Shown: positions 1 to 64,000 of the stretch, in pieces | Layout: each line of letters opens with the position of its first letter | How positions within the stretch are numbered: the first letter of the stretch is position 1 | Source: a virus | Virus record (IMG/VR): IMGVR_UViG_3300037484_000731 | Location: 1-64,000 of that record | DNA length: 64,000 nucleotides | Reading direction: 5' to 3' (one strand) | Translations under genes and position numbers: made by a program | Notes under the pieces: model-generated | The model's database searches: none | What the model was told of the DNA's origin: nothing | The model's input: the letters and a program-made list of their open reading frames with translations, nothing else

Positions 1-592
1 TCTTTGGCCAGCTAAAGAAAGCTACTGAATCCTGCTCCGCATATGAAGCATTATACGGCCAATCTGGATTTGTTGTCAGAGGATTTTCATCCTTCTGTGC
101 CGTTCCCTTAAACGGGGCTGATGTGTAATTATCCCCGCCGAAGGTAAGTTCCAAATCTTCAGCCGTAATCTGCAATCTCCTGATCCATAGCCTCATTTCA
201 CGCCCACTCTTATTCTTCCCGATAAGAACACAGGAAGGATATACTGCTGCTGGGGCTTCGTGACCCATTATTACTCTGTCCCAATTCGCATCACTGTCGT
301 CAAATCTCCTCTGGGAAATCAGAGCAATCGTCTCAGCCTGAAGCTGTTTCAGTTTGGCTTCAATAGTAAACTCCTGATCAACAATGTCCCTTGCAATTTC
401 AGTCTTCGGAATACCAGTTTTGAAGATAGCATATGTCAGCTTCTGCCTCCATATCTTCTCCGCTTCCAAATATCCAAGACTCTTGAGGCCGTTCCCATCA
501 TGTAAATCGATATACATCGCCGGATCATGCAGGAACATATAGTTAACGTTGTTGCCAAAGTTGACTGTGTTGATATTAAGATTGTTTGCCAT
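1..592 (-). CDS. hypothetical protein, N-terminal 197 aa only (gene continues past window start)
   Basis: Minus-strand frame opens at ATG 592 (GGAGG 8 nt upstream) and stays open to position 1 (MANNLNINTVNFGNN...FFSWPK). Missing from the ORF track because it is truncated. Sits after the glycan island in the late region, so it may be a structural protein. Confidence 0.5.
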   Translation of the reverse strand, partial: MANNLNINTVNFGNNVNYMFLHDPAMYIDLHDGNGLKSLGYLEAEKIWRQKLTYAIFKTGIPKTEIARDIVDQEFTIEAKLKQLQAETIALISQRRFDDSDANWDRVIMGHEAPAAVYPSCVLIGKNKSGREMRLWIRRLQITAEDLELTFGGDNYTSAPFKGTAQKDENPLTTNPDWPYNASYAEQDSVAFFSWPK

Positions 593-908
593 CGTCTTTT
601 CCTCCATTATAGTTTTTAAAGAGCTTCACAAACTCATCCGGTCTTAAAGCTCTATCATCAATGTAAAAATCGGCAACAGGCTTACCCATTACCAATGAAT
701 CATAATTGATGCCAATTTGACCGACTTGACTCATGGTATTAGCCAACTTATCCCAGTGTCTCGCCGTAAAAATAATGATGGTGTGGCCTTCCTTATGTAA
801 TTTATTGACCATAGCTACAACATCTTCATTAATCTTTAAAATATTATAGACTCCGTCCTTGAACTCGGTCTCGCAAATAGTCCCATCAAAATCAAAACAA
901 AGTGTCAT
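576..908 (-). CDS. HAD-superfamily phosphatase (small sugar-phosphate phosphatase type)
   Basis: Motif I CFDFDGT, motif II FTAR, motif III/IV GKPVADFYIDDR. Start trimmed to internal Met (MTLCFDFDG), which gives an ATGA overlap with the upstream gene and an AAGGAG RBS. Confidence 0.6.
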   Translation of the reverse strand: MTLCFDFDGTICETEFKDGVYNILKINEDVVAMVNKLHKEGHTIIIFTARHWDKLANTMSQVGQIGINYDSLVMGKPVADFYIDDRALRPDEFVKLFKNYNGGKDDGKQS

Positions 909-1726
909 CCTCTTAACTCCTTTCTCTTTTGCATTTCGCATTCAAATACCTTTCTGCCTTCTTCCACTCCCAGAGCAGATTCAATATCCCTGATTCCACG
1001 TACCAATTTAAATATTCCTGCTGGTTCAATACTTGATAATTGATCTGATCCCCACATCATTCGATCAAGAGTTACATGACGTTCAATCCACGTTGCACCA
1101 AGAGCTACTGCAGCAAATGTCGTTACAAGACCAAATTCATGTCCGGAATAACCTATATCTTTATTGACGTACATATTCTGTAGCCATTTTATATAATAAA
1201 GATTAAGGTCTTTGATATTTGCTGGATAAGCAGAATTACAGTGCATAACCACGTCCGGATTGCCAACTTTAACTGCATTTATTATTTCATCTTCTGTAGA
1301 CATTCCAGTTGAGATGATCATTTTTTTAAAGTTTCCTCTACACCATTGTAATAAAGATAAATCTGTTAATTTCGCAGAAGGAACTTTTACAATAGAATCT
1401 CCAAACTGTTGTAAAAAGACCACTGAATCCATATCCCACGCAGAAGCAAACCACTTGATCCCCTTCTCCTTACAATATTGATCTATCTGTTCATATTGGT
1501 TGCCATCAAGCTCCAGTTTATATTTATATTCAATATATGAAATAGTCCCCCACGGCGTCACTCTCGGTATATTTTTTTGATGATCCGGTACGCAGACGTC
1601 CGGATTTCTTTTTTGAAATTTTACATAATCTATACCGGCTGCAGCACATACGTCAATCAGCCTCTTCACGATGTTCATATCACCATTATGATTGATTCCT
1701 ATGTCTGCAACAAGTTTAATACTCAT
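905..1726 (-). CDS. NeuB-family nonulosonic-acid (sialic-acid-like) synthase
   Basis: N-terminal IADIGINHNGDMNIVKRLIDVCAAAGIDYVKFQ matches the NeuB/PseI/LegI signature (IAEIGxNHNGs...A.aGAdavKFQ). Start trimmed to MSIKLVADIGINHNG (ATGA overlap with the HNH gene). Confidence 0.7.
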   Translation of the reverse strand: MSIKLVADIGINHNGDMNIVKRLIDVCAAAGIDYVKFQKRNPDVCVPDHQKNIPRVTPWGTISYIEYKYKLELDGNQYEQIDQYCKEKGIKWFASAWDMDSVVFLQQFGDSIVKVPSAKLTDLSLLQWCRGNFKKMIISTGMSTEDEIINAVKVGNPDVVMHCNSAYPANIKDLNLYYIKWLQNMYVNKDIGYSGHEFGLVTTFAAVALGATWIERHVTLDRMMWGSDQLSSIEPAGIFKLVRGIRDIESALGVEEGRKVFECEMQKRKELRG

Positions 1727-2148
1727 AATATTTCTCCCTGATGAATACAATAACCAAAAGCACCAATATGACAATTACAATTAAAACAAAGAACTCGAAA
1801 TCCTTCAGGATAGCCATTTTTCTTAAGCCATTCATAAAACTTCCAACCACCTTGTATATTAATTTCTTTTCTGTGTTTTCGGCCACCACCGTTCACGTGG
1901 TCAATAGTAAGAAAATTAATGTAGTTTTCTCCACAACATTCACATTTACCGCCGTAATATTGTATTACCTCTTGTTTTAATTTAATTCTGTATTTCTTTT
2001 GTGAACTCTTTTTAATATAGGCCATTGATTGTTTACCTTTGTCTGTCTGTGCATATTTCTTACGTGCACGAATACGTACTTGCTTACCATTTTTCGTCTT
2101 CCGATAAATTTTATCGTATTCTTTCTTGGCCTCTTTCCGGTTAGTCAT
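1723..2148 (-). CDS. HNH homing endonuclease, zinc-finger subfamily (paralog 1 of 8)
   Basis: GGKCECCGE...FLTIDHVNGGGRKHR...GFRVLCFNCN...GYCIH; Lys-rich N-terminus. Confidence 0.75.
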   Translation of the reverse strand: MTNRKEAKKEYDKIYRKTKNGKQVRIRARKKYAQTDKGKQSMAYIKKSSQKKYRIKLKQEVIQYYGGKCECCGENYINFLTIDHVNGGGRKHRKEINIQGGWKFYEWLKKNGYPEGFRVLCFNCNCHIGAFGYCIHQGEIL

Positions 2149-2809
2149 TATTACATGCCGTCCTTACGTGAGATTTTTCCAGCAGTACATGTACCCACTG
2201 CCGGTAATCAACAAAGAAATTTATAGTCATGTTATATTTGAGACAGTTTGTATCAAAGAATTGTTTCCATTCAGAAGCAGTTTTGAGATTAATATGCACT
2301 GCACCAAGTCCCCTTTCTTCCCAATTTTTGTCTCGTGCTACTGCATGAGTCGCAATCTGATGATATACGAACCTCTTGGCCACCCTACATTCCTCGGCAA
2401 AGGTCTTTTCTTCAATTTCAACCGGAATATGTTCCATTCCATCTAAATGAGTAATTAGATCAAACTGATTGTCCTTAAACATATTCAAGTTATCAGCACT
2501 GGCCTCAACAATATTGAGGTCTGGTCTATACTTTCGGATCGTCTTAGCTGCGATATCAACACACGTAATTTGCAGCCACGGATATTCTCTCCTGAAGAAA
2601 TCCACCCAAAATCCACGACCGCAGCCAATGTCGAGCAGCGTCACAGATTCTTTAATTGCGGATTTAATGGACTGATGAATTACATCATTTCCTCTGAGGA
2701 AAGTCTTTGGCCTTCCAGACCTCCAGCCATACGTCTTATCCTCCGTATAAAGAAGGTTGTATTTCATCTTTTCCCGCTTTATTAAGATATTCCGTTTGTC
2801 GTCGTCCAT
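2141..2809 (-). CDS. class I SAM-dependent methyltransferase
   Basis: Motif I LLDIGCGRGFW followed by an acidic motif II region. Confidence 0.55.
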   Translation of the reverse strand: MDDDKRNILIKREKMKYNLLYTEDKTYGWRSGRPKTFLRGNDVIHQSIKSAIKESVTLLDIGCGRGFWVDFFRREYPWLQITCVDIAAKTIRKYRPDLNIVEASADNLNMFKDNQFDLITHLDGMEHIPVEIEEKTFAEECRVAKRFVYHQIATHAVARDKNWEERGLGAVHINLKTASEWKQFFDTNCLKYNMTINFFVDYRQWVHVLLEKSHVRTACNND

Positions 2810-3504
2810 TTGACATCCCCTTGTTTTATTCTTCCTTCAACGATCCCAGACAATAAATCCATAATAAAATCATCAGTCTTGAAATTCGGATGCGACATAA
2901 ACAGATTATAGAAGAACTTGGCATTACCATTGAAATCGTGTCCATCTTCCTTCTTGCCAACATTAATGATATTCCCCTGCGATCTGATCTTCTGGGGCAG
3001 GTATCCATCCAGATACTCTTGGTAATTATCATGTACGAATGCCGGATTTTTACTTGCAAAAAAATCAATCCCAGTCATGTAAAGTAATGCTGGCTGCTGA
3101 TCCAAGATGTCCTGTATGATATAATTACCCATGGATGCGCTTTTTAAAGCCTTATTCACTTTCAAAAATACGTCCCTGATCGTGCGAGCGCATATGTATT
3201 TATTAAATTCATTAAGGTCTTCCTGTGAGCTTCCCTTCAAACAGAGCCATTTGACTCCCCGTATCTTCATCTCTTTTATTGGGAAAGGCTTCATTTCCCT
3301 GTAATATTGCCTATTTACATAGGCCACATCGCACCGGCGTCCGTAGTCCTTGTAGTACTTATCCTTATTAAAAGCCCACGAATGGCCGGACTTTACAACA
3401 ATATCATATGAGTCAATTAATTTACCCATGTCACGATCAACCAAATTCGGACAAGCTCCGACAAAGACAACTTTCTTTCCTTTTATAAACTCTTTGAAAC
3501 CCAT
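2782..3504 (-). CDS. DUF115/Maf-like (motility-accessory-factor-like) putative glycan transferase
   Basis: GKKVVFVGACPNL...DIVVKSG resembles the DUF115 core (IIGnGPSL...cN). Confidence 0.4.
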   Translation of the reverse strand: MGFKEFIKGKKVVFVGACPNLVDRDMGKLIDSYDIVVKSGHSWAFNKDKYYKDYGRRCDVAYVNRQYYREMKPFPIKEMKIRGVKWLCLKGSSQEDLNEFNKYICARTIRDVFLKVNKALKSASMGNYIIQDILDQQPALLYMTGIDFFASKNPAFVHDNYQEYLDGYLPQKIRSQGNIINVGKKEDGHDFNGNAKFFYNLFMSHPNFKTDDFIMDLLSGIVEGRIKQGDVKWTTTNGIS

Positions 3505-4139
3505 TATATTTTACTAACCTCCCAAATACCCATCACTGAATAAATATGATCTGGTTTAATTAAATCGTGCTCCCGTATTACCTCTAATGGTGTTCCTAAG
3601 TTAAAAGGTGGTTTTGATAAATCTCTCTTTTCAAGCATTAAGCAAGTGGTGTCCCCATTTATTGGAACATTAAAAGAAGTTGTTACCATGAGATATTTAG
3701 ACCCACTCTTCTTAATATTATCAAGAGCCATTAAGATTTCTTTATTTGTTAAATGAATAAATACACTTCTAATGAACAACATATCTGATTGCGGAGGAAT
3801 TTCATCAACAATATTCATATATTTAAACTCAAAATTTGGATACTTCTTTTTATTACTTTCTATAAGTCTTTCAACTATATCAATACCAAGATATTTAATA
3901 CCAACCCAGTCAATGGTATTTAACCAATAAAAATTACCACACCCACAATCAGTAAATGTTTTAATATTATATCTTTTAAATATGTCTGGCATTTGTTGTT
4001 TAAGCTTAACATACTTAGACAAACTTTTCATTTTCCCCCAGAGACCAATATTATTAAGTTTTACATGTCTATTATAAAGCCTGTTCCATTGTTCCCGCAA
4101 AGACAACCCCTTTACTTCCTGTTCCCATTGTTTATCCAT
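3504..4139 (-). CDS. class I SAM-dependent methyltransferase
   Basis: FTDCGCGNFYW glycine-rich motif I; about 210 aa. Confidence 0.5.
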   Translation of the reverse strand: MDKQWEQEVKGLSLREQWNRLYNRHVKLNNIGLWGKMKSLSKYVKLKQQMPDIFKRYNIKTFTDCGCGNFYWLNTIDWVGIKYLGIDIVERLIESNKKKYPNFEFKYMNIVDEIPPQSDMLFIRSVFIHLTNKEILMALDNIKKSGSKYLMVTTSFNVPINGDTTCLMLEKRDLSKPPFNLGTPLEVIREHDLIKPDHIYSVMGIWEVSKI

Positions 4140-4158
4140 TTTAATTTCTCCTATTTAA

Positions 4159-5628
4159 TTATAACTTTTCTATACTCGTCTTTCTTTCCATAGGATCAAG
4201 TTTGTAAACCTCAGTATCCTTATAATATGAATCCCCAACTACGTGTGTAGTTGATATTTCCTCAAAGATCGCTCCTTTGTCATCAGTCCAAAACTCGTGC
4301 GCCCTATACCGGTCAACAAGGATATCATCACCTTTCTTTAATTCATGTATGTCATCTTCCAGTTTAACAGTTAGGTTGCCAAATAAAACCCTGAAAGTCT
4401 CTTCCTTGCTATGATGAACATGATTGAGATATTTCTGATTTGGCAACATAATTATATATTTCTTACAATACTGCCTATTTATCACGTCCACAATTACTGC
4501 ACCATATTCCTTGAACTTATCAAATCCGTAATGATGGCAAAGCTCTGCAGTACACTTACTATTTAGAACGATACCAGCTTCGGCCATCATTCCTTTTGCC
4601 TGATGAAAGTACAATCTGACAAGTCTTATTTTATCCTTACTGTCATCATGATCGAGGATTGGATCATTTTTCTTATAATCTACACTGGCACTCACATGAC
4701 TTCTATATGCGCCATATTCTTCCGCAAGGAGTTGGTTTCTATGATTCGGGAATGCGAAGAATATATCTCCATGCTTGATGTCCGAACCCTTTGATACGTC
4801 CTTGGACGCCCAAACACCCCGTTTTAAAGCCCTGAGGCTCTCCCGTTCCTCTTCCGGAATGTTTTTAAGGTCGTCCCCACAATATTGCATGGCCATATCA
4901 ATAAATTCAACATAAATTTTAGCTTCATCCGGTATGATTGAATAACTATTCCCCTGATCAAGTTTGATGTGCCGTTCTATGATCCCAGCCCCTTTGCCTA
5001 CCGCTATTCGGGCAGCATCCATCGTTCCGGCTGATGAATGATCCGAGAACCCAATAGGTACATCATATCGCCTCTTCATCTTGCTTATAACGTCGAGGTT
5101 CATATATCTTGGCGGAGCGGGATAAATACCACAGCAGTGCAACAACGAAAAATTACTCCCCTTATGCTTGAGGAAATTATACAAGTTGTCGATTTCATCC
5201 CAGTTGAGCCCACCCGTGGATGCTATGATTAACTTATCCCAATCCGATATCCTATCCAAGAGTCCCCACTCATTGGCGCAGCAGCTTGCAACCTTGACAA
5301 AATCAACATTACACTGCTTTATGAAATCGACTGAGTTCTCATCAAAAGGAGTAATCCCCAACATGAAACCCCTTTCCTTAATGTAAGAACAGAGCTTGAG
5401 AAAATCCTCGTTCTGCATTCTGGTATCCATAAACCTCTTGACATTAGCGACGTTGTAATCCGTCTTAAAGTCCGGATGAATAAACGTGTCAATGTCTCTG
5501 CGCTGCAACTTGATCGCAAAGTAAAACTTGTCATACTCCTTCTTTATAGGAGCGAGAGCATCTACTATCCGACATGCCTTCTCAAGGCTGCCGTCATGAT
5601 TATTGGCCATTTCCCATACTATAAGCAT
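4159..5628 (-). CDS. NeuB-family nonulosonic-acid synthase paralog with C-terminal extension
   Basis: N-terminus VWEMANNHDGSLEKACRIVDALAP...AIKLQ resembles the NeuB N-terminal signature; 489 aa, so an extra C-terminal domain. Confidence 0.55.
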   Translation of the reverse strand: MLIVWEMANNHDGSLEKACRIVDALAPIKKEYDKFYFAIKLQRRDIDTFIHPDFKTDYNVANVKRFMDTRMQNEDFLKLCSYIKERGFMLGITPFDENSVDFIKQCNVDFVKVASCCANEWGLLDRISDWDKLIIASTGGLNWDEIDNLYNFLKHKGSNFSLLHCCGIYPAPPRYMNLDVISKMKRRYDVPIGFSDHSSAGTMDAARIAVGKGAGIIERHIKLDQGNSYSIIPDEAKIYVEFIDMAMQYCGDDLKNIPEEERESLRALKRGVWASKDVSKGSDIKHGDIFFAFPNHRNQLLAEEYGAYRSHVSASVDYKKNDPILDHDDSKDKIRLVRLYFHQAKGMMAEAGIVLNSKCTAELCHHYGFDKFKEYGAVIVDVINRQYCKKYIIMLPNQKYLNHVHHSKEETFRVLFGNLTVKLEDDIHELKKGDDILVDRYRAHEFWTDDKGAIFEEISTTHVVGDSYYKDTEVYKLDPMERKTSIEKL

Positions 5629-6704
5629 GATATCACCTCATCAAATTTTTCTTCTGGAACTGTATATCTTACAACCGTAACTGGGCTATTATTATCAAGA
5701 CCCAAGTTGTTATGGTGAATGTAAATGTTAATGACTCCCTTTCTCGGTAGAATACCATACACTGAGTGACAAGTATTCTTCGGTTTTCCGTCCTTGAAAT
5801 GTACAATCTGCTCGTGAAAGTATCTGCCCACAATATCGAAATTTACTCCATCGACTCCACGTACCAGCCTGATGCAGCAGTTCCCATCAATATCAAAGTA
5901 TGGGATTAATCCCACAAAAATCTTTTTATATCTGAAGATTGATGGTGTATAATAGTTGTCTCTGTCTGCCTGATATCCATTAATGTTAATAAGTCTGAAT
6001 TTGTCCCAGTGTATGAGGTCTTTGGATGTTGAGTATTGAATGTATCTGAATCCAACTGCAACGTTCGCCCTCACATATAGAAAATATTGATCAGTATTCT
6101 CATCGTAGACGCAACAGACTTGACCGTCAAATTCCGATCCCTTGCCAAAATTCTTTATAGCATCAATAAAACCCTCATTTTTCGTGGTAACAATAGGTTT
6201 CTTTCCTATCTGCTCCCAGTGCAGACCTGTTTCACTCTTAAAAAGGTAAAGTCCTCTTACATGCTCCAACATCTTCTTATTAGATAAGAGTCTCTTATGT
6301 TCGGACAAGTCAAAAACTTCTCTCGTACAAGGCCACTGAAATTTTTCTTCATATACTTTCTTGAAAACATCATAACTCGTTATTCCATGGAATGCCCTGT
6401 CATGCTTCCAGTTATCTACACCGCCTATACTATACAAAGTTCTGTTCTTTCCATAGAAGGGAGTAAAGTTGTGTGTCGCTCCTGATGCTTTTAGTACAAC
6501 GGTCTTGCTCTGATCGAAGGTCACACCATCTCTGCTATCAGTACAGATAGTATTAAAATGTTTAACCCAGCGATTACTGTATAATCTAACTATTCCGTCC
6601 GGACACTTAATGATGGAATAATAAATCGCCTTTCTTGCATCCGATTCATATATCTGGTTTTCATATTTGAGTTTCAATTCCTTCATATCACCCTCTTTAT
6701 CCAT
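5619..6704 (-). CDS. hypothetical protein (361 aa) inside glycan island
   Basis: Long ORF in the operon frame with no motif I can name; could be a glycosidase- or transferase-like beta-rich protein. Confidence 0.4.
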   Translation of the reverse strand: MDKEGDMKELKLKYENQIYESDARKAIYYSIIKCPDGIVRLYSNRWVKHFNTICTDSRDGVTFDQSKTVVLKASGATHNFTPFYGKNRTLYSIGGVDNWKHDRAFHGITSYDVFKKVYEEKFQWPCTREVFDLSEHKRLLSNKKMLEHVRGLYLFKSETGLHWEQIGKKPIVTTKNEGFIDAIKNFGKGSEFDGQVCCVYDENTDQYFLYVRANVAVGFRYIQYSTSKDLIHWDKFRLININGYQADRDNYYTPSIFRYKKIFVGLIPYFDIDGNCCIRLVRGVDGVNFDIVGRYFHEQIVHFKDGKPKNTCHSVYGILPRKGVINIYIHHNNLGLDNNSPVTVVRYTVPEEKFDEVISCL

Positions 6705-7225
6705 GATGTATCTCTGAATACTGCATCTGGTTTCAGTAGCCGATCAACTACTAACTTTACCCTATTGTAGTCATGACCCCCGATCCATCCATTAATTCTA
6801 ACTTTTGGCAACCATATTCTAACATCATGGTCTACTACATCGGGCTGATGATTTCCATCAATGTACACAAAATCAAATACTTTCTTCTCAACAAAGAGCT
6901 TGACGGCATTGTCACTTGTTTCCCTCAAGTGTTGTACATTTTCAAATTTGTCCAGTATGTCAGTCTTAAACTGCTTATATACGTCCTCCATCGGATATTT
7001 GTATGATGATGTGTCGCTATCATCATATCCATTCTTATATGGATCGACTGAAATTACATGATTAAAATTTTGAGCAAAAACCCTTGTTGAATCACCAACA
7101 TAAGAACCAATTTCTACCATAATCATCCCCTTTGTCGGAGCGGGAGACTTAAGGTTTATATAATCAACCATATCTTTAAGTCCAATGATCGCATATGTAG
7201 CGTTTCTGATTGATATCTTATTCAT
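6683..7225 (-). CDS. SAM-dependent methyltransferase (TylF/Methyltransf_24-like)
   Basis: MVEIGSYVGDSTRVFAQNF motif I. Start trimmed to MNKISIRN (GGTGGAG RBS) to remove a 125-nt overlap with the GT8 gene. Confidence 0.45.
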   Translation of the reverse strand: MNKISIRNATYAIIGLKDMVDYINLKSPAPTKGMIMVEIGSYVGDSTRVFAQNFNHVISVDPYKNGYDDSDTSSYKYPMEDVYKQFKTDILDKFENVQHLRETSDNAVKLFVEKKVFDFVYIDGNHQPDVVDHDVRIWLPKVRINGWIGGHDYNRVKLVVDRLLKPDAVFRDTSWIKRVI

Positions 7226-7946
7226 GATTATATCTCCACCATTCACGCTCAAGCATTGCATATTGTTCCTCTCGAACATTGGTCTTCTTCTGCCACGGCT
7301 TCTCGCCCACATAATGTAAAATCCGCATGGTTTGCAGCACATGCTTGAATTTGTTCGTATAGAGCATTCTCTTTTCTACATTAAAGACCTTGTCGAGGTA
7401 CATCATACGATTTCTGAAGTAATGATTGATTACCGTCTGATCCGGCATCTTATGTCCAGACCTCGCAATCCTGAGCATCTCAACATAAACCTGTTCATTA
7501 AGGAATTGCTGATTGACAACAAACACCCCAGAATTTATATCACGTCTCATCATATCATGTAACGGATCATAACCCTTGACTGCTGCAAATCCCGCAGTCG
7601 TTGCAAAAAGCTGCTTAATATCTCCTAATATGAGAGTATCCGAATCAATAAATACGAGCCGTTCATATCCCTTCATATTGAATATATCAAGCTTGTAGTA
7701 AGTACATCTTAATTTTGGGGCTGTCTTCTCAAAATCAGTCCCCGCATATCTTTTCTTATCAATTGGCTGCCATGTGATGTCTTTATATATTTGAGTCAGT
7801 TTTCCCTTTGTCTCCGGCAGCACCCCGTCATCAAGTATCACAACCGGAAGATCAAACCAAGGATTATTCTTGAGTAATGACCTTATCATTGCTTTAAAGC
7901 CAATTACAAACTCTTCGTTCAGCATCGTTACAAGTGCCGTTTTCAT
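7218..7946 (-). CDS. family GT8 retaining glycosyltransferase
   Basis: DxD motif LVFIDSDTLIL and C-terminal HYVGEKPW (GT8 HYxGxxKPW signature). Confidence 0.7.
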   Translation of the reverse strand: MKTALVTMLNEEFVIGFKAMIRSLLKNNPWFDLPVVILDDGVLPETKGKLTQIYKDITWQPIDKKRYAGTDFEKTAPKLRCTYYKLDIFNMKGYERLVFIDSDTLILGDIKQLFATTAGFAAVKGYDPLHDMMRRDINSGVFVVNQQFLNEQVYVEMLRIARSGHKMPDQTVINHYFRNRMMYLDKVFNVEKRMLYTNKFKHVLQTMRILHYVGEKPWQKKTNVREEQYAMLEREWWRYNHE

Positions 7947-8593
7947 TTTTTTTGCTCCTCTAAATGTTCAAAATCTTTGATGGTATCAACATCAACCATC
8001 TCACCTATTGGATAGAAAACTGTTTTCTTATTCCATAGATTTTTATTTAGTTTTTTTATTTCACCGGCATATGCAATAAAGATAGCATGACTTGCCTTGA
8101 ACATCCGTGGGTAATCCTGTCTTCTGTAAAGATCGTGTTTTATAATTTGTCTCCCAGTACAATCCTTCATACTATCAAAGAACCATCTATACGGATGGAT
8201 TTCATCATTTGTCTGTTCCTCTCTGCAGAGAAGTGACTTCCCTTTCACTCTATCGAAGAATTTATGTGCTGCAATGATTTGCTTCCATGTTCTGGTCGGA
8301 TAAGTAAGATAGAGCATTGTGATTTTATCAGTATCTGGTATATTGTAATGATTAATTACATCCAAAAGAACTGATTTAGTATGCGCCGTATCTGTACAAA
8401 GCTCTGCTCTCCTTATGTGAATATGAAATCCTTTGGTCAAAGCAACATGACAGATCGTCATATCATCCGTCGTCACAATTACTCGACTTACCAGTGACGA
8501 CGGAATCATATTAGCCGTATAAGAAAAAAGTTTTCTGTTCTTAAGCGGTAAACCTTTACTACCCTGACGAGCCGGTATTATTATCCAATTCAT
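7943..8593 (-). CDS. acylneuraminate (nonulosonate) cytidylyltransferase, NeuA/CTP_transf_3 family
   Basis: N-terminus NWIIIPARQGSKGLPLKN matches the CMP-sugar synthetase signature (AIIPARggSKgipgKN). Confidence 0.7.
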   Translation of the reverse strand: MNWIIIPARQGSKGLPLKNRKLFSYTANMIPSSLVSRVIVTTDDMTICHVALTKGFHIHIRRAELCTDTAHTKSVLLDVINHYNIPDTDKITMLYLTYPTRTWKQIIAAHKFFDRVKGKSLLCREEQTNDEIHPYRWFFDSMKDCTGRQIIKHDLYRRQDYPRMFKASHAIFIAYAGEIKKLNKNLWNKKTVFYPIGEMVDVDTIKDFEHLEEQKK

Positions 8594-9024
8594 ATGAGTC
8601 CCTCTTTCTTGAAGAGTTCCTCGATGTTGACGATCGCCCAGTTCACATCAAACATATCAATATGAATATGAGCACCAAAGCTAAATCCAACATCGGCATA
8701 GAAACCAAGCTGGTCTCCTTCCAGTACTTTCTGTCCTTTATAGACCATATTCTCCCTGAGATGACAGTACCTCACGTGGTAAAGTCCATTCTCAAGCCGA
8801 TGATCTATAATCACCACATTACCGAGAGAATGCTTACGATCAGTCCACCTCAACGACTCCTGATAGTTATCCATGTCATACGACACGTTCCCCTCTGCAA
8901 TCGCAAAAATGCTATCACTCTCTCTACTGATTAAATCCAATCCTCCATGGAACTCCTCTTTTCCTTTAAGGATTCGTTTCCCAAAGTGGCTGGTTATTAC
9001 CGCATTGTCAACTGGCAGCCTCAT
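8590..9024 (-). CDS. M23/LytM-family metallopeptidase
   Basis: HFGKR...FHGGLDL (HxxxD) and GAHIHIDMF (HxH). Confidence 0.6.
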   Translation of the reverse strand: MRLPVDNAVITSHFGKRILKGKEEFHGGLDLISRESDSIFAIAEGNVSYDMDNYQESLRWTDRKHSLGNVVIIDHRLENGLYHVRYCHLRENMVYKGQKVLEGDQLGFYADVGFSFGAHIHIDMFDVNWAIVNIEELFKKEGLI

Positions 9025-9844
9025 GTAACACCTCCTCTATTTTTTGTACCCTAAAAAAGGGTATTACAGTATTAGGATTCAGATTAATGATCCGATCCTT
9101 ATAAAAATCAAAATGCTTGAACATCTTGATATTAGTCGCTGCTCGTTCACCTCGGTATCCCTTATCATTGCCATATCTCACTTTACCATCTGAATCATAG
9201 AAGTGAAGATCGACAGCATTTTTATTTAGGTCATATCCGAGTAAATAGATTGGGTTAGCATCCATCGCTATAGCCAGACTGATTGCTGCCATACCAGTTA
9301 GTCTCGCTCCCCAGATTCCCCTATTAAATTTGGCCTGTACTCGGTCATTGTTTACATAAAAGGGGATCGCATTTGGATTATCTTTGTGATACTGCGTCCT
9401 GAAGGAACAAAAAATCATACCTTTATACGATTGAAAAAACTTTCTTGCTTCATTATCATTCTTATCGAGAAAATTTGCATCGAGGAATATGCAAGCGTCG
9501 GCTTTCGGATAATAGATCACCGAGTGATTGATTGCGATAGTAAAATCATTATCCAGACGTGAAAAATCAAACCCTCTCAGACTTGATCCCCCGCCGATAA
9601 TGAAACACCGCTTTCCTTTAAGCATTCCATCTATGTTGTGCTTGTCACGTGTGAGACCACTGAATTTGTCAAATAGTCTCTGGGTATCTTCATCTGGGAT
9701 ATAATCACCTGATTCAATCAGTTCTCTGCACATATTAAGGGGAGCTATAACCCAGTCCCCCTTCTTTATCTTCTGAATACGATCAGGGTAGACCACATCT
9801 TTAATCAAAGCTTTACCCGTGTATTGTACATTACCTACTATCAC
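9008..9844 (-). CDS. DUF115/Maf-like putative nonulosonate/glycan transferase
   Basis: GKRCFIIGGGSSLRGFDFSRL...FTIAINHS matches the DUF115 core. Confidence 0.5.
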   Translation of the reverse strand: MIVGNVQYTGKALIKDVVYPDRIQKIKKGDWVIAPLNMCRELIESGDYIPDEDTQRLFDKFSGLTRDKHNIDGMLKGKRCFIIGGGSSLRGFDFSRLDNDFTIAINHSVIYYPKADACIFLDANFLDKNDNEARKFFQSYKGMIFCSFRTQYHKDNPNAIPFYVNNDRVQAKFNRGIWGARLTGMAAISLAIAMDANPIYLLGYDLNKNAVDLHFYDSDGKVRYGNDKGYRGERAATNIKMFKHFDFYKDRIINLNPNTVIPFFRVQKIEEVLHEAAS

Positions 9845-10323
9845 GATAATAACCCCACATCCCTGTAAAATTCGACTCGTATTTCGGCTCTCGCCACGAA
9901 GAACCGGTCTTCTCTTTCGAGATAATCCATGGGAATTGACGTATTGTCTGGTAATATACCATCAACAATACCCCCCAAAGTCTCGTCAAACTTAATCGCA
10001 GTCCATATGTCATCAGAAAAATCAAGTATCCCAACTCTGTAAGTATCCGAATTATCATCACCCATTATAGCAATATTTAATTCCATTGACGTTGTTGCAA
10101 ACTGGATGAGTACTGGAAATACATGACGTTCAAATTCTTTCCTTGACATATCATCAACAGCCCGCTCTATCCGTGCATCTGAAGGTACGACGTTAAAGAA
10201 CGGAAATTTATCCTTTTCCATCAGTTCATATGGGTCTTCTGCCACATAAGCGGATTGAAAAGCATAACTTAAGTCCGGATGATTCTTTAACTGATTGAGT
10301 AATGCTGTTACTGTCCTTTTCAT
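9841..10323 (-). CDS. hypothetical protein, probable head/neck structural component
   Basis: ORF with a 4-nt overlap to its neighbours, between capsid genes and the glycan island. Confidence 0.4.
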   Translation of the reverse strand: MKRTVTALLNQLKNHPDLSYAFQSAYVAEDPYELMEKDKFPFFNVVPSDARIERAVDDMSRKEFERHVFPVLIQFATTSMELNIAIMGDDNSDTYRVGILDFSDDIWTAIKFDETLGGIVDGILPDNTSIPMDYLEREDRFFVARAEIRVEFYRDVGLLS

Positions 10324-10883
10324 TTGTAACCTGCCTCCAGAGATTTACGTAACCAACTATACGTAAAATTCGCATGCTTAACACCACTATTAAAGGTCTT
10401 AGCATCGAGCTTGAGGAAATTATTGAGCCGAATAGCCGTGTACTTGTAAATTGGCCTTGGCTTCTGCACCCGCTTCCCCTTGCCTTTGGTCTGATTTCGT
10501 GTTCCGAAATGGAAGACCTTGGAGTAGTCATACCGATTGGGATCATTAGCTGCGACAGCATTTGAATTTAACTGCCATGTGAGAGATTTAGATTTATATA
10601 ATTTAATTGCATTCTTACTGGCTGCATCTTTCATCACCCCCGTCTTGTAACCAATACCGGAGACGTGATGTTTTCTTATCTTCCAGATAAGGTAATTGAC
10701 GCTAAGCCTCGGCCAGAGTTTGTGAGTATCTCGTGTCGGATGAAACTCGTAATCAACGAACTCGACGATCTTGGGAGTAACAGCAACCCATAGTGGTGTT
10801 GCGTCCCCCGATCCTCTTCTGATCTCTTCTAACCACTTAATAACCGCATCTTTGTTCTTGATATCAAGTTTAAATCCTTCCAT
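10320..10883 (-). CDS. hypothetical protein, probable structural
   Basis: Tiled ORF in the late operon; basic C-terminus. Confidence 0.4.
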   Translation of the reverse strand: MEGFKLDIKNKDAVIKWLEEIRRGSGDATPLWVAVTPKIVEFVDYEFHPTRDTHKLWPRLSVNYLIWKIRKHHVSGIGYKTGVMKDAASKNAIKLYKSKSLTWQLNSNAVAANDPNRYDYSKVFHFGTRNQTKGKGKRVQKPRPIYKYTAIRLNNFLKLDAKTFNSGVKHANFTYSWLRKSLEAGYK

Positions 10884-10884
10884 A

Positions 10885-11373
10885 TCAATTCTTCACGCTG
10901 TCATCGACATAAGTCTGACCATAGAACGCCTCGCCCTCATTAATAAATCCACTAACTCCCTTCCTGACGTAGAATTTTTTATTTGATCCACCATCAAGCG
11001 AAGGATAATCCTTCGGCGTATAGTCTACTGCTCCTGCAACGAGCTTGAGTGTTCCATCAAGCGTTTTATCTCTAAATTTTTCATACTCCTTTTTGAAGTA
11101 TTGTACATCAGTTAATTCATCAACCTTTCTACTGACGCCATAATACGCAACAAGACAGAGTTCAACTGCCTTGAGTGTAGCGAGTAAATTAAGAAGGTCT
11201 GAGGTTGCACCAATTCCATCCAGCGTCACTCCATCTATAATTGGACTAAGATCGACTTTGATTATCTTCTCTGCTTGAGAGATTCTATCAAGGACGACAT
11301 CCGGAATGACATCTTCTGTTTTGATCAATTTTCTGTCTGAATTTCTGACTTGAGCTTCCGTACAGTATGCCAT
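10885..11373 (-). CDS. hypothetical protein, probable head completion/connector
   Basis: First gene after the major capsid gene; strong AAGGAG RBS. Confidence 0.4.
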   Translation of the reverse strand: MAYCTEAQVRNSDRKLIKTEDVIPDVVLDRISQAEKIIKVDLSPIIDGVTLDGIGATSDLLNLLATLKAVELCLVAYYGVSRKVDELTDVQYFKKEYEKFRDKTLDGTLKLVAGAVDYTPKDYPSLDGGSNKKFYVRKGVSGFINEGEAFYGQTYVDDSVKN

Positions 11374-11398
11374 CTCTTTACTCCTTATTATAAAGGCT

Positions 11399-11419
11399 GG
11401 GGCTGCAGAAGGCAGCCCC
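11399..11419 (-). terminator. GC-rich stem-loop (GGGGCTGC/GCAGCCCC, 5-nt loop) 28 nt past the major capsid stop; partial terminator or RNA-stability element
   Basis: Perfect 8-bp inverted repeat read directly; the downstream T-tract is weak (TTTATAATAA). Confidence 0.35.
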
Positions 11420-11446
11420 TTCCCCTTTAATTTACCAAGGTTGCCC

Positions 11447-12397
11447 TTAGTCTATGACGTTCTGCATTAAATACCAAGTTTTTAACTCGGCCTGTAGAAT
11501 ATCATAATCCCATTCAGCTAAAATCTTCATGCCGTCTGGGTCTGTCTGATTCTCGGTGTATATCTTTAGCGGATCATACTCCATTGTCAGCACGCCGAAC
11601 ATCTCGTCAACACCTGGGTTTGCCGGAACGTAACCTATCAGGACGTCCTTACCCCAAGTATTTCCTACTGATGCGGTTAAACCCTTGTTGTAATTACCTA
11701 CACGGCCATTGGAAACAACAACGTTGAGTCCCTTAATCACTGGCGGGAGACCAACGAGTCTCTGCACTTGACCTTGGAAATCAGCCTGCATTAATTCCAT
11801 ACCGTACTGGTACTTCAACATTTCTCTTACCCAGCTCATTTTGGCAAGGTAAAGGGCTGCTTGGAAAGGAATTATGATCGTATTGGCTATCGCACCGCAA
11901 CCATCATATATTGCTTTAACAGCGTTGAGGATGCTGGTTTCGGGATCAGGGTTGGAATCATCCCATTGAGCATTTGTAATGCTCTCAACATCTTCATACT
12001 GTGTAACGAGTGTCGGGTCTCTCAATACTGCAGCTACCCTTAACTCGTGTTTTAATTTTAATCTGTGAGTCAGCTTATTGGTTTCCCTCTGCTGAAGTTT
12101 GACAGGCTGTTTTGCATTTTGAGCTTCTTTATTTGTAATAACGGAACTCAACGCACGTCTCCTTGTTCTGTAAGAATAAGGAGTTCCAACAGCAAAGTCA
12201 ACTTTATTGGAAGGAACACTTTCGGCGTCATCATTCATCTGCATGATCGCATCATCAGCGTCAACAAACACCTTGTCGCTGAAGTTCTCAACCGGCACTC
12301 TGGGGCAAACTTTGTCTGCAATCAGATTACCAGTGGGATAGCTTAATGCCAGATTAGTTAGATATTGGTCGTATCTTACAATACCCTTAGTACTCAT
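11447..12397 (-). CDS. major capsid protein (candidate)
   Basis: 316 aa; sits after the scaffold-like and decoration-like genes and before the connector-like genes; followed by a stem-loop. No motif-level proof. Confidence 0.5.
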   Translation of the reverse strand: MSTKGIVRYDQYLTNLALSYPTGNLIADKVCPRVPVENFSDKVFVDADDAIMQMNDDAESVPSNKVDFAVGTPYSYRTRRRALSSVITNKEAQNAKQPVKLQQRETNKLTHRLKLKHELRVAAVLRDPTLVTQYEDVESITNAQWDDSNPDPETSILNAVKAIYDGCGAIANTIIIPFQAALYLAKMSWVREMLKYQYGMELMQADFQGQVQRLVGLPPVIKGLNVVVSNGRVGNYNKGLTASVGNTWGKDVLIGYVPANPGVDEMFGVLTMEYDPLKIYTENQTDPDGMKILAEWDYDILQAELKTWYLMQNVID

Positions 12398-12422
12398 ACT
12401 CTATCCTCCTATAGTCTTGGCA

Positions 12423-12842
12423 TTAAGTGGCGTAAGTGCCAATGTAATGCTTGCAAATTTCTACTGGAATGACTTGCCCAGCAACCCAATTCTGAGTAGC
12501 CACACCCAATATCCAAGCCCCAGCTTGCGAAGTATGTTTTGCACCCACACCCGCAGCACCTGCTGTGACTCTATCACCTCTTGATCCCGAACCAGTCATT
12601 TCAACATAAACTATACCGGAATACTTCATTTCGATCGGGTCATGTTCTTCGTAAGTAGCTTTTCCGTTTTCGGAAGCGTCACCACTTACACCCTCGAAGA
12701 AGTAGTTCTGGTTAGTAGCATGAATGACCTCGTCAGGATCAGTACCTGCTTTGAGGATTCTGTACGGACTTACAGCAGCACCCGCTTTCGCTGGAGCAAC
12801 TTTTACATCACGTTCCTCAGTTCTACCTGCATTAAAAGCCAT
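12423..12842 (-). CDS. small Gly/Ala-rich head protein (decoration-like)
   Basis: 139 aa immediately upstream of the capsid gene. Confidence 0.3.
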   Translation of the reverse strand: MAFNAGRTEERDVKVAPAKAGAAVSPYRILKAGTDPDEVIHATNQNYFFEGVSGDASENGKATYEEHDPIEMKYSGIVYVEMTGSGSRGDRVTAGAAGVGAKHTSQAGAWILGVATQNWVAGQVIPVEICKHYIGTYAT

Positions 12843-12853
12843 AATCTTCCTCC

Positions 12854-15091
12854 TTATGACCTGATCTCAATGCCCGCCTGAGTCAAAGCAGCATGTTGTG
12901 TCATGCCCTGCGCTACAAGCTCTCTTGTCCTGTCGGCGATCTTTTTAGTTTCGTCATCGGACTGAGCAGATAGCGAAGTCCTTGTCTGTTCGGTCATCTT
13001 GATTTTGTTAGGATAGTTCTTGAACAAGTCTGTAATGAAAGAAGAGATCGGTTTCTTGATCTCAATTTCCTTGTCATCGACTTTTTCAGAGAACATCACG
13101 ACTTGATCTCCCTGTTCGGACATCAAGACTGGCTTGAACAACTTGATGACATAGGGCGGAACTCCATCGAGTCCAGCCTCTTTACAAATTGCATCAGCCG
13201 TTGATTTCTTAGATTCAAGCCTTGTGTCTTTAAAGCTCTCACTCAGCTTGGCCACAGCCTTGTCCTTCTCTACAAGTTGCAACCTAACAATGTTAAGTTG
13301 ATCTTCGTATTTCTGGACTGCTGTACCCACTGCGTTATCCACAATGGATTGTACATCTGAAAGAGCAATCATATCACCGTCAGCTCTCTTGGAAACTATA
13401 GGAGTTTCTTCTTTCTTCTTCCCGATTGATTTGATCATCTCAGAGAATTTTGTCAGAAGACCCTCATTGTTCTTTTCAAGCTTTTGCTCAATGATCTGCT
13501 CAACATTTATGGTTTTATCATTATCGCCCATAAACTTTCCTCCGTCTTCTAATGATAAATTCCCCCTATAGCCAAGTCCCTGACTCATCGGCACGTCTAC
13601 CACGTGCTTCATAGAAGGAATGTTGCTCAGAGCTACTGCTCTGATTATATTCTTTCCTGTCTCCCGCCAGTTTCTAACAAGCTCCGGTGAAAGACTGGTG
13701 AATAGCCTACCGCCAAATACCAAATCCTTGAGTTTGGATGGAATCTGTTTGATGTCAGCCACAACCCTACGCCCCTTTCTCCTGAAGTTGGAGAGTAGAC
13801 CCAAATTTGGTAATTCTTCCCAAATGTCAACGTCTGCCATCTTGTACAGCTCTCTTAATATGAGCTGCTGATCTGAATGGCTAAGCTTAACATTTGGCTT
13901 GACCAATCCTTTATTAATTACTTCATTAGTCCATTTTGCGTAGTCCTCTAAGTCCTGCTCCGAGAACTGTAGTCCATAAGAGTTAGGATAATTGTTTAAT
14001 ACTTCAACCTCTTTTATCTCTGTGTAATCGCCAGAGAAGAGATCACTTATTAACTCTGACATCTTCATATCCTTATTCCCCTTATCTTCTTTTTTCCCAG
14101 TAAGAGGCTCATCAAATAACTCGTTCATCATCTCACTGGTCATATCTTCAAATTCGTCGCTATCAGTCATCTTTATTTCGTCATCCTTCACGAGCTGCCA
14201 GTCTCCCTGAGCGACTTTCTTATATTTCTTCCCATCCTTACGAGTTGAAATGTGTCCGATTGGATACCCCTTCACTGCTTTTTCGCTCTTTTCCTGCCCG
14301 ATCTCCTCAAGGTAGATTGCACTTACATGCTTAGCATGAGAAACAATATCATTATCAAAGTAATCATCTTCTTTCTTTACTATTCTATATCTCACGTCTC
14401 TGGAAACAACAACTTCTTTTTCTTTGGGAAAACGTGAAAAACCCTGAATATCCACAGCCTGAGTGTTCTTCTCTATAATAATCTTTAAGTTGTATCCATC
14501 AGGCTCATATTCTCCATTCTTCTTAGAAAAAGAAGACATTGCACTAAGCTGAAATTCCTCCCCAACTATGGCCTTAGCATACAAGCCATTTTTATCCTCA
14601 ACTCGTCTGCTAATCTCTCCTTTGTATTTGGGAGCAGTATCAATATATTCCTTCATTGTATGATATACATTACCAATTCTCGTACCTTCATATGTACTAA
14701 TATCAAATCCTTTGTCAATCCCTCTAACTTGCTTCACTAAATCAGAATCACGAGTCCACTCATCTATATCCTTGAACTGCCTTTCATCTACTTTAACAGT
14801 ATAATCACTCTCACTATCACCGCCACGAACTAAGACCTCATATGTAGAACCCATATTTATACCAAGAGGAGTAGCAATATATTCTTTATCTCCTTGGGCA
14901 AGCGGATTGTCAGCCTGTAATTCATCAAATTTATATCTTTCAGAGGATTGCAGTCCTCCCCCGCCCTTGGGAGCAAATTTCCCATTATCCCCTCTTGGAT
15001 GTTCTTCCTCTTCCCAATCAGAAAATTTCTTCGGATTAAGTTCCTCGGCAAAAATCTGATTAAAGAGTTCCTGTAAACTAATTTCTACCAT
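12854..15091 (-). CDS. large acidic head-morphogenesis protein (scaffold-like C-terminal half)
   Basis: 745 aa, Glu/Lys-rich with coiled-coil-like C-terminal 250 aa; position between portal and capsid. Confidence 0.35.
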   Translation of the reverse strand: MVEISLQELFNQIFAEELNPKKFSDWEEEEHPRGDNGKFAPKGGGGLQSSERYKFDELQADNPLAQGDKEYIATPLGINMGSTYEVLVRGGDSESDYTVKVDERQFKDIDEWTRDSDLVKQVRGIDKGFDISTYEGTRIGNVYHTMKEYIDTAPKYKGEISRRVEDKNGLYAKAIVGEEFQLSAMSSFSKKNGEYEPDGYNLKIIIEKNTQAVDIQGFSRFPKEKEVVVSRDVRYRIVKKEDDYFDNDIVSHAKHVSAIYLEEIGQEKSEKAVKGYPIGHISTRKDGKKYKKVAQGDWQLVKDDEIKMTDSDEFEDMTSEMMNELFDEPLTGKKEDKGNKDMKMSELISDLFSGDYTEIKEVEVLNNYPNSYGLQFSEQDLEDYAKWTNEVINKGLVKPNVKLSHSDQQLILRELYKMADVDIWEELPNLGLLSNFRRKGRRVVADIKQIPSKLKDLVFGGRLFTSLSPELVRNWRETGKNIIRAVALSNIPSMKHVVDVPMSQGLGYRGNLSLEDGGKFMGDNDKTINVEQIIEQKLEKNNEGLLTKFSEMIKSIGKKKEETPIVSKRADGDMIALSDVQSIVDNAVGTAVQKYEDQLNIVRLQLVEKDKAVAKLSESFKDTRLESKKSTADAICKEAGLDGVPPYVIKLFKPVLMSEQGDQVVMFSEKVDDKEIEIKKPISSFITDLFKNYPNKIKMTEQTRTSLSAQSDDETKKIADRTRELVAQGMTQHAALTQAGIEIRS

Positions 15092-15470
15092 TATTTTTCC
15101 TATTTAAATAATAAATGGCTTTCTTTAATATCTTTATATCATCTTTTAAAAATCCAATCCCACTATTACATAATTGACAAAGTAATCCTCTAATTCTTCC
15201 ATTTTTATGGTCATGATCAGTTATTAAAAATTCTTCCTGTTTTCCACAAATTGCACATTTACCATGCTGTTGCTGATATAATTTTAAATATTCATCCCAT
15301 GATATATTATATTTCCACCTTAAATTCATTTTTCTATTAAAAATAGGATCTTCTTTAATCCTTCTACGATATGTAGCCTTTTCATTAAATTTCTTACGGC
15401 ATTGAATACTACAATAGATTTGAGTATTATTTTTTTCTTTAAATTCTTTATTACAATTTTTACATATCAT
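15078..15470 (-). CDS. endonuclease-VII-type HNH nuclease
   Basis: CAICGKQEEFLITDHDHKNGRIRGLLCQLCNSGIGFL (Endonuclease_7 signature); N-terminal CNKEF...C..C zinc ribbon. Confidence 0.7.
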   Translation of the reverse strand: MICKNCNKEFKEKNNTQIYCSIQCRKKFNEKATYRRRIKEDPIFNRKMNLRWKYNISWDEYLKLYQQQHGKCAICGKQEEFLITDHDHKNGRIRGLLCQLCNSGIGFLKDDIKILKKAIYYLNRKNNGRN

Positions 15471-15473
15471 AAA

Positions 15474-15812
15474 TTACTTCTTAACTTTATACGGAAGTTT
15501 CTTTCCTTTAGGAGTTTTCTCCTCAAATTCCTTTGCAAGCTCAGGTTCATTAATATGTAAGAAAGCTCTCTGGGCTTGACTTTTCATGGCCATCTTCTGA
15601 ACATCATCTTCCTTACAATCACTCATGCACTGACCTTTCTTATGATCATCATTAAATTGATTTACCATTTTGTTATGGTCTTCCCTATCAGCTTGGAATC
15701 GCTGATTTCTCATGTCGTGGGGCGACATATTAATCTTTTCTTCCTTTTCGGGTTTCTTAGGCTTCCCAATCTTAGCAAATCCCTGTTGTCTTGTTTCACC
15801 TGATGTGCTCAT
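15474..15812 (-). CDS. hypothetical highly charged protein
   Basis: 112 aa, K/E/D-rich; good RBS. Confidence 0.4.
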   Translation of the reverse strand: MSTSGETRQQGFAKIGKPKKPEKEEKINMSPHDMRNQRFQADREDHNKMVNQFNDDHKKGQCMSDCKEDDVQKMAMKSQAQRAFLHINEPELAKEFEEKTPKGKKLPYKVKK

Positions 15813-15857
15813 ATTGTTTCTCCTATTCTTACTAAATAAATAAATATCGATTTATTC

Positions 15858-16418
15858 TCAAATAAGTATTGCTACTGCTACAACTGTAGTCCATCCATCC
15901 TGCACCTCGGCAGACTTGGATATACTCATCGATTTAAAATTGTTGCTGCCCTTAATAGTGGACAGCATAATCTTGGCTATTTCTTCGGCTTCCTTGCCCG
16001 TTTCCTTTTCATTTTGACCGAAGCTATGATGTTCAGAGATGTAACCATAACCATTTCTATTATAAGCCGGTACGGAAATCTCTGCTCCATTCATAAGTCT
16101 ACCAGTGACATTCTCCTTTTTCGCATGAAAGGCCACCCCTATAGCCGAAGAGATAAGCCTATTCTTTTCATTACTTTCACATCTCGACAGGACACAATGA
16201 ACAATTGAACCTGTTGGAATCTGATCAAACTCCAATTTATCAAAATTCGGTATGACATTCGGCGGTAAAATACTGGATACCTGTACCAGATTAAACCCCG
16301 CAATCCCAGCATCCCTAAGAGCCATCTCAAATGATACGAGCTGTTTCTTTGCGCTGCCAACACCACAGGTTAATACGACTTTCTTCGGTTGATATATCAT
16401 GTTAAGTTGATCCCCCAA
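15858..16418 (-). CDS. pyruvoyl-dependent arginine decarboxylase (PdaD/AaxB family) homolog
   Basis: LRDAGIAGFNLVQVSSILPP aligns with archaeal PdaD LLNAGIGNVNLIRISSIMPP, including the Ser-Ser self-cleavage site; about 180 aa. True start probably MIYQPKK (16400, ATGA overlap). Confidence 0.7.
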   Translation of the reverse strand: MGDQLNMIYQPKKVVLTCGVGSAKKQLVSFEMALRDAGIAGFNLVQVSSILPPNVIPNFDKLEFDQIPTGSIVHCVLSRCESNEKNRLISSAIGVAFHAKKENVTGRLMNGAEISVPAYNRNGYGYISEHHSFGQNEKETGKEAEEIAKIMLSTIKGSNNFKSMSISKSAEVQDGWTTVVAVAILI

Positions 16419-17677
16419 TCCTTTAGTCTATTTATCTCCTTCTGGGCTTCCTCGATAACATCGGGGAACATACCCAGATCATAACTTTTTACTTGTTCAA
16501 CTATATCCTTAAGTTTGTCAACTGTCTCCTCAAGTGTATTGCCAAGAGCAACAACAGAACCAATCTCAGGAACATGATTACCCTGAGGTATAACATAATA
16601 ATTGTTGTTGATCATCGTAAGATCACGGAGTTTAACGTTATCCCGTATACTTTCAGGAAACTGTATTGCTTGCCAATTATCATCCGCAAACCTTGAATGG
16701 ATGAGCAGCTCCACACCAAATTTATAGTCTGTCTCAAAATCAATACACCTACCCTCTGCTCCAAACCAAAGTATGTCAGGTAAGTTCTTAAACATATCAA
16801 TGTAAATCTCACTCGGCGGGCTACCCGCTCTTGTACAAGGGTCTATGCAATATGCTGTCTTGTCTTTCACGATCCGGAGTTCTGTGCTGAAGAAATTCCT
16901 GTAGTGATACCTACTGAGTGTATCTGCAATGACATCATTAAAGCCTCTGATCTCCTCCGGAAATCGATTATAGTCCTGTACGATAGCAATATAACCTTTA
17001 TCCTTAATTTCAACGCCATATATACCCTTAGTGGGAAACTGGCCATCAATCGTATAACCATCATACCCTGTCTCCACCGCATCTCTTATGTTCTCCTCTA
17101 CAATAAATTTCTTGCTATATTTCATTGCTCCGAGGCTATGTTCAAGTTGATCGAGTTTAGGTTCTATAAGCTTGTAATTCTCTGCATAGAAGGTCTCAGT
17201 ATCTCCCCGTGTGACATTGATCTTGACAAATTGGTCTGCATGCTGCTTGAGATATTTCCTCAAAGATTCCATCCCGATCACAACTTCATATTTACCAACC
17301 GGTAATCCAAGTGATTTGAGATGTTCCTTGGATTTGTCACGATAAATCTCCAGTTCCTCTCCCTTTCTGCTGCCCCAGACCCTCTTCCCCAATTCTTCGA
17401 GATGCACCTGTATACCCCCACAGTAGACATCCGGAAAGACGAACAAATCCACATCATGAATTATATCAAAGAAATCATATATTTTCTGTATCCCCGCAAG
17501 CCCGCTTCCGATAAGTAGTTCATTTGAAGTGGGAAAGGAGTTCTGCCATGGGTTGTAATAGTAGACCTTTCCAAAGTACTTAGCCAGAGTTACAGCCATC
17601 TCAACAAATAAACCATTATCATAAATACAAACTGATTTCGTGTTATAATTCTGGATCATCATCATCCTCCTCGTCAC
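16397..17677 (-). CDS. hypothetical 426-aa protein paired with PdaD homolog
   Basis: Track start is a GTG. The likely start is the third Met at 17659 (AGGAGG RBS). No confident motif; vague resemblance to ATP-grasp-type ligases only. Confidence 0.45.
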   Translation of the reverse strand: MTRRMMMIQNYNTKSVCIYDNGLFVEMAVTLAKYFGKVYYYNPWQNSFPTSNELLIGSGLAGIQKIYDFFDIIHDVDLFVFPDVYCGGIQVHLEELGKRVWGSRKGEELEIYRDKSKEHLKSLGLPVGKYEVVIGMESLRKYLKQHADQFVKINVTRGDTETFYAENYKLIEPKLDQLEHSLGAMKYSKKFIVEENIRDAVETGYDGYTIDGQFPTKGIYGVEIKDKGYIAIVQDYNRFPEEIRGFNDVIADTLSRYHYRNFFSTELRIVKDKTAYCIDPCTRAGSPPSEIYIDMFKNLPDILWFGAEGRCIDFETDYKFGVELLIHSRFADDNWQAIQFPESIRDNVKLRDLTMINNNYYVIPQGNHVPEIGSVVALGNTLEETVDKLKDIVEQVKSYDLGMFPDVIEEAQKEINRLKDWGINLT

Positions 17678-17773
17678 CTTCTAAGTCTTCATTTTCTATA
17701 AAAAAATTACCCATGGCATCCTCGTCCTCATCTCTTTCATCCACATATCCGAGTAATTCCATATCTGGCATCA
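17642..17773 (-). CDS. small highly acidic peptide (43 aa, MMPDMELLGYVDERDEDEDAMGNFFIENEDLEGDEEDDDDPEL)
   Basis: Hand-translated; AAGGAA RBS 6 nt upstream; overlaps the start of the next gene. Below the ORF-track length cut-off. Confidence 0.25.
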
Positions 17774-17785
17774 TATCTTATTCCT

Positions 17786-19372
17786 TTATACCAAATATTC
17801 AATTGTTATTACTCCTCGGTTATAGGAAGTAACATCAAACTCGGTAGAATCAAAATACCCCGAAGTAGTTCTTACAATGTTAATATTGGTATTATCTATA
17901 AAATAACCACCGTAATAAGAACTGCTTGATGATCCAGACCCAAAAATAGAAATACTATACGTATTAGCATCATCAAAAATTAAAATATCTACAGAAAGTA
18001 TTTTTGATCTGGTGAGACCATGTGCAATCGCTACAGCCGTACTACTATCCATATTCCAATCACCAATATTTATTATCTTTGTTTTCTTTAGTTGTCCGGT
18101 AATTGTTTGGGACACATTTTCATCGATTGTTGTACCGTCTGGCTTATAATTATTTATAAATATAGTATTATCTGTATGTGAATTATAATTATGGTTTATT
18201 GTATTTGCATACCCGTTATAAATAAAATTATTTGAAAAACAATTTCTTCCTCCTCCATCAAAATAGTAAGCATCTAAATCTAAAACACATCCACTTACAT
18301 TTATTCCAGTAGAAGTATTAAAATAAATTGAACCTTCAAACATATTACAACCCACAATATTATAACCAATAGTTATCATTTGACACCAAACTGGATAGGT
18401 ATTGTGATTAAGAAGACATCCGACTAAATTACCATGTCCATTATTTGCAATGGTGTTTCCATATAAAAGTACACCGTAATAACAATCATTTATTTTACAA
18501 TTAGAAACAGTGTTGTTTCCAGACTCAATTGTAAGTCCTTCTCTACAACCATATATATCAAGATTATTTAATCTTATATATTCCGCATAATCAGCATCAA
18601 GAAAAACACCTTCATAACAATTATATATTTCACAATTCATTATAGATAAATGTGTTAGTCTATCTCTTGCAGGATCATAAGTATTGATTCCTTTAAGATC
18701 AAATCCTGAAATTATAACATTATCAATTTTAGTTATTTTTTGTGAAGCAACAGTGATACCATTTCTATTCCCTGCAGAAGTCACAGCCTTAAATGAAGTG
18801 GCCACCCCTCCGTACAGTCGTAAATTTGAATATCTGACATTTACAGCAGGAGCAGTCCCATCAAATAATGAAGTTGATGTTTCTCCAGTTTTTAAAGTTA
18901 TTTGAGAAGAATAACCATCTCCAAAAATAACTTGGCCATCAATAGGAACTAATTTTTTTGATATATAATTTCCAGAAGGAAAATAAACAGATAAATGTGC
19001 ATTTAGTGCGTTTTGAATTGCAGTAGTATCATCAGTAGAACCATCTCCTTTTGCACCATAATTCTTTACATTACCAGCTAATCTGGAAGACAACATTAAA
19101 TTTGGAAGAACATTAACAGCATCTGAAACTTCTTCTGCTGTAACATAACTCCCCGTAACAGCTCCATCAAGTGCTCTTGCAATATCTGCTGCAATTACAA
19201 CCCCGTCATCATCAGGATCATATTCTGCCTTATACATGTCACCACCACCGCCAGTTCCACCCATATTATCATAAAGATATTGACAATTTTCAATGAGCTT
19301 ATTAAGGTAAGTATATACCATCCACTTACCCTTAACAATCAGATTAATAGGCGATATGGTATTCCAAGCCAT
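17786..19372 (-). CDS. right-handed beta-helix (pectate-lyase-3 / tailspike-depolymerase-like) protein
   Basis: NVKNYGAKGDGSTDDTTAIQNALNA is the canonical Pectate_lyase_3 N-terminal motif; repetitive N/G/Y/I-rich beta-helix-like body. Confidence 0.7.
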   Translation of the reverse strand: MAWNTISPINLIVKGKWMVYTYLNKLIENCQYLYDNMGGTGGGGDMYKAEYDPDDDGVVIAADIARALDGAVTGSYVTAEEVSDAVNVLPNLMLSSRLAGNVKNYGAKGDGSTDDTTAIQNALNAHLSVYFPSGNYISKKLVPIDGQVIFGDGYSSQITLKTGETSTSLFDGTAPAVNVRYSNLRLYGGVATSFKAVTSAGNRNGITVASQKITKIDNVIISGFDLKGINTYDPARDRLTHLSIMNCEIYNCYEGVFLDADYAEYIRLNNLDIYGCREGLTIESGNNTVSNCKINDCYYGVLLYGNTIANNGHGNLVGCLLNHNTYPVWCQMITIGYNIVGCNMFEGSIYFNTSTGINVSGCVLDLDAYYFDGGGRNCFSNNFIYNGYANTINHNYNSHTDNTIFINNYKPDGTTIDENVSQTITGQLKKTKIINIGDWNMDSSTAVAIAHGLTRSKILSVDILIFDDANTYSISIFGSGSSSSSYYGGYFIDNTNINIVRTTSGYFDSTEFDVTSYNRGVITIEYLV

Positions 19373-19382
19373 GATATTCCCC

Positions 19383-19802
19383 CTAAAATTTCAACCAGCC
19401 GAGCTTATGCATTCCCCAGATTCCACCTACCACTGCAGCAGCTCCGAAGGTAAAGCCCAGTCCTATTTTCCAATTCTGTGATTCAACTGTTATTGGCAAC
19501 CATGCTTCCTGAGAAAAATCTCTCTGAAATAAATTACCCTTAATCCCCACATGTAAAGTATCACCCTTCTGATCTAAGGTCTTCCAGTCAATTTTTACTG
19601 GGTCATGATCATAATGCCAGAGAAAGCCCGTCGCCTGTTCAAAAGTGATGTCCTTTGGCCTCTCTACGGGCTTGGAAACAACCGGAGTAACAACTGGCTG
19701 TACAATGTCCTTGTCCATATAATCATAAACTATATATCCCGTCAAAGCTGCAGCCAGTGTATGGGAAAAGATCAATATAATTATAAGAGTCTTGTTTTTC
19801 AT
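19383..19802 (-). CDS. membrane protein (N-terminal signal/TM plus C-terminal TM)
   Basis: MKNKTLIIILIFSHTLAAALTG... and C-terminal GLGFTFGAAAVVGGIWGM hydrophobic segments. Confidence 0.45.
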   Translation of the reverse strand: MKNKTLIIILIFSHTLAAALTGYIVYDYMDKDIVQPVVTPVVSKPVERPKDITFEQATGFLWHYDHDPVKIDWKTLDQKGDTLHVGIKGNLFQRDFSQEAWLPITVESQNWKIGLGFTFGAAAVVGGIWGMHKLGWLKF

Positions 19803-22246
19803 TTGAGTATTGAAAACCTCCTGATCCCATTTTGATTAACAAAGCCCATGACGGGTAACTGTTCTACTTTGTGTACGTGTGTATGCTCAGAGAAAAGTTT
19901 AAATTTCAGATTATCTCCCAGCAGCGCAGCAACCTCGTCCATGGTAATTGGTTTTCCTTTCGATCCAAGCGTAAGATCAGTACCTATAACATCAGGATCG
20001 TCGATGTCATCCTTTGTCACTGGCAACCAAGCGCACCGGCACATATAATGTAGAGGCGGATCATACTTTGATCGAGTTGCTGAGTCTACATCAACCACTA
20101 TTCCGTCCAGCCTTTCACATAGAGGACATGTCACCTTATCCATAATAGCAGAGAACATTACCCTTGTGACCTCTTTCCCTGCACCGAGTAGTCCGAGTGC
20201 TATGGCCTTGGCATTTTCCCTCAGATAATCCTCAAAAGCCTTGCCCAGAGTAAAGCCTATTTCAGTCTCAGATATATTCTGTAATTTGGTGTCGGAAATG
20301 AACCCTGTGATTGCAGACTTGAGTCTGTCAACTATCTCGTTTAAGGAAAGCCTCGATCCGAGATCAGATGAGAGCTGATACTTGATCATGGACTCATAGT
20401 CAGACGTCAATTTGTCTGCAGTCACGTTAATACGAAACTGGATGAACTGATTGGATGTATCAGTTGAAGCCATTCTCGTCTTACGCTCTACTCCCGCTTT
20501 CACGTTGGAATAGACATTACTGTATATATCTTGCAAAAACTCCTTAAAAAGCCTCTTGATCGTGAAATCCCGTACCTCTATGTCCTTCACAACCTTCACA
20601 AACTTAGCATCAGGAGAATAGCTCGCCTTGATATAATCAATTATTCTATTCTCCTGTGTCACGAGTTCTTCTCTAAGGTCTGCCTGAAATTGAGTACTCC
20701 GAGAGTCAAGGAATGATTCAATAGATGAGAAGTTATATCGCTGCTCAAGCTTATTGAAAGCACGCCACCTTCCCTCAGATAATTTCTCTTCCTTTTCTTT
20801 TTTTTCCTTTTTTCCCTTGTCAGCTCCTTTCTGATCTTGTTTGTTATTTCTATCTACAACAGCATCCTCTTTTTTGCCGTTAGTCTTGGGAGTTTTAGCC
20901 TCTTTCCCATTCTGCTCTTTCATCTGATCTGGCGGGATCGGCTCTCCATTCTCATCAATGGGAACACCGTTTTCATCAACCTGTTCTTCTTCAGGTACTT
21001 CCGGCTCTTCTTCCTCAACCTCTTCAAATGGAATAGATGTCTTATCAATAAGATATTGTGTCGGGACTTTGAGCTTGCCACTGCTAACGAGTGTCTCTAC
21101 CAGTTTATTAGTAATATCCTTACTCGTATCACTGAACTCACCCGATGCAACATGTACCTCAACATCCTCGCCAAAGTTCATCTTAACGAATGGCTGCACC
21201 AAATCCTCATCTATCTTAGTCACTATTGCATCGAGAAGCTGCTCTTTTCTGGAAACAAATATATCCTGATATGCTTCTACTGAAGCCCTCGCACCAACTT
21301 CTCCCTGTGTAAGTGCCTTTTCTGGAATAATGAATGCCCTGAGAATCGCCTCATCAATGTATCTTGCCCTCGTCACGAAAGGATCAGTCCTATCCTCTGC
21401 ATCAAGGTATTCTATGTCCCAGAGCAGATTACCTTTGTCATCTCTCTTTGATGGGATTGATACCACACGACCTTCTATTATCCCCGTCAAAAGTTCAAGT
21501 ATGACGTCCTGATTATCTTTTACTGTCTCCCCAACCTCTGTAGTACCGACTGGGTATAGACCCTTCAAAACACCAACACCTATTCTCTCCAGCCATCTCA
21601 TGTGCCACTGTCTATTAAGTAAAGCATCAAACCAGTAAGAATATGCAGGTTCAAGGGCTGATATCCCATAAAAATTCCCAGATTCCAGCATATGTGTGAA
21701 GAGCAGAGCTTTATGATCTGTATGTAAAATCTTCTGCTCAACTCCATACTGTTCAAATCCACTAAAATTCCCAGTTAATGGCTCTGTTAAAATACGTACT
21801 GTTTCAGGATCAAGACCCTTTGGCGGTCTGAGTAAAAGTCCCTCATATATCTTCTTTTCTTTTTCTCCTGTGTCCGGATCAACTTTGAAGTATGGCAGCT
21901 TCCCATATTCCCACAAGATTTCTGCCGGTTTCCATCCAAATTCAAGCTGTTCCAATGCTTCATTGATGAGCTTCACCCAGAATCGCTTGAATAGAGCTTC
22001 AGTAATAGTCTTCTCATCATTATCATCATCTCCCTCAAACACGGGCGGAACTGTCGGCAATCCGAGCTTTATAAAATTAAGCCCCAGCCAACACATGGGA
22101 TACATTCTCATTCTCTTGTACTGCGCCGGTATTCTTTCAGACGTATACGGCAGTATATTACTGAGGGTTCTATACAGACCAAGGTATGTCAACTCATTGA
22201 GCAATACCTCATTATTAACTTTTGTTATCTTATTTTTATCTGGCAT
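19799..22246 (-). CDS. portal protein fused to MuF-like minor head protein domain
   Basis: 815 aa directly downstream of TerL; acidic linker (EEVEEEEPEVPEEE); C-terminal TCPLCERLDG...HYMCRCAWLP resembles the Phage_Mu_F / SPP1 gp7 conserved HxxCRC region. Confidence 0.6.
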   Translation of the reverse strand: MPDKNKITKVNNEVLLNELTYLGLYRTLSNILPYTSERIPAQYKRMRMYPMCWLGLNFIKLGLPTVPPVFEGDDDNDEKTITEALFKRFWVKLINEALEQLEFGWKPAEILWEYGKLPYFKVDPDTGEKEKKIYEGLLLRPPKGLDPETVRILTEPLTGNFSGFEQYGVEQKILHTDHKALLFTHMLESGNFYGISALEPAYSYWFDALLNRQWHMRWLERIGVGVLKGLYPVGTTEVGETVKDNQDVILELLTGIIEGRVVSIPSKRDDKGNLLWDIEYLDAEDRTDPFVTRARYIDEAILRAFIIPEKALTQGEVGARASVEAYQDIFVSRKEQLLDAIVTKIDEDLVQPFVKMNFGEDVEVHVASGEFSDTSKDITNKLVETLVSSGKLKVPTQYLIDKTSIPFEEVEEEEPEVPEEEQVDENGVPIDENGEPIPPDQMKEQNGKEAKTPKTNGKKEDAVVDRNNKQDQKGADKGKKEKKEKEEKLSEGRWRAFNKLEQRYNFSSIESFLDSRSTQFQADLREELVTQENRIIDYIKASYSPDAKFVKVVKDIEVRDFTIKRLFKEFLQDIYSNVYSNVKAGVERKTRMASTDTSNQFIQFRINVTADKLTSDYESMIKYQLSSDLGSRLSLNEIVDRLKSAITGFISDTKLQNISETEIGFTLGKAFEDYLRENAKAIALGLLGAGKEVTRVMFSAIMDKVTCPLCERLDGIVVDVDSATRSKYDPPLHYMCRCAWLPVTKDDIDDPDVIGTDLTLGSKGKPITMDEVAALLGDNLKFKLFSEHTHVHKVEQLPVMGFVNQNGIRRFSILK

Positions 22247-22247
22247 A

Positions 22248-22565
22248 TTATTTACCTTTCATTTCATCTGGGATATCTGCAACACTACCTGCTGCATCTT
22301 TTAAAGCCTTGATACCACGTTTTTCCTCACCTTCAAAGAAAATATCTTTCTGTCCCCAAGTAGCAACCTTTACAAGTACTATAATCTCTGCAAACAATAT
22401 TTCCATAAGAACATCGGATATATTGACTTTGTTTACATTGCCCAGAGGAGAAAGCAAACGAACCCACATATAAATATATATCATTTTTAGGAACATGAAT
22501 GCATAAACATACGGCATAAACAGTCTACCTTTCCGGTAGAACATCATTTTGAGTAATGACTTCAT
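22248..22565 (-). CDS. small hydrophobic protein
   Basis: 105 aa, TM-like core. Confidence 0.35.
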   Translation of the reverse strand: MKSLLKMMFYRKGRLFMPYVYAFMFLKMIYIYMWVRLLSPLGNVNKVNISDVLMEILFAEIIVLVKVATWGQKDIFFEGEEKRGIKALKDAAGSVADIPDEMKGK

Positions 22566-22755
22566 CCTTCCTCTCTATAAACAATGGACTCTGAATTTGA
22601 GTCGGCTGCAATATCTCATTATAATAATCACTGTTAATGTTGAATGTATTCCGTTCATTAAATTCCTCTCTTTTGCCCTTGTTCCACTGATTTATTGGCC
22701 TAAAATATCCTACTACTCGACTAAATACCTCTACTGGAACTCTTCTTTCTGGCAT
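22525..22755 (-). CDS. hypothetical small protein
   Basis: Start overlaps the TerL stop. Confidence 0.3.
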   Translation of the reverse strand: MPERRVPVEVFSRVVGYFRPINQWNKGKREEFNERNTFNINSDYYNEILQPTQIQSPLFIERKDEVITQNDVLPER

Positions 22756-24155
22756 TATTTTACTCCCATTACTTGTGATTTGAATTGAGGTCTATTATGC
22801 TTGCTCGTATCCGGAGCTGGAGCATATAAATCCTGTCCCGTTAAAAAATTGATACCATGTACCAAAGCATCAAGTCTATTTGGCGATTTTTGACCTTGCT
22901 GCCATTCACAGAGTTCATCCTCAAGTAATCCAAATGTCCCCACATGATGTACTCTTCCCTGCTCATATAATCCCGACACCGGCTCTGCTCTAAGAGTTTT
23001 ACCTCTACTGGCCGTGATTACATGTACTGTATTATTCCTATCAACATTGCGGATAGTGGACTTGACCATCGCTCCGCCGAAGTTTTTCTCTGCAACGTAT
23101 GCATCACATTTAAACTTATTATATCCTGCCTGTGCCTCTCTTGCCCATCCATCGGGTGAAGCTTGCAACGAAAGGTCTTCAAATACGTAATAATGAGTCA
23201 TATCTCTATTTCTCATACCCTCAAGTGCGCGACCCTCTCCCACAACAATTATTCCATTTTCAGTGGCTTCCTTTCCTTCCTCAGGTTCTGTACCTGCAGG
23301 GTCTATTGAAACAACTATTCTATGACACGGAGCTGCAAGTGATATCCTGTAATCATCAAGCCATTTTCTTTTCCAAAGGGCATTGGGATTATCATCCAGT
23401 AGTTTCGCATAAAGTTCCTGCTTGCCAATCCTTGTACCCTCATATTTTCTGATGACTGTATGAATAAACGGAGCAGCGAGATTATCCATGTTTTCGTATG
23501 TATTCCCTGCCGTGACTACTGTTGCGGGATCATTAATTACTGACTTAAGAAATTTGGTTGGTTTTGGAGTAGTAGATACCATGCAGAGTGGATTCTCACC
23601 AAGACGGAGTCCAAGCATGATATTATCATATGTATCCTGAGGATATTTCCACTTAGCTAACTCATCCATCCATACAAGGTCTGACTGTGCACCACGTGAA
23701 GAATCAGGTTCTGTCCCATAATAGATATTGGCTACTGCTCCATTCGGCCAATAAAGAATCATTTTTGAAGGTTCATATGTCGGCATAAACCAAGGCGGGG
23801 AATGTTGAAGTATTCCGCTTTCTCCTTCAATCATTATCTTTCTTACATCAGTTGCATTCGCTCCAACAAGGGTAACATATCTATACCCATGATTCCTTAC
23901 TTTTTCGATGACCCATTCTGCACCTGTTCTTGTCTTACCAAAACCACGACCGGCCAGTACCAGCCAGATAAACTTATCTATCTGCTGCAATTCTACCGGT
24001 TCTAATTGATTTTTCCTCGCCCAGAAAGACCAATCATAATATAGCCCCATGAAATCCTCATCCGTAAGTTTCCGCAGCATCTTCATTCTCTCCACATATG
24101 GAAGAGCTATAAGAACCTGCGCCAGAGAAGCTGTATTTAGATTGAGCTTAGACAT
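22755..24155 (-). CDS. terL: terminase large subunit
   Basis: Walker A VLAGRGFGKTRTG; 466 aa; followed by a nuclease-like C-terminal half; upstream TerS. Confidence 0.85.
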   Translation of the reverse strand: MSKLNLNTASLAQVLIALPYVERMKMLRKLTDEDFMGLYYDWSFWARKNQLEPVELQQIDKFIWLVLAGRGFGKTRTGAEWVIEKVRNHGYRYVTLVGANATDVRKIMIEGESGILQHSPPWFMPTYEPSKMILYWPNGAVANIYYGTEPDSSRGAQSDLVWMDELAKWKYPQDTYDNIMLGLRLGENPLCMVSTTPKPTKFLKSVINDPATVVTAGNTYENMDNLAAPFIHTVIRKYEGTRIGKQELYAKLLDDNPNALWKRKWLDDYRISLAAPCHRIVVSIDPAGTEPEEGKEATENGIIVVGEGRALEGMRNRDMTHYYVFEDLSLQASPDGWAREAQAGYNKFKCDAYVAEKNFGGAMVKSTIRNVDRNNTVHVITASRGKTLRAEPVSGLYEQGRVHHVGTFGLLEDELCEWQQGQKSPNRLDALVHGINFLTGQDLYAPAPDTSKHNRPQFKSQVMGVK

Positions 24156-24771
24156 TATTATCTTTTTCCTGTTTTTGTTCCTCTTCCGTGAGTTTCATGA
24201 AACGATCAAGAATTTTTTGCTTTAAGGCATCTATATTATTAAACTCTATGGGCTTACCATTGATCCCAGACAACTCATGCCTCTTAGCCAAAGACAGGTG
24301 AAGACCAAGTATATCATGTGCTCGGTTCTTGTCCCATAATTTTAGTTTGATTTTCTGCTGTGTAGTTCCGTCCGGTAGTAAGTTAGACGTTATCTCTATT
24401 GCGGAGATAGGTTTGGTGTCTATGTCCGTTGAGTTAAGGATTCTGTCTTTAAGCTTAACATTCCCATCTCTATCATAATCCAAATACTCCCGAAGGTCTG
24501 AGAATGCCAGTGATTCTATTTCCTTCCTTGCCCTGAGGGTTAGCCCTGTCTTATCCCTTAATAATTCATCAGCCTTGGCCTCGATTTCCTTCCTAACATT
24601 AACCTTTCTTAATAATTTACTACAAGAGACTGCTGCTACATTGGCCTTTTTAACCTTGTATATCTTCTGATAGGCTCTTGTTCCATTAAAATCAATAAGG
24701 TATTCGAGGACGAATCGCTTCTCTAACTGGGTAAGGGGCTTCTCTTCTGTTTTTCCCTGATCCGTCGCCAT
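24148..24771 (-). CDS. terS: terminase small subunit
   Basis: LTQLEKRFVLEYLIDFNGTRAYQKIY resembles the Terminase_2 N-terminal HTH; overlaps terL by 8 nt. Confidence 0.6.
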   Translation of the reverse strand: MATDQGKTEEKPLTQLEKRFVLEYLIDFNGTRAYQKIYKVKKANVAAVSCSKLLRKVNVRKEIEAKADELLRDKTGLTLRARKEIESLAFSDLREYLDYDRDGNVKLKDRILNSTDIDTKPISAIEITSNLLPDGTTQQKIKLKLWDKNRAHDILGLHLSLAKRHELSGINGKPIEFNNIDALKQKILDRFMKLTEEEQKQEKDNNV

Positions 24772-24829
24772 GAAAACACTCCTTTTTACTATTTACTGTA
24801 TAAATAAATAGTGGAATGTTTTCTGGCAA

Positions 24830-25021
24830 CTACTGTTCTATTCCATTTTGGTTTAAGAGGTCTTGGATATAACCTGCTTCATCATACACATTATCTATTA
24901 CTGCATCTTTCATTTTTTCGGCATTCTTATTATATTCTACCTTGGGATGACGAATATTCTCCAGATGCTCCTTGATTTCCTGTATCACATGTACTGGTAT
25001 TCTAACCATCACATCACTCAT
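24830..25021 (-). CDS. hypothetical small protein
   Basis: 63 aa ORF in the operon tiling. Confidence 0.3.
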   Translation of the reverse strand: MSDVMVRIPVHVIQEIKEHLENIRHPKVEYNKNAEKMKDAVIDNVYDEAGYIQDLLNQNGIEQ

Positions 25022-25293
25022 AGTCCCCCCCTTATATTGGTCTCTATTATCTTAATACAATCACCATATGCCTCTGCTTTGGCTTTATCACTATCAAATC
25101 TACCCATAAAATCAGTGAATAAATTTATCCTCTTTTCGCAAATCTCTTCCTTAGCCTTAGCCCAGTTCAAAATTTTTCTCTCTCTAAGTGGCTGTACTTC
25201 ATCCTTATAAAATATATACGATCTGCCATTAGACGTAAACATGTACTTATTAGAACCTACCATTATTTCCTTGACTTCTATTATTACCTTCAT
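25018..25293 (-). CDS. hypothetical small protein
   Basis: 91 aa; 4-nt overlaps on both sides. Confidence 0.4.
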   Translation of the reverse strand: MKVIIEVKEIMVGSNKYMFTSNGRSYIFYKDEVQPLRERKILNWAKAKEEICEKRINLFTDFMGRFDSDKAKAEAYGDCIKIIETNIRGGL

Positions 25294-25586
25294 ACTACTA
25301 CCTTGGATTTATTCTCCCTAATCCGATTAAGGCATCTTTCTAAGATTTCCCTAACTATACCTGTATCAATCCCATGATCACGCATATATCCCTTTGTCGC
25401 CTCAATTAATTGATCGAGTGCCTTAATATCACTCTCCCTCGCTATCACGGGATATCTCACCATAAGTCCACAGTGAGGACACCTACACTCATCCAGATCA
25501 TCTTCTAAGTCCCTAAACGTCGGCACTACATTAACAATCAGGAACTCAGTTTCCCTCTCTATTTTTATTTCTACCGTTTCTCGCAT
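25290..25586 (-). CDS. hypothetical small protein
   Basis: 98 aa; contains a CRCPHCG zinc-knuckle-like pair. Confidence 0.4.
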   Translation of the reverse strand: MRETVEIKIERETEFLIVNVVPTFRDLEDDLDECRCPHCGLMVRYPVIARESDIKALDQLIEATKGYMRDHGIDTGIVREILERCLNRIRENKSKVVV

Positions 25587-25764
25587 TTTTCAATCTCTTA
25601 TATATGTAATTAATTTCTTTATGATCCGGATCAACGCAAGTTTCCTTCTTAGGATGAAGCCCACATCCGTAATCCTGCGCAAGGAAACATCCTTCACATG
25701 CTCCATTTTTTATATCGGTCTCCACGAGTTTTAGAGTAATATTAATATACTTGCTTGGTTTCAT
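25546..25764 (-). CDS. small Cys-rich protein
   Basis: 72 aa, CEGC...CGLH...C pattern. Confidence 0.35.
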   Translation of the reverse strand: MKPSKYINITLKLVETDIKNGACEGCFLAQDYGCGLHPKKETCVDPDHKEINYIYKRLKNARNGRNKNREGN

Positions 25765-25772
25765 GTACCCTC

Positions 25773-26030
25773 TTAATGTATATATACTGCAAAACGCTCA
25801 AAATGTTTATCAACTGGAGTTACCCTAAATTTACCCCACTGTGAAGTAGTATGAGAAGCATAATGTCCTATTTCAGAAAATGCCTGACTTTTTCTTAAAT
25901 ATTTATTAACTGCACCTTCAGGACTATATGCACAAACTTTAATCTTTTTTGAATCAAAAAACCAACCACCAAACATAGAGTCTGAAGGTATTACATAATA
26001 GAAACAATATTTACATTTAGGAATTTTCAT
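25773..26030 (-). CDS. hypothetical small protein
   Basis: 85 aa. Confidence 0.35.
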   Translation of the reverse strand: MKIPKCKYCFYYVIPSDSMFGGWFFDSKKIKVCAYSPEGAVNKYLRKSQAFSEIGHYASHTTSQWGKFRVTPVDKHFERFAVYIH

Positions 26031-26160
26031 ATACCTCTCCAGCCTCCCCGTACCTTTCCCTATTGTTTCCCTTGGCCTCTGGACACCCTCAAGCTATTTT
26101 CGGCTGCCTTTCCGCAACCTGCCCAAAGGAAGTACCAAGGAAACAGAGGGCGGGGCTGCT

Positions 26161-26409
26161 TTACATCATACTCCGGATGTCTCGGACATTCGAGGATATG
26201 TCTCGAAGCTCCCCAGTTACACTTACAAGGCATCTGGCTATTGTCATAATACTACACCCTGCCTCTCCATCTATAGAATGATCTCTATCCAGATACCACG
26301 CACATTCTTTATGACACTCTCTGGTCGGATTATCATTAAAAGACATCGGACATACCATATTATCCCCCCATAATTTCAATATCAGTCTTGAAAGGAATTT
26401 GACAACCAT
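26161..26409 (-). CDS. hypothetical small Cys-containing protein
   Basis: 82 aa. Confidence 0.3.
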   Translation of the reverse strand: MVVKFLSRLILKLWGDNMVCPMSFNDNPTRECHKECAWYLDRDHSIDGEAGCSIMTIARCLVSVTGELRDISSNVRDIRSMM

Positions 26410-26590
26410 TATGCATGCTGCCTCCCCATATTTCCATAACGACCCAGAGCTGCCACTTACTCCAGCCGTCTTTATCTTCCTTGTCCTTGAGGGTACGATG
26501 CAAATAAGGGGAATATTCTTTCAAAATTTCCCGTCCCCGATCCGTCAACTGTATCTTGACATAATGGTTTACATTAAACATGATTCCCAT
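26360..26590 (-). CDS. hypothetical small protein
   Basis: 76 aa. Confidence 0.35.
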   Translation of the reverse strand: MGIMFNVNHYVKIQLTDRGREILKEYSPYLHRTLKDKEDKDGWSKWQLWVVMEIWGGSMHNGCQIPFKTDIEIMGG

Positions 26591-26859
26591 TAATTCTGCT
26601 TCAGCTCCTCTGTAGTTACCAGTTTAATAAGTTTTCCCCCACTCCTAATCGCCCATTCCGGATGTTCACATTTACATCGAGTATAGTAACAGTCACATTT
26701 CATACACCACTTGGCTGCGAAAAATTCACTGTCCGAAGCGTCCCTCATCCTATCATTGAGGTCTGTACATGTACACTCAGTTAATTCTTTCTGACATTGT
26801 CCACAAAACATTCCTTTATCCTCCATTATTGGGCTAAGATCACACCTGCACGAAGGCAT
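26590..26859 (-). CDS. small Cys-rich (zinc-binding-like) protein
   Basis: 89 aa with CGQCQ...CTC...CMKCDCYYTRCKC. Confidence 0.4.
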   Translation of the reverse strand: MPSCRCDLSPIMEDKGMFCGQCQKELTECTCTDLNDRMRDASDSEFFAAKWCMKCDCYYTRCKCEHPEWAIRSGGKLIKLVTTEELKQN

Positions 26860-27092
26860 TACTTACTTTTCTCCGTGAGAAATTCGACTATCTTGACCTT
26901 GAGGTTGTATAACTCACTGGTCAATCGTTCATAATTATTTTGAAACTCTACGATACCGGCAGCGATCATTGGTTTAGTTATATGACCATCCTCAAGCATT
27001 CTATTAAAATCATTTTGTATCACTCCCCTGAGAAAACCAATTGAATCACACGTATTCTTCCACTGATGAAACATTTCTTCTTGTTGATTCAT
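26859..27092 (-). CDS. hypothetical small protein
   Basis: 77 aa. Confidence 0.4.
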   Translation of the reverse strand: MNQQEEMFHQWKNTCDSIGFLRGVIQNDFNRMLEDGHITKPMIAAGIVEFQNNYERLTSELYNLKVKIVEFLTEKSK

Positions 27093-27253
27093 TTTTTGAA
27101 CATCCTCTTCCCTTTATTTACATGTTCCCGATTCCGGTCTTTATCAGGTTTGTTCGGAAATTCATAATCAAGAACACATTTAAGTAATACACATGTAAAC
27201 ATCTTTTTCTTATCCTGATATTTACAATATGTATTGCGACATTGAACTGCCAT
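27089..27253 (-). CDS. small Cys-rich protein (54 aa, MAVQCRNTYCKYQDKKKMFTCVLLKCVLDY...)
   Basis: Hand-translated from a region the track leaves empty; ATGA overlap with the downstream gene. Confidence 0.3.
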   Translation of the reverse strand: MAVQCRNTYCKYQDKKKMFTCVLLKCVLDYEFPNKPDKDRNREHVNKGKRMFKK

Positions 27254-27255
27254 AA

Positions 27256-27462
27256 TTACGCCTTCACATCAATTTTTGTACCCTTAGCAAGGTTTACCCT
27301 TCTTGTTCCATTATTCAGCTTGAGACTAAGACTAATATTTTCCACATCGAATCTCGTTGCTGAAAACTTCACCTCTTCAGTACACTTAACACATTCCAAA
27401 TAACCATTGTGTACTTTCCAGTGCTTAGACCCACACCAACATGTTAATAAATTTTCATCCAT
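27256..27462 (-). CDS. small zinc-ribbon-like protein
   Basis: 68 aa, CWCGSKHW...CVKC. Confidence 0.35.
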   Translation of the reverse strand: MDENLLTCWCGSKHWKVHNGYLECVKCTEEVKFSATRFDVENISLSLKLNNGTRRVNLAKGTKIDVKA

Positions 27463-27573
27463 TTAGTCCCCCTCTTATTGCTTTAATAAGTGCTTTTACA
27501 AGGTCGTATAAAATCTTTACCTTAGCATCAATATTGATCTCTCTGTGGCTCTCAACCCAATCAGCCTGTTCTT

Positions 27574-27813
27574 CTATTTCAGTAAGAGTCTCTTCTGTAA
27601 GCTTCTCCATTTATATCCTATTATCTTCTTTAGCATGACCCAGATAAGCTTGGGATCATTTATATTTTCTATCTTTACTGTTACAAGTGGCTTATCAGAT
27701 AGCATATCCCGCTTAGCAAGCATCTCTATCATTTCCATCCTGCCCGCATTGTGCCCATCATAAAAACCTCTGGCATATTCAGGATGAGGCTGTATTGCTG
27801 ATACTCCCATCAT
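27574..27813 (-). CDS. hypothetical small protein
   Basis: 79 aa. Confidence 0.35.
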   Translation of the reverse strand: MMGVSAIQPHPEYARGFYDGHNAGRMEMIEMLAKRDMLSDKPLVTVKIENINDPKLIWVMLKKIIGYKWRSLQKRLLLK

Positions 27814-28241
27814 TCATTCTCCCTTATACCATCATCAAACTGTGTTGGATCAATGCTGAGATAATGACATATCCTAATGAGATGAGGCTTACCATAGAAA
27901 GTATAAGCCCGCAGCTCTGGCCATATTACATCGTCACCGTCGAGCCATAGCCATGCCCTATAATGTTCCATACTCCGCATAGCAGAAAGACCTCTCTTCT
28001 CATTAGCCTTATCCCATGCAAACTCCATATATTCAATCATAAATTCTTTGGGAGTCTTCTTTGCTCTTGCCTTCTCCCATTCTGCCTCAGTTGATCTATC
28101 CTTCAGAAATTGCTTGGCATGATCAAAGTCCAGATGCTCAAGCATATCATTCCTCTGAAAGCCAAACATGTCATCATTTTCGAGGTCTTTTATCCTTTTT
28201 ACTATCTCGTCTTGCGACCGCATCTTTTTTACTCCTCTCAT
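27810..28241 (-). CDS. hypothetical protein
   Basis: 143 aa, W-rich. Confidence 0.45.
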   Translation of the reverse strand: MRGVKKMRSQDEIVKRIKDLENDDMFGFQRNDMLEHLDFDHAKQFLKDRSTEAEWEKARAKKTPKEFMIEYMEFAWDKANEKRGLSAMRSMEHYRAWLWLDGDDVIWPELRAYTFYGKPHLIRICHYLSIDPTQFDDGIRENE

Positions 28242-28437
28242 CTATTATAGCATTAAGTAATGAAATCAATCTGTCCCGCAATTGATAAGGTACTGTCATA
28301 TAATAGGGACTTTCATCCTCACACCAATGTCCTTTTATTGTCTCCGGATCAGTACCTTCTTCAAAATGAGAAGCACCAGTAATTGGAGCATGATAACTTG
28401 TAAATATTATATCCTTCATCTTGCTCTCCCATCCCAC
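28174..28437 (-). CDS. hypothetical small protein
   Basis: 87 aa, basic C-terminus. Confidence 0.3.
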   Translation of the reverse strand: MGWESKMKDIIFTSYHAPITGASHFEEGTDPETIKGHWCEDESPYYMTVPYQLRDRLISLLNAIIDERSKKDAVARRDSKKDKRPRK

Positions 28438-28604
28438 ATTCCCGCTTTTTCTACTCTCTGTTTATTCCTCTTTGTATTAACCTTCCCAAAGATCGTCCTC
28501 TTTTTTGTCGATGTTTGTACTCTTACACTTGGGGCAACTGGTAAAATTGCGCCTGTCCCTCCACGAGTGCCAGCAGTTCTTACACATATAATCATAGATT
28601 TTCT

Positions 28605-28868
28605 TCATGACAATATATCTTTTGGTAAACACCAAGCATTAATAATCTGTGCATCATACCAATCTCTGGCCTTCATAAGCCTATCATCTTCCGGATAAGG
28701 ATCAATCCACTCTAATTGACCAAAATCCAACAAGTCAAGTCTCGGTTCTGGTTGAGGTATTATTCTATAGATACCATCACTCCACTTATATAATGGCCTT
28801 GGCCTATTTCCATATCTGATATCATCAACAGTTTTAAACATATTACTTAATATCTCTTCCGATGTCAT
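28605..28868 (-). CDS. hypothetical small protein
   Basis: 87 aa. Confidence 0.35.
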   Translation of the reverse strand: MTSEEILSNMFKTVDDIRYGNRPRPLYKWSDGIYRIIPQPEPRLDLLDFGQLEWIDPYPEDDRLMKARDWYDAQIINAWCLPKDILS

Positions 28869-29098
28869 TTCTTCTTTTTTGGTTGTTTGTTTATAGTACC
28901 TGCAATCTTCCTAATTGTCTTTGCCATTCTATCGGCCTCTTTCCCCTCGTCATAAATAAGAGTAAGATTTAGATTTTGGCATACTTTTACACCGTCATGT
29001 GACTCCGCAGTACTGAGATGTCTCCTATGGCATTCAATGCAGAGTCTATCCGGAAACAAAACTTCAATTGCTCGCCTTCTGCACATAAATATCTTCAT
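28865..29098 (-). CDS. small zinc-ribbon-like protein
   Basis: 77 aa, CRRR...CIECHRRH. Confidence 0.35.
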   Translation of the reverse strand: MKIFMCRRRAIEVLFPDRLCIECHRRHLSTAESHDGVKVCQNLNLTLIYDEGKEADRMAKTIRKIAGTINKQPKKKK

Positions 29099-29295
29099 TT
29101 GCTTAACCTCTCATATTCTTCAGGAGTGACACATTTTACATGGTCGGATGTACAGCCACAGGAACTCTTCTCGATGTAAGCCTTAAATCCTCTCTTTGTA
29201 CATTCATCCTGAGCATCCATCATCGCCTTTCTATCTGCTTGACCCGAACAACCAATCACAAAACACATCATTATTACAACTAATAGTCCTCTCAT
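29095..29295 (-). CDS. small lipoprotein
   Basis: Signal peptide with lipobox VIGC at residues 13-16 (MRGLLVVIMMCFVIGCSGQ); 66 aa with 5 further Cys. Confidence 0.45.
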   Translation of the reverse strand: MRGLLVVIMMCFVIGCSGQADRKAMMDAQDECTKRGFKAYIEKSSCGCTSDHVKCVTPEEYERLSK

Positions 29296-29642
29296 GACAA
29301 AACCTCCTTCCAGACTTCATAAATAGCTAATGCTATCTGCACGGTTGTATTAGGATTGACATCATGACTCTTATAAAGATCATTCCCAAATTTACCAATC
29401 TCAGGATATTTAAGTCCTTCTTCTTTGATTTTTTTAGCTACACTTCTTATATCCCATTTATTAAGCCGATTTGGAACTTTGAATGTTGATTCACAAGGCA
29501 TAATCAAAAAATCATCATGATATTCCATCACAAAAAAATCATACCGAGTCATATCATTCGGTTCACATACGATATGAATTAATCTTACATCCTGTTTCTC
29601 TGCATGCAACATTAGTTTCTTCTCCTTAAAGTTGGATACCAC
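29292..29642 (-). CDS. hypothetical protein
   Basis: 116 aa. Confidence 0.4.
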   Translation of the reverse strand: MVSNFKEKKLMLHAEKQDVRLIHIVCEPNDMTRYDFFVMEYHDDFLIMPCESTFKVPNRLNKWDIRSVAKKIKEEGLKYPEIGKFGNDLYKSHDVNPNTTVQIALAIYEVWKEVLS

Positions 29643-29956
29643 AAAGTGATCCTATACCCGCCCCCTCTGTCAAAAGGCAAAGTACAATTTTCCTTCATGA
29701 TATCTTTTTTTATCTCATCGAGAATACTCTGTATGAGTTCCTGAGTGATTCTATATTTAAGAAAATCATAATCTGCGGGTTTGAGATGTGATACTTCCAC
29801 CGGTGAAATGATTTTTTCTCTCTTCATCTCCACAACATCAAAAGTCATCTCATAAATAATATATTTCTCCTCAATCGGAATAGTTCTGGTCTGTCTCCAC
29901 TCATCAGGCCAGAACTTCTTGAATATCCACTCCTTTATACGATACCTGAGTTTCAT
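29612..29956 (-). CDS. hypothetical protein
   Basis: 114 aa. Confidence 0.4.
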   Translation of the reverse strand: MKLRYRIKEWIFKKFWPDEWRQTRTIPIEEKYIIYEMTFDVVEMKREKIISPVEVSHLKPADYDFLKYRITQELIQSILDEIKKDIMKENCTLPFDRGGGYRITLWYPTLRRRN

Positions 29957-30657
29957 TTTACTTTCCTGAGATATTTTTCCTTCTCGGCTTGCTGCCTACG
30001 ATATTCAGCAGTTTTTACTTTCTGTTCCTCAAGCTGCTTTTCTTCAACAACCTTGTTAAACTCCTTCGAAAAATCGATGTCCGTTATCTGAAAATCCTGA
30101 AGCTCTAAGTAGAATCTGGATAATTTTTCCTTCAGTGCATCCTCAATAACTTTCTTAAGCTTCGCTCTCTCGACAACGATCTGCTCAACTTTAAACAAGG
30201 CTGTTGATGCTTTAACTGCATCCTTTATAGCCGGTTCAATTATTTTGGTTGAATAATCTTCACCAACTTTGGAATACAAGTCTTTAATCTTCGTATAGTC
30301 GATTCTATACTGAACAGTACAGTCAACTATAATGAGCTGCAAGTCCTGAGATGTACCCTCAGTTTTATTGTGATCCTCTTTCTGCGTCTTTACATCAAAC
30401 TTAACGACCGACGCAAAGGGATTCTTCGCATGTATCCCATTTTCTGCCTGATCCACGATCTCACCAAATATGACCTCAATGCCTATCTCGCCTGGGTCTA
30501 TGATGTAGAAAGTTGACATGATGAAAAAGAATACTGCAACTATAGCACTACCAATACCAATGCCATTACTTAATGTTGAATCTTTCGGATCTCCTCTTCT
30601 TGCATATATAAACGCAAGGATCGCAGCTATAGCGAAGATGATAAACAATACTATCAT
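29953..30657 (-). CDS. SPFH/band-7 (stomatin/prohibitin-like) membrane protein
   Basis: N-terminal TM, then IIDPGEIGIEVIFGEIV...LQLIIVDCTVQYRI...KVEQIVVERAKL, a pattern typical of SPFH domains; C-terminal coiled coil. Confidence 0.7.
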   Translation of the reverse strand: MIVLFIIFAIAAILAFIYARRGDPKDSTLSNGIGIGSAIVAVFFFIMSTFYIIDPGEIGIEVIFGEIVDQAENGIHAKNPFASVVKFDVKTQKEDHNKTEGTSQDLQLIIVDCTVQYRIDYTKIKDLYSKVGEDYSTKIIEPAIKDAVKASTALFKVEQIVVERAKLKKVIEDALKEKLSRFYLELQDFQITDIDFSKEFNKVVEEKQLEEQKVKTAEYRRQQAEKEKYLRKVK

Positions 30658-30697
30658 ATGCTCCTCCTTTTTTATATTTAAACTCCTACTGGAGTTG

Positions 30698-30973
30698 TTA
30701 ACAAACTAAGATGACATGTCGCCGGTTCGAATGATCATTACACCTCACGGGACGGAAAGTTTTTTCCTGTTCCTCATCATCCTGATAAATCCTCGACCAG
30801 CCAAGCTGCGTACCAGCCGGATTGAGGCGATTACATTCACTCAAAATCTCCTCATCCGATACACCGTCCTCAACGCATGCCTGCATCCAGCAAATTCCTA
30901 TTATCGGTCTTGTAATGATCACTTTATCCATCGGTCTTTTCCTTATAGTAGTCGCCCATTTCAATACTTTCAT
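30698..30973 (-). CDS. hypothetical small protein
   Basis: 91 aa, Cys-containing. Confidence 0.3.
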   Translation of the reverse strand: MKVLKWATTIRKRPMDKVIITRPIIGICWMQACVEDGVSDEEILSECNRLNPAGTQLGWSRIYQDDEEQEKTFRPVRCNDHSNRRHVILVC

Positions 30974-31259
30974 ACTCTTCTACCGTCTTTACATCCATAT
31001 CAAATAGCTTACCTTTTTTATCCTTCAATCGAAACAAGAATTGATCGGGTGTATGAAGTACCATGGGAGTAAATGTTGTAGTTGTAACTTTCCCAGTCTT
31101 ATGTGTACGAGGGATGAGCGTCGTGCTGCTATGAGCAGGAATAAACTCCTTACTAATTAAATATCCCTCTCTGGGAACATCTTTTTCACAACACAAACAG
31201 CATATCATTGTTATCCATATTGCCCCCAACAACGACATTATTGATTTTTGGATTTTCAT
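30924..31259 (-). CDS. membrane-anchored small protein (possible NfeD-like partner of SPFH protein)
   Basis: N-terminal hydrophobic MKIQKSIMSLLGAIWITMICCLCC, then a soluble beta-rich domain; sits directly upstream of the SPFH gene. Confidence 0.35.
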   Translation of the reverse strand: MKIQKSIMSLLGAIWITMICCLCCEKDVPREGYLISKEFIPAHSSTTLIPRTHKTGKVTTTTFTPMVLHTPDQFLFRLKDKKGKLFDMDVKTVEEYESIEMGDYYKEKTDG

Positions 31260-31744
31260 AATAACCTCTTTTTATTCGTATGAGGACAATACCCATATAA
31301 ACCAATTGATCCATTACAATTTAAACATAATACCCTAAATCCTTTGGGATATCCATTTTTCTTTAACCAACGATAAGTAACAACTCCAGTACTCAATTTG
31401 TTATCCCTTCTGTGTTTGTTTCCGCCACCATTTATATGATCAATACAAAGAAATTCAAGTCTGTCCTCTCCACAACATTTACATTTTCCACCATATATAG
31501 TTATAGCATCATATTTTTGTCTTCTTTCATACAAAATACGTGATTTGTATCCTTTTTCTGATTGTCTATATCGTTCTTGTACTTTTTTACCTTTTTCAGA
31601 ACATTGATATTTATGTTTAATATTTTTTCCCTTCTCCGTTTTAAACCATTCTTTATTATATTCTTTCTGATCAAAAACCATGTTCTCTCCTATATAGCTG
31701 TCGAGCATAGTCCGCCAGTAACAGTGCTTCAGCTTGACCGTCAA
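31256..31744 (-). CDS. HNH homing endonuclease, zinc-finger subfamily (paralog 2)
   Basis: GGKCKCCGEDRLEFLCIDHINGGGNKHR...GFRVLCLNCN...GYCPH. Confidence 0.75.
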   Translation of the reverse strand: MTVKLKHCYWRTMLDSYIGENMVFDQKEYNKEWFKTEKGKNIKHKYQCSEKGKKVQERYRQSEKGYKSRILYERRQKYDAITIYGGKCKCCGEDRLEFLCIDHINGGGNKHRRDNKLSTGVVTYRWLKKNGYPKGFRVLCLNCNGSIGLYGYCPHTNKKRLL

Positions 31745-32135
31745 GTAATTTCTTTCTTGGTGTTACAAATGTTCGATCTGGATACATAAGTTGAGCTATT
31801 CTGACTGATTCAGCTTTGGGTTTACCCATAAGCCCATATGATGTCTTCCATGTAATCGGGAAGACCTCTTGATACCGCACCGGCAAAAGCTCCAGTGTAG
31901 CTAAGATTTTCCCATAATTAATTAAAAATGATGTTACTCCCTCTCCTGCTCTTTGCATCCGGATGGCCTCAACAACACCATATATATTTCCGACGTATGT
32001 TCGTCTAATGATGTCTGATAACATCACAACATCAACCCATCTGTCCTTATATGGCATAGGAAATACAAAATTCTCTTTATCAATTAAAAAAGCTACTGCA
32101 CCATCTCGACCAGTATCAATACCAATAAAAGTCAC
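31671..32135 (-). CDS. RuvC-like Holliday junction resolvase
   Basis: N-terminus MTFIGIDTGRDGAVAFL resembles the RuvC/YqgF motif (IGIDPG...GYA). Confidence 0.55.
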   Translation of the reverse strand: MTFIGIDTGRDGAVAFLIDKENFVFPMPYKDRWVDVVMLSDIIRRTYVGNIYGVVEAIRMQRAGEGVTSFLINYGKILATLELLPVRYQEVFPITWKTSYGLMGKPKAESVRIAQLMYPDRTFVTPRKKLLDGQAEALLLADYARQLYRREHGF

Positions 32136-32187
32136 TTAATCCTCGCAAATTCACCAAAATATTTAATAGCTGCTTCTTTATAAGATT

Positions 32188-32535
32188 TTATTGCAACTTG
32201 TCATCATTTTTCTCAGGCGGAGGAGCTGACACTCCAGTTGATTTTTGCTTCTCCAAGTCCTTAACAACTTCTTTCATAAAAACTCTAAAACGATAAATCA
32301 TATCATTCTTAGCAAACTCCAGTCTGATCCTGAAATCAGCCATTCTACCACTCAGGTGAACCAGATGAATGATTATCCAAGTTAGGGCTACTCGTAGTAT
32401 TATATCATACCACTCATATGATAATATCTTAGTATACCAGACACTAAATATCATCGCCAGAACTATCAACACGCTCCCTATCAACATCAATATTCTTAAT
32501 AACTTTTTCATCTTGCATATCTCCTGCATAAACAA
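32188..32535 (-). CDS. small membrane protein
   Basis: Two hydrophobic helices (LILIGSVLIVLAMIF..., IILRVALTWIIIHLV). Confidence 0.35.
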   Translation of the reverse strand: MFMQEICKMKKLLRILMLIGSVLIVLAMIFSVWYTKILSYEWYDIILRVALTWIIIHLVHLSGRMADFRIRLEFAKNDMIYRFRVFMKEVVKDLEKQKSTGVSAPPPEKNDDKLQ

Positions 32536-32797
32536 TTTTCATCACATATTCCATAGTCTCCGGATCGTCATACCACACGATCGCAGTAATAAAATATGGA
32601 GGACTTTCTTTTTTTGTATCAATCACAAATTTACGAATATTTTCTTTTATCCGTTCCCATTTCTCCTTAGGCATGAGTCCCACAGCAGATTGAGGTATTC
32701 TAATCTCCTCAAGCTTGACCATTTCCTCAGGAGTGATATTTAGTGTATAATTACCGACAACGATTATCGCTTGCTTTTTAATTCCCTCTTCACCCAT
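32444..32797 (-). CDS. hypothetical protein
   Basis: 117 aa. Confidence 0.35.
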   Translation of the reverse strand: MGEEGIKKQAIIVVGNYTLNITPEEMVKLEEIRIPQSAVGLMPKEKWERIKENIRKFVIDTKKESPPYFITAIVWYDDPETMEYVMKIVYAGDMQDEKVIKNIDVDRERVDSSGDDI

Positions 32798-32997
32798 ATC
32801 TTATATTCCTCCCCACCATCTTTTATTTTACATACTATCTCTGATCCAAGTTTAACGTCCTGATTCACAGCATCCTCAAGTATAATCCGCTTGAAACCAC
32901 TATAACAATAATTCAATGGTAAGCCGGTCGTCAAATGCTTACTCATGGCCAGATTCAATAATTCAATCTTACCTGACAATCTAATCTTACACTTCAT
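32764..32997 (-). CDS. hypothetical small protein
   Basis: 77 aa. Confidence 0.3.
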   Translation of the reverse strand: MKCKIRLSGKIELLNLAMSKHLTTGLPLNYCYSGFKRIILEDAVNQDVKLGSEIVCKIKDGGEEYKIWVKRELKSKR

Positions 32998-33409
32998 ATT
33001 GTTCCCCTATGATCTTAATGAGCTTTTCACATTCTTCAACAGTAAGCTCTCCGACATGGAGAGGAATCTTACCCATCTGTATCCCAAGCTCACTGTACAG
33101 CTCCCCTCGGTCATAATCTCCTTCTTGCCAGAGCGGATCAAGTGCTGCATGTGCCCTATTCCGTGCCTTTCTAATCTTCCAATTAGCCAGCGTCCCAAGA
33201 GGCGTTGTCGTTCCCTTATGACATCCAACATATGTATCGCAATAAGGAAATCTCTCACACACCCATGATAGACCATAACTGCCACTACTATATATTTTTT
33301 TGCTATCGACAAGTTTGGCCTTACCCCCACACTCCGGACATATTAAGTCCTTACCTTCCAGCGCAAACTTACCCATTTTCAAGCTCCTTTTGATGAGGAC
33401 AATACCCAT
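32987..33409 (-). CDS. zinc-ribbon protein
   Basis: LICPECGGKAKL...WVCERFPYCDTYVGCH. Confidence 0.4.
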   Translation of the reverse strand: MGIVLIKRSLKMGKFALEGKDLICPECGGKAKLVDSKKIYSSGSYGLSWVCERFPYCDTYVGCHKGTTTPLGTLANWKIRKARNRAHAALDPLWQEGDYDRGELYSELGIQMGKIPLHVGELTVEECEKLIKIIGEQYEV

Positions 33410-33797
33410 ACATCCCCAAACTAAAATTACAACCTACACATAAAACTCTAAATCCTTTTGGATAATTATTCTTACGCAGCCAATAATATATTTTATTACC
33501 CCCACCAATCTTTCTTCTATGTTCCGCTCCGCCACCACCAACATGATCTATCGTTAAAAATTCCCAGTGGTCTTCTCCACAACATTTACATTTTCCACCA
33601 TAATGAGAGATAACTTCTTGTTTTAATTTATGATTTATTTTCTTAGCTATTTTAGACCTTAATGTTTTACTTTTTTCTGTTTGTAAATAATCTCTATATT
33701 TCTTAGTACGCCGATATTTTTTACCCCATTCTTTTTGAGCTTTTTTGTATTTTTTAGTTTTCCTATATTCCTTCATATAAGATTTTTTATCAAACAT
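33369..33797 (-). CDS. HNH homing endonuclease, zinc-finger subfamily (paralog 3)
   Basis: GGKCKCCGEDHWEFLTIDHVGGGGAEHR...GFRVLCVGCN...GYCPH. Confidence 0.75.
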   Translation of the reverse strand: MFDKKSYMKEYRKTKKYKKAQKEWGKKYRRTKKYRDYLQTEKSKTLRSKIAKKINHKLKQEVISHYGGKCKCCGEDHWEFLTIDHVGGGGAEHRRKIGGGNKIYYWLRKNNYPKGFRVLCVGCNFSLGMYGYCPHQKELENG

Positions 33798-34176
33798 TCT
33801 CTTGCAACCTTTTTAATTCGTCCTGTAATTGTTTTTTAATTTGACGTAAATTACAGTATGGCTGATTCTTGAGAGCTTTTAATTCCTCGATGACCTGTTT
33901 CCCCTCACGAGCTATTAGTCTCTCCTCAGCCTTCTTGTTGTATTTATTAGCTATCTTAGGATCAGTCGAATGCATCTTGAACTCATGTATTGTAAATGTC
34001 AAACATATCCCACCCCTAAGATCATATCTCAAAGCCGGTGTACTCTTACCAAATACATGATGAGACTCAAGATGAAAATTGGTTGCTACTCCACCCGATA
34101 TTTCACACTTATTGTGCGCCCTAATCTTTACACACCTACTCCACAGAATATCACAATCATTCATTAATTTGCTCAA
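33790..34176 (-). CDS. hypothetical protein (possible NinG/HNH-like nuclease)
   Basis: NKCEISGG...ESHHVFGKS pattern; weak. Confidence 0.35.
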   Translation of the reverse strand: MSKLMNDCDILWSRCVKIRAHNKCEISGGVATNFHLESHHVFGKSTPALRYDLRGGICLTFTIHEFKMHSTDPKIANKYNKKAEERLIAREGKQVIEELKALKNQPYCNLRQIKKQLQDELKRLQENV

Positions 34177-34727
34177 TCTTTTCTCTCCTTGAGTGCTTCC
34201 AATATCTTCACATTCGATTTTAGATATTTCCTATTATAACTGTCTATCTCCGTATGTACAGCAGTCTCAATAGACTGAACTCCCTTAGTGATCAATTTAT
34301 TTCCAGCATTAAACTTAATAGCTATAGTCTTCGTGAGTGCATCCAGTTCGGCCTCTCGTTCTCTAAGGGAATAATAGAGTCCTTCATTGTCATTAATTCG
34401 TTGCTGGAGTTTTTGGATTTGAGTATCTCTTTCCCCAACCACGGGAAGCCATTTTGATTTTTCCTGATCTCGGACGATATCAAATTCCTTTTTATAGAAG
34501 ATATGTAAGTTATCGATTTCCGTTTTAAAAGTTGCAGACATGTTATCGCACCGAGATTCATAATTTCTCCTATTATCTTCCATCTGAGTACGCAGACGCT
34601 CGATATCACGCTCAAATCCTGATATTGCCGTTGTTATCTTTATTTCATAATGACGACGATAGTATATATGTATCTTGGCTTTCATTTGTTGAGTTCTTTT
34701 TTTTCTAAAACTTTTTAAAATTTTCAC
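34173..34727 (-). CDS. hypothetical coiled-coil protein
   Basis: 184 aa, heptad-like charged repeats. Confidence 0.4.
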   Translation of the reverse strand: MKILKSFRKKRTQQMKAKIHIYYRRHYEIKITTAISGFERDIERLRTQMEDNRRNYESRCDNMSATFKTEIDNLHIFYKKEFDIVRDQEKSKWLPVVGERDTQIQKLQQRINDNEGLYYSLREREAELDALTKTIAIKFNAGNKLITKGVQSIETAVHTEIDSYNRKYLKSNVKILEALKERKD

Positions 34728-35181
34728 TATCTTCCTCGTGTGGACAAATTCCGTAAATTCCTATCGCACAATTACATTGAAAACATAAAACTCTGAATCC
34801 TTTGGGATACTCATTTTTTATTAACCAAGAATAAAAAGAACTTCCCGCCACACCCAACTGTTTCCGGTGTTTATTACCCCCACCCTTCACATGATCTATA
34901 GTAAGAAATTTTATATTAAATTCTCCGCAACACTCACACTTCCCGCCATAATATTGAATTACTTCTAACTTTCGTTTATCTCTATATCTTTTACTAACAG
35001 AGGCTACAATTCTTTTACCGTGCTCAGACTGCTTATATAATTTTCTACCATCCTTATATTTTTTAGATTGTTTATAATTTTTGTTGTATTCCTTCTTATC
35101 AAACATTATCGGAAACCCACTTTGTAAAGTATAATACACCCCACTATTCCTATTATCCCCATACCAGCCACAATATACCAA
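34705..35181 (-). CDS. HNH homing endonuclease, zinc-finger subfamily (paralog 4)
   Basis: GGKCECCGEFNIKFLTIDHVKGGGNKHR...GFRVLCFQCN...GICPH. Confidence 0.75.
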   Translation of the reverse strand: MVYCGWYGDNRNSGVYYTLQSGFPIMFDKKEYNKNYKQSKKYKDGRKLYKQSEHGKRIVASVSKRYRDKRKLEVIQYYGGKCECCGEFNIKFLTIDHVKGGGNKHRKQLGVAGSSFYSWLIKNEYPKGFRVLCFQCNCAIGIYGICPHEEDSENFKKF

Positions 35182-35260
35182 AACACCATTTTACAATCTC
35201 CTCAAAAGAAATAGGATATCCTCATCCCCAGTCAAAGCAAAGTTGAGAAGAAGCTGTCTT

Positions 35261-35629
35261 CTAATTCTGTCCTTTATCACCTCTAAGCATTTTAAGCATC
35301 TTGTCTTTGGACATTTTTTCATCATCAATACGTCTCCTTTTGTCAAAGTACAAAAGAAATAGAGCATTTGCTGCCACATGAGCCATGTGATTAAGACGTG
35401 AATCCAAATCTTCAAGAGCGAACTGATTACCTACCGCAATATTCCACGCAGTAATATGTCGCATTATCGCAGCAAAAAACTCAAACGGATCTTGTGATTG
35501 CTTCCATCCGTCCGGTTGATAGGTGTCTGCACCAAATTGGATGGCCTTCATAACCTCTTCCAATTCTTCAAAGGGCATGAGATTCCAGTTGAGTTTGCCC
35601 GTGGTCTTTTTATGTAGATCACCCATCAA
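35261..35629 (-). CDS. hypothetical protein (weak MazG-like all-alpha NTP-pyrophosphatase resemblance)
   Basis: FEELEEVMKA and ALEDLD acidic motifs in a predicted helical, 122-aa protein; not conclusive. Confidence 0.35.
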   Translation of the reverse strand: MMGDLHKKTTGKLNWNLMPFEELEEVMKAIQFGADTYQPDGWKQSQDPFEFFAAIMRHITAWNIAVGNQFALEDLDSRLNHMAHVAANALFLLYFDKRRRIDDEKMSKDKMLKMLRGDKGQN

Positions 35630-35795
35630 TCAATCTCCCCATCATCCTCATCTAATATGATCATCTTATTATCTTTATTATTTTCACACATTTTCTCATC
35701 CTTATCAGTACAGGGTTTTCCATCCCCACTTATTTCTGATCCCATATGACAAAGACCAAAAAATTCATCATCTGTTGGCCAATATTTACATTTTT

Positions 35796-36407
35796 TCATT
35801 TCGACCTCGGTATTGGCATCTTGACGAATTTTTTAGTCTTGGGGCTGATAAGTCCTCCTTCGGCAAATATCTTATCCAGCAGCATTGTTTCCAGCTTCAC
35901 ATCGTGGATACAGTAGTCGATAACTTCCTTATGCTTGCCATCCTGCCACATGAACGGGGCATCCTTGCCCTCCATAGATTTCCCCTCATCCGGAAAATTG
36001 ACAGACAATACCTTGCTAAGACTAAACCCACTATGTGTCGTCTTGTCAAAATTCTTGGTCAGTCCACTCGCAAACCATAGTTGTTCCAATATATCATAAC
36101 TGGACTCGTCACCAATCGGAATCCCATGCGCCCTGAGCATGTTGTTATCATATTTCTTTATATTAAACCCCGCAATCAAGTCTGCTGTAGTAAATAGTGT
36201 AATCAAATATTCCATATGGATCGAACTCTGAAAGTCCAACTCAGTAAACATCAAGACTTTATTCTTCTTATCTGACATATAATCATATATTGCCAGTACT
36301 GCAATTCCCATACCTTTATAGTCTTCCCATCCTGATGCATATTCATATTTAGGTTTTTTAACTTTTGCTACTGGAGGACGTACACATTCTATGTCGTACA
36401 CTAACAT
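35796..36407 (-). CDS. DnaQ-like (DEDD) 3'-5' exonuclease
   Basis: Exo I-like VYDIEC and Exo III-like YCIHDVKLE motifs; 203 aa. Confidence 0.5.
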   Translation of the reverse strand: MLVYDIECVRPPVAKVKKPKYEYASGWEDYKGMGIAVLAIYDYMSDKKNKVLMFTELDFQSSIHMEYLITLFTTADLIAGFNIKKYDNNMLRAHGIPIGDESSYDILEQLWFASGLTKNFDKTTHSGFSLSKVLSVNFPDEGKSMEGKDAPFMWQDGKHKEVIDYCIHDVKLETMLLDKIFAEGGLISPKTKKFVKMPIPRSK

Positions 36408-36408
36408 A

Positions 36409-36852
36409 TTATTTCTCCTTATAACTTTTTAAATATCTTATTGCTCTATCTAATATTGTAATATCATCCTGTAATAACCCTAAACATCTATTACATCGAT
36501 GACATAATAACATCCTAATTTCTCCTGTCACGTGATCATGATCTACACAAGCTTTACTCATTACTGGTATTTCATCCATACATATCGCACAACGCCCATA
36601 CTGTGAATCATACATCTTTCTTTTATCATCTAAAGTAATACCATATATTATTTTTAATTTAGTATTAGCTTGACTTTCCTTTGCCTTTATGGGATTATTT
36701 TTTATCCACTTTAAATGATGTTTTCTACCGGCTTCCTTTCCCTTTTTAGTCTTATTATATCTCTTTCTGGCATCAGAATTTGCACATTTGTCCGAACAAT
36801 ATTTTTCTTGTTTTCCTCTGAGTTTTTTACTACAAGCAATACAATTTTTCAT
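36409..36852 (-). CDS. endonuclease-VII-type HNH nuclease
   Basis: CAICMDEIPVMSKACVDHDHVTGEIRMLLCHRCNRCLG (Endonuclease_7 signature). Confidence 0.7.
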   Translation of the reverse strand: MKNCIACSKKLRGKQEKYCSDKCANSDARKRYNKTKKGKEAGRKHHLKWIKNNPIKAKESQANTKLKIIYGITLDDKRKMYDSQYGRCAICMDEIPVMSKACVDHDHVTGEIRMLLCHRCNRCLGLLQDDITILDRAIRYLKSYKEK

Positions 36853-37256
36853 ATTTTATCTGCTATTCTTCGATATAATTTTTCTAAATCGATGTTCCAA
36901 TTATCTTTTATCACTCCAGTCTTGAGATTATTAAGTATGGTCTCTTTATTGAAATAGAGTCTGATATTGTTCTGCAATGCAGTGGCTATTTCCCTTCTCG
37001 TGCCAATTGATTTTTCCCATTCTGGCATTACAAATACCACGTCACATATCTTAAGTATTCTCAGATTCGCATCCATCACAAATTTATCGTATTTTGGATG
37101 ATTGAGCCAGCCCGAATTAAGATGAGGGCTGTAAACTATAAAGCCAGCTTCCCAGAAGAGCTTAGCATATTGCCTTGCTTTCCTTCTATTTAATATCACT
37201 CTCAGCCAGTTCCCTCTCAGACGACCAGCCAGATATAAGATGTACGCCGTTTCCAT
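36849..37256 (-). CDS. hypothetical protein (nucleoside 2-deoxyribosyltransferase-like / DUF4406-like)
   Basis: YILYLAGRLRGNW resembles the YIAGP motif of that fold. Start trimmed to METAYIL (AAGGAG RBS) to remove a 128-nt overlap with the HNH gene. Confidence 0.35.
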   Translation of the reverse strand: METAYILYLAGRLRGNWLRVILNRRKARQYAKLFWEAGFIVYSPHLNSGWLNHPKYDKFVMDANLRILKICDVVFVMPEWEKSIGTRREIATALQNNIRLYFNKETILNNLKTGVIKDNWNIDLEKLYRRIADKI

Positions 37257-37257
37257 A

Positions 37258-37671
37258 CTATTTTCTCCTTTCATGCGGGCAATACCCATAAGCACCCATC
37301 GAACAATTACAATCCCAACAGAGAATCCTATATCCTTTAGGAAAATTATTTCGCTTAAGCCAACGATAAAAAGCAGTACCAGCATAAACTCCTATATTTT
37401 GCCTATGTTTATTACCCCCACCACCAATATGATCTATAGTAAGAAATTCTATTGCTTTCTTTTTATTACAGCAAGCACAGCGATCCCCATAATGAGAAAA
37501 AATTTCCTTCTTTAACTCCTGTCTATGTCTCTTCATATATTCTTTACGAGTCTTTTTACCCTTAGTAGAACTATTATATTTCTTTACAGATTTCCTTATA
37601 GCTATTTTACCTCTTTCTGTCTTGCGCCATTCTTTTTGATGTTCCTTACAATATTTTCCATTGTCGAACAT
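37258..37671 (-). CDS. HNH homing endonuclease, zinc-finger subfamily (paralog 5)
   Basis: GDRCACCNKKKAIEFLTIDHIGGGGNKHR...GYRILCWDCN...GYCPH. Confidence 0.75.
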   Translation of the reverse strand: MFDNGKYCKEHQKEWRKTERGKIAIRKSVKKYNSSTKGKKTRKEYMKRHRQELKKEIFSHYGDRCACCNKKKAIEFLTIDHIGGGGNKHRQNIGVYAGTAFYRWLKRNNFPKGYRILCWDCNCSMGAYGYCPHERRK

Positions 37672-37673
37672 TT

Positions 37674-38204
37674 TTACTCACCCAACACCTTATATAATTT
37701 ATCAATCGATGATCCCTGTACAGTGCTTAAAATCATCTCTCCATTAAAGAAGCTCCCACGATGAGCAAGCACCACACAAGTTATACTGTTATACTTCATT
37801 TTCTCTTTAACCCCGAAATACCAATCTTTCTCTTCAAACCTATCAAGTCCTTCATTCACCAGCCCCGTGTCATGCAGCACCGAAGCAAAAAGACTATGGT
37901 CGATTATTTTTCTTTTATCGAGCACTCCGGTGAATGTATATAGAAAAAGAATCCTCTCCAGATGACCAATAAGGGGCTGTGATAGCTTTAAATATCCAAG
38001 CTCTCCCATAATCATAACATATTTTTTATCTATCATCGACAACAGTACTATATCCATGGCCGATCTGTATTCATTCTTGAGCTTAGTCTGCCTATATGGA
38101 GTCAGTTTTCTCAACGCTGCCTTTAAGATTCCCTCGAAGGGGATAGTCACATATATCCCCCTCAAGGTTAAATCACTATGAACCACACCACTCGATATAA
38201 TCAA
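37674..38204 (-). CDS. hypothetical protein (weak HD-phosphohydrolase-like H...HD spacing)
   Basis: IGHLERI followed 28 aa later by SVLHDTG; 176 aa. Suggestive only. Confidence 0.3.
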   Translation of the reverse strand: MIISSGVVHSDLTLRGIYVTIPFEGILKAALRKLTPYRQTKLKNEYRSAMDIVLLSMIDKKYVMIMGELGYLKLSQPLIGHLERILFLYTFTGVLDKRKIIDHSLFASVLHDTGLVNEGLDRFEEKDWYFGVKEKMKYNSITCVVLAHRGSFFNGEMILSTVQGSSIDKLYKVLGE

Positions 38205-39148
38205 GCTTGTTCACCCATCCATTTTGTTCTACGTATACGCCCAGTCTCACACTTATCCGCCACGGAACAGTACTGTTCACATTTCCGGCCATCCCATGAC
38301 TCCTCATCAGTACACGGTTGTAGACACTTCACATCATCAAGAGCCTTAAGCAAAGCTGTCCTCTTACTAACGAAATATGAACGGACAGCGACATCATCAA
38401 GTACTGGGATTGGTATCATATAAATCTTTTCATCCAATCCCCGCTGCTGGGCTATTTGCAACCCGCCGTCACGGACAAGAGCCTGTACTCTCATCTCATC
38501 CACGTCGAAGCCCATTTCATTAATACCCAGCCGGTAATAATTTGTCTGCCTAATCCAATCAAGACAGTCCTGTCTGCGAATGTCACGCTTCCAGACTTTA
38601 ACTAACTTATTATCTCCCTTCAGTCTGGTAATCTGCTCGCCATTCTCAGGATTTGTGATATTAGTCCTTTGTTTGTATTGATTTTTGGTGTCTTCTTCTA
38701 AGACTGCGTATAGACCGATAGCCTTTGCTATTTTATATGACCCCGACACCTTATAATCTGTTAGAATATTCCAGCCATCTTCAGTCTCCAGAAGGTCGGG
38801 GCGCATTGATATGCCGTCCTTGGTTGTGTATTGGAGATCACCTTCAGCAAGACTATTTCCAAACTCGTTCTCTTCCAGATTCTTATGAACAGTCGTACCG
38901 AGTAATTTAAACGTACTTTCCTGCGGACTTTCAGCATAATCCTCAGTAATAAGTAGAAATGCTTCCATTGTCCCCCTGATAAGTTGAGTGACTGATGGTA
39001 TCCCTGCCCACTTGCGCTGTTTTCCCAGAGATGTTAATGTTGATTTTGTTAGACATCTCTTTTTGAGACGACAGCCCCCATCCGCTAAACAAGTAGCTAT
39101 CTCTGATTGTTGCCCGTCTGGGCAAATGAAGTACTTAAGCATTGACAT
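38201..39148 (-). CDS. PD-(D/E)XK nuclease with Cys cluster (Cas4/RecB-nuclease-domain-like)
   Basis: RPDLLE...ILTDYK (motif II/III), N-terminal CLADGGCRLKKRC and C-terminal CLQPC...CEQYCSVADKC cysteines, as in Fe-S Cas4-type nucleases. Confidence 0.5.
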   Translation of the reverse strand: MSMLKYFICPDGQQSEIATCLADGGCRLKKRCLTKSTLTSLGKQRKWAGIPSVTQLIRGTMEAFLLITEDYAESPQESTFKLLGTTVHKNLEENEFGNSLAEGDLQYTTKDGISMRPDLLETEDGWNILTDYKVSGSYKIAKAIGLYAVLEEDTKNQYKQRTNITNPENGEQITRLKGDNKLVKVWKRDIRRQDCLDWIRQTNYYRLGINEMGFDVDEMRVQALVRDGGLQIAQQRGLDEKIYMIPIPVLDDVAVRSYFVSKRTALLKALDDVKCLQPCTDEESWDGRKCEQYCSVADKCETGRIRRTKWMGEQA

Positions 39149-39298
39149 ATCTCCTTTATTTTATTTTTATAGCAACAGTCCTGTTGCCTACTTTCCTACG
39201 CTTCCCTTTTTTAGTATACAGAATACGGTCAGCGAACTCCATCACACGACCGTATTTGTCATACGTGTTACCATACCTATCAATGAAATACTTTTGTT

Positions 39299-40129
39299 TC
39301 ATTTTCTTTTTGTGTACTGAAGCATCAAACTCCATAGAGCAACATTCATTGCCGTGCTTTGCCTGATATTAGCTAATGGTCTTGTCGGCTGTACATATCG
39401 ATCCGTCCCATTAGTGGCTACATAGTCAATGCCTCCCTTAATAACATTTTCCTGCACTCTATTAAATACGCTCCATAGTGTGTCATTATCATCCGCCGGT
39501 CTGCGTACCTTTAAGAGATCATTAGGATTAGTATTCTTCTTGCCCTCAAATCTGATCTGATGTGCCTTTTTTGCAAAAGCAGCGATTTCACGCTTTGTCA
39601 ACCGGATAGATTCTGCAGTTTTGATCTGCTGATTAGCTACTTCAATTTTTTCGTACATGACTTGCAGCTTCTGCAATATATCATGCTTGAGTACATATTT
39701 ATAGTGTATTTCCCTGATCTGAGTCTCTATCTCACCCATGACAAGCCCATTCTCGCATACCTTAATAAAATACCCAAGGAAGGCTCGAAAAGCGTTCCTG
39801 CCGTCATGTGCATTAATGGTCAAAAGCTCCGGCACATATTTCAGTCTGTTATCCAAATTGTCCTTGTGCCGGAAAGTGACCATATGCTTGCCCCAAGTTG
39901 AGAGGTCAAGTACTCGCTGTTTTCCTTTTTGTACTGACTTATCCTGCACAGCCTTAACCGGTACAAAGTTATGCTTCTCAAGTTCACCTACTATGTCGAT
40001 CGTCGGCACAAAAAGATACTTATCGCTTACTCTCGAATGCGGACGAGTAGCGAATACTGCTGGAGTGTTGGCAAATATTGACTTATTCATAATATCACTC
40101 CTGACCGTTATCATCGAAAGTGGAGTCAT
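39299..40129 (-). CDS. hypothetical protein (possible DUF932-like)
   Basis: TINAHDGRNAF resembles the NSHDGS core of DUF932 phage/plasmid proteins; weak. Confidence 0.35.
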   Translation of the reverse strand: MTPLSMITVRSDIMNKSIFANTPAVFATRPHSRVSDKYLFVPTIDIVGELEKHNFVPVKAVQDKSVQKGKQRVLDLSTWGKHMVTFRHKDNLDNRLKYVPELLTINAHDGRNAFRAFLGYFIKVCENGLVMGEIETQIREIHYKYVLKHDILQKLQVMYEKIEVANQQIKTAESIRLTKREIAAFAKKAHQIRFEGKKNTNPNDLLKVRRPADDNDTLWSVFNRVQENVIKGGIDYVATNGTDRYVQPTRPLANIRQSTAMNVALWSLMLQYTKRK

Positions 40130-40505
40130 AGTCTGCTTTAATCTCTCTGATTCTTGTCCGGATTAATTTACCAAAAAAATCAGTGACTTCTTTATCCCGA
40201 CCGAGGATAGTCTTGAGTTCAGTAAAATAATCATCAAGTTTAATCCCCCTGATACCAGCCTCGACTATATATCGACCGAAATTGGCATTAAAGAAGTCAA
40301 TAAAATTTGTAGCAGAATCTGTAGCATCCTCATTAGATGAATACATTGCCTTATCGAATGCACTCCATTTATTCTCAAGTACATCTTTGGCAAGTTGTAA
40401 CTTACGTAACCACAATTTTATTGTATTCTGTAAGTGACTATTCTCCATCGAATGGATAGGCATCTGTACACCCTCTTTGGTGATGTGAATGTATTGTTTG
40501 TTCAT
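40095..40505 (-). CDS. hypothetical protein
   Basis: 136 aa. Confidence 0.4.
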   Translation of the reverse strand: MNKQYIHITKEGVQMPIHSMENSHLQNTIKLWLRKLQLAKDVLENKWSAFDKAMYSSNEDATDSATNFIDFFNANFGRYIVEAGIRGIKLDDYFTELKTILGRDKEVTDFFGKLIRTRIREIKADYDSTFDDNGQE

Positions 40506-40541
40506 GGCATCCTCCTTTTGGCTTGAACTTTGACTTCCTTT

Positions 40542-41159
40542 TCAAATTCCATTAGATTCGACAGGTATATTTTCAACCTGATTTTTCTTCTTTCTGCCAC
40601 CTCTCGCCCCGTAATATCTCGCTGAATAACAGGTAAGAATTTTCATAATATCCTCTGCTAATTCTTCTTCGTATTTCTTTTCTTTGGTTTCCATTATCTC
40701 TACTTCGATTTCAAGATTCGTAAAGATTGCATCAAGATATTCATAGCCAAATCGGGCAAGTCTGTCTTTATATTCAATCAGCACCCGTTCAACTTTACCT
40801 TCAAAACACATCTTGATTAACTTATGTATGCCGTTCCGCTTTTCGTTTATTCCACTGGCAATCTCGTCAATCAAAACATACTTGTAGCCTTTGGCTTCTG
40901 CGTGTTTCCGTAACCTGTCTTTCTGCCGTTCAAGATTCTCTTTCTGTTTTGCCGTTGAGCATCTTGCATAAATCACAGTCAACTTTTCTTGCTTCTCTTT
41001 CTCGACTCCCATATAAGCGTCTAAGTCTTCCTGACGAAAACGCCTATGCTCACCAGTAGTCTTGAAAGATTTTATCTTTCCGTTGTTGGCAAGCGTCTTG
41101 AGTGTGTTGATAGACACCCCAAGATAATCGCTTGCTTTTGTGATTTTATAGATTTTCAT
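40542..41159 (-). CDS. small serine recombinase with N-terminal MerR-type HTH (IS607 TnpA-like architecture)
   Basis: HTH YLGVSINTLKTLANNGKI first, then the catalytic TVIYARCSTAKQ (YARVSxxxQ) resolvase motif; 205 aa. Confidence 0.7.
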   Translation of the reverse strand: MKIYKITKASDYLGVSINTLKTLANNGKIKSFKTTGEHRRFRQEDLDAYMGVEKEKQEKLTVIYARCSTAKQKENLERQKDRLRKHAEAKGYKYVLIDEIASGINEKRNGIHKLIKMCFEGKVERVLIEYKDRLARFGYEYLDAIFTNLEIEVEIMETKEKKYEEELAEDIMKILTCYSARYYGARGGRKKKNQVENIPVESNGI

Positions 41160-41698
41160 ACTTCATTGCCCCAAACGTCCCATCCTTCGGTCTTTTGCCG
41201 AGCAAAAAGCTCTATTCTGGGTAAATCACCAACCAACTCAATAATTCTTTTTTTTGCTTCATCCGGTTTTTTACTATGTCCCTCAATTGGTGTGTCTATA
41301 ACGGAATGGACGCCAGCATTAATTCTTTTTGGGTTTCCTTTAGTGGCAAGCAGGCACAGTTCAGCATTCGCTCGTGTCCAGCGACCCATACCCCAAAACC
41401 AGCTCCCGCTTTTTTTGTTTCTTTTCACCCAAGTGAAAGAAACTGTTTTATACGAAAAGCCCCATTTTTCTATAAGATCCCAGCACTCGTTTAGTTTTGG
41501 CATAGTTACCCACAAAAAAAGAACGCAGTCTTTATCTGCTATATCTGAAACAGGCAAGTTATCTATCCAATCTTTTTCTTGCACTTGATACTTGCAACCT
41601 GCTCCTCGATTACCAGCCAACGCTTTATCTTTGTAACTCCACGGTGGGTCAGCGTAAATAATCTGATACTTCTTGTTTGGAAATGGTATTTGTTCCAT
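41156..41698 (-). CDS. MT-A70/Dam-like DNA N6-adenine methyltransferase
   Basis: IIYADPPWSY (DPPW catalytic motif) near the N-terminus; 180 aa. Confidence 0.8.
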   Translation of the reverse strand: MEQIPFPNKKYQIIYADPPWSYKDKALAGNRGAGCKYQVQEKDWIDNLPVSDIADKDCVLFLWVTMPKLNECWDLIEKWGFSYKTVSFTWVKRNKKSGSWFWGMGRWTRANAELCLLATKGNPKRINAGVHSVIDTPIEGHSKKPDEAKKRIIELVGDLPRIELFARQKTEGWDVWGNEV

Positions 41699-41843
41699 CT
41701 TTTAACTCCTTAACTAATTTCTCGTTTGCATCCACAATCTTCTGCATATCCTCAACAGATATTTCTTTTTCCAAAGGCTCGAAGAAATAAACCTTCTCGT
41801 CCTCGGTCTGAAAATACTCTTTCGTTACTTTGATGACTTTCAT
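41649..41843 (-). CDS. hypothetical small acidic protein
   Basis: 64 aa; AAGGAG RBS. Confidence 0.45.
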   Translation of the reverse strand: MKVIKVTKEYFQTEDEKVYFFEPLEKEISVEDMQKIVDANEKLVKELKDGTNTISKQEVSDYLR

Positions 41844-41856
41844 ATTTCACTCCTTA

Positions 41857-41885
41857 AATATACACTATTTCTGGTTAAAAAGCAA
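41857..41885 (-). promoter_or_regulatory. sigma70-like promoter candidate (TTGCTT-17nt-TATATT) upstream of the 41843 gene
   Basis: Read on the minus strand within the 180-bp gap below dnaE; hexamer match only. Confidence 0.25.
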
Positions 41886-42023
41886 GTGATTTTAACCGAT
41901 TTCTTTTGATTTTGTTGGATTTTCATAAGCAGTTATAACCTCCTATCGGACAAGACATATTCCGCTTGTACCAGTCAGCATCCATACGATCCCCCGCATA
42001 ATTATAATATTCAAGTCTATTAC

Positions 42024-44984
42024 TCATGGCTTTTCCCTCTTAAGCTTAGTCTTATCGACCTCTTTTACACGGTTGGCCAGTAGACCACGTCCATATGACA
42101 GGCAGAAATCATACATCTTACCAACAGTCACGTTCCCTATTTGCTGCCAGACACTCGGAAATACCGTAATCTCATAAACCCCAGTCATGTCCTCTATATT
42201 AAGGAAGGCCATTTTATCTCCCTTCTTTGTGTATATCTCCTTCTTCTTCACGACGTACGCCAGAACATCAACATACTGAAGTGAGTTAAGGTCTTTGATT
42301 TGATGATAACCCTCGACATATTTAGTCAGATCGTGGATGATCCGACCGCACACGGCATATTGATCAAACATCAGATCAAAAGTGTCGTCCACATCAATTG
42401 ACGCAAGTAATTCGTCTTTATCAAACTCCTTACCATCAAAAGCACCGGCAATAAATAGACTTTTAACGGCGGTTTTATTAATGAGCTTCTTTGGTACTCG
42501 CTTCTCAAAATCCTTCCAATTTTCAAATCCATCTCCCCGTATTCCGAGTAATTGCTTGGCTGTAGCCTCACTAATATACTTGACCCCCGCAAGTCCGGCA
42601 ATAAGGTGACCATTTCTCACAATATATTCATATTTACTACTATTAATGTTGACATTATCAATCTTTATTCCTCTACGCTTCAGAGCATTGATATATAATG
42701 ACAAAGTCGCACTATCGCCCGTGTTATTAATACAGGCAGCATAAAACTCCATAGGATATTTACATGCGAGATATGCTGTCTCATAACAAATTCTCGTATA
42801 AGCCACAGCATGACCAAGATTCCATGTATACTTACTAAACTTATCAATAATTTCCCATGTCTCCTGCGCCTGAGCTACATCGATTCCCTTCTTGGTACAT
42901 CGATCAATGAACGTATGTTTCTGTTTCTCCATAAGTTCCGGTATTTTCTTACCAATAGCCTTTCTTACGTCATCTGCTTCCGATTGTGTATAATCCGCAA
43001 GAGCAACAAATACCTGCATGATCTGCTCCTGATAAAGTGGCAGCTCCATCGTATGACTCATAATTCCCTTAAGCAAAGGATGCAACGGTTCAATCTGCTC
43101 AATCCCGCCCTTCCTTCTTATGTATCTGTCCGTGAGTCCGGAAAGCAGCGCAGCAGACCTACCAAGCGTATTGAGATCAACCAATTCTTTAAAATTATGA
43201 GGTTGTATTCCCTCTATGACTACACGATAATTATGTGTGTCCCACTGAAAGACGCCCTCAATATGTAACTGATTGATGAAATAATAAACTTCTTTTTCAT
43301 CGATTGGAATAGCATCAAGCCATTTTATATAGTCCGACGTTTTCTTATTTGGCATTATAAAGCCCAGAGCATCCAGCATGATCTGCAGCGTATTTAACCC
43401 CAAGATATCAAATTTAGCAATACCGAGATATTCGAGATAATCCTGAGTATACTGAGTTGATGTAACCTCTCCAAATTTACAGAACGGGACAAGTCCCTGC
43501 ATGTCACTCGCTGAAATCGCAATACCGCTCGCATGAATACCATACGACTTTGATAATCCCTCAAGCTTATATGCGACATCAAACATATTCTTAAATAAGT
43601 TGTCCTGCTCATTCTTCGCATAAATTTCTGAATCCTTAATCAGATCGAGAGTCAAATGCTGATCCATAGGAAAGCTCTTTATAATACTATCCATGTCCTG
43701 AGTTAGATTACCCGAAATTCGACAGGCCGAACGCATAGCCATCCTCGCTCCCATAGTCGTTACTGTCAGAATGTTGCTGCACATGTCCTCGCCATATTTC
43801 TTCTTTAAGTATTCAATGATCGGCTGTCTATCCTTGGGACTGAAGTCAAGGTCAATATCCGGCAGCGTCTTTCTTCCTTTATTCAAAAACCGATCAAACG
43901 GGATGCCTATATCAAGATCATATGGGTGTACTGGGTCGACCCTCGTTATTCCAAGTAGATATGCAATAAGACAGCCCCCAACACTACCACGGCCAGCCGA
44001 TATGTACCCAGTCAATTTATCATTACAGTGGTCGATGATATCCTTCACCATCATGAAATAATCAACATAACCAAAGTCTATAATTGTTTGTATTTCATAA
44101 TCAAGTCTATCCCTATACTCCTTCCGATTGAGCTTCTTGCTCTTGAGTTTTGTGTAAAGAGTTGATATGAACTCGTCATCAGTAATTCCCATTCTTGGGA
44201 GCTGTACTTCAAACTTGTCTATATGATAATCCTCAATCTGATCAAGTAATCCCCATAAATTATCCAGCTCCTTATCAAATCCGTCCCAGTCGTTGATGTT
44301 CGGATAATAAAACATGTTTGGATACTTCCGTTCCCATACAACCTTGAGGATCGTGTTTTCATTTATGGCCAAGTAATACTGCCAGAGATCAAATTCGGCA
44401 GCAGTCATATATCGTGCCTCTCCGGTAACTATGTGCGGGATATCTTCAAATTCATATAAGTTCTTGTCCTTCCTGTGCATAAAAATTTCACCATATAAGT
44501 CCTTCTTGAAGATGCCCCGCAGCTTGACAAAATCCTCAGTCGCCTCCTTCATACTCTTATTATCGAGGTGTAGAGCGATGCTGCTATCCACCGAATTAAT
44601 GAGACATATTAGTCCTTTACTATACTTCTTAAGAGTCTTAAAATCAACCCTTGGTACTTGATAAAATCCACTTAGGTGTGCAAATGTCGAAAGCCTGATC
44701 AGATTCTTGTATCCAGTCTCATTCTTAGCAATAAGCGTCAACTTGCTCGATATTCTATTATATCGCTGCATCAGCATATCTACGTCGCCCCAAGCGAGAT
44801 TGGTGTCCAGTCCAATGACCGGCTTCTTGTTATTCTCCTTACAGGCTTTATAAAATTCTATAGCATCAATCATGTTTGGATTAGTGATACATATCACCGG
44901 ACTCTTATGAGTCACAAGCTGATCAACCGTAATAATAGATTCCAACGATGCATTAGTTGTAAAAGTATGAAGATTTGGTATCAT
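42024..44984 (-). CDS. dnaE: DNA polymerase III alpha-type (DnaE family) replicative polymerase
   Basis: 986 aa; GRGSVGGCLIAYLLGITRVDPV...FDRFLNKGRKTLPDIDLDF matches the DnaE palm/active-site region. Confidence 0.9.
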   Translation of the reverse strand: MIPNLHTFTTNASLESIITVDQLVTHKSPVICITNPNMIDAIEFYKACKENNKKPVIGLDTNLAWGDVDMLMQRYNRISSKLTLIAKNETGYKNLIRLSTFAHLSGFYQVPRVDFKTLKKYSKGLICLINSVDSSIALHLDNKSMKEATEDFVKLRGIFKKDLYGEIFMHRKDKNLYEFEDIPHIVTGEARYMTAAEFDLWQYYLAINENTILKVVWERKYPNMFYYPNINDWDGFDKELDNLWGLLDQIEDYHIDKFEVQLPRMGITDDEFISTLYTKLKSKKLNRKEYRDRLDYEIQTIIDFGYVDYFMMVKDIIDHCNDKLTGYISAGRGSVGGCLIAYLLGITRVDPVHPYDLDIGIPFDRFLNKGRKTLPDIDLDFSPKDRQPIIEYLKKKYGEDMCSNILTVTTMGARMAMRSACRISGNLTQDMDSIIKSFPMDQHLTLDLIKDSEIYAKNEQDNLFKNMFDVAYKLEGLSKSYGIHASGIAISASDMQGLVPFCKFGEVTSTQYTQDYLEYLGIAKFDILGLNTLQIMLDALGFIMPNKKTSDYIKWLDAIPIDEKEVYYFINQLHIEGVFQWDTHNYRVVIEGIQPHNFKELVDLNTLGRSAALLSGLTDRYIRRKGGIEQIEPLHPLLKGIMSHTMELPLYQEQIMQVFVALADYTQSEADDVRKAIGKKIPELMEKQKHTFIDRCTKKGIDVAQAQETWEIIDKFSKYTWNLGHAVAYTRICYETAYLACKYPMEFYAACINNTGDSATLSLYINALKRRGIKIDNVNINSSKYEYIVRNGHLIAGLAGVKYISEATAKQLLGIRGDGFENWKDFEKRVPKKLINKTAVKSLFIAGAFDGKEFDKDELLASIDVDDTFDLMFDQYAVCGRIIHDLTKYVEGYHQIKDLNSLQYVDVLAYVVKKKEIYTKKGDKMAFLNIEDMTGVYEITVFPSVWQQIGNVTVGKMYDFCLSYGRGLLANRVKEVDKTKLKREKP

Positions 44985-44987
44985 TTT

Positions 44988-45434
44988 TTATTCCTCTTCA
45001 TTTATATCGACCCCGTAATAGTCAACAAACAAAATTGTCCGACTGTTTTTCTTCGCCATAATCTTGACATATGTATTCAGCCATTTTGCCAGATACCCCT
45101 TAACGTACGAGGAAAAGGGAGCTACTGGCGGAAACTTGTAATATAAGACTCTCCGGAAAAATTCACCCCTCAACATCTGACTTAATTCTAAATAATCCTC
45201 TTTATATAGCGATCCTCGATACTTATTATATGCTACATTTAGTATCTTATCCAGTAAGAACTTATGCAGAGTAAGTAGTAATTCAAATACATGCTGATTC
45301 CAAGTGATCCGGAAGAGTAAAATTAATGTATCGACCTGCACTGTCGAAGTTTTTTTGTTAGCCTCAAAATATGCCTTCACCAGAGAGACATAAGCCTCAA
45401 CTTGAGATGGCAATATTTCGAATTGAACTTTCAT
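44988..45434 (-). CDS. hypothetical protein
   Basis: 148 aa. Confidence 0.4.
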   Translation of the reverse strand: MKVQFEILPSQVEAYVSLVKAYFEANKKTSTVQVDTLILLFRITWNQHVFELLLTLHKFLLDKILNVAYNKYRGSLYKEDYLELSQMLRGEFFRRVLYYKFPPVAPFSSYVKGYLAKWLNTYVKIMAKKNSRTILFVDYYGVDINEEE

Positions 45435-45937
45435 AGGCCAGATGATCCAAACCCTTGATTATTCCGTACTGTATGATCAAATTTAGAAAATACCTCACAC
45501 TCAAACTCACGTTCATCTTTAGTTTCAAAACTTACACTCGTGTGAGGTAGTACTATGAGTTGAGCAATCCTAATTGATGGTGGAAGATGTATTTGCTCAG
45601 CAGTCGTATTATAGACCTTTATAAATAATTCCCCCGTATAATCGGCATCAATGACAGCACTATCAACTAACAACCCGTGTTTGATCATCGTACTTGACCG
45701 GCCAACCAAGAGCATCCACATTGGACGCTTGCTTTTAAGATATACGTTAGTATGGATGTTCGCTCTGCTGTTCGGTTTAATATTAACTGATTCCGACGTA
45801 TAAAGATCATATCCTGCATCATTGTGGAAGACCTTCATTGGAACTTTACCACCCTTACCAAGTCCAATTACACAATTATATGAAAAAAGCCAACTACTTA
45901 CCCACTTTTTAAGCTTATTGTTGATTTGATTTAACAT
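45431..45937 (-). CDS. dut: dUTP pyrophosphatase
   Basis: AGYDL, GRSS and VIDADYTGEL motifs. The real start may be the internal MKVFHNDAGYDL. Confidence 0.85.
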   Translation of the reverse strand: MLNQINNKLKKWVSSWLFSYNCVIGLGKGGKVPMKVFHNDAGYDLYTSESVNIKPNSRANIHTNVYLKSKRPMWMLLVGRSSTMIKHGLLVDSAVIDADYTGELFIKVYNTTAEQIHLPPSIRIAQLIVLPHTSVSFETKDEREFECEVFSKFDHTVRNNQGFGSSGL

Positions 45938-48408
45938 TAAAATACTCCTATTTCTGAAATCTTCAGATTTACATCATCCATTACTAACTTAAGTACTTTC
46001 TTGCCCTTATTATACCGAACCTTATCTATATGATAAACAATATCACCAACCGGCTCAAGAGTCTTTTCCTTTTCATTCTTCTGTTTAATAGCTATAGTAA
46101 CATCAGCGTCCCCCAAGATAAGCTTAGATTCACTGGAACGTCTTCCCTGAGGAGTTGCATCATCCAGCGCATCATCGCCCAATTGACCAAGTATTATAGC
46201 TGGAAGTCCAAGTCCATCGCATACGTCAACTTTCATTCTCCTTGTAACTTCCTTAAGCTGCTGCGTCCTCGTCATACCTTTCATATAGAAAGCAGGAGAT
46301 ACCAATTGTAAATGATCAAGAACTACATAATCGATACCAAATTTAAGCTTTGCATATCTAATAAGATTAAAGATGTGATCAACTTCCATAGTTGTATGAA
46401 TCTGAATATTACCCATATTTAACTTTTGCTGCACCTCAACCAGCTTTGCTATATCGGCATCCGTAAGGTTTCTAATGATGATATTGGTTGCACTAATCCC
46501 CGATGAAATGGCCGTTATTCTTTCTGTCACCTCAGTCCCATCCATCTCTCCTGAAATAATAAGACCTTTGTATGACTGTTCTATAGATAATTGTACCACC
46601 CAATTAAGAGCAAGAGTGGTCTTGCCATGTCCCGTATTGCCCATAATATAAATGAGTTTTTTAGGTACGACACCATGCAGTAATGTATCCGTCTGCTTCC
46701 ATCCTGCTCCAAGCTTCATACTCTTAATCGGCTGCTTGTTACGACATTCAGTTATTATCTGTCCCAAAATATTATCCACCGACATAGCTTGAGCCTGATA
46801 AATACCATACAATTTAAGTAGCGATTCATTAAGATAGCCTACTCCATCCTCAAACGATCGATTATTATATAGCAAATTTCTACCGATCCCACAGACCGAC
46901 CTGCGCTGATAGAGGTCTCTCACATTCTTCATTACGTCATCAATTAGAGTTTCATCCACAATTGGTAACTGACTTATATGGGGCAATACCCATTGTGGAG
47001 CGAGTGAATTGACTGATACAATATTTGCTTTCTTTTCTATTATTAGACTGAAGACCATCTTAAAAGCTTTAAAGTTGAACCAGTCATTTGTAATGGCATT
47101 ATTTATAATAGCATCAGAATGCTGCAGCAGATAGGTAATGAGATATTGTTCAGACTTATAATCCGACAGGTTATCATTAATGAATCTGGCAAGTTCATCA
47201 TCTATGGCCTCAGGAGCAAAACCAGTTTTCATATGAAGGTGTCTAATTACATAATCAACCGTCAACCTATCAAAATCTTTCGATATCTTGGCCACGCTGC
47301 GAATTAGAGCATAATATTTTTGTTCGTCCGGAGTAGTTGACAGAGCAGCAAGATATTGATCTATATAATAAATCGGCATGATATCCGCATGATCGAGGGC
47401 ATTCTGAACATTAAACCCCGACAACACCAATTCATCAGGATCGCTCCCCTCAATAAATATAGCCTTTGCCGATAGATTCCTACTACAGAAAATCTTCCCG
47501 TACTGCTTGGCCAGATCGTTAAGAAATTGCCAGCCCGCCTGATCTCCATCAACCCAATAATATACATCTACAACATCATATAAATTGAGCTTATCAAGTA
47601 TATCTGTATTAATTTTCAATCCGCCCATTCCAAGAGCGTTATATCCAGCCATCTTAAGGGCAAGCCAATCTGAATCTCCCTCAACAAAGATTACATAGCT
47701 CTTAGACTGGAGACTGTGAATACCGAGCATGAGATTAGAATCATATAAGATCGATTTTCCAGTACTAAACTTGACTTCACCAAACGACCGACATTTAAAA
47801 TGATTGATGTTGCCCGCAGCATTATATATCGTAAATACGACGCTTTGATTAAACATCTGATTCATGAGGTCATATGTCCATATCTCCTTATCAGTGAAAC
47901 CCTCCTTTAAAAGAAAGGCCACAAGATTGTCCACTGAATCACAATACCCAACACCTTCCTGTATAATGAGTGCCGTACTTGTATATCCTTTTTTTGTAAA
48001 ATATTCCTTATAAGTCTGACTTGTTATAGCACATTTAAGAAAATAAGATTGAGCAACTTTGAGAATGTTGTATCCTCCGAGGTCTTCTGGCGTCATATCA
48101 TCAAGGAACTGGCTTGTATTAACTCCCATATTCTGAAGTATTATATTAATAGCCTGAACTCGATTAATCCCGTGCTTCAACTCTACAAATTTTACTAAGT
48201 TTCCTCCTTGACGACATCCAAAGCAATGCCAGACCGGTTTATCTTCACTTATAGTTAGTGAAGGATCGGTGTCTGCATGGAAGCAGCAGAGGGACTTATA
48301 TCGTCCGCCTTTCTTTTTAAATTCCATGCCCTCGTGTGTAGTTAGATATTCAACTATATTTATTTCGTTAGTGATGTAGTTGATTGCGTCACGTATGTTC
48401 ATTTGCAC
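45937..48408 (-). CDS. DnaG-type primase fused to DnaB-type helicase
   Basis: N-terminal CHC2 zinc finger CCFHADTDPS...WHCFGCRQGGN, TOPRIM-like middle, C-terminal Walker A GNTGHGKTTLAL. Confidence 0.85.
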   Translation of the reverse strand: MQMNIRDAINYITNEINIVEYLTTHEGMEFKKKGGRYKSLCCFHADTDPSLTISEDKPVWHCFGCRQGGNLVKFVELKHGINRVQAINIILQNMGVNTSQFLDDMTPEDLGGYNILKVAQSYFLKCAITSQTYKEYFTKKGYTSTALIIQEGVGYCDSVDNLVAFLLKEGFTDKEIWTYDLMNQMFNQSVVFTIYNAAGNINHFKCRSFGEVKFSTGKSILYDSNLMLGIHSLQSKSYVIFVEGDSDWLALKMAGYNALGMGGLKINTDILDKLNLYDVVDVYYWVDGDQAGWQFLNDLAKQYGKIFCSRNLSAKAIFIEGSDPDELVLSGFNVQNALDHADIMPIYYIDQYLAALSTTPDEQKYYALIRSVAKISKDFDRLTVDYVIRHLHMKTGFAPEAIDDELARFINDNLSDYKSEQYLITYLLQHSDAIINNAITNDWFNFKAFKMVFSLIIEKKANIVSVNSLAPQWVLPHISQLPIVDETLIDDVMKNVRDLYQRRSVCGIGRNLLYNNRSFEDGVGYLNESLLKLYGIYQAQAMSVDNILGQIITECRNKQPIKSMKLGAGWKQTDTLLHGVVPKKLIYIMGNTGHGKTTLALNWVVQLSIEQSYKGLIISGEMDGTEVTERITAISSGISATNIIIRNLTDADIAKLVEVQQKLNMGNIQIHTTMEVDHIFNLIRYAKLKFGIDYVVLDHLQLVSPAFYMKGMTRTQQLKEVTRRMKVDVCDGLGLPAIILGQLGDDALDDATPQGRRSSESKLILGDADVTIAIKQKNEKEKTLEPVGDIVYHIDKVRYNKGKKVLKLVMDDVNLKISEIGVF

Positions 48409-48638
48409 ATCCTTAGACTTTGCATGTCAGATATAGATTTTGTAAAATGATACTCGAAGAGATCGATCATTGAAACCTTTACATTAAGATCGTACACGAA
48501 AGATAAGCCAGCCCAGACATATTCGCCATTTTCGTTCTTCTTTAAGAATACGAAATTAGCCTTATTGTCGTCCATAATTTCGATCTTCGCAGATAGACCA
48601 TGTTCCCTAAGTTTTTCAAACACCGATGTTATATTCAT
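48399..48638 (-). CDS. hypothetical small protein
   Basis: 79 aa. Confidence 0.35.
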   Translation of the reverse strand: MNITSVFEKLREHGLSAKIEIMDDNKANFVFLKKNENGEYVWAGLSFVYDLNVKVSMIDLFEYHFTKSISDMQSLRMCK

Positions 48639-49061
48639 TTATTTGTCCTTATGAGGACAATACCCCAAAGCAGAATGAGCAAAATTACAATTATGACAAA
48701 GAACTCTGTAGCCCTTAAGCCAGTTATTTAATCTCAACCACGAATAAAAATCTTGTCCCTTTTTATTGAGTTCTCTTCTATGTTTATTGCCCCCACCATT
48801 AATATGATCTATCGTAAGGAAAATTAACTTATCCTCTCCACAACAAGTACATTTTCCGCCATAATGTTGTATTGTCTCTAATTTTAATTTATCTCTCCAT
48901 CTTTTATTAGTAGCTCTCCCCTTAGGAGAACATTTATTTCTTTTTCTGTATTCTTTCCCTTTCTTTGTTGTATTCCTCCATTTTTTTATATATTCTTTTT
49001 TATTAAACATTTTAACCACGACGATCTTGAAACACCGTAATTCGGCGGGAAAGGGATTCAT
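48639..49061 (-). CDS. HNH homing endonuclease, zinc-finger subfamily (paralog 6)
   Basis: GGKCTCCGEDKLIFLTIDHINGGGNKHR...GYRVLCHNCN...GYCPH. Confidence 0.75.
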   Translation of the reverse strand: MNPFPAELRCFKIVVVKMFNKKEYIKKWRNTTKKGKEYRKRNKCSPKGRATNKRWRDKLKLETIQHYGGKCTCCGEDKLIFLTIDHINGGGNKHRRELNKKGQDFYSWLRLNNWLKGYRVLCHNCNFAHSALGYCPHKDK

Positions 49062-49383
49062 ATTGCATACGGATCGTCTTTAAAAGCTCTTCTAATGCAT
49101 CTCTATATATTCGCATTTTAGTCGCTGCGGTCTTATTTTTAGCATTGACTCTTACCTGTTGACAGAAGTATGAATACGTCCGCACAAGCCGTTGATATAA
49201 GTATGGATAAACCGCCAGCAGTGTATCAACCTCATCATAACTCGAAACCTCAAGATCAACATGTACTGGTATAATACTTTCTATCACGATCGTAAGTTCC
49301 AGTACGTCAAATTTATCGGGCTTCGGGTCTATCTTTTCAAAGAACTTGTTTATATTCTCTGTTATCTTACTTCGATTCAGCAT
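49012..49383 (-). CDS. hypothetical protein
   Basis: 123 aa. Confidence 0.4.
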   Translation of the reverse strand: MLNRSKITENINKFFEKIDPKPDKFDVLELTIVIESIIPVHVDLEVSSYDEVDTLLAVYPYLYQRLVRTYSYFCQQVRVNAKNKTAATKMRIYRDALEELLKTIRMQYESLSRRITVFQDRRG

Positions 49384-50392
49384 TCTCTGCCTCCTTTAAC
49401 GCTTTCATGAAATCCTTTCTTAGGTTGGCATTCTCAAGCAGAGCTTGCCCCGCCTTAGCTTTTCCATTTCCGACACTATGACTGCCAAACTTGACAAATG
49501 AGCCGTTTAACGTTAATACTCCCATCCGCAGCCCATATTCAATCATATCAAGTCCCCTATTAAATCCTTGACCAAGTACAAGCTCCTCATCAACTTTTCG
49601 GTATGGGACACCCCACTGATTTTTTATAACATTGAGCGTCACATTCCTTCTTGTTATATCCACAGCACCGGCAGCAGTCTTAATTTGCTGTGATGAAACT
49701 TTTATCCTCATTCCACACATATGCTTTAATGCATGTCCGCCTGTCGTCGTCTCTGGATCGCCAAAAAAATTACCTATCTTAGTGCGAGCTTGATTAATAT
49801 AAATAATAAGTATTTTATTCTGCGTCACGAGTGGAGTCATAACCCTAACCATCTTAGACATAAGCCGTGGATGTGCACCCATGTTTGCATCTGTAAATTC
49901 TCCGGTTATATCAACTAATGGAACTAACATCGACACCGAATCAACCACAACTACACGAACAAGTCCTGATGTAAGTACATCCTTCATAATATCAAGTGCC
50001 TGTTCGCCCCAATTTGGCTGAGTAATGAAAAGTCTCTTAATATCAACTCCCAACACTTCAGCATATTCAAGATTAAGTTTGTGTTCAGCATCAACAATAT
50101 ATCCCATCATACCCAGAGACTGACACTGTGCGAGAATTGATAAGGCAAGAGTAGTCTTCCCGTGACCTTCTGCCCCAGATATTTCAATTTGCGATCCTTC
50201 AACCAATCCCCCGCCCAATGCCCAGTCGAGATTAAAAAGTCCAGTAGTAAAGCGGTTCTTACTACATTTTCGAACTCTACTGGGGCTATTTAATAGATCG
50301 ATACTACCTTCACCATACGACTTAGTTATGTTATCAATAAGGTCTTGAAGATCATTCTTGACCTCTTTTTTTTCTTCTTTTTGTGTTGCCAT
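49367..50392 (-). CDS. recA: RecA-family recombinase
   Basis: Walker A GAEGHGKTTLAL and ILIYINQARTKIG (RecA VIFINQIRMKIG region); 341 aa. Confidence 0.85.
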   Translation of the reverse strand: MATQKEEKKEVKNDLQDLIDNITKSYGEGSIDLLNSPSRVRKCSKNRFTTGLFNLDWALGGGLVEGSQIEISGAEGHGKTTLALSILAQCQSLGMMGYIVDAEHKLNLEYAEVLGVDIKRLFITQPNWGEQALDIMKDVLTSGLVRVVVVDSVSMLVPLVDITGEFTDANMGAHPRLMSKMVRVMTPLVTQNKILIIYINQARTKIGNFFGDPETTTGGHALKHMCGMRIKVSSQQIKTAAGAVDITRRNVTLNVIKNQWGVPYRKVDEELVLGQGFNRGLDMIEYGLRMGVLTLNGSFVKFGSHSVGNGKAKAGQALLENANLRKDFMKALKEAENAESK

Positions 50393-50400
50393 ATAATACC

Positions 50401-50436
50401 TTTAGAATAAATTGGGGCGGGAATTACCCGCCCCAA
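50401..50436 (-). terminator. intrinsic terminator/attenuator between SSB-like gene and recA
   Basis: Perfect 10-bp GC-rich inverted repeat TTGGGGCGGG-aatta-CCCGCCCCAA, followed on the minus strand by TTTATTCT. Confidence 0.5.
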
Positions 50437-50440
50437 ATAA

Positions 50441-51574
50441 TTAGAATGGAAGTACTGCGCCGTAAATAACGTCCCAGTTATCAAGGATGATTTTACATGC
50501 ATCCTTTTCCTCTTTACTACCTGACCTCAACAAATATTGAATGTAAGGTTTACCGGTCTGAATGATGACCTGATCAAGAGTGTTACCCTTATAAACTCCA
50601 ACTGTACATTGAACAGCAAGTACTGGCTTAAATTGCTCCGGTAAGGCCACCGGCAGATTTGTACTACCTGCAACATTTGCTGGCTTACCTGCTGGTATTT
50701 GTACTGCTGGTTGTGCTACTGCTTGTCCAGTCTTTGGAGGCTTACCAAATTCAGATTGAGGTACAGTAACTACTTGATCAACCCCCATACCTGTCGGCAT
50801 ATTTACCTGTACGGGTTGTCCTGTAACTGGTTTACTGGTATTTACTGGTACTGGCTGCCCTGTTTCAGCAACCGGTACTGATCCCCACCCCGAAATATCA
50901 ATCTGCGGAAACTGACTATACCTCTGCTGAAAATAAGTCGGAGGGTAAGTCCCCGTTTTAGCTAATACTTCCTGATGAGAAAGAATAAGTTCGTTCTGAG
51001 CTTTCTCCAGAGTCCACATATTCTCTTTAAGATACTTCTGAATTTGAGGAGTCAAGACATTCTGCGATAAGTCAACCCTATACACAGTATTTCTCATTTG
51101 CCCCATACGAGTAATAAATATCGCATTATGAAACTTTTCAGTTTGACGCTGCAATAAGAAATTTACTCCATCCTGTATCTGTTTGCCCGCCATAAGCCAA
51201 GCAAGACAGTTAAACTGAAAATCCCACACCATAAGGACAGCTTTTTTGCTGATTCCCCTCGGCAGTCTGCCGTTGGTTTCCTTATAATTTGGATTCTGAA
51301 GCTTATATATCTCATTATCGAGACACCATGGGCAAGCTTCATTCCATTTGTTGCAGACGACCGTTACATATTGTCCCTGCATATTTTTAAACTCATGTAC
51401 CCATGCACCGACAGGATACTGCCATGTACCAGTCGGATCGAGTTCGCCGGTCAATAGAGCAAGTTCCCTTGACGTATCTGGCAGAACTGTAACGAATGGC
51501 ATGCCGGTTTTGTAATCCCAAAACGGCTCTAATGGTTTGTTCCCGCTCTGTTGGTCTGGTAACCAATTACCCAT
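50441..51574 (-). CDS. putative ssDNA-binding protein (gp32-like zinc site)
   Basis: H-x14-C-x6-C-x2-C (WVHEFKNMQGQYVTVVCNKWNEACPWC) resembles the T4 gp32 Zn site; Pro/Gln/Val-rich low-complexity C-terminal region; adjacent to recA. Confidence 0.4.
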   Translation of the reverse strand: MGNWLPDQQSGNKPLEPFWDYKTGMPFVTVLPDTSRELALLTGELDPTGTWQYPVGAWVHEFKNMQGQYVTVVCNKWNEACPWCLDNEIYKLQNPNYKETNGRLPRGISKKAVLMVWDFQFNCLAWLMAGKQIQDGVNFLLQRQTEKFHNAIFITRMGQMRNTVYRVDLSQNVLTPQIQKYLKENMWTLEKAQNELILSHQEVLAKTGTYPPTYFQQRYSQFPQIDISGWGSVPVAETGQPVPVNTSKPVTGQPVQVNMPTGMGVDQVVTVPQSEFGKPPKTGQAVAQPAVQIPAGKPANVAGSTNLPVALPEQFKPVLAVQCTVGVYKGNTLDQVIIQTGKPYIQYLLRSGSKEEKDACKIILDNWDVIYGAVLPF

Positions 51575-51627
51575 AACCTTCCTCCTTTTTTTTATTTAAA
51601 ATATTTTATCTGATATCGGCCAATGAC

Positions 51628-52668
51628 CTAATCGAGACCTAAATCAATTAACGTACCTTCACGATCTGTTGAAATACCATACCAACCACCAACATGAGTG
51701 GCCGTATTATTAACAAAATCTTTAGTCTTCTGAGATAATTTATCCCAATCATCACAACTCTCATCCTGACGATTGATGTAGTTGGCGAATGTAAGTATTG
51801 CCCTATCTACTCCATTAATGGCAGTAGCTGCTTTTGCAAGTCTGGCATCCCATATACCAACTCTCCGGACTCTCTTAGTTACTGTTGTGATTTCTGAAAG
51901 TTGAGGATAACCTGACTGCTGAGCTACTATCTCCCAGTTAACCTCTTTATACATTTGTCCACTATTACCCCCAACTCTAATTGGATAGGAACGATAAACT
52001 CCATATACGTGTCTGAGAAATCTTGGATTTATTCTTGCATATGAAAGGAAAGCAGCAGTTGTTGTATCTCTTGATGTACAGAACGGATAGAATTTTGAAA
52101 AATTGGAAAGTCCGAAGCCCTGACTCCCTTCTAAAAGGATATTACCTTGAATTTCATCAATAACAAAATGATCACTAACTCTACTGCGTAATATCCGAGG
52201 ATTGAAACTGTAATCTTCAAATACTTTAGCCGACCTAAGTACTCGTCGGCTTAGAGCCATACCAACACCCTCACACGTACTGCCGATTTTTTCCTTAAGT
52301 TCAAGTTCTCCACGCTCGGCCTGAATATCTTCTTCGCTGATGAGTAATGCTTTTTGATGAATATTAAGTCTATCCACGATAGGAATCCGTTTTGATTCTA
52401 AAAGATCAATTTCTGCAAGAAGAACATCTATATTGATAATAGCTCCTGCTCCGATATAAATCCCAGCTTTGTGATTGATGACTGCTGCCGATGGGATTTG
52501 CCTTGTAACAATAGGCTCTCCTTTATAGATGACAGTATGACCTGCCTGAGCAGAATTTACACTAATTAACCAATCGTATGGCTTCCGCTTTGCCAAAATT
52601 CCGGCTACCAATCCCTTACCTTCTGAACCGAATTGACAACCGACCAACACATCTACTTGTTTATTCAT
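51628..52668 (-). CDS. adenylosuccinate-synthetase-family enzyme, short form with altered P-loop (PurZ-like candidate)
   Basis: VLVGCQFGSEGKGLV (PurA: GTQWGDEGKGK), AGHTV, IGSTCEGVGMA (PurA IGTTGRGIGPA), LEGSQGFGLSNFSKFYPFCTSRDTT (PurA [25 protein letters not shown]); 346 aa. Confidence 0.75.
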   Translation of the reverse strand: MNKQVDVLVGCQFGSEGKGLVAGILAKRKPYDWLISVNSAQAGHTVIYKGEPIVTRQIPSAAVINHKAGIYIGAGAIINIDVLLAEIDLLESKRIPIVDRLNIHQKALLISEEDIQAERGELELKEKIGSTCEGVGMALSRRVLRSAKVFEDYSFNPRILRSRVSDHFVIDEIQGNILLEGSQGFGLSNFSKFYPFCTSRDTTTAAFLSYARINPRFLRHVYGVYRSYPIRVGGNSGQMYKEVNWEIVAQQSGYPQLSEITTVTKRVRRVGIWDARLAKAATAINGVDRAILTFANYINRQDESCDDWDKLSQKTKDFVNNTATHVGGWYGISTDREGTLIDLGLD

Positions 52669-52709
52669 AAAATGCTCCTTATTTTAGTATAATCATACCC
52701 TGTTTAGGG

Positions 52710-52738
52710 GAGAAAAAAGCCCTGAAAGCAAGCCCCCC
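52710..52738. repeat. 29-nt direct repeat copy 1 (GAGAAAAAAGCCCTGAAAGCAAGCCCCCC)
   Basis: Matches 52787-52814 at 24 of 29 positions; lies in the roughly 300-bp GC-richer non-coding gap upstream of the PurA-family gene. Confidence 0.5.
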
Positions 52739-52786
52739 TTTCCCCCCAAATACAAAGGAAAGAGAGGTCACACCCTTTATCAGTGC

Positions 52787-52814
52787 GAGAAAAAAGCCCA
52801 CCAAGAAGCCCCCA
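52787..52814. repeat. direct repeat copy 2 (GAGAAAAAAGCCCACCAAGAAGCCCCCA)
   Basis: See copy 1; spacing 77 bp. Confidence 0.5.
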
Positions 52815-52977
52815 GAACAATCTTGGAAAAAACAGACTAAGCGCACACAGTTCTCACCATGTACGCTTTATTATCGGACGGTATTAAATTTAAGCGGGAA
52901 ATATTTTTACTTGATCACAGGGAATGGAACGAACCCTATTATCTTGATCTTGTATGCGGAAGTATTCAATATCTTTT

Positions 52978-53217
52978 TTATTTTTCAGGCGAGCAGTGAT
53001 CTTTCCGACAATTGGCTTGCCTTGGTATCGATCGACAAATTCGCCCTGCTTTCCTATGCTTTCGTCCTGCATGATTTTTCTCCTTTTTTAGAATTTGATG
53101 TATTCTCTGTTTAGTGACTCCAAAAGTCGCCCCAATCACAGAGAGTGAATATCCCTTTTTAGCCATAGCCACTATTCTTTGGTTACGGGTCGATCTTTTC
53201 CTATTATGTACTGGCAT
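52978..53217 (-). CDS. small HTH DNA-binding protein
   Basis: YSLSVIGATFGVTKQRIHQIL helix-turn-helix; basic C-terminal tail. Confidence 0.45.
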   Translation of the reverse strand: MPVHNRKRSTRNQRIVAMAKKGYSLSVIGATFGVTKQRIHQILKKEKNHAGRKHRKAGRICRSIPRQANCRKDHCSPEK

Positions 53218-53218
53218 A

Positions 53219-53875
53219 TTATTCCTCTATCATATACCGTAAAGTAACCAGCCCCCTATTTATTTTCTCCTGTAGTTTTTTGCTAAATTTATGACTCTTG
53301 CCTTTCTCCTTCCGGAGAAATGAATAAATATTTTCTCTCTTATTAATTGCCTCGATGACCAGCTTCTTCTCAAAGGAAGACAGGCTTTCAAGTGCTATAA
53401 CAAAATTAATTATCCGAGTAAAATTATCACTCATAATGATCGCATCGGTAAAGTCCACACCCGAAGCCATGAGATTATCGACCATGGTCTCCTCACGTTC
53501 ATATGAGATGAGTTCTCCCCCACACTTCTTACATATCACATTTCTGCGATCATAGGCAACAGCCGTGTTGCAATCTTCACAGACATAAATTAGTCGTTCG
53601 CTGCTTACTCGCCGGTAGTAATCTATCGTGGCCTTATATCCACGATTGCAAGCAAAAGCAATCGGATCACCGATTGTCAGTTTTGCTCTGTAAAGAGTAT
53701 TCCAACTTGCGATCAGGAACTCCTCTTTAATTTCGTCCTCACTATAAAGATAATTCGTATGTAAGTGAGGTCTATAACGTCTTAAAATCTCGGCCACAAG
53801 TGTACCTTCTTCTAATCGGGTGATTTTACCCCTCTGTAATTTGGCTACTAATTGGCGACATTCTGCCAAATTCAT
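53219..53875 (-). CDS. putative transcription regulator with internal zinc ribbon (sigma-like?)
   Basis: CEDCNTAVAYDRRNVICKKCGG CxxC...CxxC; N-terminal helical region; 218 aa. Confidence 0.4.
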   Translation of the reverse strand: MNLAECRQLVAKLQRGKITRLEEGTLVAEILRRYRPHLHTNYLYSEDEIKEEFLIASWNTLYRAKLTIGDPIAFACNRGYKATIDYYRRVSSERLIYVCEDCNTAVAYDRRNVICKKCGGELISYEREETMVDNLMASGVDFTDAIIMSDNFTRIINFVIALESLSSFEKKLVIEAINKRENIYSFLRKEKGKSHKFSKKLQEKINRGLVTLRYMIEE

Positions 53876-53876
53876 A

Positions 53877-54119
53877 TTATTTCCCCCATTCTAATTGTAG
53901 TGCTTCTTTGGTTAAATTAAATACAATACCCTGATGTACAAACTGATTATGATTAAGCCTCTGACTAACTATATAGTCGAAGTGATGCTCCGTCAACAGA
54001 ACTTCATATTTACCGTTGTTGCTGCTAAATATCGCTTTCCTGTCGGGATTATCACGCAGTATGCGCCACAGGTTCTTAACAAAAACCATTGAGTCGATAT
54101 TGGGATGTTTAGTGGTCAT
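53877..54119 (-). CDS. hypothetical small protein
   Basis: 80 aa. Confidence 0.35.
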   Translation of the reverse strand: MTTKHPNIDSMVFVKNLWRILRDNPDRKAIFSSNNGKYEVLLTEHHFDYIVSQRLNHNQFVHQGIVFNLTKEALQLEWGK

Positions 54120-54291
54120 GGCCTTCGCATCTCCTCATCCCACATTCTATCTAATTTTGCAGACTCCTTCATCCACATAAATACTAATAGAGTTTTAGTC
54201 TGAGTATCATGTACTTCCTGCACCATCTCATCTAATAATTTTACTTCTAATTCCTGAATCTGAATAGCATCCATATGCCCTCCTGAAAATA

Positions 54292-55005
54292 TTATTGTAA
54301 ATACTTTCCCGATTCTTTGCCCTCTGATGTGATTCCCCTTTTAATTTCAATCTTCTTGCCGTCTTCATAACCGGCTGAAAGAGATTCTGAGTAGAGGTCA
54401 GGTCTTCTCTCCTTCTGATTCTTCATCTCCGCAACTCTGGCTTCCAGTTCCGGATCGGGTATGACTACAAGTCCCATTTCAGTCTCAATCCTCGAAGTCT
54501 GGCTGCGCAACTTTTCAGTGAGTCCCTTATAAAGTCCCATATAGTACGATTGTTCCTCACGGGGCGGGGCACTCGTTCTTCTCTTATAATCTTTCCACAA
54601 ATCCTGAAATGTATTTACAAGGTACATCCTCACATAATGAGCTATCTCGACATTGCCCTTAGTTCCAAGAATCACAGTATTGGTATTATACCAACTCGCT
54701 TTATCCCTGTCCATTCCCCATTTTGCGTTCGGAGTTCTGTAATTATATACCTTTACAAAAAAGTAATTAATCAATATACTATCTACATATTTTTCCACAG
54801 CTTTGCGGAATATCTTCTCATCAACTTTTTTCTCTTCATATTCAGATTTGACATGCTCAACTTGCTGCATCGAGAGATTATATCTGATCAAGAGTTCGTG
54901 GGCTTTCTGTGCTGCTCTCTGCGCTTCATTCTCATTTGGGCTTGTTGCTAACGCCAAGCACTTACGTATTTTTTCTATTATTTTATCTAATTCTCGATTT
55001 TCCAT
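54292..55005 (-). CDS. hypothetical protein with DUF2786-like N-terminus
   Basis: KIIEKIRKCLALATSPNENEAQRAAQKAHELLIRYNL. Start trimmed to MENRELDK (GAGGAG RBS) to avoid a 200-nt overlap with the HNH gene. Confidence 0.4.
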   Translation of the reverse strand: MENRELDKIIEKIRKCLALATSPNENEAQRAAQKAHELLIRYNLSMQQVEHVKSEYEEKKVDEKIFRKAVEKYVDSILINYFFVKVYNYRTPNAKWGMDRDKASWYNTNTVILGTKGNVEIAHYVRMYLVNTFQDLWKDYKRRTSAPPREEQSYYMGLYKGLTEKLRSQTSRIETEMGLVVIPDPELEARVAEMKNQKERRPDLYSESLSAGYEDGKKIEIKRGITSEGKESGKYLQ

Positions 55006-55381
55006 TTTTCTTCTCCTCTTGGTGTGGACAATATCCATATGCTCCCAGTGAAAAATTACAATGCAGACATAAAACACGAAATCCATCGGGATAATTATTT
55101 TTAACAATCCAACGATAAAATTTTTCCCCACTACTAATTTTAAGTTCTCTTCTGTGTTTATTCCCTCCTCCATAAATATGATCAATACAAAGAAATTCTA
55201 TATGTTTCTCTCCACAACAGTCACATTGACCGCCATAATGATTAATTATTTCTTGTTTTCTATGGCGTCTATAGTCTTTCTCCCACTCTTTATACTGTTT
55301 GGTTTTACGATGCTGTTTAATATAATTTTTATATTTAAGAGATTGACGATACTCTTTCATATATTTTTTCTTATTAAACAT
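54983..55381 (-). CDS. HNH homing endonuclease, zinc-finger subfamily (paralog 7)
   Basis: GGQCDCCGEKHIEFLCIDHIYGGGNKHR...GFRVLCLHCN...GYCPH. Confidence 0.75.
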   Translation of the reverse strand: MFNKKKYMKEYRQSLKYKNYIKQHRKTKQYKEWEKDYRRHRKQEIINHYGGQCDCCGEKHIEFLCIDHIYGGGNKHRRELKISSGEKFYRWIVKNNYPDGFRVLCLHCNFSLGAYGYCPHQEEKKNGKSRIR

Positions 55382-55383
55382 TC

Positions 55384-55599
55384 TTATTCTCCTAATGTAG
55401 AGTCGAACAGACTATTAAAGTCGTCGTTATTTTTTGTTGCTTTGTTGAATCTTTCCCAGCTATCGGAGTTTCCCAGATCAAGGAATCCACCGTCATTATC
55501 CGGAATCAAAAATTTACCAGCAACTTTGGCCTCCTCCTTATTTTCAGGGATCACCCTGTGCCAGAGGACACCACTAACATTGTCCTGTAAAACTTGCAT
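55384..55599 (-). CDS. hypothetical small protein
   Basis: 71 aa. Confidence 0.35.
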   Translation of the reverse strand: MQVLQDNVSGVLWHRVIPENKEEAKVAGKFLIPDNDGGFLDLGNSDSWERFNKATKNNDDFNSLFDSTLGE

Positions 55600-55616
55600 T
55601 GTTTTCCTCCTTTAAT

Positions 55617-55841
55617 TTATTCGGGAAATCCCATCTCTTCCCATTCATCAAGTGTAACAACTTTTTGATCATCCAAATTAACATCTTCAAATTTAACAGC
55701 TATTGATCTACAAAGATTGATCAATTTCTTCCTGTAACGAGCCTCCGACTCTGACAGGTCTTCAATATCATCAATATTGAAAATACATTCCAACATATCA
55801 TGGAATGTATTTTCAAATCTGCAATAACTCATGTTTGCCAT
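55617..55841 (-). CDS. hypothetical small acidic protein
   Basis: 74 aa. Confidence 0.4.
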   Translation of the reverse strand: MANMSYCRFENTFHDMLECIFNIDDIEDLSESEARYRKKLINLCRSIAVKFEDVNLDDQKVVTLDEWEEMGFPE

Positions 55842-55920
55842 AATATCCTCCTTGAAATTTGCGTAGCCGAGACTTGCGACATCGGCTGTGCATTACAGCC
55901 CCGAAGGGCTGCGCTCTGCA

Positions 55921-56139
55921 TTACGCTGCGATCCTGTGAATCATTTTGCCGTCAACCTTAATCAATCCCTTTTCAATAAGAGTAGTGATAACTGCACCTA
56001 TTTGATAAACGCTCATGACTTTTACTTTGTCGATGACTTCAGAAGTGCTAAAGTGTTTCCCCTTCTTTCCTTTTAAAGAAGTAATCACTGCCCATACCTT
56101 GGACTGGTTGACTGTAAGATTGGTTTTTTGGTTCTTCAT
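55921..56139 (-). CDS. small winged-helix-like DNA-binding protein
   Basis: 72 aa; ...SEVIDKVKVMSVYQIGAVITTLIEKGLI. Confidence 0.35.
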   Translation of the reverse strand: MKNQKTNLTVNQSKVWAVITSLKGKKGKHFSTSEVIDKVKVMSVYQIGAVITTLIEKGLIKVDGKMIHRIAA

Positions 56140-56364
56140 GATATATCTCCTTTTGGTTTTTTGTTTTCTCTATCCTACACTTAAAAAAAACATCTTCGAG
56201 AGCCTCTCGTAAAGTTACTTCAAGCTTGTATATTATAATTTTGTATAAATGTTTCTTGAATACGATCTGTCCCCTTTTGTTTTCCTTGGCCTTTAGAAGC
56301 CTTCAGAATATTTATATAGCTATCCCCCCTCTTAGAACGCAAAAGAAATACCAAGGAAAAAGAA

Positions 56365-56943
56365 TTATATTAAATATTTTATCAGGATACTTTTAATAGC
56401 TTCAACCAATCTATTAAAAGGCATATTTACAAAATATTTTAATTCATTTTGATAATAATACCACTCTCCTTGGAACTTATATTGATCAAAATGCGAATGA
56501 AAAGCTTTTTCTGAAATAGAAAATTCATCTATATGATCCAATAATAATAATATTTCTAATTTAAATGGATTATTACGCCGTATTTCCTTAATACGAGTAT
56601 CAATATTATTAGTTTGACCTATTTTTATATACCGCCCACACTTTACAAAATATATTCCCCATTGCCCCTGATTAAAATTGATACAGCGATAATTTTTACT
56701 ATGTTCTTCTACTGGTTTAATAAATTTATAGTTTTGTCTGTATTGAGAATATAATGATTTTAATATATCTCCTTTATCAGAAGCAGATATGATTTTGTCA
56801 CCCTTTTCCTTAGCATAAGATAATATCTGACTAACTCTTTGTTTACTAATATCACATTTTTCACCAATTTGAGCCATACTATATTTACCAGTATTCCACA
56901 ATTCAACTATTCCTTGTTTATATTTTCCTATATTTGATTTCAT
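56365..56943 (-). CDS. HTH plus T5orf172 (GIY-YIG-superfamily-like) domain protein
   Basis: N-terminal MAQIGEKCDISKQRVSQIL HTH; C-terminal GIYFVKCGRYIKIGQTNNIDTRIKEIRR resembles the T5orf172 core. Confidence 0.55.
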   Translation of the reverse strand: MKSNIGKYKQGIVELWNTGKYSMAQIGEKCDISKQRVSQILSYAKEKGDKIISASDKGDILKSLYSQYRQNYKFIKPVEEHSKNYRCINFNQGQWGIYFVKCGRYIKIGQTNNIDTRIKEIRRNNPFKLEILLLLDHIDEFSISEKAFHSHFDQYKFQGEWYYYQNELKYFVNMPFNRLVEAIKSILIKYLI

Positions 56944-56954
56944 ATTATTTTCCT

Positions 56955-56983
56955 ATATAAAAAAGCCCCCAATAAAGGAGGCT
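56955..56983 (-). terminator. hairpin (AGCCCCC/GGAGGCT, one mismatch) with flanking T-runs on both strands
   Basis: Between an HNH gene and the T5orf172 gene. Confidence 0.35.
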
Positions 56984-57005
56984 TTTAAATTTTAAAATTA
57001 AGAGA

Positions 57006-57761
57006 TTATTCCTCAGTTTCTTTGGATGCCTCGATAGCCTCATCATGAGTATACCCCTTTTTGGCACGGGCTTTTTTCTTGGCAGTCTCTTTTGGAGCTT
57101 CTTCCTTTACCTGTATGTCGCCGAAACTAACAGCGATTGAGACATCCTTGGTCATGTTCAGCTCTCCTTTTGGAGTCTTCCCAGTTGCTTCTACTGCGAG
57201 CATGATGTTGTAATAGTCACCTTGTGCGACATGATTGATGCCCATGTACTCAACCTTTACTTTGACGTTTTTCTCGTGCTTACTTAATTCAGCCATTACA
57301 GAACGTCCCATAGATTTTTTCTCTTTGATATTCATAAGAGTTGCTCCTTTTATTTTATTATTTTTGTCCTGCTTATGAGGACAATACCCCAAAAATCCAT
57401 ATGCTGCATTGCAATTCCAACACAAAACACGGAATCCCTTGGGATAATTATTTTTCTTTAACCAAACATAAAAAGAATTACCACCTATTTGTATTTCTCT
57501 TCTATGTTTTAATCCTCCACCATGAATATGATCAATACAAAGAAAAATTAACTCATTCTCTCCACAACACTCACATTCACCACCATAATGAGAAATAACT
57601 TCTTGTTTTAATTTACTTCGCCAAGTTTTACAATATAACCTTTGATAAATTTTATAAGACTCTTTTTTCTTATATTTTTTATTTAACGATCGTCGATAAC
57701 CACGATTTTTCTCTTTGTTTTGTTTATAATAATCCTTATTATATTTATTCTGATCAAACAT
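57006..57761 (-). CDS. HNH homing endonuclease, zinc-finger subfamily (paralog 8) with 120-aa C-terminal extension
   Basis: GGECECCGENELIFLCIDHIHGGGLKHR...GFRVLCWNCN...GYCPH, then an extra Lys-rich domain. Confidence 0.7.
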   Translation of the reverse strand: MFDQNKYNKDYYKQNKEKNRGYRRSLNKKYKKKESYKIYQRLYCKTWRSKLKQEVISHYGGECECCGENELIFLCIDHIHGGGLKHRREIQIGGNSFYVWLKKNNYPKGFRVLCWNCNAAYGFLGYCPHKQDKNNKIKGATLMNIKEKKSMGRSVMAELSKHEKNVKVKVEYMGINHVAQGDYYNIMLAVEATGKTPKGELNMTKDVSIAVSFGDIQVKEEAPKETAKKKARAKKGYTHDEAIEASKETEE

Positions 57762-57806
57762 ATTCTTTTATCGGACACCATCCTCTTCCTTTGTTCCTAT
57801 CCGGAC

Positions 57807-57837
57807 AAAAAAAAGCCTCCCTTGTTTAAGGGGAGGC
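57807..57837 (-). terminator. strong rho-independent terminator (GCCTCCC-9nt-GGGAGGC then T8 on minus strand)
   Basis: Perfect 7-bp GC stem immediately followed by eight T on the coding strand; about 45 nt past the stop of the 57881..58186 gene. Confidence 0.6.
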
Positions 57838-57880
57838 AAAATAAGGAGCATATGTGTCAAATGTAACGTATGAACGATAC

Positions 57881-58186
57881 CTATCCCCGCCTGTCGCTGC
57901 CATCCCACGGCGGGAAGCTGTGACGAATATTACAGATTCGCTCCTGTCCGTCAATCTTCCCTTTTATCTCGCCAAGGGTTTGATTCATCTTATCCATCAC
58001 ATCAAAAATCTTGCCTATGTCCTCGCTGCTACCTTCTACTGCCTCTTTTCTATCTACCCGCTCTTCTTCAATTGACTTTCTGAGAGTTTTTACATCAGTA
58101 CGATACAGAAAGACAATGACACCCACAAAAGCAGTAATGATAGGATAAAGGATGTATTGTACAACAAACTTAACTTCTTCTGACAT
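57881..58186 (-). CDS. small single-pass membrane protein (holin-like?) ending the upstream operon
   Basis: N-terminal TM YILYPIITAFVGVIVFLY, then a charged coiled C-terminus. Confidence 0.4.
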   Translation of the reverse strand: MSEEVKFVVQYILYPIITAFVGVIVFLYRTDVKTLRKSIEEERVDRKEAVEGSSEDIGKIFDVMDKMNQTLGEIKGKIDGQERICNIRHSFPPWDGSDRRG

Positions 58187-58208
58187 AACATTGATGTCTC
58201 CTTCCTTT

Positions 58209-61200
58209 TTAAGGTGTGAAGCCCTTAGCCAGAGCTTTTTGTAGTGTTTTGTCGCTCGTTCTCAAAGTACCAAACTTAAAGTGACCGGCGACAGCATTCT
58301 CAACATCCTCAGAATCGACTTTGACCATATCATTCCAAGAGTTATAGTAAAGGTAGATAGTATCATACTGCTTTACCACGAGATCACTGTACACAATTTT
58401 AATACCAATCATCTTGGCAATAAGTTCACATACGTCCTCTTCGGAAATTCCTGGCCATATCAATACTGGAGGTCTTGTCACACCCCCATGAGCATAGAAA
58501 GCCTGACAAGTGATGAGACCAGTATTCTTTTCATATCCGAACTCTTCAAGTAGACCTATGCTACCATATGCCCACTCATAATGTTGCAATGATGAAGGCT
58601 TATTCACAAGCCCAGTATCATTAAGAGTTCCATTTGTTATGGCTTCCAAATAACTCATTGGTTTATTATAATCTACAGCTCCCTCTGCAAGGAAGGTACT
58701 GCCTATATCTGCACCTATTATATCCTCAACTCCGGCAATTCTACCACCTAAAATTTCTCTATTACTAATATTAGTTTTAGTCGATCCGTCTGATTGTTGA
58801 GTTTCCTGATCTTCTACAGCAGAATATACAATTATTCCTCCACCCGCACCAGATTGGTTTATTCCTCTCGGTAAATTAACTTTTAATGTTCGAAGTGTGT
58901 TGTCTTTAGAAATAATTCGGCCATTAAATATTACATTTCTATCATCGTCCGTCTTAATTGTTATAAGTTTGTATGTGTTTGGCTGTTCATGAATTTCAAT
59001 ATCACTTCCAACTAAATAACCAAGATTAACATTCTTTTCTGTGATACGAAATGCTCCAGCTCCGTACTGAGAACATGTTAATATCTGTTTGATTATAATT
59101 GTATTATTATAGCTAAAATAAATATAATATCCATTATATGGAGTCATGTCGATATTAGCTACAAGCACATAATAGAATGTAAATATGCTACCACCGAAAA
59201 ATTTAAATCCAATAGCCCCAGTAATTGTACCGGCAGCAAGTGGAACACCTACTGAAATACTGGTTATATCAAAATTAACTGCTATGTCCACTGTATTATC
59301 AATATTCTTAGTAATACCGAGTATTTGACCTTCGAGAGGAGCTGGAGCAAGTCTCACATAGGGGACTGCACCACCCTCAGGATTAAAAGTCTTGGATAAT
59401 GGCATTACTTTTTGAAGTTGTTCATTCCACGTATCAAATACTATAAATTTACCCCAGTCTACCGTACCGCTTCCAAACTCCGGATGTTCTGAGAAGAAAT
59501 ACGTTCCATATGCACCGCCAAGAGCATCAGCAATCCATCCAGCATCAGTAATATAAAGGTCTGTTCTCCATTCAACTAAACAGAGATCGACTGCTGATAT
59601 ATAATTACCCGAATATCCTTTAAATTGTGGATCAGTTGAATTAAACGACGATTTATAATCATCTACCTGACTCTCTAATAGAAAGAGCTGCTTACTTAAA
59701 ATATATGCTTCTGCAGCGACAGTCGACTTAAGCAATAATCCCGCCCTATATTTACCAACATCTGAAAGGAGAGTTGGCGCATCAAGGAAAGAACACTGCA
59801 CATAAGAACCATTCCGACCATAATAGGCAAAATATGCTGGAGTAGGCCATGGAGTCTCAGGATGCGGAGTTGCATTGAAATAATCATAACTATGGAAAAT
59901 GCAAATCGGCTCTCTTCTAAAAGGTATCCGATAGAGTGGTAACTCATCATATTTATAAAATTCATCTTCAGTTAAGTAGAGCAAATTCATCCATCTAAGA
60001 TAGAGAGCAGACATCTCACTAATAATCTTAGTACCAAAAAATGTTCTTCCTTTTTGTGTCTTTGGTATGTAACTGATCCATGATCCACCGTTTTCCCAGA
60101 TATTATATCGTGGATGAGTAAGCGGATCGGACTCCGTAAATTCATAATGCTGAGTAGCTGCAATCTTGCGCCCTACCCTGAAATCAGTCAGCATCGTACT
60201 ATTATACTTTGAATATATGTCGTTTTCAGATTTGGTATAGATACTACAATTAGCATCGTACAGGTCTTCAACTGAAATACCACCATAAGTGAAACACCCC
60301 GCAACATCCGTAAGGTCAGTGTAATAGAGAGTACTACCGCCTAATAGAGCACTTCCTTTATTAAGTAATTCATTTTGTATAGGCTCAACTCCCCCAAACC
60401 AAACAAATGCCGGTAATCCAGCCCTTCTATCGATGAGCATCGTATCTCTGTTATATGTAATACCCCTCTTTTTGAAATTTTTGATCAGGAGATAATCGTT
60501 ACCTTTCATCCAACTTGACCATTGAGTACAACCCGAAGGAGACCCCGCACCATATTCAATGAATGTATCATTTATTATAATGACATCAAAATAATCTGCT
60601 ATATCCTGCCATGTTGCAAGACCAGTAATACCATCACCCAAGATACCTTCAATCGAACCATACGCCCCAAGATTAGAACCAATTTCAACCACGCCATCCC
60701 AGTCACCGGTAACCCAGACCTCATCATAATAAATCCCTTCCATCTTTTTGATCTGATTTTCGAATAACCACTGGTCATATTCTCTGCTTGCCGGAGGAAT
60801 AACATTAAGACTGCCGTCCCTGATCGTACGAGTAAAGCCATATATAAGGACTTTTGGTTTGGTTACTAATTTACTTGTATATGTCGCTTTTTTACCATTT
60901 ACTCCGTAATCGGAATCACCCTGCGATGCATTAATGAGTATGGCATTTTCAGGATCAACACTTCCCCAATGAATAGCTTTAATTTCTCTATCACCGCCGA
61001 TCGCATACAAAGAGTTTAGTGAAATTGTAGCTTGTACAATCGTCTGGTCTTCAAGGAAAGTACCAAACGGCTGTACTCTATAATCCCACTTATGTCTTAT
61101 TATTTCGGGCAATATGTAATAATCTACTCCCTCTGTCATCTCGGTAACAGCATCAACCTGATTAATTGCACCAGTCATGAGCTTAAATCCGGAGTTTTTA

Positions 61201-64000
61201 CGATAAAGAACTCCAAACTCAACCTGTTCCCCTGCCACAATCATTCTCGGCCATCCACCGTCTAATCCATACTCAAAATACGAAACAGTAAGAGCAACTG
61301 CAGTCTGATCTGTTAAGAAATGAACGTAAGTTTTCCATTTACCCTTACCACTTGTAGTAATATCCCACTCCTTGTGCTCTATAAGATAGTCTGTACCGGC
61401 TACAAGCACCGTATCTTCTACTATATCAGTATGACCAATCTCATAATTAACATTACCTTCGGGCGCATAAGGAAAATCAAACCAAAGCTGATTAGCATCA
61501 TTATCTATAATTAGAATTGGGTCTCCACCTTCTATTCTGACATATTTTCCCGCCCATTCACTCGGTGTCCATGTTTTCGAGTAGTCTTCTAACCAATCCT
61601 CACCTGCATATCCGTCAACATCTGTTCCACTATCTTCTACGACCCACTCAGTTCCCCCACCACTTTCAAGCTTTACTACACTATGAATAGTGAGACTTGT
61701 TAATAGTACTGCAACATCAACTCCCACGCCGATTATGGCTTCAGTTAAAGCAGTATATCCTATCGCTGCAGTATCAATTCCATTACCGGAATGAAATAAA
61801 TCCCATAAATTCCCAACTGGAATAATTGGATTACCATCCAACGTCAACTTTTTGAGTCCTGTATATCCAGATTGAATCCAAACCGAATTGACTCCAATCT
61901 TAGTAACACCTGTCGGTGTGAATACAATCCAAGACATATTACAATCCACATACGTGAACGGCTTATAGGCATTAAGAAAATTATAGGCATCCTCTCCAAC
62001 ATCACTATTCGCATAAAAGAACAAAGCCGATCTTGGGGCTAATATTAAGGTATAAGAAGTGTTAGCAACAAAACTTTCCCCAGTAAAAAAATTAATTACA
62101 GCCTCATCGAATGTATAACTCAAGCTGCGTACTTGTCGTGATGGGTTGTAAAAAACATAACAACCCTCAAATTTTCTCGACATGATACCATATCTATCAT
62201 ACGTGTCCTGTACATAATAGTCTTCGTATCCGGTTCTCGGAATACCAATAGTTTTTAAATTATCCTTATTTCCAGCCATAATCATATCGTAAAAGAGCTG
62301 ATCAAGTACAATATTACCAACTGCTGTAATATCTTCAATCTTATCACTATATCTCGTCAGCATAAGACTACCTGCAATATGAGATAACATCATTTGCCCG
62401 TGACAAGGATAACCAAGAATAGCAAGTCTTGCATAACCGACTCCAGCACTAATCTTCATTAAATCCCAACGCAACTTAGCTTCATACCAATCAAGGACAA
62501 TATATTGCTTAGTTACTTCATTCGCCATATTCCAAGTTGATTGTAAAGCTTCAAACATTATAAAATGCCTAAATCTCTTATTAATTGCAGCAACATAGTA
62601 CGGGTAAGCATCCCAATTCTCCGGCCATGTATTAATCATACAGAGACCTTTCTCTGCTTTAATCCAATTATCATAAAGTCCAAAAGAATTATTTTCTACA
62701 TGAGCTACTATAGCCTCAAGAAATGCAGCAACTGTCTGCCAGTAATAGATACCATGATCATAGTAATATTGCTCATTTATTATATATGGGAGTCCGCTGC
62801 CGGTCTGAATATTGCCCACAAAATTCAACGTATGAGCATCATTACTGGTAATTTGTACCATTGCCCCGCTATTAACACTAACATAATATCCTGCCCATTC
62901 GTCCACTATCCATGATTTACTATTATCTACAAGTTGAATAGCCGAAGCACTATTGGAAGTCGTATTGCTGTCATGATTCGACATGATCCGTCCTTCCCTG
63001 TAAATGGAAGTCCAGATATCATCCATAAAAAGACCATGAAATCCGATATAGGGTTCGTTATTAATAACATACTTCTGATAATCAACAGCATCATCGCCAT
63101 AATTAAAAGTCAAAGCAGTAACTGTATTTGCAGTAATTTTATACCAATCAATATCAAGAGTAGCTGCCTCTTTAACTATTCCTATGTAGTAATCCACCCA
63201 CTGGCCAGCAACAAAACTCTTGGTACTATCAATAAGAGTGGCAACTTTTGTATCATCATTTACAGTTAATGCACCTGCACCATAAGCAAAAAGTCCCATG
63301 GCCTGATTAACTTTAAATACTTTATACCATTCAAGACAATCGGGATTACCAAGATCAAGCATATATCCAGTCTGAAACCAATAAGTACAATATTCATCAA
63401 GTAGCGAATCTTTAATAAACCAATCAGCAGAGTTTGGAATATCTGCACCGGCTTCTACCACCGTCACACCAAGAGATGGAAAATTAAAAGTCACTTTTTT
63501 TGATAAAGGATTCTTGAGTTTCATTCCATCAATGGTATCTGATACAAACTCCGGCAAATAATCTGATGTACCAGCACCATCAATATAGCCAAGTCTTCTA
63601 AAAGTCTCGCCCCACTTCTGAATAGCTGCACTGTCGGAAAAAATCTGAGTAATTTCTTGTACTGATGTCCTCTGTGATTTATCTAAGATGACCAAGCTAC
63701 CCTTTAATAAGTAGCCTATATCAGCATTTGCGATGTTTTTATATGTCAATGCATAATAATACTCTTCCAGACGCCCCCAATCCTTATATTTTTCTACAAG
63801 ATAGCCACTTGTACCATCAATATATCCACTTTGCTGTAATAGCTTATCAAGAAAGAGCGGTTCGGATCGCTCTCCTTCCACCCCGTAAAAATTAACTGCA
63901 GCAACCCAAAAGTTATAGCCGAGCCATCTCTCAAGATGAGCTGATATTAAAACACCGGCATAATTGGGACTTGCTGATGCATAAGACGGAGCATCAATTC
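58209..64000 (-). CDS. giant virion-type protein (tail fibre/receptor-binding or depolymerase-like), more than 1,930 aa, N-terminus outside window
   Basis: The track starts it at a GTG (63881), but the frame is still open at the window edge. W/Y/G/N/T/D-rich composition typical of beta-structured fibre or carbohydrate-binding proteins. Confidence 0.55.
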   Translation of the reverse strand, partial: IDAPSYASASPNYAGVLISAHLERWLGYNFWVAAVNFYGVEGERSEPLFLDKLLQQSGYIDGTSGYLVEKYKDWGRLEEYYYALTYKNIANADIGYLLKGSLVILDKSQRTSVQEITQIFSDSAAIQKWGETFRRLGYIDGAGTSDYLPEFVSDTIDGMKLKNPLSKKVTFNFPSLGVTVVEAGADIPNSADWFIKDSLLDEYCTYWFQTGYMLDLGNPDCLEWYKVFKVNQAMGLFAYGAGALTVNDDTKVATLIDSTKSFVAGQWVDYYIGIVKEAATLDIDWYKITANTVTALTFNYGDDAVDYQKYVINNEPYIGFHGLFMDDIWTSIYREGRIMSNHDSNTTSNSASAIQLVDNSKSWIVDEWAGYYVSVNSGAMVQITSNDAHTLNFVGNIQTGSGLPYIINEQYYYDHGIYYWQTVAAFLEAIVAHVENNSFGLYDNWIKAEKGLCMINTWPENWDAYPYYVAAINKRFRHFIMFEALQSTWNMANEVTKQYIVLDWYEAKLRWDLMKISAGVGYARLAILGYPCHGQMMLSHIAGSLMLTRYSDKIEDITAVGNIVLDQLFYDMIMAGNKDNLKTIGIPRTGYEDYYVQDTYDRYGIMSRKFEGCYVFYNPSRQVRSLSYTFDEAVINFFTGESFVANTSYTLILAPRSALFFYANSDVGEDAYNFLNAYKPFTYVDCNMSWIVFTPTGVTKIGVNSVWIQSGYTGLKKLTLDGNPIIPVGNLWDLFHSGNGIDTAAIGYTALTEAIIGVGVDVAVLLTSLTIHSVVKLESGGGTEWVVEDSGTDVDGYAGEDWLEDYSKTWTPSEWAGKYVRIEGGDPILIIDNDANQLWFDFPYAPEGNVNYEIGHTDIVEDTVLVAGTDYLIEHKEWDITTSGKGKWKTYVHFLTDQTAVALTVSYFEYGLDGGWPRMIVAGEQVEFGVLYRKNSGFKLMTGAINQVDAVTEMTEGVDYYILPEIIRHKWDYRVQPFGTFLEDQTIVQATISLNSLYAIGGDREIKAIHWGSVDPENAILINASQGDSDYGVNGKKATYTSKLVTKPKVLIYGFTRTIRDGSLNVIPPASREYDQWLFENQIKKMEGIYYDEVWVTGDWDGVVEIGSNLGAYGSIEGILGDGITGLATWQDIADYFDVIIINDTFIEYGAGSPSGCTQWSSWMKGNDYLLIKNFKKRGITYNRDTMLIDRRAGLPAFVWFGGVEPIQNELLNKGSALLGGSTLYYTDLTDVAGCFTYGGISVEDLYDANCSIYTKSENDIYSKYNSTMLTDFRVGRKIAATQHYEFTESDPLTHPRYNIWENGGSWISYIPKTQKGRTFFGTKIISEMSALYLRWMNLLYLTEDEFYKYDELPLYRIPFRREPICIFHSYDYFNATPHPETPWPTPAYFAYYGRNGSYVQCSFLDAPTLLSDVGKYRAGLLLKSTVAAEAYILSKQLFLLESQVDDYKSSFNSTDPQFKGYSGNYISAVDLCLVEWRTDLYITDAGWIADALGGAYGTYFFSEHPEFGSGTVDWGKFIVFDTWNEQLQKVMPLSKTFNPEGGAVPYVRLAPAPLEGQILGITKNIDNTVDIAVNFDITSISVGVPLAAGTITGAIGFKFFGGSIFTFYYVLVANIDMTPYNGYYIYFSYNNTIIIKQILTCSQYGAGAFRITEKNVNLGYLVGSDIEIHEQPNTYKLITIKTDDDRNVIFNGRIISKDNTLRTLKVNLPRGINQSGAGGGIIVYSAVEDQETQQSDGSTKTNISNREILGGRIAGVEDIIGADIGSTFLAEGAVDYNKPMSYLEAITNGTLNDTGLVNKPSSLQHYEWAYGSIGLLEEFGYEKNTGLITCQAFYAHGGVTRPPVLIWPGISEEDVCELIAKMIGIKIVYSDLVVKQYDTIYLYYNSWNDMVKVDSEDVENAVAGHFKFGTLRTSDKTLQKALAKGFTP

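What the first reader, a model, noticed from the sequence alone, without database searches (positions are those of the whole stretch)
576..9844. Phage-borne nonulosonic-acid (sialic-acid-like) glycan synthesis and transfer island next to the head genes
Eleven co-oriented, overlapping genes directly follow the capsid/connector genes. They encode two NeuB-family PEP-condensing synthases, a NeuA-type CMP-sugar synthetase, a HAD phosphatase, two DUF115/Maf-like proteins, a GT8 glycosyltransferase (DxD plus HYVGEKPW), three SAM methyltransferases, an unknown 361-aa protein and an M23 peptidase. The DUF115 family includes the candidate nonulosonate transferases of flagellin glycosylation islands. 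This reads like a flagellin-glycosylation-type island captured by a virus. Absent are the nucleotide-sugar dehydratase and aminotransferase steps, so precursors would have to come from the host. One hypothesis is O-glycosylation of virion proteins with a methylated nonulosonate, given the position inside the late operon with a further structural-looking gene downstream. The alternative is remodelling of host surface or flagellar glycans during infection, as superinfection exclusion or receptor masking.
Basis: partly seen in the sequence, partly recalled or inferred. Interest (0 to 1): 0.85.

Follow-up and report, generated by a model that had tools for sequence, protein, structure and literature searches.

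The report
Phage cassette for sialic-acid-like virion sugar
A family of tailed phages carries, between its head and tail genes, a variable gene cassette that appears to make a sialic-acid-like sugar (probably Kdn) from ordinary metabolites and most likely attaches it to serine/threonine-rich tips of the phage's own tail and head proteins, which has not been described for any phage.

Summary
The island is real. Thirteen co-oriented, overlapping minus-strand ORFs (576-9844) lie between three small connector-position genes after the capsid gene and the candidate major tail gene. Two NeuB synthases, a NeuA-type CMP-synthetase, a small HAD phosphatase, GT8, three methyltransferases and M23 are confirmed.

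Corrections:
- The two "DUF115" proteins are a GT42/Cst-II-like transferase and a GT29-fold sialyltransferase-like protein.
- The 361-aa unknown is a five-bladed beta-propeller (GH43/GH130-like).
- One ORF is a homing HNH endonuclease.
- NeuB2 carries a C-terminal D-lyxose/D-mannose-isomerase cupin.

In 4 of 4 bacterial loci, NeuB-cupin follows a CMP-synthetase::HAD fusion. NeuB1+HAD(+CMP-synthetase) recurs in hundreds of viral contigs. NeuB1's nearest cellular relatives are mostly Streptomyces, a genus that makes Kdn polymers. This points to a self-contained, phosphorylated-intermediate Kdn-type pathway, not a Pse/Leg flagellin island short of precursors.

Across relatives the cassette ranges from absent, to four genes, to 12-16 genes with extra methyl- or sulfotransferases. 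Cassette-bearing phages have Ser/Thr-rich C-terminal tails (51% S/T) on the tail candidate and the head-decoration candidate. The single cassette-less relative does not. Virion O-glycosylation is therefore the best reading (about 0.5). It is untested biochemically.

The parts
1..592 (-). Candidate major tail (tube) protein, N-terminal 197 codons. The C-terminus lies just outside the window. This is the proposed glycan acceptor.
   Evidence: ATG at 592 matches the orthologue N-termini (MANNLNINT...). In relatives it is a ~205-aa gene followed by a ~220-aa gene and a tape-measure gene. No family hit. The window copy ends at the conserved ...FFSWPK. Close relatives continue with (L/V/T/I)GYTPNT.
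576..941 (-). Small capless HAD phosphatase (110-121 aa; alternative start at 908). Proposed nonulosonate-9-phosphate phosphatase.
   Evidence: Hydrolase_3 22.6 bits (cut-off 20.9) and DFDGT motif. TIGR01689 capsule phosphatase 1.1e-11. PDB 9iqw 'capsule biosynthesis protein' 1.2e-14. A homologue is present in 55 of 80 viral NeuB1 loci and lies directly downstream of NeuB1 in 26 of them. It is fused to the CMP-synthetase in 4 of 4 bacterial loci.
905..1726 (-). NeuB1: SAF-less NeuB-family PEP-condensing synthase (273 aa). Proposed Kdn-9-P-type synthase.
   Evidence: PF03102 2.7e-66. TIGR03569 215 bits and PseI 154 bits, both below cut-off. It ends at profile position 273 of 329, so it has no SAF domain. 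Catalytic motifs KFQKR, STGM, GYSGHE and ERH are invariant. It is ~52% identical to a Streptomyces-dominated bacterial clade. A gene caller on other contigs also gives 273 aa.
1723..2148 (-). HNH homing endonuclease, inserted between the methyltransferase and NeuB1. Not part of the glycan function.
   Evidence: phrog_2255 HNH endonuclease 1.3e-10. The alignment to relative L001 jumps from window 2141 to 1720. No hit in L002 or L004.
2141..2809 (-). SAM methyltransferase 1 (class I).
   Evidence: Methyltransf_25 2e-11 and Methyltransf_11 8.4e-11. Weak hit to the Pse-associated methylase TIGR03587, 2e-5.
2782..3504 (-). GT29-fold sialyltransferase-like protein (240 aa).
   Evidence: 44 of 45 family members hit PF00777 (best 3.5e-8; the window protein itself 0.012). 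The family profile hits ST6Gal1 at 3.3e-4 and ST3Gal1 at 1.8e-3, at the N-terminal region corresponding to sialylmotif L. AF2 model pLDDT 95.3. The top 28 PDB fold matches are all GT29 sialyltransferases, E down to 2e-6. Viral GT29-annotated matches appear in BFVD.
3504..4139 (-). SAM methyltransferase 2 (weak in the window copy).
   Evidence: Methyltransf_25 2.6e-4, below cut-off. The L004 orthologue hits Methyltransf_25.
4159..5628 (-). NeuB2: NeuB TIM barrel + SAF domain + C-terminal D-lyxose/D-mannose-isomerase-type cupin (489 aa).
   Evidence: PF03102 7.7e-41 and Cupin_2 8.2e-7. PDB 3g8r 3e-64 over residues 2-313. The C-terminal profile hits lyxose isomerases 2y0o (2.1e-15) and 7nzo (3.1e-13). 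20 of 20 members hit PF07385; the window domain scores 22.4 bits against a cut-off of 20.8. H405, K408, E409, E410 and H444 are invariant and H403 is nearly invariant.
5619..6704 (-). Five-bladed beta-propeller carbohydrate-active protein (361 aa). Hydrolase, phosphorylase or GH130/GT108-like transferase; role unknown.
6683..7225 (-). SAM methyltransferase 3 (Methyltransf_24 type). The likely start is at 7225, not 7342.
   Evidence: PF13578 2.2e-15. Orthologues are 177-195 aa.
7218..7946 (-). GT8 retaining hexosyltransferase.
   Evidence: PF01501 1.9e-24. DSD and HYVGEKPW motifs are visible in the translation.
7943..8593 (-). NeuA-type CMP-nonulosonate synthetase.
   Evidence: PF02348 30.2 bits (cut-off 22.6). 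PseF model 3.3e-17, below cut-off. PDB CMP-Neu5Ac synthetases 6ifd (6.5e-16) and 1eyr (1.2e-13) match over the full length. The IPARxGSKG motif is present.
8590..9024 (-). M23 peptidase. An accessory passenger, not a conserved cassette member.
   Evidence: PF01551 9.6e-15. Found only in the window phage and in the contig represented by L001/L002/L091. Absent from L004, L088, L089 and L090.
9008..9844 (-). GT42/Cst-II-like nonulosonate transferase with a ~75-aa N-terminal extension. It is the first gene in every cassette whose upstream boundary was sampled. Proposed to attach the sugar to the acceptor.
   Evidence: phrog_4603 'alpha-2,3-sialyltransferase' 1.5e-16. PDB Cst-II 1ro7 1.9e-4 over residues 78-264. 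PF01973 only 19 bits against 34.6. It is the only transferase in the four-gene minimal cassette and the only window-island homologue detected in the small cassettes.
9841..11373 (-). Three small ORFs (160, 187 and 162 aa) in the position of head-tail connector genes.
   Evidence: No family hits. Conserved in order in all relatives, including the cassette-less one.
11447..12397 (-). Major capsid protein.
   Evidence: phrog_1005 major head protein 1.8e-32.
12423..12842 (-). Candidate head decoration/cement protein ending in ...IGTYAT. Possible second acceptor.
   Evidence: Phage_cement PF22758 0.0047. phrog_673 5.2e-12, which PHROGs labels 'head scaffolding protein', so the decoration role rests mainly on the weak cement hit. 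C-terminal tails containing S/T occur in cassette-bearing relatives. The cassette-less relative ends ...HFKAA.

Best explanation
The region is one version of a hypervariable glycan cassette. It sits at a fixed site in the late morphogenesis operon of a clade of siphovirus-like phages, between the last connector-position gene and the candidate major tail gene.

Core pathway (inferred):
1. A sugar phosphate of manno configuration, most simply Man-6-P, is condensed with PEP by a NeuB-family synthase. The sugar phosphate may be supplied from Fru-6-P by the lyxose/mannose-isomerase-type cupin fused to NeuB2.
2. The small HAD phosphatase removes the 9-phosphate.
3. The NeuA-type enzyme makes the CMP-activated sugar, most likely CMP-Kdn or a close derivative.
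4. The GT42/Cst-II-like protein transfers it to the acceptor.

Larger versions such as this window add a second synthase, a GT29-fold sialyltransferase-like enzyme, a GT8 hexosyltransferase, a beta-propeller enzyme and three methyltransferases. One relative adds sulfotransferases. The product would then be a short, tailored (O-methylated) oligosaccharide.

All the enzymes are predicted soluble and no export machinery is encoded, so the acceptor is cytoplasmic. The most likely acceptors are Ser/Thr residues in the short variable C-terminal tails of the major tail protein and of the head decoration protein. That would give a sugar-coated virion.

Shown here: gene content, family and fold assignments, synteny, selection, gene fusions and neighbourhoods, and the correlation with the tails. 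Inferred: the substrate (Kdn rather than another nonulosonate), the order of steps, the acceptor, and the biological benefit (shielding, stability or adsorption).
For: Pathway:
- Both synthases are NeuB family, with catalytic motifs conserved.
- The CMP-synthetase matches CMP-Neu5Ac synthetases.
- The HAD gene lies directly downstream of NeuB1 here, in a cyanomyovirus, and in 26 of the 55 viral loci that have a HAD homologue. 43 of the 80 best viral NeuB1 loci also have a CMP-synthetase homologue.
- In 4 of 4 bacterial loci, NeuB-SAF-cupin is preceded by a CMP-synthetase::HAD fusion whose HAD part is 33-43% identical to the phage HAD.
- The cupin is a D-lyxose/D-mannose-isomerase family member with its metal ligands conserved.
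- Among the 80 best bacterial and archaeal species-genome matches, about 60 are Streptomyces at ~52% identity. In one Streptomyces genome the gene sits beside a polysialyltransferase-like gene, a GT2 and DUF6716. Streptomyces walls carry a Kdn-Gal teichulosonic acid that is often methylated (PMC11481543).
- Man-6-P + PEP -> Kdn-9-P is an established route (PMC6200933).

Virion target:
- The cassette is translationally packed into the structural operon.
- No island protein has a transmembrane-like segment (maximum 19-residue Kyte-Doolittle score 1.40).
- The site is the same in every cassette-bearing relative, with content from 0 through 4 to about 16 genes.
- All island genes are under purifying selection.
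- 15 distinct cassette-bearing tail proteins have C-terminal tails that are 51% Ser/Thr, against 11.5% in the protein body. The one cassette-less relative ends VEQQ. The head-decoration candidate shows the same pattern.
- Tail sequence types track cassette types.
Against: - There is no biochemical or mass-spectrometric evidence.
- The host is unknown.
- The tail correlation rests on a single cassette-less genome, and the sequences are phylogenetically related.
- The window copy of the tail gene is cut before its C-terminus.
- Neither the 'major tail' nor the 'decoration' assignment has a significant family hit.
- GT42 and GT29 enzymes normally sialylate sugars, not protein side chains.
- The residue aligned with the Cst-II catalytic His188 is Glu in the 278-aa protein.
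- Two synthases in one cassette are not explained by a single Kdn product.
- Known D-lyxose isomerases act on free sugars, whereas the HAD link implies phosphorylated ones.
- Soluble cytoplasmic enzymes could equally act on host lipid-linked or flagellin precursors.
Confidence: 0.5

Rival explanations
1. The same pathway remodels host glycans rather than the virion. Late in infection the soluble enzymes would add the nonulosonate and extra sugars to host lipid-linked LOS, O-antigen or wall-polymer precursors, or to flagellin. The host then exports these, masking receptors. That would block superinfection or stop progeny being lost on debris.
For: Cst-II-type GT42 enzymes act on LOS at the cytoplasmic face of the membrane. 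p278 matches Cst-II and p240 has the GT29 fold; both families normally use sugar acceptors. The closest cellular NeuB1 relatives sit in a wall-polymer-like locus. Gain and loss of tailoring genes resembles the diversification of surface-antigen loci.
Against: No flippase, polymerase, initiating transferase, ligase or any membrane protein is encoded. The cassette lies in the late structural operon, not near lysogeny or early genes. No integrase was found among the ORFs tested. Surface remodelling shortly before lysis gives little time for export. This reading does not explain the Ser/Thr-rich tails that co-occur with the cassette.
Confidence: 0.25
2. One reading: a captured flagellin-glycosylation (Pse/Leg, Maf-type) island that depends on host-made UDP- or GDP-diacetamido-sugar precursors.
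For: The synthases give partial hits to PseI (154 and 135 bits). The CMP-synthetase's best NCBIfam hit is PseF (3.3e-17). One methyltransferase weakly hits the Pse-associated methylase. p278 has a faint PF01973 signal.
Against: All of these hits are far below the equivalog cut-offs, and the NeuB/LegI model scores higher than PseI for both synthases. DUF115 membership fails for both transferases. The HAD phosphatase linkage and the isomerase fusion have no role in Pse/Leg pathways. The nearest cellular relatives of NeuB1 are largely from Streptomyces, a genus that makes Kdn polymers. Divergence of the cassette is as deep as that of the neighbouring structural genes.
Confidence: 0.07
3. The product is neither a virion nor a host-surface glycan. 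The CMP-sugar pathway would modify phage DNA, or make a soluble metabolite or decoy.
For: The phage also encodes a PurZ-like enzyme, which suggests unusual DNA chemistry. Three methyltransferases are present.
Against: The methyltransferases are generic class I or Methyltransf_24 types, not DNA methylase families. The genes are in the late structural operon, far from the replication module at 38-53 kb. No precedent exists for nonulosonate on DNA. Two sialyltransferase-like enzymes and a GT8 point to glycoconjugate assembly.
Confidence: 0.05
4. Artefact: a cellular fragment mis-assembled into a viral contig, or decaying cargo with no function.
For: NeuB genes in viromes have been suspected of being cellular contamination (PMC3877843, listed).
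Against: The same cassette with the same phage flanks occurs in independent assemblies from JGI, ENA and Logan samples. Reading frames are intact and overlapping. pN is 0.18-0.35 with saturated synonymous sites. GC content is uniform across the region.
Confidence: 0.02

Closest known systems
Mycobacteriophage virion glycosylation (Che8, Corndog, Myrna; Freeman et al. 2023, as cited in PMC11256854 and PMC12363180)
   Same: Phage-encoded soluble glycosyltransferases modify the phage's own structural proteins in the cytoplasm. From my recollection of that paper (not held in the library), the glycans sit on the C-termini of capsid and tail-tube subunits. That matches the Ser/Thr-rich C-terminal tails seen here.
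   Different: Those phages encode glycosyltransferases, placed near the right end of the genome (PMC11256854). I know of no report that they encode sugar biosynthesis. Here a de novo nonulosonate pathway (synthase, phosphatase, CMP-activation), sialyltransferase-like enzymes and tailoring enzymes are embedded between head and tail genes. The phage lineage is unrelated and has 38% GC. Nothing here has been shown experimentally.
Kdn / Neu5Ac-9-phosphate pathway (Kdn-9-P synthase, HAD phosphatase, CMP-Kdn synthetase; Bacteroides thetaiotaomicron, Prymnesium parvum, vertebrate NANS/NANP/CMAS)
   Same: A NeuB-family synthase, a HAD phosphatase and a NeuA-type cytidylyltransferase form a linked set. 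No dehydratase or aminotransferase is needed. Man-6-P + PEP is an established entry (PMC6200933).
   Different: The phage HAD belongs to the small TIGR01689/9iqw-like subfamily. NeuB1 lacks the SAF domain. NeuB2 carries a lyxose-isomerase-type cupin not described in any characterised pathway. The substrates are untested.
Campylobacter Cst-II (GT42) and animal/viral GT29 sialyltransferases (ST3Gal, ST6Gal, ST8Sia; poxvirus and herpesvirus sialyltransferases)
   Same: p278 aligns with Cst-II over about 190 residues. p240 has the GT29 fold and aligns at the sialylmotif-L region. Both families use CMP-nonulosonate donors.
   Different: Both proteins are much diverged and fall below Pfam cut-offs individually. 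The Cst-II catalytic His188 aligns with Glu in p278. p240 is a minimal 240-aa soluble version with no membrane anchor. The proposed acceptor (a protein Ser/Thr, at least for p278 in the minimal cassette) is not the usual one.
Flagellin nonulosonate glycosylation islands (PseB-I/LegI, Maf/DUF115)
   Same: Cytoplasmic O-linked addition of a nonulosonate to surface-exposed Ser/Thr of a self-assembling filament protein. Accessory methyltransferases are present.
   Different: The Pse/Leg biosynthetic steps are absent and not needed. DUF115 membership is not met. The synthases fall outside the PseI and LegI equivalogs.
Chlorovirus and giant-virus encoded capsid glycosylation
   Same: Virus-encoded soluble glycosyltransferases and sugar methyltransferases build a tailored glycan on the capsid protein independently of host machinery (my own knowledge).
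   Different: Those are eukaryotic viruses with different enzymes and sugars. To my knowledge no nonulosonate has been reported on those capsids.
Seroconverting phage O-antigen modification (Gtr, Oac)
   Same: Phage genes that change a glycan.
   Different: Those are membrane proteins expressed from prophages next to the attachment site. Here there are no membrane proteins and the setting is a late-operon one.

Membership tests
NeuB family (PF03102) PEP-condensing synthases | Profile match above the gathering score, with conserved catalytic motifs (KFQ, STGM, xSxH, ExH) | tested here: met
   NeuB1 223.9 bits and NeuB2 140.6 bits against a cut-off of 22.1. The motifs are invariant in the NeuB1 alignment and conserved in 120 NeuB2 homologues.
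N-acetylneuraminate/legionaminate synthase equivalog (TIGR03569) | Score at or above the curated cut-off of 399.65 bits | tested here: not met
   215.2 bits (NeuB1) and 149.9 bits (NeuB2).
Pseudaminic acid synthase PseI (TIGR03586) | Score at or above the curated cut-off of 340.25 bits | tested here: not met
   154.3 and 135.0 bits.
Kdn-9-phosphate synthase type pathway | The synthase is genetically linked to a HAD phosphatase and a CMP-synthetase, with no amino-sugar steps | tested here: met
   NeuB1-HAD adjacency here and in 26 viral loci; CMP-synthetase homologue in 43 of 80. CMP-synthetase::HAD fusion next to NeuB-cupin in 4 of 4 bacterial loci.
Kdn-9-phosphate synthase type pathway | The enzyme uses Man-6-P (or mannose) + PEP | not testable with these tools
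   Needs an enzyme assay. No characterised Kdn-9-P synthase sequence was available for a phylogeny.
CMP-nonulosonate synthetase (PF02348, NeuA type) | Profile match above cut-off, and similarity to solved CMP-Neu5Ac synthetases | tested here: met
   30.2 bits against 22.6. 6ifd 6.5e-16 and 1eyr 1.2e-13 over the full length. The PseF equivalog is not met (62.9 against 205.7 bits).
DUF115 / Maf (PF01973) | Profile match at or above 34.6 bits | tested here: not met
   p278 scores 19.0 bits, E 1.3e-3. p240 has no hit, and only 1 of 45 family members hits, at E 0.058.
GT42 (Cst-I/Cst-II) sialyltransferases | Sequence similarity across the catalytic domain | tested here: met
   p278 residues 78-264 align with Cst-II residues 2-220, E 1.9e-4 against the whole PDB. 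phrog_4603 1.5e-16.
GT42 (Cst-I/Cst-II) sialyltransferases | Catalytic base His188, and Tyr156/Tyr162 of Cst-II | tested here: inconclusive
   In the phmmer alignment His188 aligns with Glu, and the two Tyr positions are not conserved. The alignment is weak in that region.
GT29 sialyltransferases | PF00777 match and the sialylmotif-L region | tested here: inconclusive
   The window protein scores 15.5 bits against a cut-off of 23. However, 44 of 45 family members hit (best 3.5e-8), and the family profile aligns to the N-terminal region of ST6Gal1/ST3Gal1 corresponding to sialylmotif L.
GT29 sialyltransferases | GT-A variant 2 fold shared with solved GT29 enzymes | tested here: met
   Model pLDDT 95.3. 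The top 28 PDB matches are all GT29, probability 1.00, TM about 0.5.
GT8 glycosyltransferases | PF01501 above cut-off, and a DxD motif | tested here: met
   87.1 bits against 24.3. DSD and HYVGEKPW are present.
D-lyxose/D-mannose isomerase (PF07385) | Profile match, and the His-His-Glu-His metal site | tested here: met
   The window C-terminal domain scores 22.4 bits against 20.8, and 20 of 20 homologues hit. PDB 2y0o 2.1e-15. H405, E410 and H444 are invariant and H403 is nearly invariant. Activity and the sugar versus sugar-phosphate preference are untested.
Five-bladed beta-propeller glycosidase/phosphorylase superfamily (GH43, GH130, GT108 and relatives) | Fold | tested here: met
Phage virion glycosylation (mycobacteriophage type) | Phage-encoded glycosyltransferases plus a glycan on virion subunits, shown by mass spectrometry | not testable with these tools
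   Only indirect evidence: the operon position, soluble enzymes, and Ser/Thr-rich C-terminal tails that co-occur with the cassette.
Seroconverting phage glycan modification (Gtr/Oac type) | Membrane-embedded transferases or flippase, and a lysogeny-linked location | tested here: not met
   No hydrophobic segment reaches the transmembrane threshold. The cassette is inside the late structural operon.

The most novel reading that the evidence does not exclude
A clade of uncultivated siphophages coats its tail tube and head decoration protein with a methylated (in some relatives sulfated) Kdn-type sialic-acid-like sugar. The sugar is O-linked to short, variable Ser/Thr-rich C-terminal tails. It is made de novo by a modular cassette that has grown from four genes to about sixteen.

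This would be the first 'sialylated' phage particle. It would also imply that the NeuB1-HAD-CMP-synthetase trio seen in hundreds of viral contigs marks a widespread, unrecognised practice of virion (or host) nonulosonylation. As a by-product it exposes an uncharacterised bacterial two-gene, four-domain route to a CMP-nonulosonate that uses a lyxose-isomerase-type domain.
Probability: 0.4. Interest if true: 0.9.

Novelty: new variant of a known kind. Interest (0 to 1): 0.75.

Why it matters
Phage particles have long been regarded as unglycosylated. The only documented exception known to me is a set of mycobacteriophages that add host-derived sugars with one or two transferases.

A phage lineage that carries its own complete pathway for a sialic-acid-family sugar would differ in three ways:
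- The pathway sits inside the morphogenesis operon.
- It has matching acceptor tails on structural proteins.
- Its tailoring genes turn over the way surface-antigen loci do.

That would mean virion surfaces can be under glycan-level diversifying selection, for example to evade host or predator recognition, to change stability, or to alter adhesion to mucus or polysaccharide.

It gives directly testable predictions:
- mass shifts of 250 Da plus 14-Da steps on two named proteins;
- a four-gene minimal cassette suitable for reconstitution.

It supplies compact soluble enzymes for glyco-engineering: a 240-aa GT29-fold enzyme and a four-domain CMP-sugar route. It also suggests that the several hundred NeuB-type matches in viral metagenome contigs are genuine viral functions rather than contamination.

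Tried and rejected
- Nucleotide search of the first 16 kb against 50,697 GenBank phage records found nothing. Protein searches found only distant capsid relatives (24-27% identity) and only three records with a NeuB gene.
- DUF115/Maf assignment for the two transferases was rejected on Pfam scores and family-wide scans. The two proteins are not similar to each other.
- A recent duplication of the synthases was rejected: they are 27% identical.
- A sialidase/BNR reading of the 361-aa protein, which I suspected from Asp-box-like motifs, was rejected. The model is a five-bladed GH43/GH130-type propeller, not a six-bladed sialidase.
- The M23 peptidase and the HNH gene are not conserved cassette members.
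- The promoter/terminator scan gave nothing convincing inside the island. Promoter-like sites were fewer than in shuffled sequence. The terminator-like hits are weak stems inside coding sequence.
- No tRNAs were found, so they give no host clue. The host remains unknown.
- Literature searches for phage nonulosonate pathways, NeuB-cupin fusions or phage sialyltransferases found no relevant paper. Freeman et al. 2023 is not held.
- Attempts to fetch the rest of this phage's contig, to read its tail-protein C-terminus, returned only short contigs.
- PHROG and Pfam searches gave no hits for the three connector-position proteins, the tail candidate or the ~220-aa gene after it.

Full report
**What is there**

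The window is a phage genome fragment with essentially all genes on the minus strand. The landmarks are:
- small and large terminase at 24148-24771 and 22755-24155;
- a portal/MuF fusion at 19799-22246;
- the major capsid protein at 11447-12397;
- DNA polymerase at 42024-44984;
- primase-helicase at 45937-48408.

Between 576 and 9844 lie 13 minus-strand ORFs. They overlap by 1-37 nt, with one 19-nt gap. The same tight packing continues into the three small connector-position ORFs (9841-11373). Only a 73-nt gap then separates these from the capsid gene. Downstream, the packing continues into a gene that starts at 592 and runs off the window.

In relatives, that downstream gene is ~205 aa. It is followed by a ~220-aa gene, a tape-measure gene and a beta-helix protein. 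This is the classical siphovirus order, with the island inserted between the connector genes and the major tail gene.

**Gene by gene**

- two NeuB-family synthases;
- a NeuA-type CMP-synthetase, whose best solved relatives are CMP-Neu5Ac synthetases (6.5e-16);
- a small HAD phosphatase (DFDGT motif; PDB 9iqw 'capsule biosynthesis protein', 1.2e-14);
- GT8;
- three class I / Methyltransf_24 methyltransferases;
- an M23 peptidase.

1. ORF 1723-2148 is an HNH endonuclease (phrog_2255, 1.3e-10). It is missing from the relatives whose cassettes were compared. The alignment to L001 skips exactly this ORF.

2. The 278-aa protein is GT42/Cst-II-like (phrog_4603, 1.5e-16; Cst-II, 1.9e-4). It fails the DUF115 cut-off.

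3. The 240-aa protein is not DUF115.
   - 44 of 45 family members hit GT29 (PF00777).
   - The family profile aligns to the sialylmotif-L region of ST6Gal1 and ST3Gal1.
   - A pLDDT-95 model has only GT29 sialyltransferases as its top 28 PDB matches.
   - BFVD also holds GT29-annotated proteins from uncultured phages and giant viruses.

5. NeuB2 is a three-part protein: TIM barrel, SAF domain and a C-terminal cupin.
   - The profile of the cupin hits D-lyxose isomerases (2y0o, 2.1e-15; 7nzo, 3.1e-13).
   - It passes PF07385.
   - The His-His-Glu-His metal site is conserved.

**Which pathway**

Neither synthase reaches the curated NeuB/LegI or PseI cut-offs. They are 27% identical, so they are old paralogues. 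Four lines of evidence point to a Kdn/Neu-9-phosphate-type route rather than a Pse/Leg route.

1. NeuB1 lacks the SAF domain and is followed directly by the HAD gene.
   - The same pair occurs in a cyanomyovirus.
   - Among the 80 best of at least 498 IMG/VR matches, 55 have a HAD homologue. In 26 it lies within 35 nt downstream of NeuB1. 43 have a CMP-synthetase homologue.

2. NeuB-SAF-cupin is a widespread bacterial protein, with 1331 hits.
   - In all four bacterial loci examined it is preceded by a 338-355-aa protein.
   - The N-terminal part of that protein is a CMP-synthetase.
   - Its C-terminal part is 33-43% identical to the phage HAD.
   - These fusions tie isomerase, synthase, phosphatase and cytidylyltransferase into one pathway.

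3. The nearest cellular relatives of NeuB1 (~52% identity) are mostly Streptomyces.
   - In one Streptomyces genome the gene sits with a polysialyltransferase-like gene, a GT2 and DUF6716.
   - Streptomyces walls carry a Kdn-galactose teichulosonic acid that is often methylated (PMC11481543).
   - SAF-less NeuBs of environmental bacteria have no assigned function in the literature (PMC8208679).

4. Man-6-P + PEP -> Kdn-9-P is an established reaction (PMC6200933). A lyxose/mannose-type isomerase would supply the manno-configured substrate from a ketose.

I therefore infer this route: Fru-6-P/Man-6-P + PEP -> nonulosonate-9-P -> nonulosonate -> CMP-nonulosonate. Kdn is the most economical product. 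The route is inferred, not shown. The need for two synthases, and the sugar versus sugar-phosphate preference of the cupin, remain open.

**The cassette in its phage family**

Independent assemblies from JGI, ENA and Logan carry the same structural genes with a cassette at the same site. The content varies:

| Cassette | Content | Example |
|---|---|---|
| None | 90-nt gap | IMGVR_UViG_3300025104_000015 (L184) |
| Transferase only | a p278-like transferase is the only window-island homologue | L186, L188, L195, L204 |
| Minimal | GT42-like, CMP-synthetase, NeuB1, HAD | L178 |
| Intermediate | adds GT8 and Methyltransf_24, with or without the GT29-like gene | L174, L194, L196 |
| Full | as in the window | window, L002, L004, L088, L089 |
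| Full plus sulfation | adds APS kinase, two sulfotransferases and a second GT8 | L090 |

Between the window and L002 or L004, synonymous sites are saturated (pS 0.64-0.99). pN is 0.18-0.35 for every island gene, similar to the adjacent connector genes. The cassette is therefore old, functional and modular. It is not a recent capture.

**The target**

No island protein has a transmembrane-like segment. No flippase, polymerase, initiating transferase or ligase is encoded. The acceptor must therefore be available in the cytoplasm.

The tail candidate is conserved up to ...NIAFW(A/S)W(P/A)K. It then carries a short hypervariable tail:
- In 15 distinct cassette-bearing sequences these tails (LGYTPNT, ETATSGT, TGTSSGDLTF, SFSSTS, ESASS and others) are 51% Ser/Thr. 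The body of the protein is 11.5% Ser/Thr.
- The single cassette-less relative ends VEQQ.
- Tail types track cassette types.

The 139-aa head-decoration candidate behaves the same way. The window copy ends ...IGTYAT. Others end ...HTSS...DASS or ...AGS. The cassette-less copy ends ...HFKAA.

The window's own tail gene is cut exactly at ...FFSWPK. Mycobacteriophages are reported to glycosylate capsid proteins with phage-encoded transferases (PMC11256854, PMC12363180). I recall that those glycans sit on C-termini of capsid and tail-tube subunits, but that paper is not held.

In the minimal cassette p278 is the only transferase. It therefore probably links the sugar directly to the acceptor. The GT8, the propeller, the GT29-like enzyme and the methyltransferases would extend and tailor the glycan in the larger versions.

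**Caveats and rivals**

- There is only one cassette-less genome, and the sequences are related.
- The structural roles of the two acceptor candidates rest on gene order and weak hits.
- GT42 and GT29 enzymes normally sialylate sugars. Cytoplasmic modification of host lipid-linked or flagellin precursors, followed by host export, therefore remains a serious alternative (about 0.25).
- A Pse/Leg flagellin-type island, a DNA or metabolite product, and an assembly artefact are each unlikely, for the reasons given under the rival explanations.

**Novelty**

- GenBank phages almost lack NeuB genes: three records in 50,697.
- IMG/VR holds at least 498 NeuB1-type matches.
- UniProt carries auto-annotated GT29, NeuB and MptE-like proteins from uncultured phages.
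- The parts are therefore in databases, but I found no paper that interprets them.
- I rate this a new variant of a known kind (virus-encoded virion glycosylation), with a high-value testable prediction.

**Other observations in the window**

- A short PurA/PurZ-type adenylosuccinate synthetase (51628-52668), suggesting a possible 2-aminoadenine genome.
- An ADP-ribosyltransferase domain at the N-terminus of the 745-aa head-module protein.
- A pectate-lyase-fold protein inside the head module.
- Several HNH/EndoVII genes.
- An HTH-resolvase next to an MT-A70 methyltransferase.

Noticed in passing
window 51628-52668 (-): A 346-aa short PurA/PurZ-type adenylosuccinate synthetase. It matches phrog_1211 (2.6e-68) and PF00709 (4e-44). 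The best PDB matches are archaeal short PurA and phage PurZ structures (6fm1 2.8e-41, 7vf6, 7odx). This suggests the phage may replace adenine with 2-aminoadenine (a Z-genome). DatZ and MazZ partners were not found among the ORFs tested, and an MT-A70 adenine methyltransferase is also present.
   Followed up: partly
window 12854-15091 (-): A 745-aa head-module protein. Its N-terminal part matches the ADP-ribosyltransferase exoenzyme domain (PF03496, 8.9e-6, above cut-off). Its C-terminal ~400 aa are homologous to a 406-aa protein of relatives that lack the N-terminal part. It may be a virion-delivered toxin or effector fusion.
   Followed up: no
window 17786-19372 (-): A 528-aa pectate-lyase/beta-helix protein (PF12708, 2.1e-18; faint hit to the endosialidase N-terminal extension). 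It lies inside the head module between the portal and capsid genes, which is an odd place for a depolymerase-like protein.
   Followed up: no
window 1723-2148, 15078-15470, 57006-57761 (-): Three HNH/endonuclease VII-type genes scattered through the genome. The first is inserted inside the glycan cassette and is absent from relatives, consistent with homing endonuclease mobility.
   Followed up: partly
window 40542-41698 (-): A 205-aa HTH + serine resolvase (IS607-TnpA-like architecture), immediately followed by an MT-A70 DNA methyltransferase (PF05063, 4.2e-30).
   Followed up: no
L005, L171, L172, L173 (bacterial loci): An uncharacterised two-gene, four-domain bacterial operon: [CMP-synthetase::HAD phosphatase][NeuB-SAF-lyxose-isomerase cupin]. 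It was found in 4 of 4 contexts examined (one is Xanthocytophaga agilis; three are metagenome-assembled contigs). Neighbours include sulfotransferases, a Wzi-like protein and glycosyltransferases. The NeuB-cupin protein family has more than 1300 members.
   Followed up: partly
L091-L170 (IMG/VR contigs): At least 498 viral-contig stretches encode a SAF-less NeuB1-type synthase at 52-66% identity. The contigs are 9-300 kb and include several labelled giant-virus MAGs. The NeuB1-HAD-CMP-synthetase trio recurs without the rest of the island.
   Followed up: partly
L090 4298-8283: A relative's cassette carries an APS kinase, two Sulfotransfer_2 genes and a second GT8. This implies a sulfated variant of the glycan.
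   Followed up: no
L020 4888-10843 (Streptomyces sp. E-08): The Streptomyces NeuB1-type gene sits with a polysialyltransferase-like gene (PF07388), a GT2 and DUF6716. This is a candidate teichulosonic-acid (Kdn polymer) locus.
   Followed up: partly
L186 3111-4646: In phages with the smallest cassette, the p278-like transferase is a 511-aa protein, about twice the usual length. It is followed by one 219-aa gene. No synthase is present, so the donor sugar would have to come from the host.
   Followed up: no

Follow-up and report, generated by a model that had tools for sequence, protein, structure and literature searches.

The window analyzed here, the 64,000 nucleotides at positions 1 to 64,000 of the IMG/VR virus record IMGVR_UViG_3300037484_000731, contains an operon of minus-strand genes located between head and tail genes (table 1). 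The analysis established the structure of the genes, the catalytic motifs that they encode, their place in families and clades, and the conservation of their linkage, with a focus on a short NeuB-family synthase and the small HAD phosphatase encoded next to it. The synthase is encoded by a 273-aa open reading frame that extends, according to both the open reading frame list and a reading of the sequence, from an ATG at 1726..1724 to a TGA at 907..905, and its product contains MSIKLVADIGINHNGD...VKFQK.... Plus-strand nucleotides 905–908 (tcat) read ATGA on the minus strand, where the start codon of the HAD gene (908..906) overlaps the stop codon of the synthase gene (907..905). A preliminary description had reported this overlap between a 273-aa NeuB-family synthase and a minimal HAD protein with DxDGT, FTAR, and K...DD motifs, and the sequence and the open reading frame list agree with it. 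Its further argument, that translational coupling points to consecutive enzymatic steps, did not survive: 4-nt ATGA overlaps were found at approximately 6 out of 14 operon junctions (e.g., 1723–1726, 7943–7946, 8590–8593, 9841–9844, and 10320–10323), including that of the HNH endonuclease gene (1723–1726), and since they are common throughout the operon the synthase/HAD overlap says little about consecutive steps.

Table 1. Predicted genes of the operon and the evidence for their assignment.
Position	Strand	Length	Assignment	Evidence
576..908	minus	110 aa	Minimal capless HAD phosphatase, probably EcbF/BcbF-AfhF family	TIGR01689 1.1e-11; PDB 9iqw 2.8e-14; phrog_1238 8e-31
905..1726	minus	273 aa	Short NeuB-family synthase, TIM-barrel domain only, without SAF domain	Pfam NeuB 2.3e-66
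1723..2148	minus		HNH endonuclease, between methyltransferase and short NeuB, outside the pathway	phrog_2255 1.3e-10
2141..2809	minus	222 aa	SAM-dependent methyltransferase	Methyltransf_25/11/23, 2e-11 to 6e-9
2782..3504	minus	240 aa	Putative GT29-like (sialyltransferase-family) glycosyltransferase	Synteny
3504..4139	minus	211 aa	SAM-dependent methyltransferase	phrog_3382 1.4e-27; weak Methyltransf_25
4159..5628	minus	489 aa	Long NeuB paralog fused to a C-terminal metal-binding cupin	NeuB 7.7e-41; Cupin_2 8e-7
5619..6704	minus	361 aa	Conserved protein inside the module	Synteny with relatives
6683..7342	minus	219 aa (listed ORF)	Methyltransf_24-type methyltransferase	Methyltransf_24 2.2e-15
7218..7946	minus	242 aa	GT8-family glycosyltransferase	Glyco_transf_8 1.9e-24
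7943..8593	minus	216 aa	CMP-ulosonate cytidylyltransferase	CTP_transf_3 5e-7; PseF model 3.3e-17
9008..9844	minus	278 aa	Sialyltransferase-like/MptE-like transferase	phrog_4603 'alpha-2,3-sialyltransferase' 1.5e-16; weak MptE-like 1.3e-3

The earlier assignment of the 7943..8593 product to CMP activation was borne out by its matches to CTP_transf_3 (5e-7) and to the PseF model (3e-17 vs. 5e-3 for KdsB), and the protein shows 26% identity (E = 6e-10) to the Prymnesium CMP-Kdn synthetase. The GT8 gene that adjoins it is conserved in three related loci (L001, L002, and L003). The 2782..3504 product has no direct Pfam match; 234-aa proteins in the equivalent position in L073 and in the contig carrying P0129 match PF00777 (Glyco_transf_29), and from this synteny we infer the GT29-like assignment. 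The protein encoded at 5619..6704 has no match in Pfam, NCBIfam, or PHROG, and its position is occupied by 348- to 357-aa proteins in L003, L073, and the contig carrying P0129. In relatives, the counterpart of the 2141..2809 methyltransferase gene lies directly upstream of the short NeuB gene, and the HNH endonuclease gene is missing from the equivalent position in L003 and L073. The 6683..7342 methyltransferase probably starts at an internal Met, since its homologs are 185–199 aa long.

The second, longer NeuB paralog named in the preliminary description is present at 4159..5628 (NeuB domain, 7.7e-41), and the option raised there that it is a divergent duplicate was replaced by a different picture. 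Together with vir_L013_491 it forms a deep separate branch in the neighbor-joining tree described below, most catalytic residues are retained in the alignment, and the fused cupin has as its best PDB matches 2y0o (6e-4) and 7nzo (1.6e-3), both D-lyxose/D-mannose isomerases. The same cupin-fused organization recurs in L003, L013, L075, and the contig carrying P0125, which together with the retained catalytic residues rules out a degenerate duplicate.

Neither NeuC nor an aminotransferase, acetyltransferase, sugar kinase, or NDP-sugar pyrophosphorylase was identified among the scanned open reading frames, which comprise the complete set between 576 and 12397 plus about 20 larger ones beyond (the 1890-aa open reading frame at 58209..63881 and most of those below 200 aa lie outside the scan). 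No SIS isomerase was found in the window.

Relationships of the synthase

The synthase matches the Pfam NeuB family (PF03102) with 224 bits (cut-off 22.1) over positions 1–239 of the 241-position model, that is, over a near full-length domain. The match to TIGR03569 covers positions 3–273 of 329, so that the C-terminal SAF/antifreeze-like domain is absent. The scores lie below the equivalog cut-offs of the canonical NeuB, PseI, and LegI enzymes (215.5 vs. 399.65 bits for TIGR03569 and 154.6 vs. 340.25 bits for TIGR03586). The metal- and PEP-binding residues of NmNeuB (K53, Q55, K129, S132, S154, Y186, S213, H215, E234, H236, and D247) are all kept, and the catalytic residues retained in the alignment of the window synthase are K36, Q38, K114, S117, S139, Y167, S194, H196, E215, H217, and D228. 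A conservative exchange is found at NmNeuB E25, which corresponds to D8 and is Glu in 36 out of 39 clade members. Two features separate the phospho-substrate group, to which the window synthase conforms, from the classical enzymes: a lysine directly after the substrate-binding Gln (K39; 100% vs. 0%) and a metal-binding His motif that reads SGHE instead of SDH. A mutation of human NANS reportedly abolishes KDN-9-P synthase activity, according to a NANS mutation study; the residue aligned to this site is Val26, which is uninformative on specificity.

The preliminary description had proposed to place the synthase in a tree with NANS/KDN-9-P synthases and with NeuB/PseI enzymes. A neighbor-joining tree of 62 NeuB domains (251 columns) recovered the short NeuB proteins as a clade with 91.5% bootstrap support. 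A split with 93.5% support separates this clade, the Prymnesium Kdn-9-P synthetase, and vertebrate NANS from NmNeuB, CjPseI, BsSpsE, Leptospira 6ncs, and the 340- to 360-aa bacterial NeuB proteins. The node that unites the short clade specifically with the Prymnesium enzyme reaches only 56%. The BLAST scores concur, with 171 bits for NANS and 154 bits for the Prymnesium Kdn-9-P synthetase compared with 94–127 bits for NmNeuB, PseI, SpsE, and 6ncs. By sequence, the synthase thus appears to fall with the phospho-substrate lineages and apart from NeuB, PseI, and SpsE, in a distance-based tree with few characterized references that does not include BT1714, LegI, or insect and other NANS.

The synthase is encoded in at least 294 IMG/VR contigs, and homologs of similar length number in the thousands in metagenomes. 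Among 50,697 GenBank phage records only two close protein-level matches were found, both uncultured and none from a cultured isolate, and a megablast search with 500..9900 against the same records gave no match. Literature searches turned up no account of a phage pathway of this kind, and the one apparent match (PMC6292376) came only from an author name and a reference to KDNase.

The small HAD phosphatase and its linkage to the synthase

The 110-aa HAD protein carries the motifs FDFDGT (I), FTAR (II, with Thr48 and Arg50), GK76P (III), and IDD84-85 (IV). D6, D8, T10, T48, R50, K76, and D85 are conserved in 100% of the sequences in an alignment of 56 distinct homologs, and D84 and D85 are invariant in a 30-sequence alignment. 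The start codon at 908 is preceded by AAGGAG 8 nt upstream and matches the Met position that opens 45 of the 56 homologs; the homolog starts give no support to an ATG at 941, from which the JGI gene call (121 aa) begins. The AF2 model (pLDDT 85) consists of a Rossmann-like core alone, with no cap.

In every library the best match of the HAD protein belongs to the EcbF/BcbF-AfhF family, including PDB 1xpj (1.5e-8) and the top Foldseek matches in addition to those in table 1, but the TIGR01689 score (44.7) lies far below the curated cut-off of 162. The top Foldseek match is PDB 9iqw, with approximately 35% identity and a phmmer E-value of 2.8e-14. An initial reading of the protein as a "capsule biosynthesis" enzyme without known role gave way once the fold search had led to 9iqw, which is AfhF of phage HY126, a D-arabinose-1,5-diphosphate phosphatase in the UDP-arabinose route for arabinosylation of 5-hydroxycytosine DNA (PMC13326640). 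The protein appears to lie in a family of small sugar-phosphate phosphatases and not among the histidinol-phosphatases or nucleotidases, an affiliation that the preliminary description had named as counting against its proposal. With 5460 representative clusters at E ≤ 1e-10 this family is large, and its members are found in many further gene contexts; its PHROG label is "phosphoheptose isomerase". Among bacterial homologs some contexts are uninformative (sulfotransferase neighbors) and one points to other sugar-phosphate pathways.

Similarity to the phosphatases of the known phosphorylated routes is remote. The KdsC/KDN-9-P phosphatase models TIGR01670 and NF058599 are not among the NCBIfam matches at E ≤ 0.01, a BLAST comparison with BT1713 gave no significant sequence similarity (E = 0.58), and a KdsC HMM built for the analysis had no match within the window; only a distant likeness in fold to the KdsC/BT1713 family was detected (Foldseek E of about 4e-3, TM 0.45–0.5). 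NANP, at about 250 aa, is a HAD with a C1-type cap. With 110 aa and no cap, the window protein is set apart from its core plus cap by size and architecture. The preliminary description had compared the gene pair with synthases that are paired with a dedicated HAD phosphatase, and of this comparison the small HAD beside the synthase stands whereas homology to BT1713/KdsC or NANP does not. Since the protein is not a homolog of BT1713 or NANP and its closest characterized relative is AfhF, it is best viewed as a putative non-orthologous substitute for both types of phosphatase.

Neighboring HAD genes were counted with HMMs built from NCBIfam-verified matches. A small HAD is encoded within 5 kb of the synthase in 65 out of 80 IMG/VR loci and in 45 out of 57 non-redundant loci (clustered at 90% identity); in 26 of these 57 it is directly adjacent, upstream or downstream, and in 12 it was not seen in the flank. 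A cytidylyltransferase accompanies the short NeuB in 45 of the 57 as well. Conversely, three out of three HAD homologs that were looked up lie directly downstream of a 273- to 274-aa NeuB. In L114 a PseF-like cytidylyltransferase and an EcbF-type HAD form a single 333-aa protein encoded directly after the synthase.

Among the bacterial loci of the clade, 25 out of 36 have a HAD in the flank, most of them adjacent, compared with 0 out of 11 classical NeuB loci (Fisher p = 4e-5). All except one EcbF-type protein (24 out of 25) belong to the KdsC/KDN-9-P-phosphatase family (TIGR01670/NF058599), and the remaining 11 loci have no phosphatase in the flank. Five bacterial loci encode cytidylyltransferase-KdsC fusions (L023 was verified by Pfam), so that cytidylyltransferase-HAD fusions are present in both the bacterial and the viral lineages. 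In 10 loci a GmhA-like isomerase (TIGR00441 at 1e-49 to 1e-58, below the curated cut-off) either adjoins the short NeuB or forms a fusion with its phosphatase, the viral loci L019 and L020 have the gene order SIS-NeuB-HAD, and EcbF-HAD-GmhA fusions exist (P0283). The GmhA-like isomerases point to heptose-7-phosphate as the substrate in at least some relatives, and the product need not be a nine-carbon sugar.

A candidate phosphorylated route and its alternatives

The synthase and the HAD phosphatase are likely to be consecutive enzymes of a phage-encoded pathway that leads, via a phosphorylated intermediate, to a CMP-activated 3-deoxy-ulosonic (sialic-acid-like) sugar. The core of the preliminary description, a phosphorylated-sugar substrate and a HAD that removes the phosphate before CMP activation, is supported by the tree, the linkage in bacteria and viruses, and the fusions. 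The substrates, the sequence of reactions, the number of carbons in the sugar, and its acceptor are proposed as follows. The synthase would condense PEP with an aldose phosphate from host central metabolism to a 3-deoxy-ulosonate phosphate, the most likely aldose being mannose-6-phosphate, which would yield KDN-9-phosphate. The HAD protein would hydrolyze the terminal phosphate of this product, and the PseF-like cytidylyltransferase (7943..8593) would form the CMP-sugar. The GT29/GT42-like and GT8 transferases and the three methyltransferases of the operon would attach and decorate the sugar. The aldose is most likely taken ready-made from the host, where sugars occur as phosphates, since neither NeuC nor the other enzymes named above were found among the scanned open reading frames, and the acceptor is probably a virion protein, given the position of the operon between head and tail genes. 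The phosphatase would have been recruited from the AfhF/EcbF family, whose members take the omega-phosphate off sugar phosphates directly ahead of nucleotide activation, and not from the cellular KdsC/BT1713 or NANP families. The sugar itself may be a KDN-like C9 compound, or a C8 or C10 compound.

A phosphorylated route to a sugar other than C9 would start from arabinose-5-phosphate and give a Kdo-like C8 product, or from D-glycero-D-manno-heptose-7-phosphate and give a C10 3-deoxy-decu-losonic acid, with the HAD removing the 8- or 10-phosphate. The 10 loci with GmhA-like sedoheptulose-7-P isomerases beside the short NeuB or in fusion with its phosphatase (viral L019 and L020 included), the PHROG label of the HAD family, and the fusions of P0283 all speak for it. 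We consider it unlikely for the window, which has no SIS isomerase and in which isomerase-like features are confined to a cupin that is nearest to D-lyxose/D-mannose isomerases; moreover, the nearest characterized synthases give C9 products, and the PseF match of the cytidylyltransferase is far better than that to KdsB. The cupin bears on a different order of steps as well, in which the HAD acts upstream and dephosphorylates the aldose phosphate (e.g., Man-6-P to mannose) before the free sugar is condensed with PEP as by classical bacterial NeuB: it resembles isomerases of unphosphorylated lyxose and mannose, the HAD gene lies upstream of the synthase gene in L012, L130, and L152, and gene order and co-occurrence alone cannot fix the order of steps. 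However, bacteria have in the equivalent position KdsC/KDN-9-P-type phosphatases, which are known to act on ulosonate phosphates. In addition, the fusions of the HAD and of the KdsC domain alike involve the cytidylyltransferase, which consumes the ulosonate once it is dephosphorylated, and do not involve the synthase. We give this order of steps a small probability.

The affiliation with AfhF could also mean that the HAD is a sugar-1,omega-bisphosphate phosphatase of a separate NDP-sugar pathway (e.g., for arabinosylation or heptosylation of DNA or glycans) that lies by chance next to a NeuB of the classical, phosphate-independent type. In many members of the family the HAD is joined to NTP_transferase, alone or together with an APH-type kinase, as fits bisphosphate pathways, and one bacterial homolog lies among NTP_transferase, DHBP synthase, and FSA-type aldolase genes without NeuB. 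Against this, the scan revealed neither an anomeric kinase nor an NDP-sugar pyrophosphorylase or SIS isomerase among the open reading frames of the window that it covered, and chance adjacency is hard to credit because 45 out of 57 non-redundant viral loci, with variable gene order, preserve the linkage of the HAD with the short NeuB and the CMP-type cytidylyltransferase, and a cytidylyltransferase-HAD fusion occurs among them; we regard this explanation as highly improbable. A function outside sugar metabolism, as a PNKP-like polynucleotide 3'-phosphatase or nucleotidase in DNA/RNA repair or remodeling of the nucleotide pool, has next to no probability: the HAD_PNKP match is weak (1.3e-4, under the cut-off) and is joined by PHROG "polynucleotide kinase" families and by T4 PNKP among the distant fold matches, but the EcbF/AfhF matches are much stronger, there is no kinase or ligase partner, and the gene is embedded in a glycosylation operon and has been conserved along with the synthase.

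Sialic-acid-like sugars at the microbial surface govern its recognition by immune systems, lectins, and phages. To our knowledge, the phosphorylated route has been shown biochemically only in animals, Bacteroides thetaiotaomicron, and one alga. The preferred reading, with consecutive action of synthase and HAD, indicates that the logic of this route is also virus-encoded, with a phosphatase from the HAD family that phages use for UDP-arabinose in DNA modification. It suggests what the 100-aa HAD proteins of a large unannotated family do, presents the three-enzyme cassette as a candidate source of CMP-KDN-type donors, and gives a lead towards acidic-sugar glycosylation of virions in environmental phages. 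As a tentative and on balance doubtful extension, a large set of uncultured phages and some giant-virus bins might use the trio of synthase, AfhF-type phosphatase, and cytidylyltransferase to make a CMP-activated O-methylated ulosonic acid and glycosylate their own virions, and, where a GmhA-like isomerase is encoded beside the synthase, a C10 3-deoxy-ulosonic acid, not described before, from heptose-7-phosphate. If true, phage particles would be acidic and "sialylated", and viral sugars would include a novel class.

Comparison with known systems

In its order of synthase, phosphatase, and CMP activation the proposed pathway resembles vertebrate NANS/NANP/CMAS. Mammalian NANS shares 37% identity (171 bits) with the window synthase and is grouped with it by the 93.5% split, but vertebrate NANS has the C-terminal SAF/antifreeze-like domain that the window synthase lacks, and a source of the ManNAc-6-P used in the vertebrate Neu5Ac-9-P route was not seen in the window. 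The closest characterized synthase without a SAF domain is the Prymnesium Kdn-9-P synthetase, a 312-aa enzyme that uses Man-6-P and not Man (PMC6200933). It shows 32% identity (E = 1e-49) to the window synthase and shares its KFQKRNP, ISTGM, and SGH motifs. In Prymnesium, a eukaryotic alga, a dedicated phosphatase was not found, whereas in the window a HAD is encoded beside the synthase.

The KDN pathway of B. thetaiotaomicron (BT1714 KDN-9-P synthase, BT1713 KDN-9-P phosphatase, and a CMP-KDN synthetase) is alike in the three proposed steps, including the use of a C0 HAD, and phosphatases of the BT1713/KdsC family are encoded in the flanks of bacterial synthases related to that of the window. 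BT1713 (164 aa) and the window HAD are nevertheless non-homologous in sequence, and the Bacteroides pathway is cellular whereas that of the window is viral and lies within virion genes. The Kdo pathway (KdsD-KdsA-KdsC-KdsB) follows a common scheme of ketose phosphate to aldose phosphate isomerase, aldol condensation with PEP that yields an ulosonate phosphate, C0 HAD, and CMP-transferase, and isomerase domains (GmhA-like SIS, cupin, and xylose-isomerase-like TIM barrel) recur by the short NeuB or fused to NeuB or the phosphatase. It differs in its enzymes, as the window synthase belongs to the NeuB family and not to KdsA/DAHP-synthase, the isomerases of the relatives are not KdsD, and the window phosphatase is not KdsC. 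The SugarBase preprint provides context for higher-carbon CMP-ulosonic acids.

AfhF and the window HAD are both phage-encoded and are homologs in sequence and fold. The Mg-dependent AfhF acts with an arabinose-5-P isomerase and the kinase/UDP-sugar pyrophosphorylase AfhE and has DNA as its target, whereas the window HAD is accompanied by a NeuB synthase and a CMP-type cytidylyltransferase. Since AfhF removes the terminal 5-phosphate, a primary-alcohol phosphate, directly before nucleotide activation, its role is analogous to the one proposed for the window HAD.

The synthase-phosphatase gene pair and its operon

The open reading frame from 1726 to 905 encodes a 273 amino acid protein (MSIKLVADIGINHNGD...) that covers nearly the entire Pfam NeuB domain model (2.3e-66) and scores well under the equivalog cut-offs of the NCBIfam NeuB and PseI models. 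The match to the NCBIfam NeuB model ends at position 273 of 329, which indicates that the synthase is a TIM barrel only, without the SAF (antifreeze-like) domain. At 905-908 the plus strand reads tcat, so that the TGA of the synthase and the ATG of the HAD gene overlap as ATGA. The HAD protein (908 to 576) carries four HAD motifs (FDFDGT, T48-A-R50, K76, and D84-D85), and an alignment of 56 distinct homologs shows D6, D8, T10, T48, R50, K76, and D85 to be invariant. Exactly the same start is used in 45 of these 56 homologs and AAGGAG is found 8 nt upstream, which favors the methionine at 908 over the unsupported ATG at 941 of the JGI gene call. An AlphaFold2 model (pLDDT 85) consists of a bare Rossmann-like core with no cap. 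The open reading frames, the motifs, and the sequence at 905-908 confirm the synthase and overlapping minimal HAD of the preliminary description, which also took the overlap as a sign that the two enzymes act consecutively. This second argument was not upheld, since ATGA overlaps occur at about 6 of the 14 junctions of the operon, including that between the synthase and an HNH endonuclease at 1723-1726. The endonuclease gene has ATGA overlaps at both ends and is missing from the same position in two of the compared loci (L003 and L073).

The window represents a phage genome in which small and large terminase, Mu-like portal/MuF, major head protein, and replication and recombination genes (Pol III alpha, primase-helicase, and RecA) were identified. 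From 576 to about 12,400 every gene is encoded by the minus strand, and the glycosylation operon is located between the head/neck genes and a gene extending past the start of the window, with the synthase and the HAD at the operon end (see table). The order from the head end is sialyltransferase-like protein, M23 peptidase, cytidylyltransferase, GT8, Methyltransf_24 methyltransferase, a conserved 361-aa protein without assigned function, NeuB-cupin fusion, methyltransferase, a 240-aa protein (same-position proteins in relatives match Glyco_transf_29), methyltransferase, HNH endonuclease, short NeuB, and HAD. The M23 peptidase gene has an ATGA overlap with the cytidylyltransferase gene. The scanned open reading frames (all within 576-12397 and about 20 of the larger ones beyond, not counting a 1890-aa frame and most frames <200 aa) yielded no NeuC, aminotransferase, acetyltransferase, sugar kinase, NDP-sugar pyrophosphorylase, or SIS isomerase.

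Two genes outside the operon were also recorded. An adenylosuccinate-synthetase-like protein is encoded close to the Pol III alpha, primase-helicase, and RecA genes. It is a possible PurZ-like enzyme and as such would point to phage DNA that contains 2-aminoadenine (Z); the two neighboring frames have no Pfam match. Between the head genes and the gene for the Mu-like portal lies one for a protein with an ADP-ribosyltransferase exoenzyme domain, possibly a toxin-like enzyme that is ejected or associated with the virion.

Coordinates of features in the window and in compared loci
Feature	Location	Strand	Size or match
HAD phosphatase	576..908	-	110 aa
Short NeuB synthase	905..1726	-	273 aa
HNH endonuclease	1723..2148	-	phrog_2255 (1.3e-10)
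NeuB-cupin fusion	4159..5628	-	489 aa
Cytidylyltransferase	7943..8593	-	CTP_transf_3; PseF model (3e-17)
M23 peptidase	8590..9024	-	9.6e-15
Sialyltransferase-like protein	9008..9844	-	phrog_4603 (1.5e-16)
Major head protein	11447..12397	-	phrog_1005
ADP-ribosyltransferase exoenzyme domain	12854..15091	-	745 aa (8.9e-6)
Neighboring frame	50441..51574		
Adenylosuccinate-synthetase-like protein	51628..52668	-	346 aa; Adenylsucc_synt (4e-44)
Neighboring frame	53219..53875		
Frame left out of scan	58209..63881		1890 aa
L009/L010/L011, small HAD P0134	8001..8354		
L019, GmhA-like isomerase locus	5423..7459		
L022, phage-like region	512212..529018		
L045, short NeuB fusion	8001..9740		
L064, short NeuB fusion	4791..6422		
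L115, viral HAD-containing protein	6524..8440		638 aa

Phylogeny and genomic linkage of the synthases

A word-index search with the synthase yielded at least 8,000 scored candidates, all with E<=1e-10, the best 120 of which are 269-281 aa long and, the window's own protein aside, 58-69% identical to the query. The first contexts viewed were phage contigs of 30, 37, and 200 kb with the same module. Bacterial and viral homologs from genome and virus scans were combined with reference sequences: vertebrate NANS (retrieved cluster representatives, 96-97% identical to the query; only retrieved sequences were used), NmNeuB, CjPseI, BsSpsE, and a Leptospira short NeuB (from PDB alignments), and the Prymnesium parvum Kdn-9-P synthetase (obtained by translating an expression construct given in the supplementary material of PMC6200933). 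The latter enzyme has 312 aa, lacks the SAF domain, and converts Man-6-P, not Man (PMC6200933). In a distance-based neighbor-joining tree (62 sequences, 251 columns) with sparse characterized references and without BT1714, the window synthase falls into a clade of 270-300-aa viral and bacterial proteins (91.5% bootstrap), and a 93.5% split separates this clade, the Prymnesium enzyme, and NANS from NmNeuB, PseI, SpsE, 6ncs, and ten bacterial NeuB proteins of 340-360 aa. The ranking of BLAST bit scores agrees (NANS 171, Prymnesium 154, 6ncs 127, PseI 107, SpsE 97, NmNeuB 94), and the synthase thus sides with the NANS/Kdn-9-P synthetases rather than with NeuB/PseI, as the proposed phosphorylated route had anticipated. 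All metal- and PEP-binding residues are retained. Among the positions that separate the groups, a lysine directly after the substrate-binding glutamine is present in 100% of the phospho-substrate group and in 0% of the classical enzymes, and SGHE in the former stands against SDH in the latter. From these sequences we infer that the lysine may bind the phosphate.

Gene neighborhoods were counted with custom ORF calls and with HMMs built from seeds that NCBIfam or Pfam had confirmed. Of the 294 IMG/VR loci that matched, 80 entered the count, and in 65 of these the small HAD lies within 5 kb of the synthase. After clustering of the synthases at 90% identity, 57 non-redundant viral loci remained, 45 of which have a HAD within 5 kb, directly adjoining the synthase on either side in 26; a cytidylyltransferase is likewise present in 45. 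Each of the three closest HAD homologs on longer contigs has its gene immediately after that of a 273-274-aa NeuB, with a 4-nt overlap in two cases, and in L114 a single 333-aa fusion of a PseF-like cytidylyltransferase and this HAD directly follows the synthase. Among 36 bacterial loci with a NeuB of the same clade (45-53% identity), mostly from MAGs and some perhaps with viral sequence, 24 have a HAD of the KdsC/KDN-9-P-phosphatase family in the flank (1e-20 to 1e-40 against TIGR01670 and NF058599 of NCBIfam), most of these adjoining NeuB, and one further locus has an EcbF-type HAD. Five of the KdsC-type HADs are fused to a cytidylyltransferase (L023 confirmed by Pfam) and several others to a GmhA-like isomerase. 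Neither phosphatase type was found at 11 loci of classical 340-360-aa NeuB (Fisher p=4e-5). Overall, two unrelated phosphatase families have been recruited to one synthase clade, each fused to the downstream cytidylyltransferase. This double recruitment and the fusions make the best case for a phosphorylated synthase product that loses its phosphate ahead of CMP activation.

The NeuB-cupin fusion forms a deep branch with a viral 491-aa homolog outside both NeuB groups of the neighbor-joining tree. It has SDH as in the classical enzymes and Arg-Arg after the substrate-binding glutamine, and the one catalytic residue examined that it does not keep, D247, lies at a gap in the alignment. L003, L013, L075, and the contig carrying P0125 also encode the fusion, cupin included, but other close relatives (L073) lack it. 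By its branching, kept residues, and recurrence the protein is not a decayed copy but an accessory, probably functional second synthase.

Other loci show further arrangements. The short NeuB is fused to a xylose-isomerase-like TIM barrel in a SAR324 MAG (L045) and to a cytidylyltransferase-like domain, assigned by eye, in a Lentisphaera MAG (L064). The central segment of the viral L115 protein matches the EcbF-type HAD, and its flanks resemble, by eye, a methyltransferase (N-terminal) and a glycosyltransferase (C-terminal). A region of a 2.3-Mb MAG chromosome labeled 'Thermoplasmatales archaeon' (L022, CP070724.1) has the gene layout of the 30-kb phage contig L001 and an identical NeuB protein (P0061); the region would be either an integrated provirus, and thereby a hint of an archaeal host, or an artifact of binning or assembly. 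Three IMG/VR contigs with a short NeuB (L130, L147, and L154) are labeled GVMAG (giant-virus bins), so that the module may not be limited to tailed phages; L147 and L154 have neither HAD nor cytidylyltransferase within 5 kb of the short NeuB.

The phosphatase family

The window HAD matches TIGR01689, the 'EcbF/BcbF capsule biosynthesis phosphatase' model, at 1.1e-11 (under the cut-off) and phrog_1238 at 8e-31, and its best PDB matches are 9iqw (2.8e-14) and 1xpj. The fold search identified 9iqw as AfhF of phage HY126, a D-arabinose-1,5-diphosphate phosphatase. AfhF is Mg-dependent and converts Araf-1,5-P2 to Araf-1-P by loss of the terminal phosphate, after which AfhE forms UDP-arabinose for the arabinosylation of 5-hydroxycytosine in DNA (PMC13326640). 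A profile of the HAD family retrieved 5,460 representative clusters at E<=1e-10, with fusions to NTP_transferase (with or without an APH-type kinase), GmhA-like SIS domains, methyltransferases, and QueC. Both the characterized AfhF and the fusions to nucleotidyltransferases suggest that the family strips a sugar of its omega-phosphate immediately ahead of nucleotide activation. Membership in the KdsC/BT1713 family was rejected (neither NCBIfam model matches, BLAST against BT1713 gives E=0.58, and the fold similarity is distant only), and the bare core rules out a capped NANP-type enzyme. The step would be the one first proposed, dephosphorylation before CMP activation, performed by another HAD lineage.

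Since the matching window protein has HAD phosphatase motifs, the label 'phosphoheptose isomerase' of phrog_1238 was probably transferred in error from neighboring or fused GmhA/SIS genes. A marine bacterial homolog (P0134) is encoded in a glycan locus between a 326-aa protein without assigned function and an FSA/transaldolase-type aldolase, with DHBP synthase and NTP_transferase nearby, and this locus appears to represent another sugar-phosphate pathway, so far undescribed, with a phosphatase of this family.

Proposed pathway, sugar identity, and known systems

All functional assignments made here derive from sequences, predicted structures, and gene neighborhoods. In the proposed pathway, the host would provide a sugar phosphate that the synthase would condense with PEP to an ulosonate omega-phosphate; the HAD would strip the omega-phosphate and the cytidylyltransferase would form the CMP-sugar, for transfer by the sialyltransferase-like and GT8 enzymes and modification by the methyltransferases. 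The operon position among structural genes suggests virion proteins as a candidate acceptor.

The synthase lacks the whole SAF domain, the part of NmNeuB that touches the N-acetyl group of its substrate, and this favors conversion of Man-6-P to KDN-9-P, as does the lack in the window of anything able to make an N-acylated precursor. Furthermore, the nearest characterized SAF-less enzyme catalyzes exactly this reaction, and the only isomerase-like domain of the operon, the cupin, is closest to D-lyxose/D-mannose isomerases, if weakly (6e-4). This assignment is tentative, at somewhat under an even chance. A heptose-7-P substrate, giving a 10-carbon ulosonic (C10) acid, is a real possibility in ten relatives (viral L019 and L020; bacterial L028, L030, L041, L043, L054, L055, L060, and L067), where it is suggested by a GmhA-like sedoheptulose-7-P isomerase that adjoins the synthase (in the order SIS-NeuB-HAD in L019 and L020) or is fused to its KdsC-type phosphatase. 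An EcbF-type HAD is fused to GmhA in P0283, a protein of the representative library.

The GenBank phage collection contained only two close matches to the synthase, both uncultured, and no published description of such a viral pathway was found in the literature. The logic of the proposed phage pathway is that of the phosphorylated routes of B. thetaiotaomicron, Prymnesium, and vertebrates and, more generally, of KdsD-A-C-B. New are its viral setting, widespread in uncultured viruses, the use of an AfhF/EcbF-family phosphatase in place of KdsC or NANP, and its placement inside a virion-gene operon with several transferases and methyltransferases.
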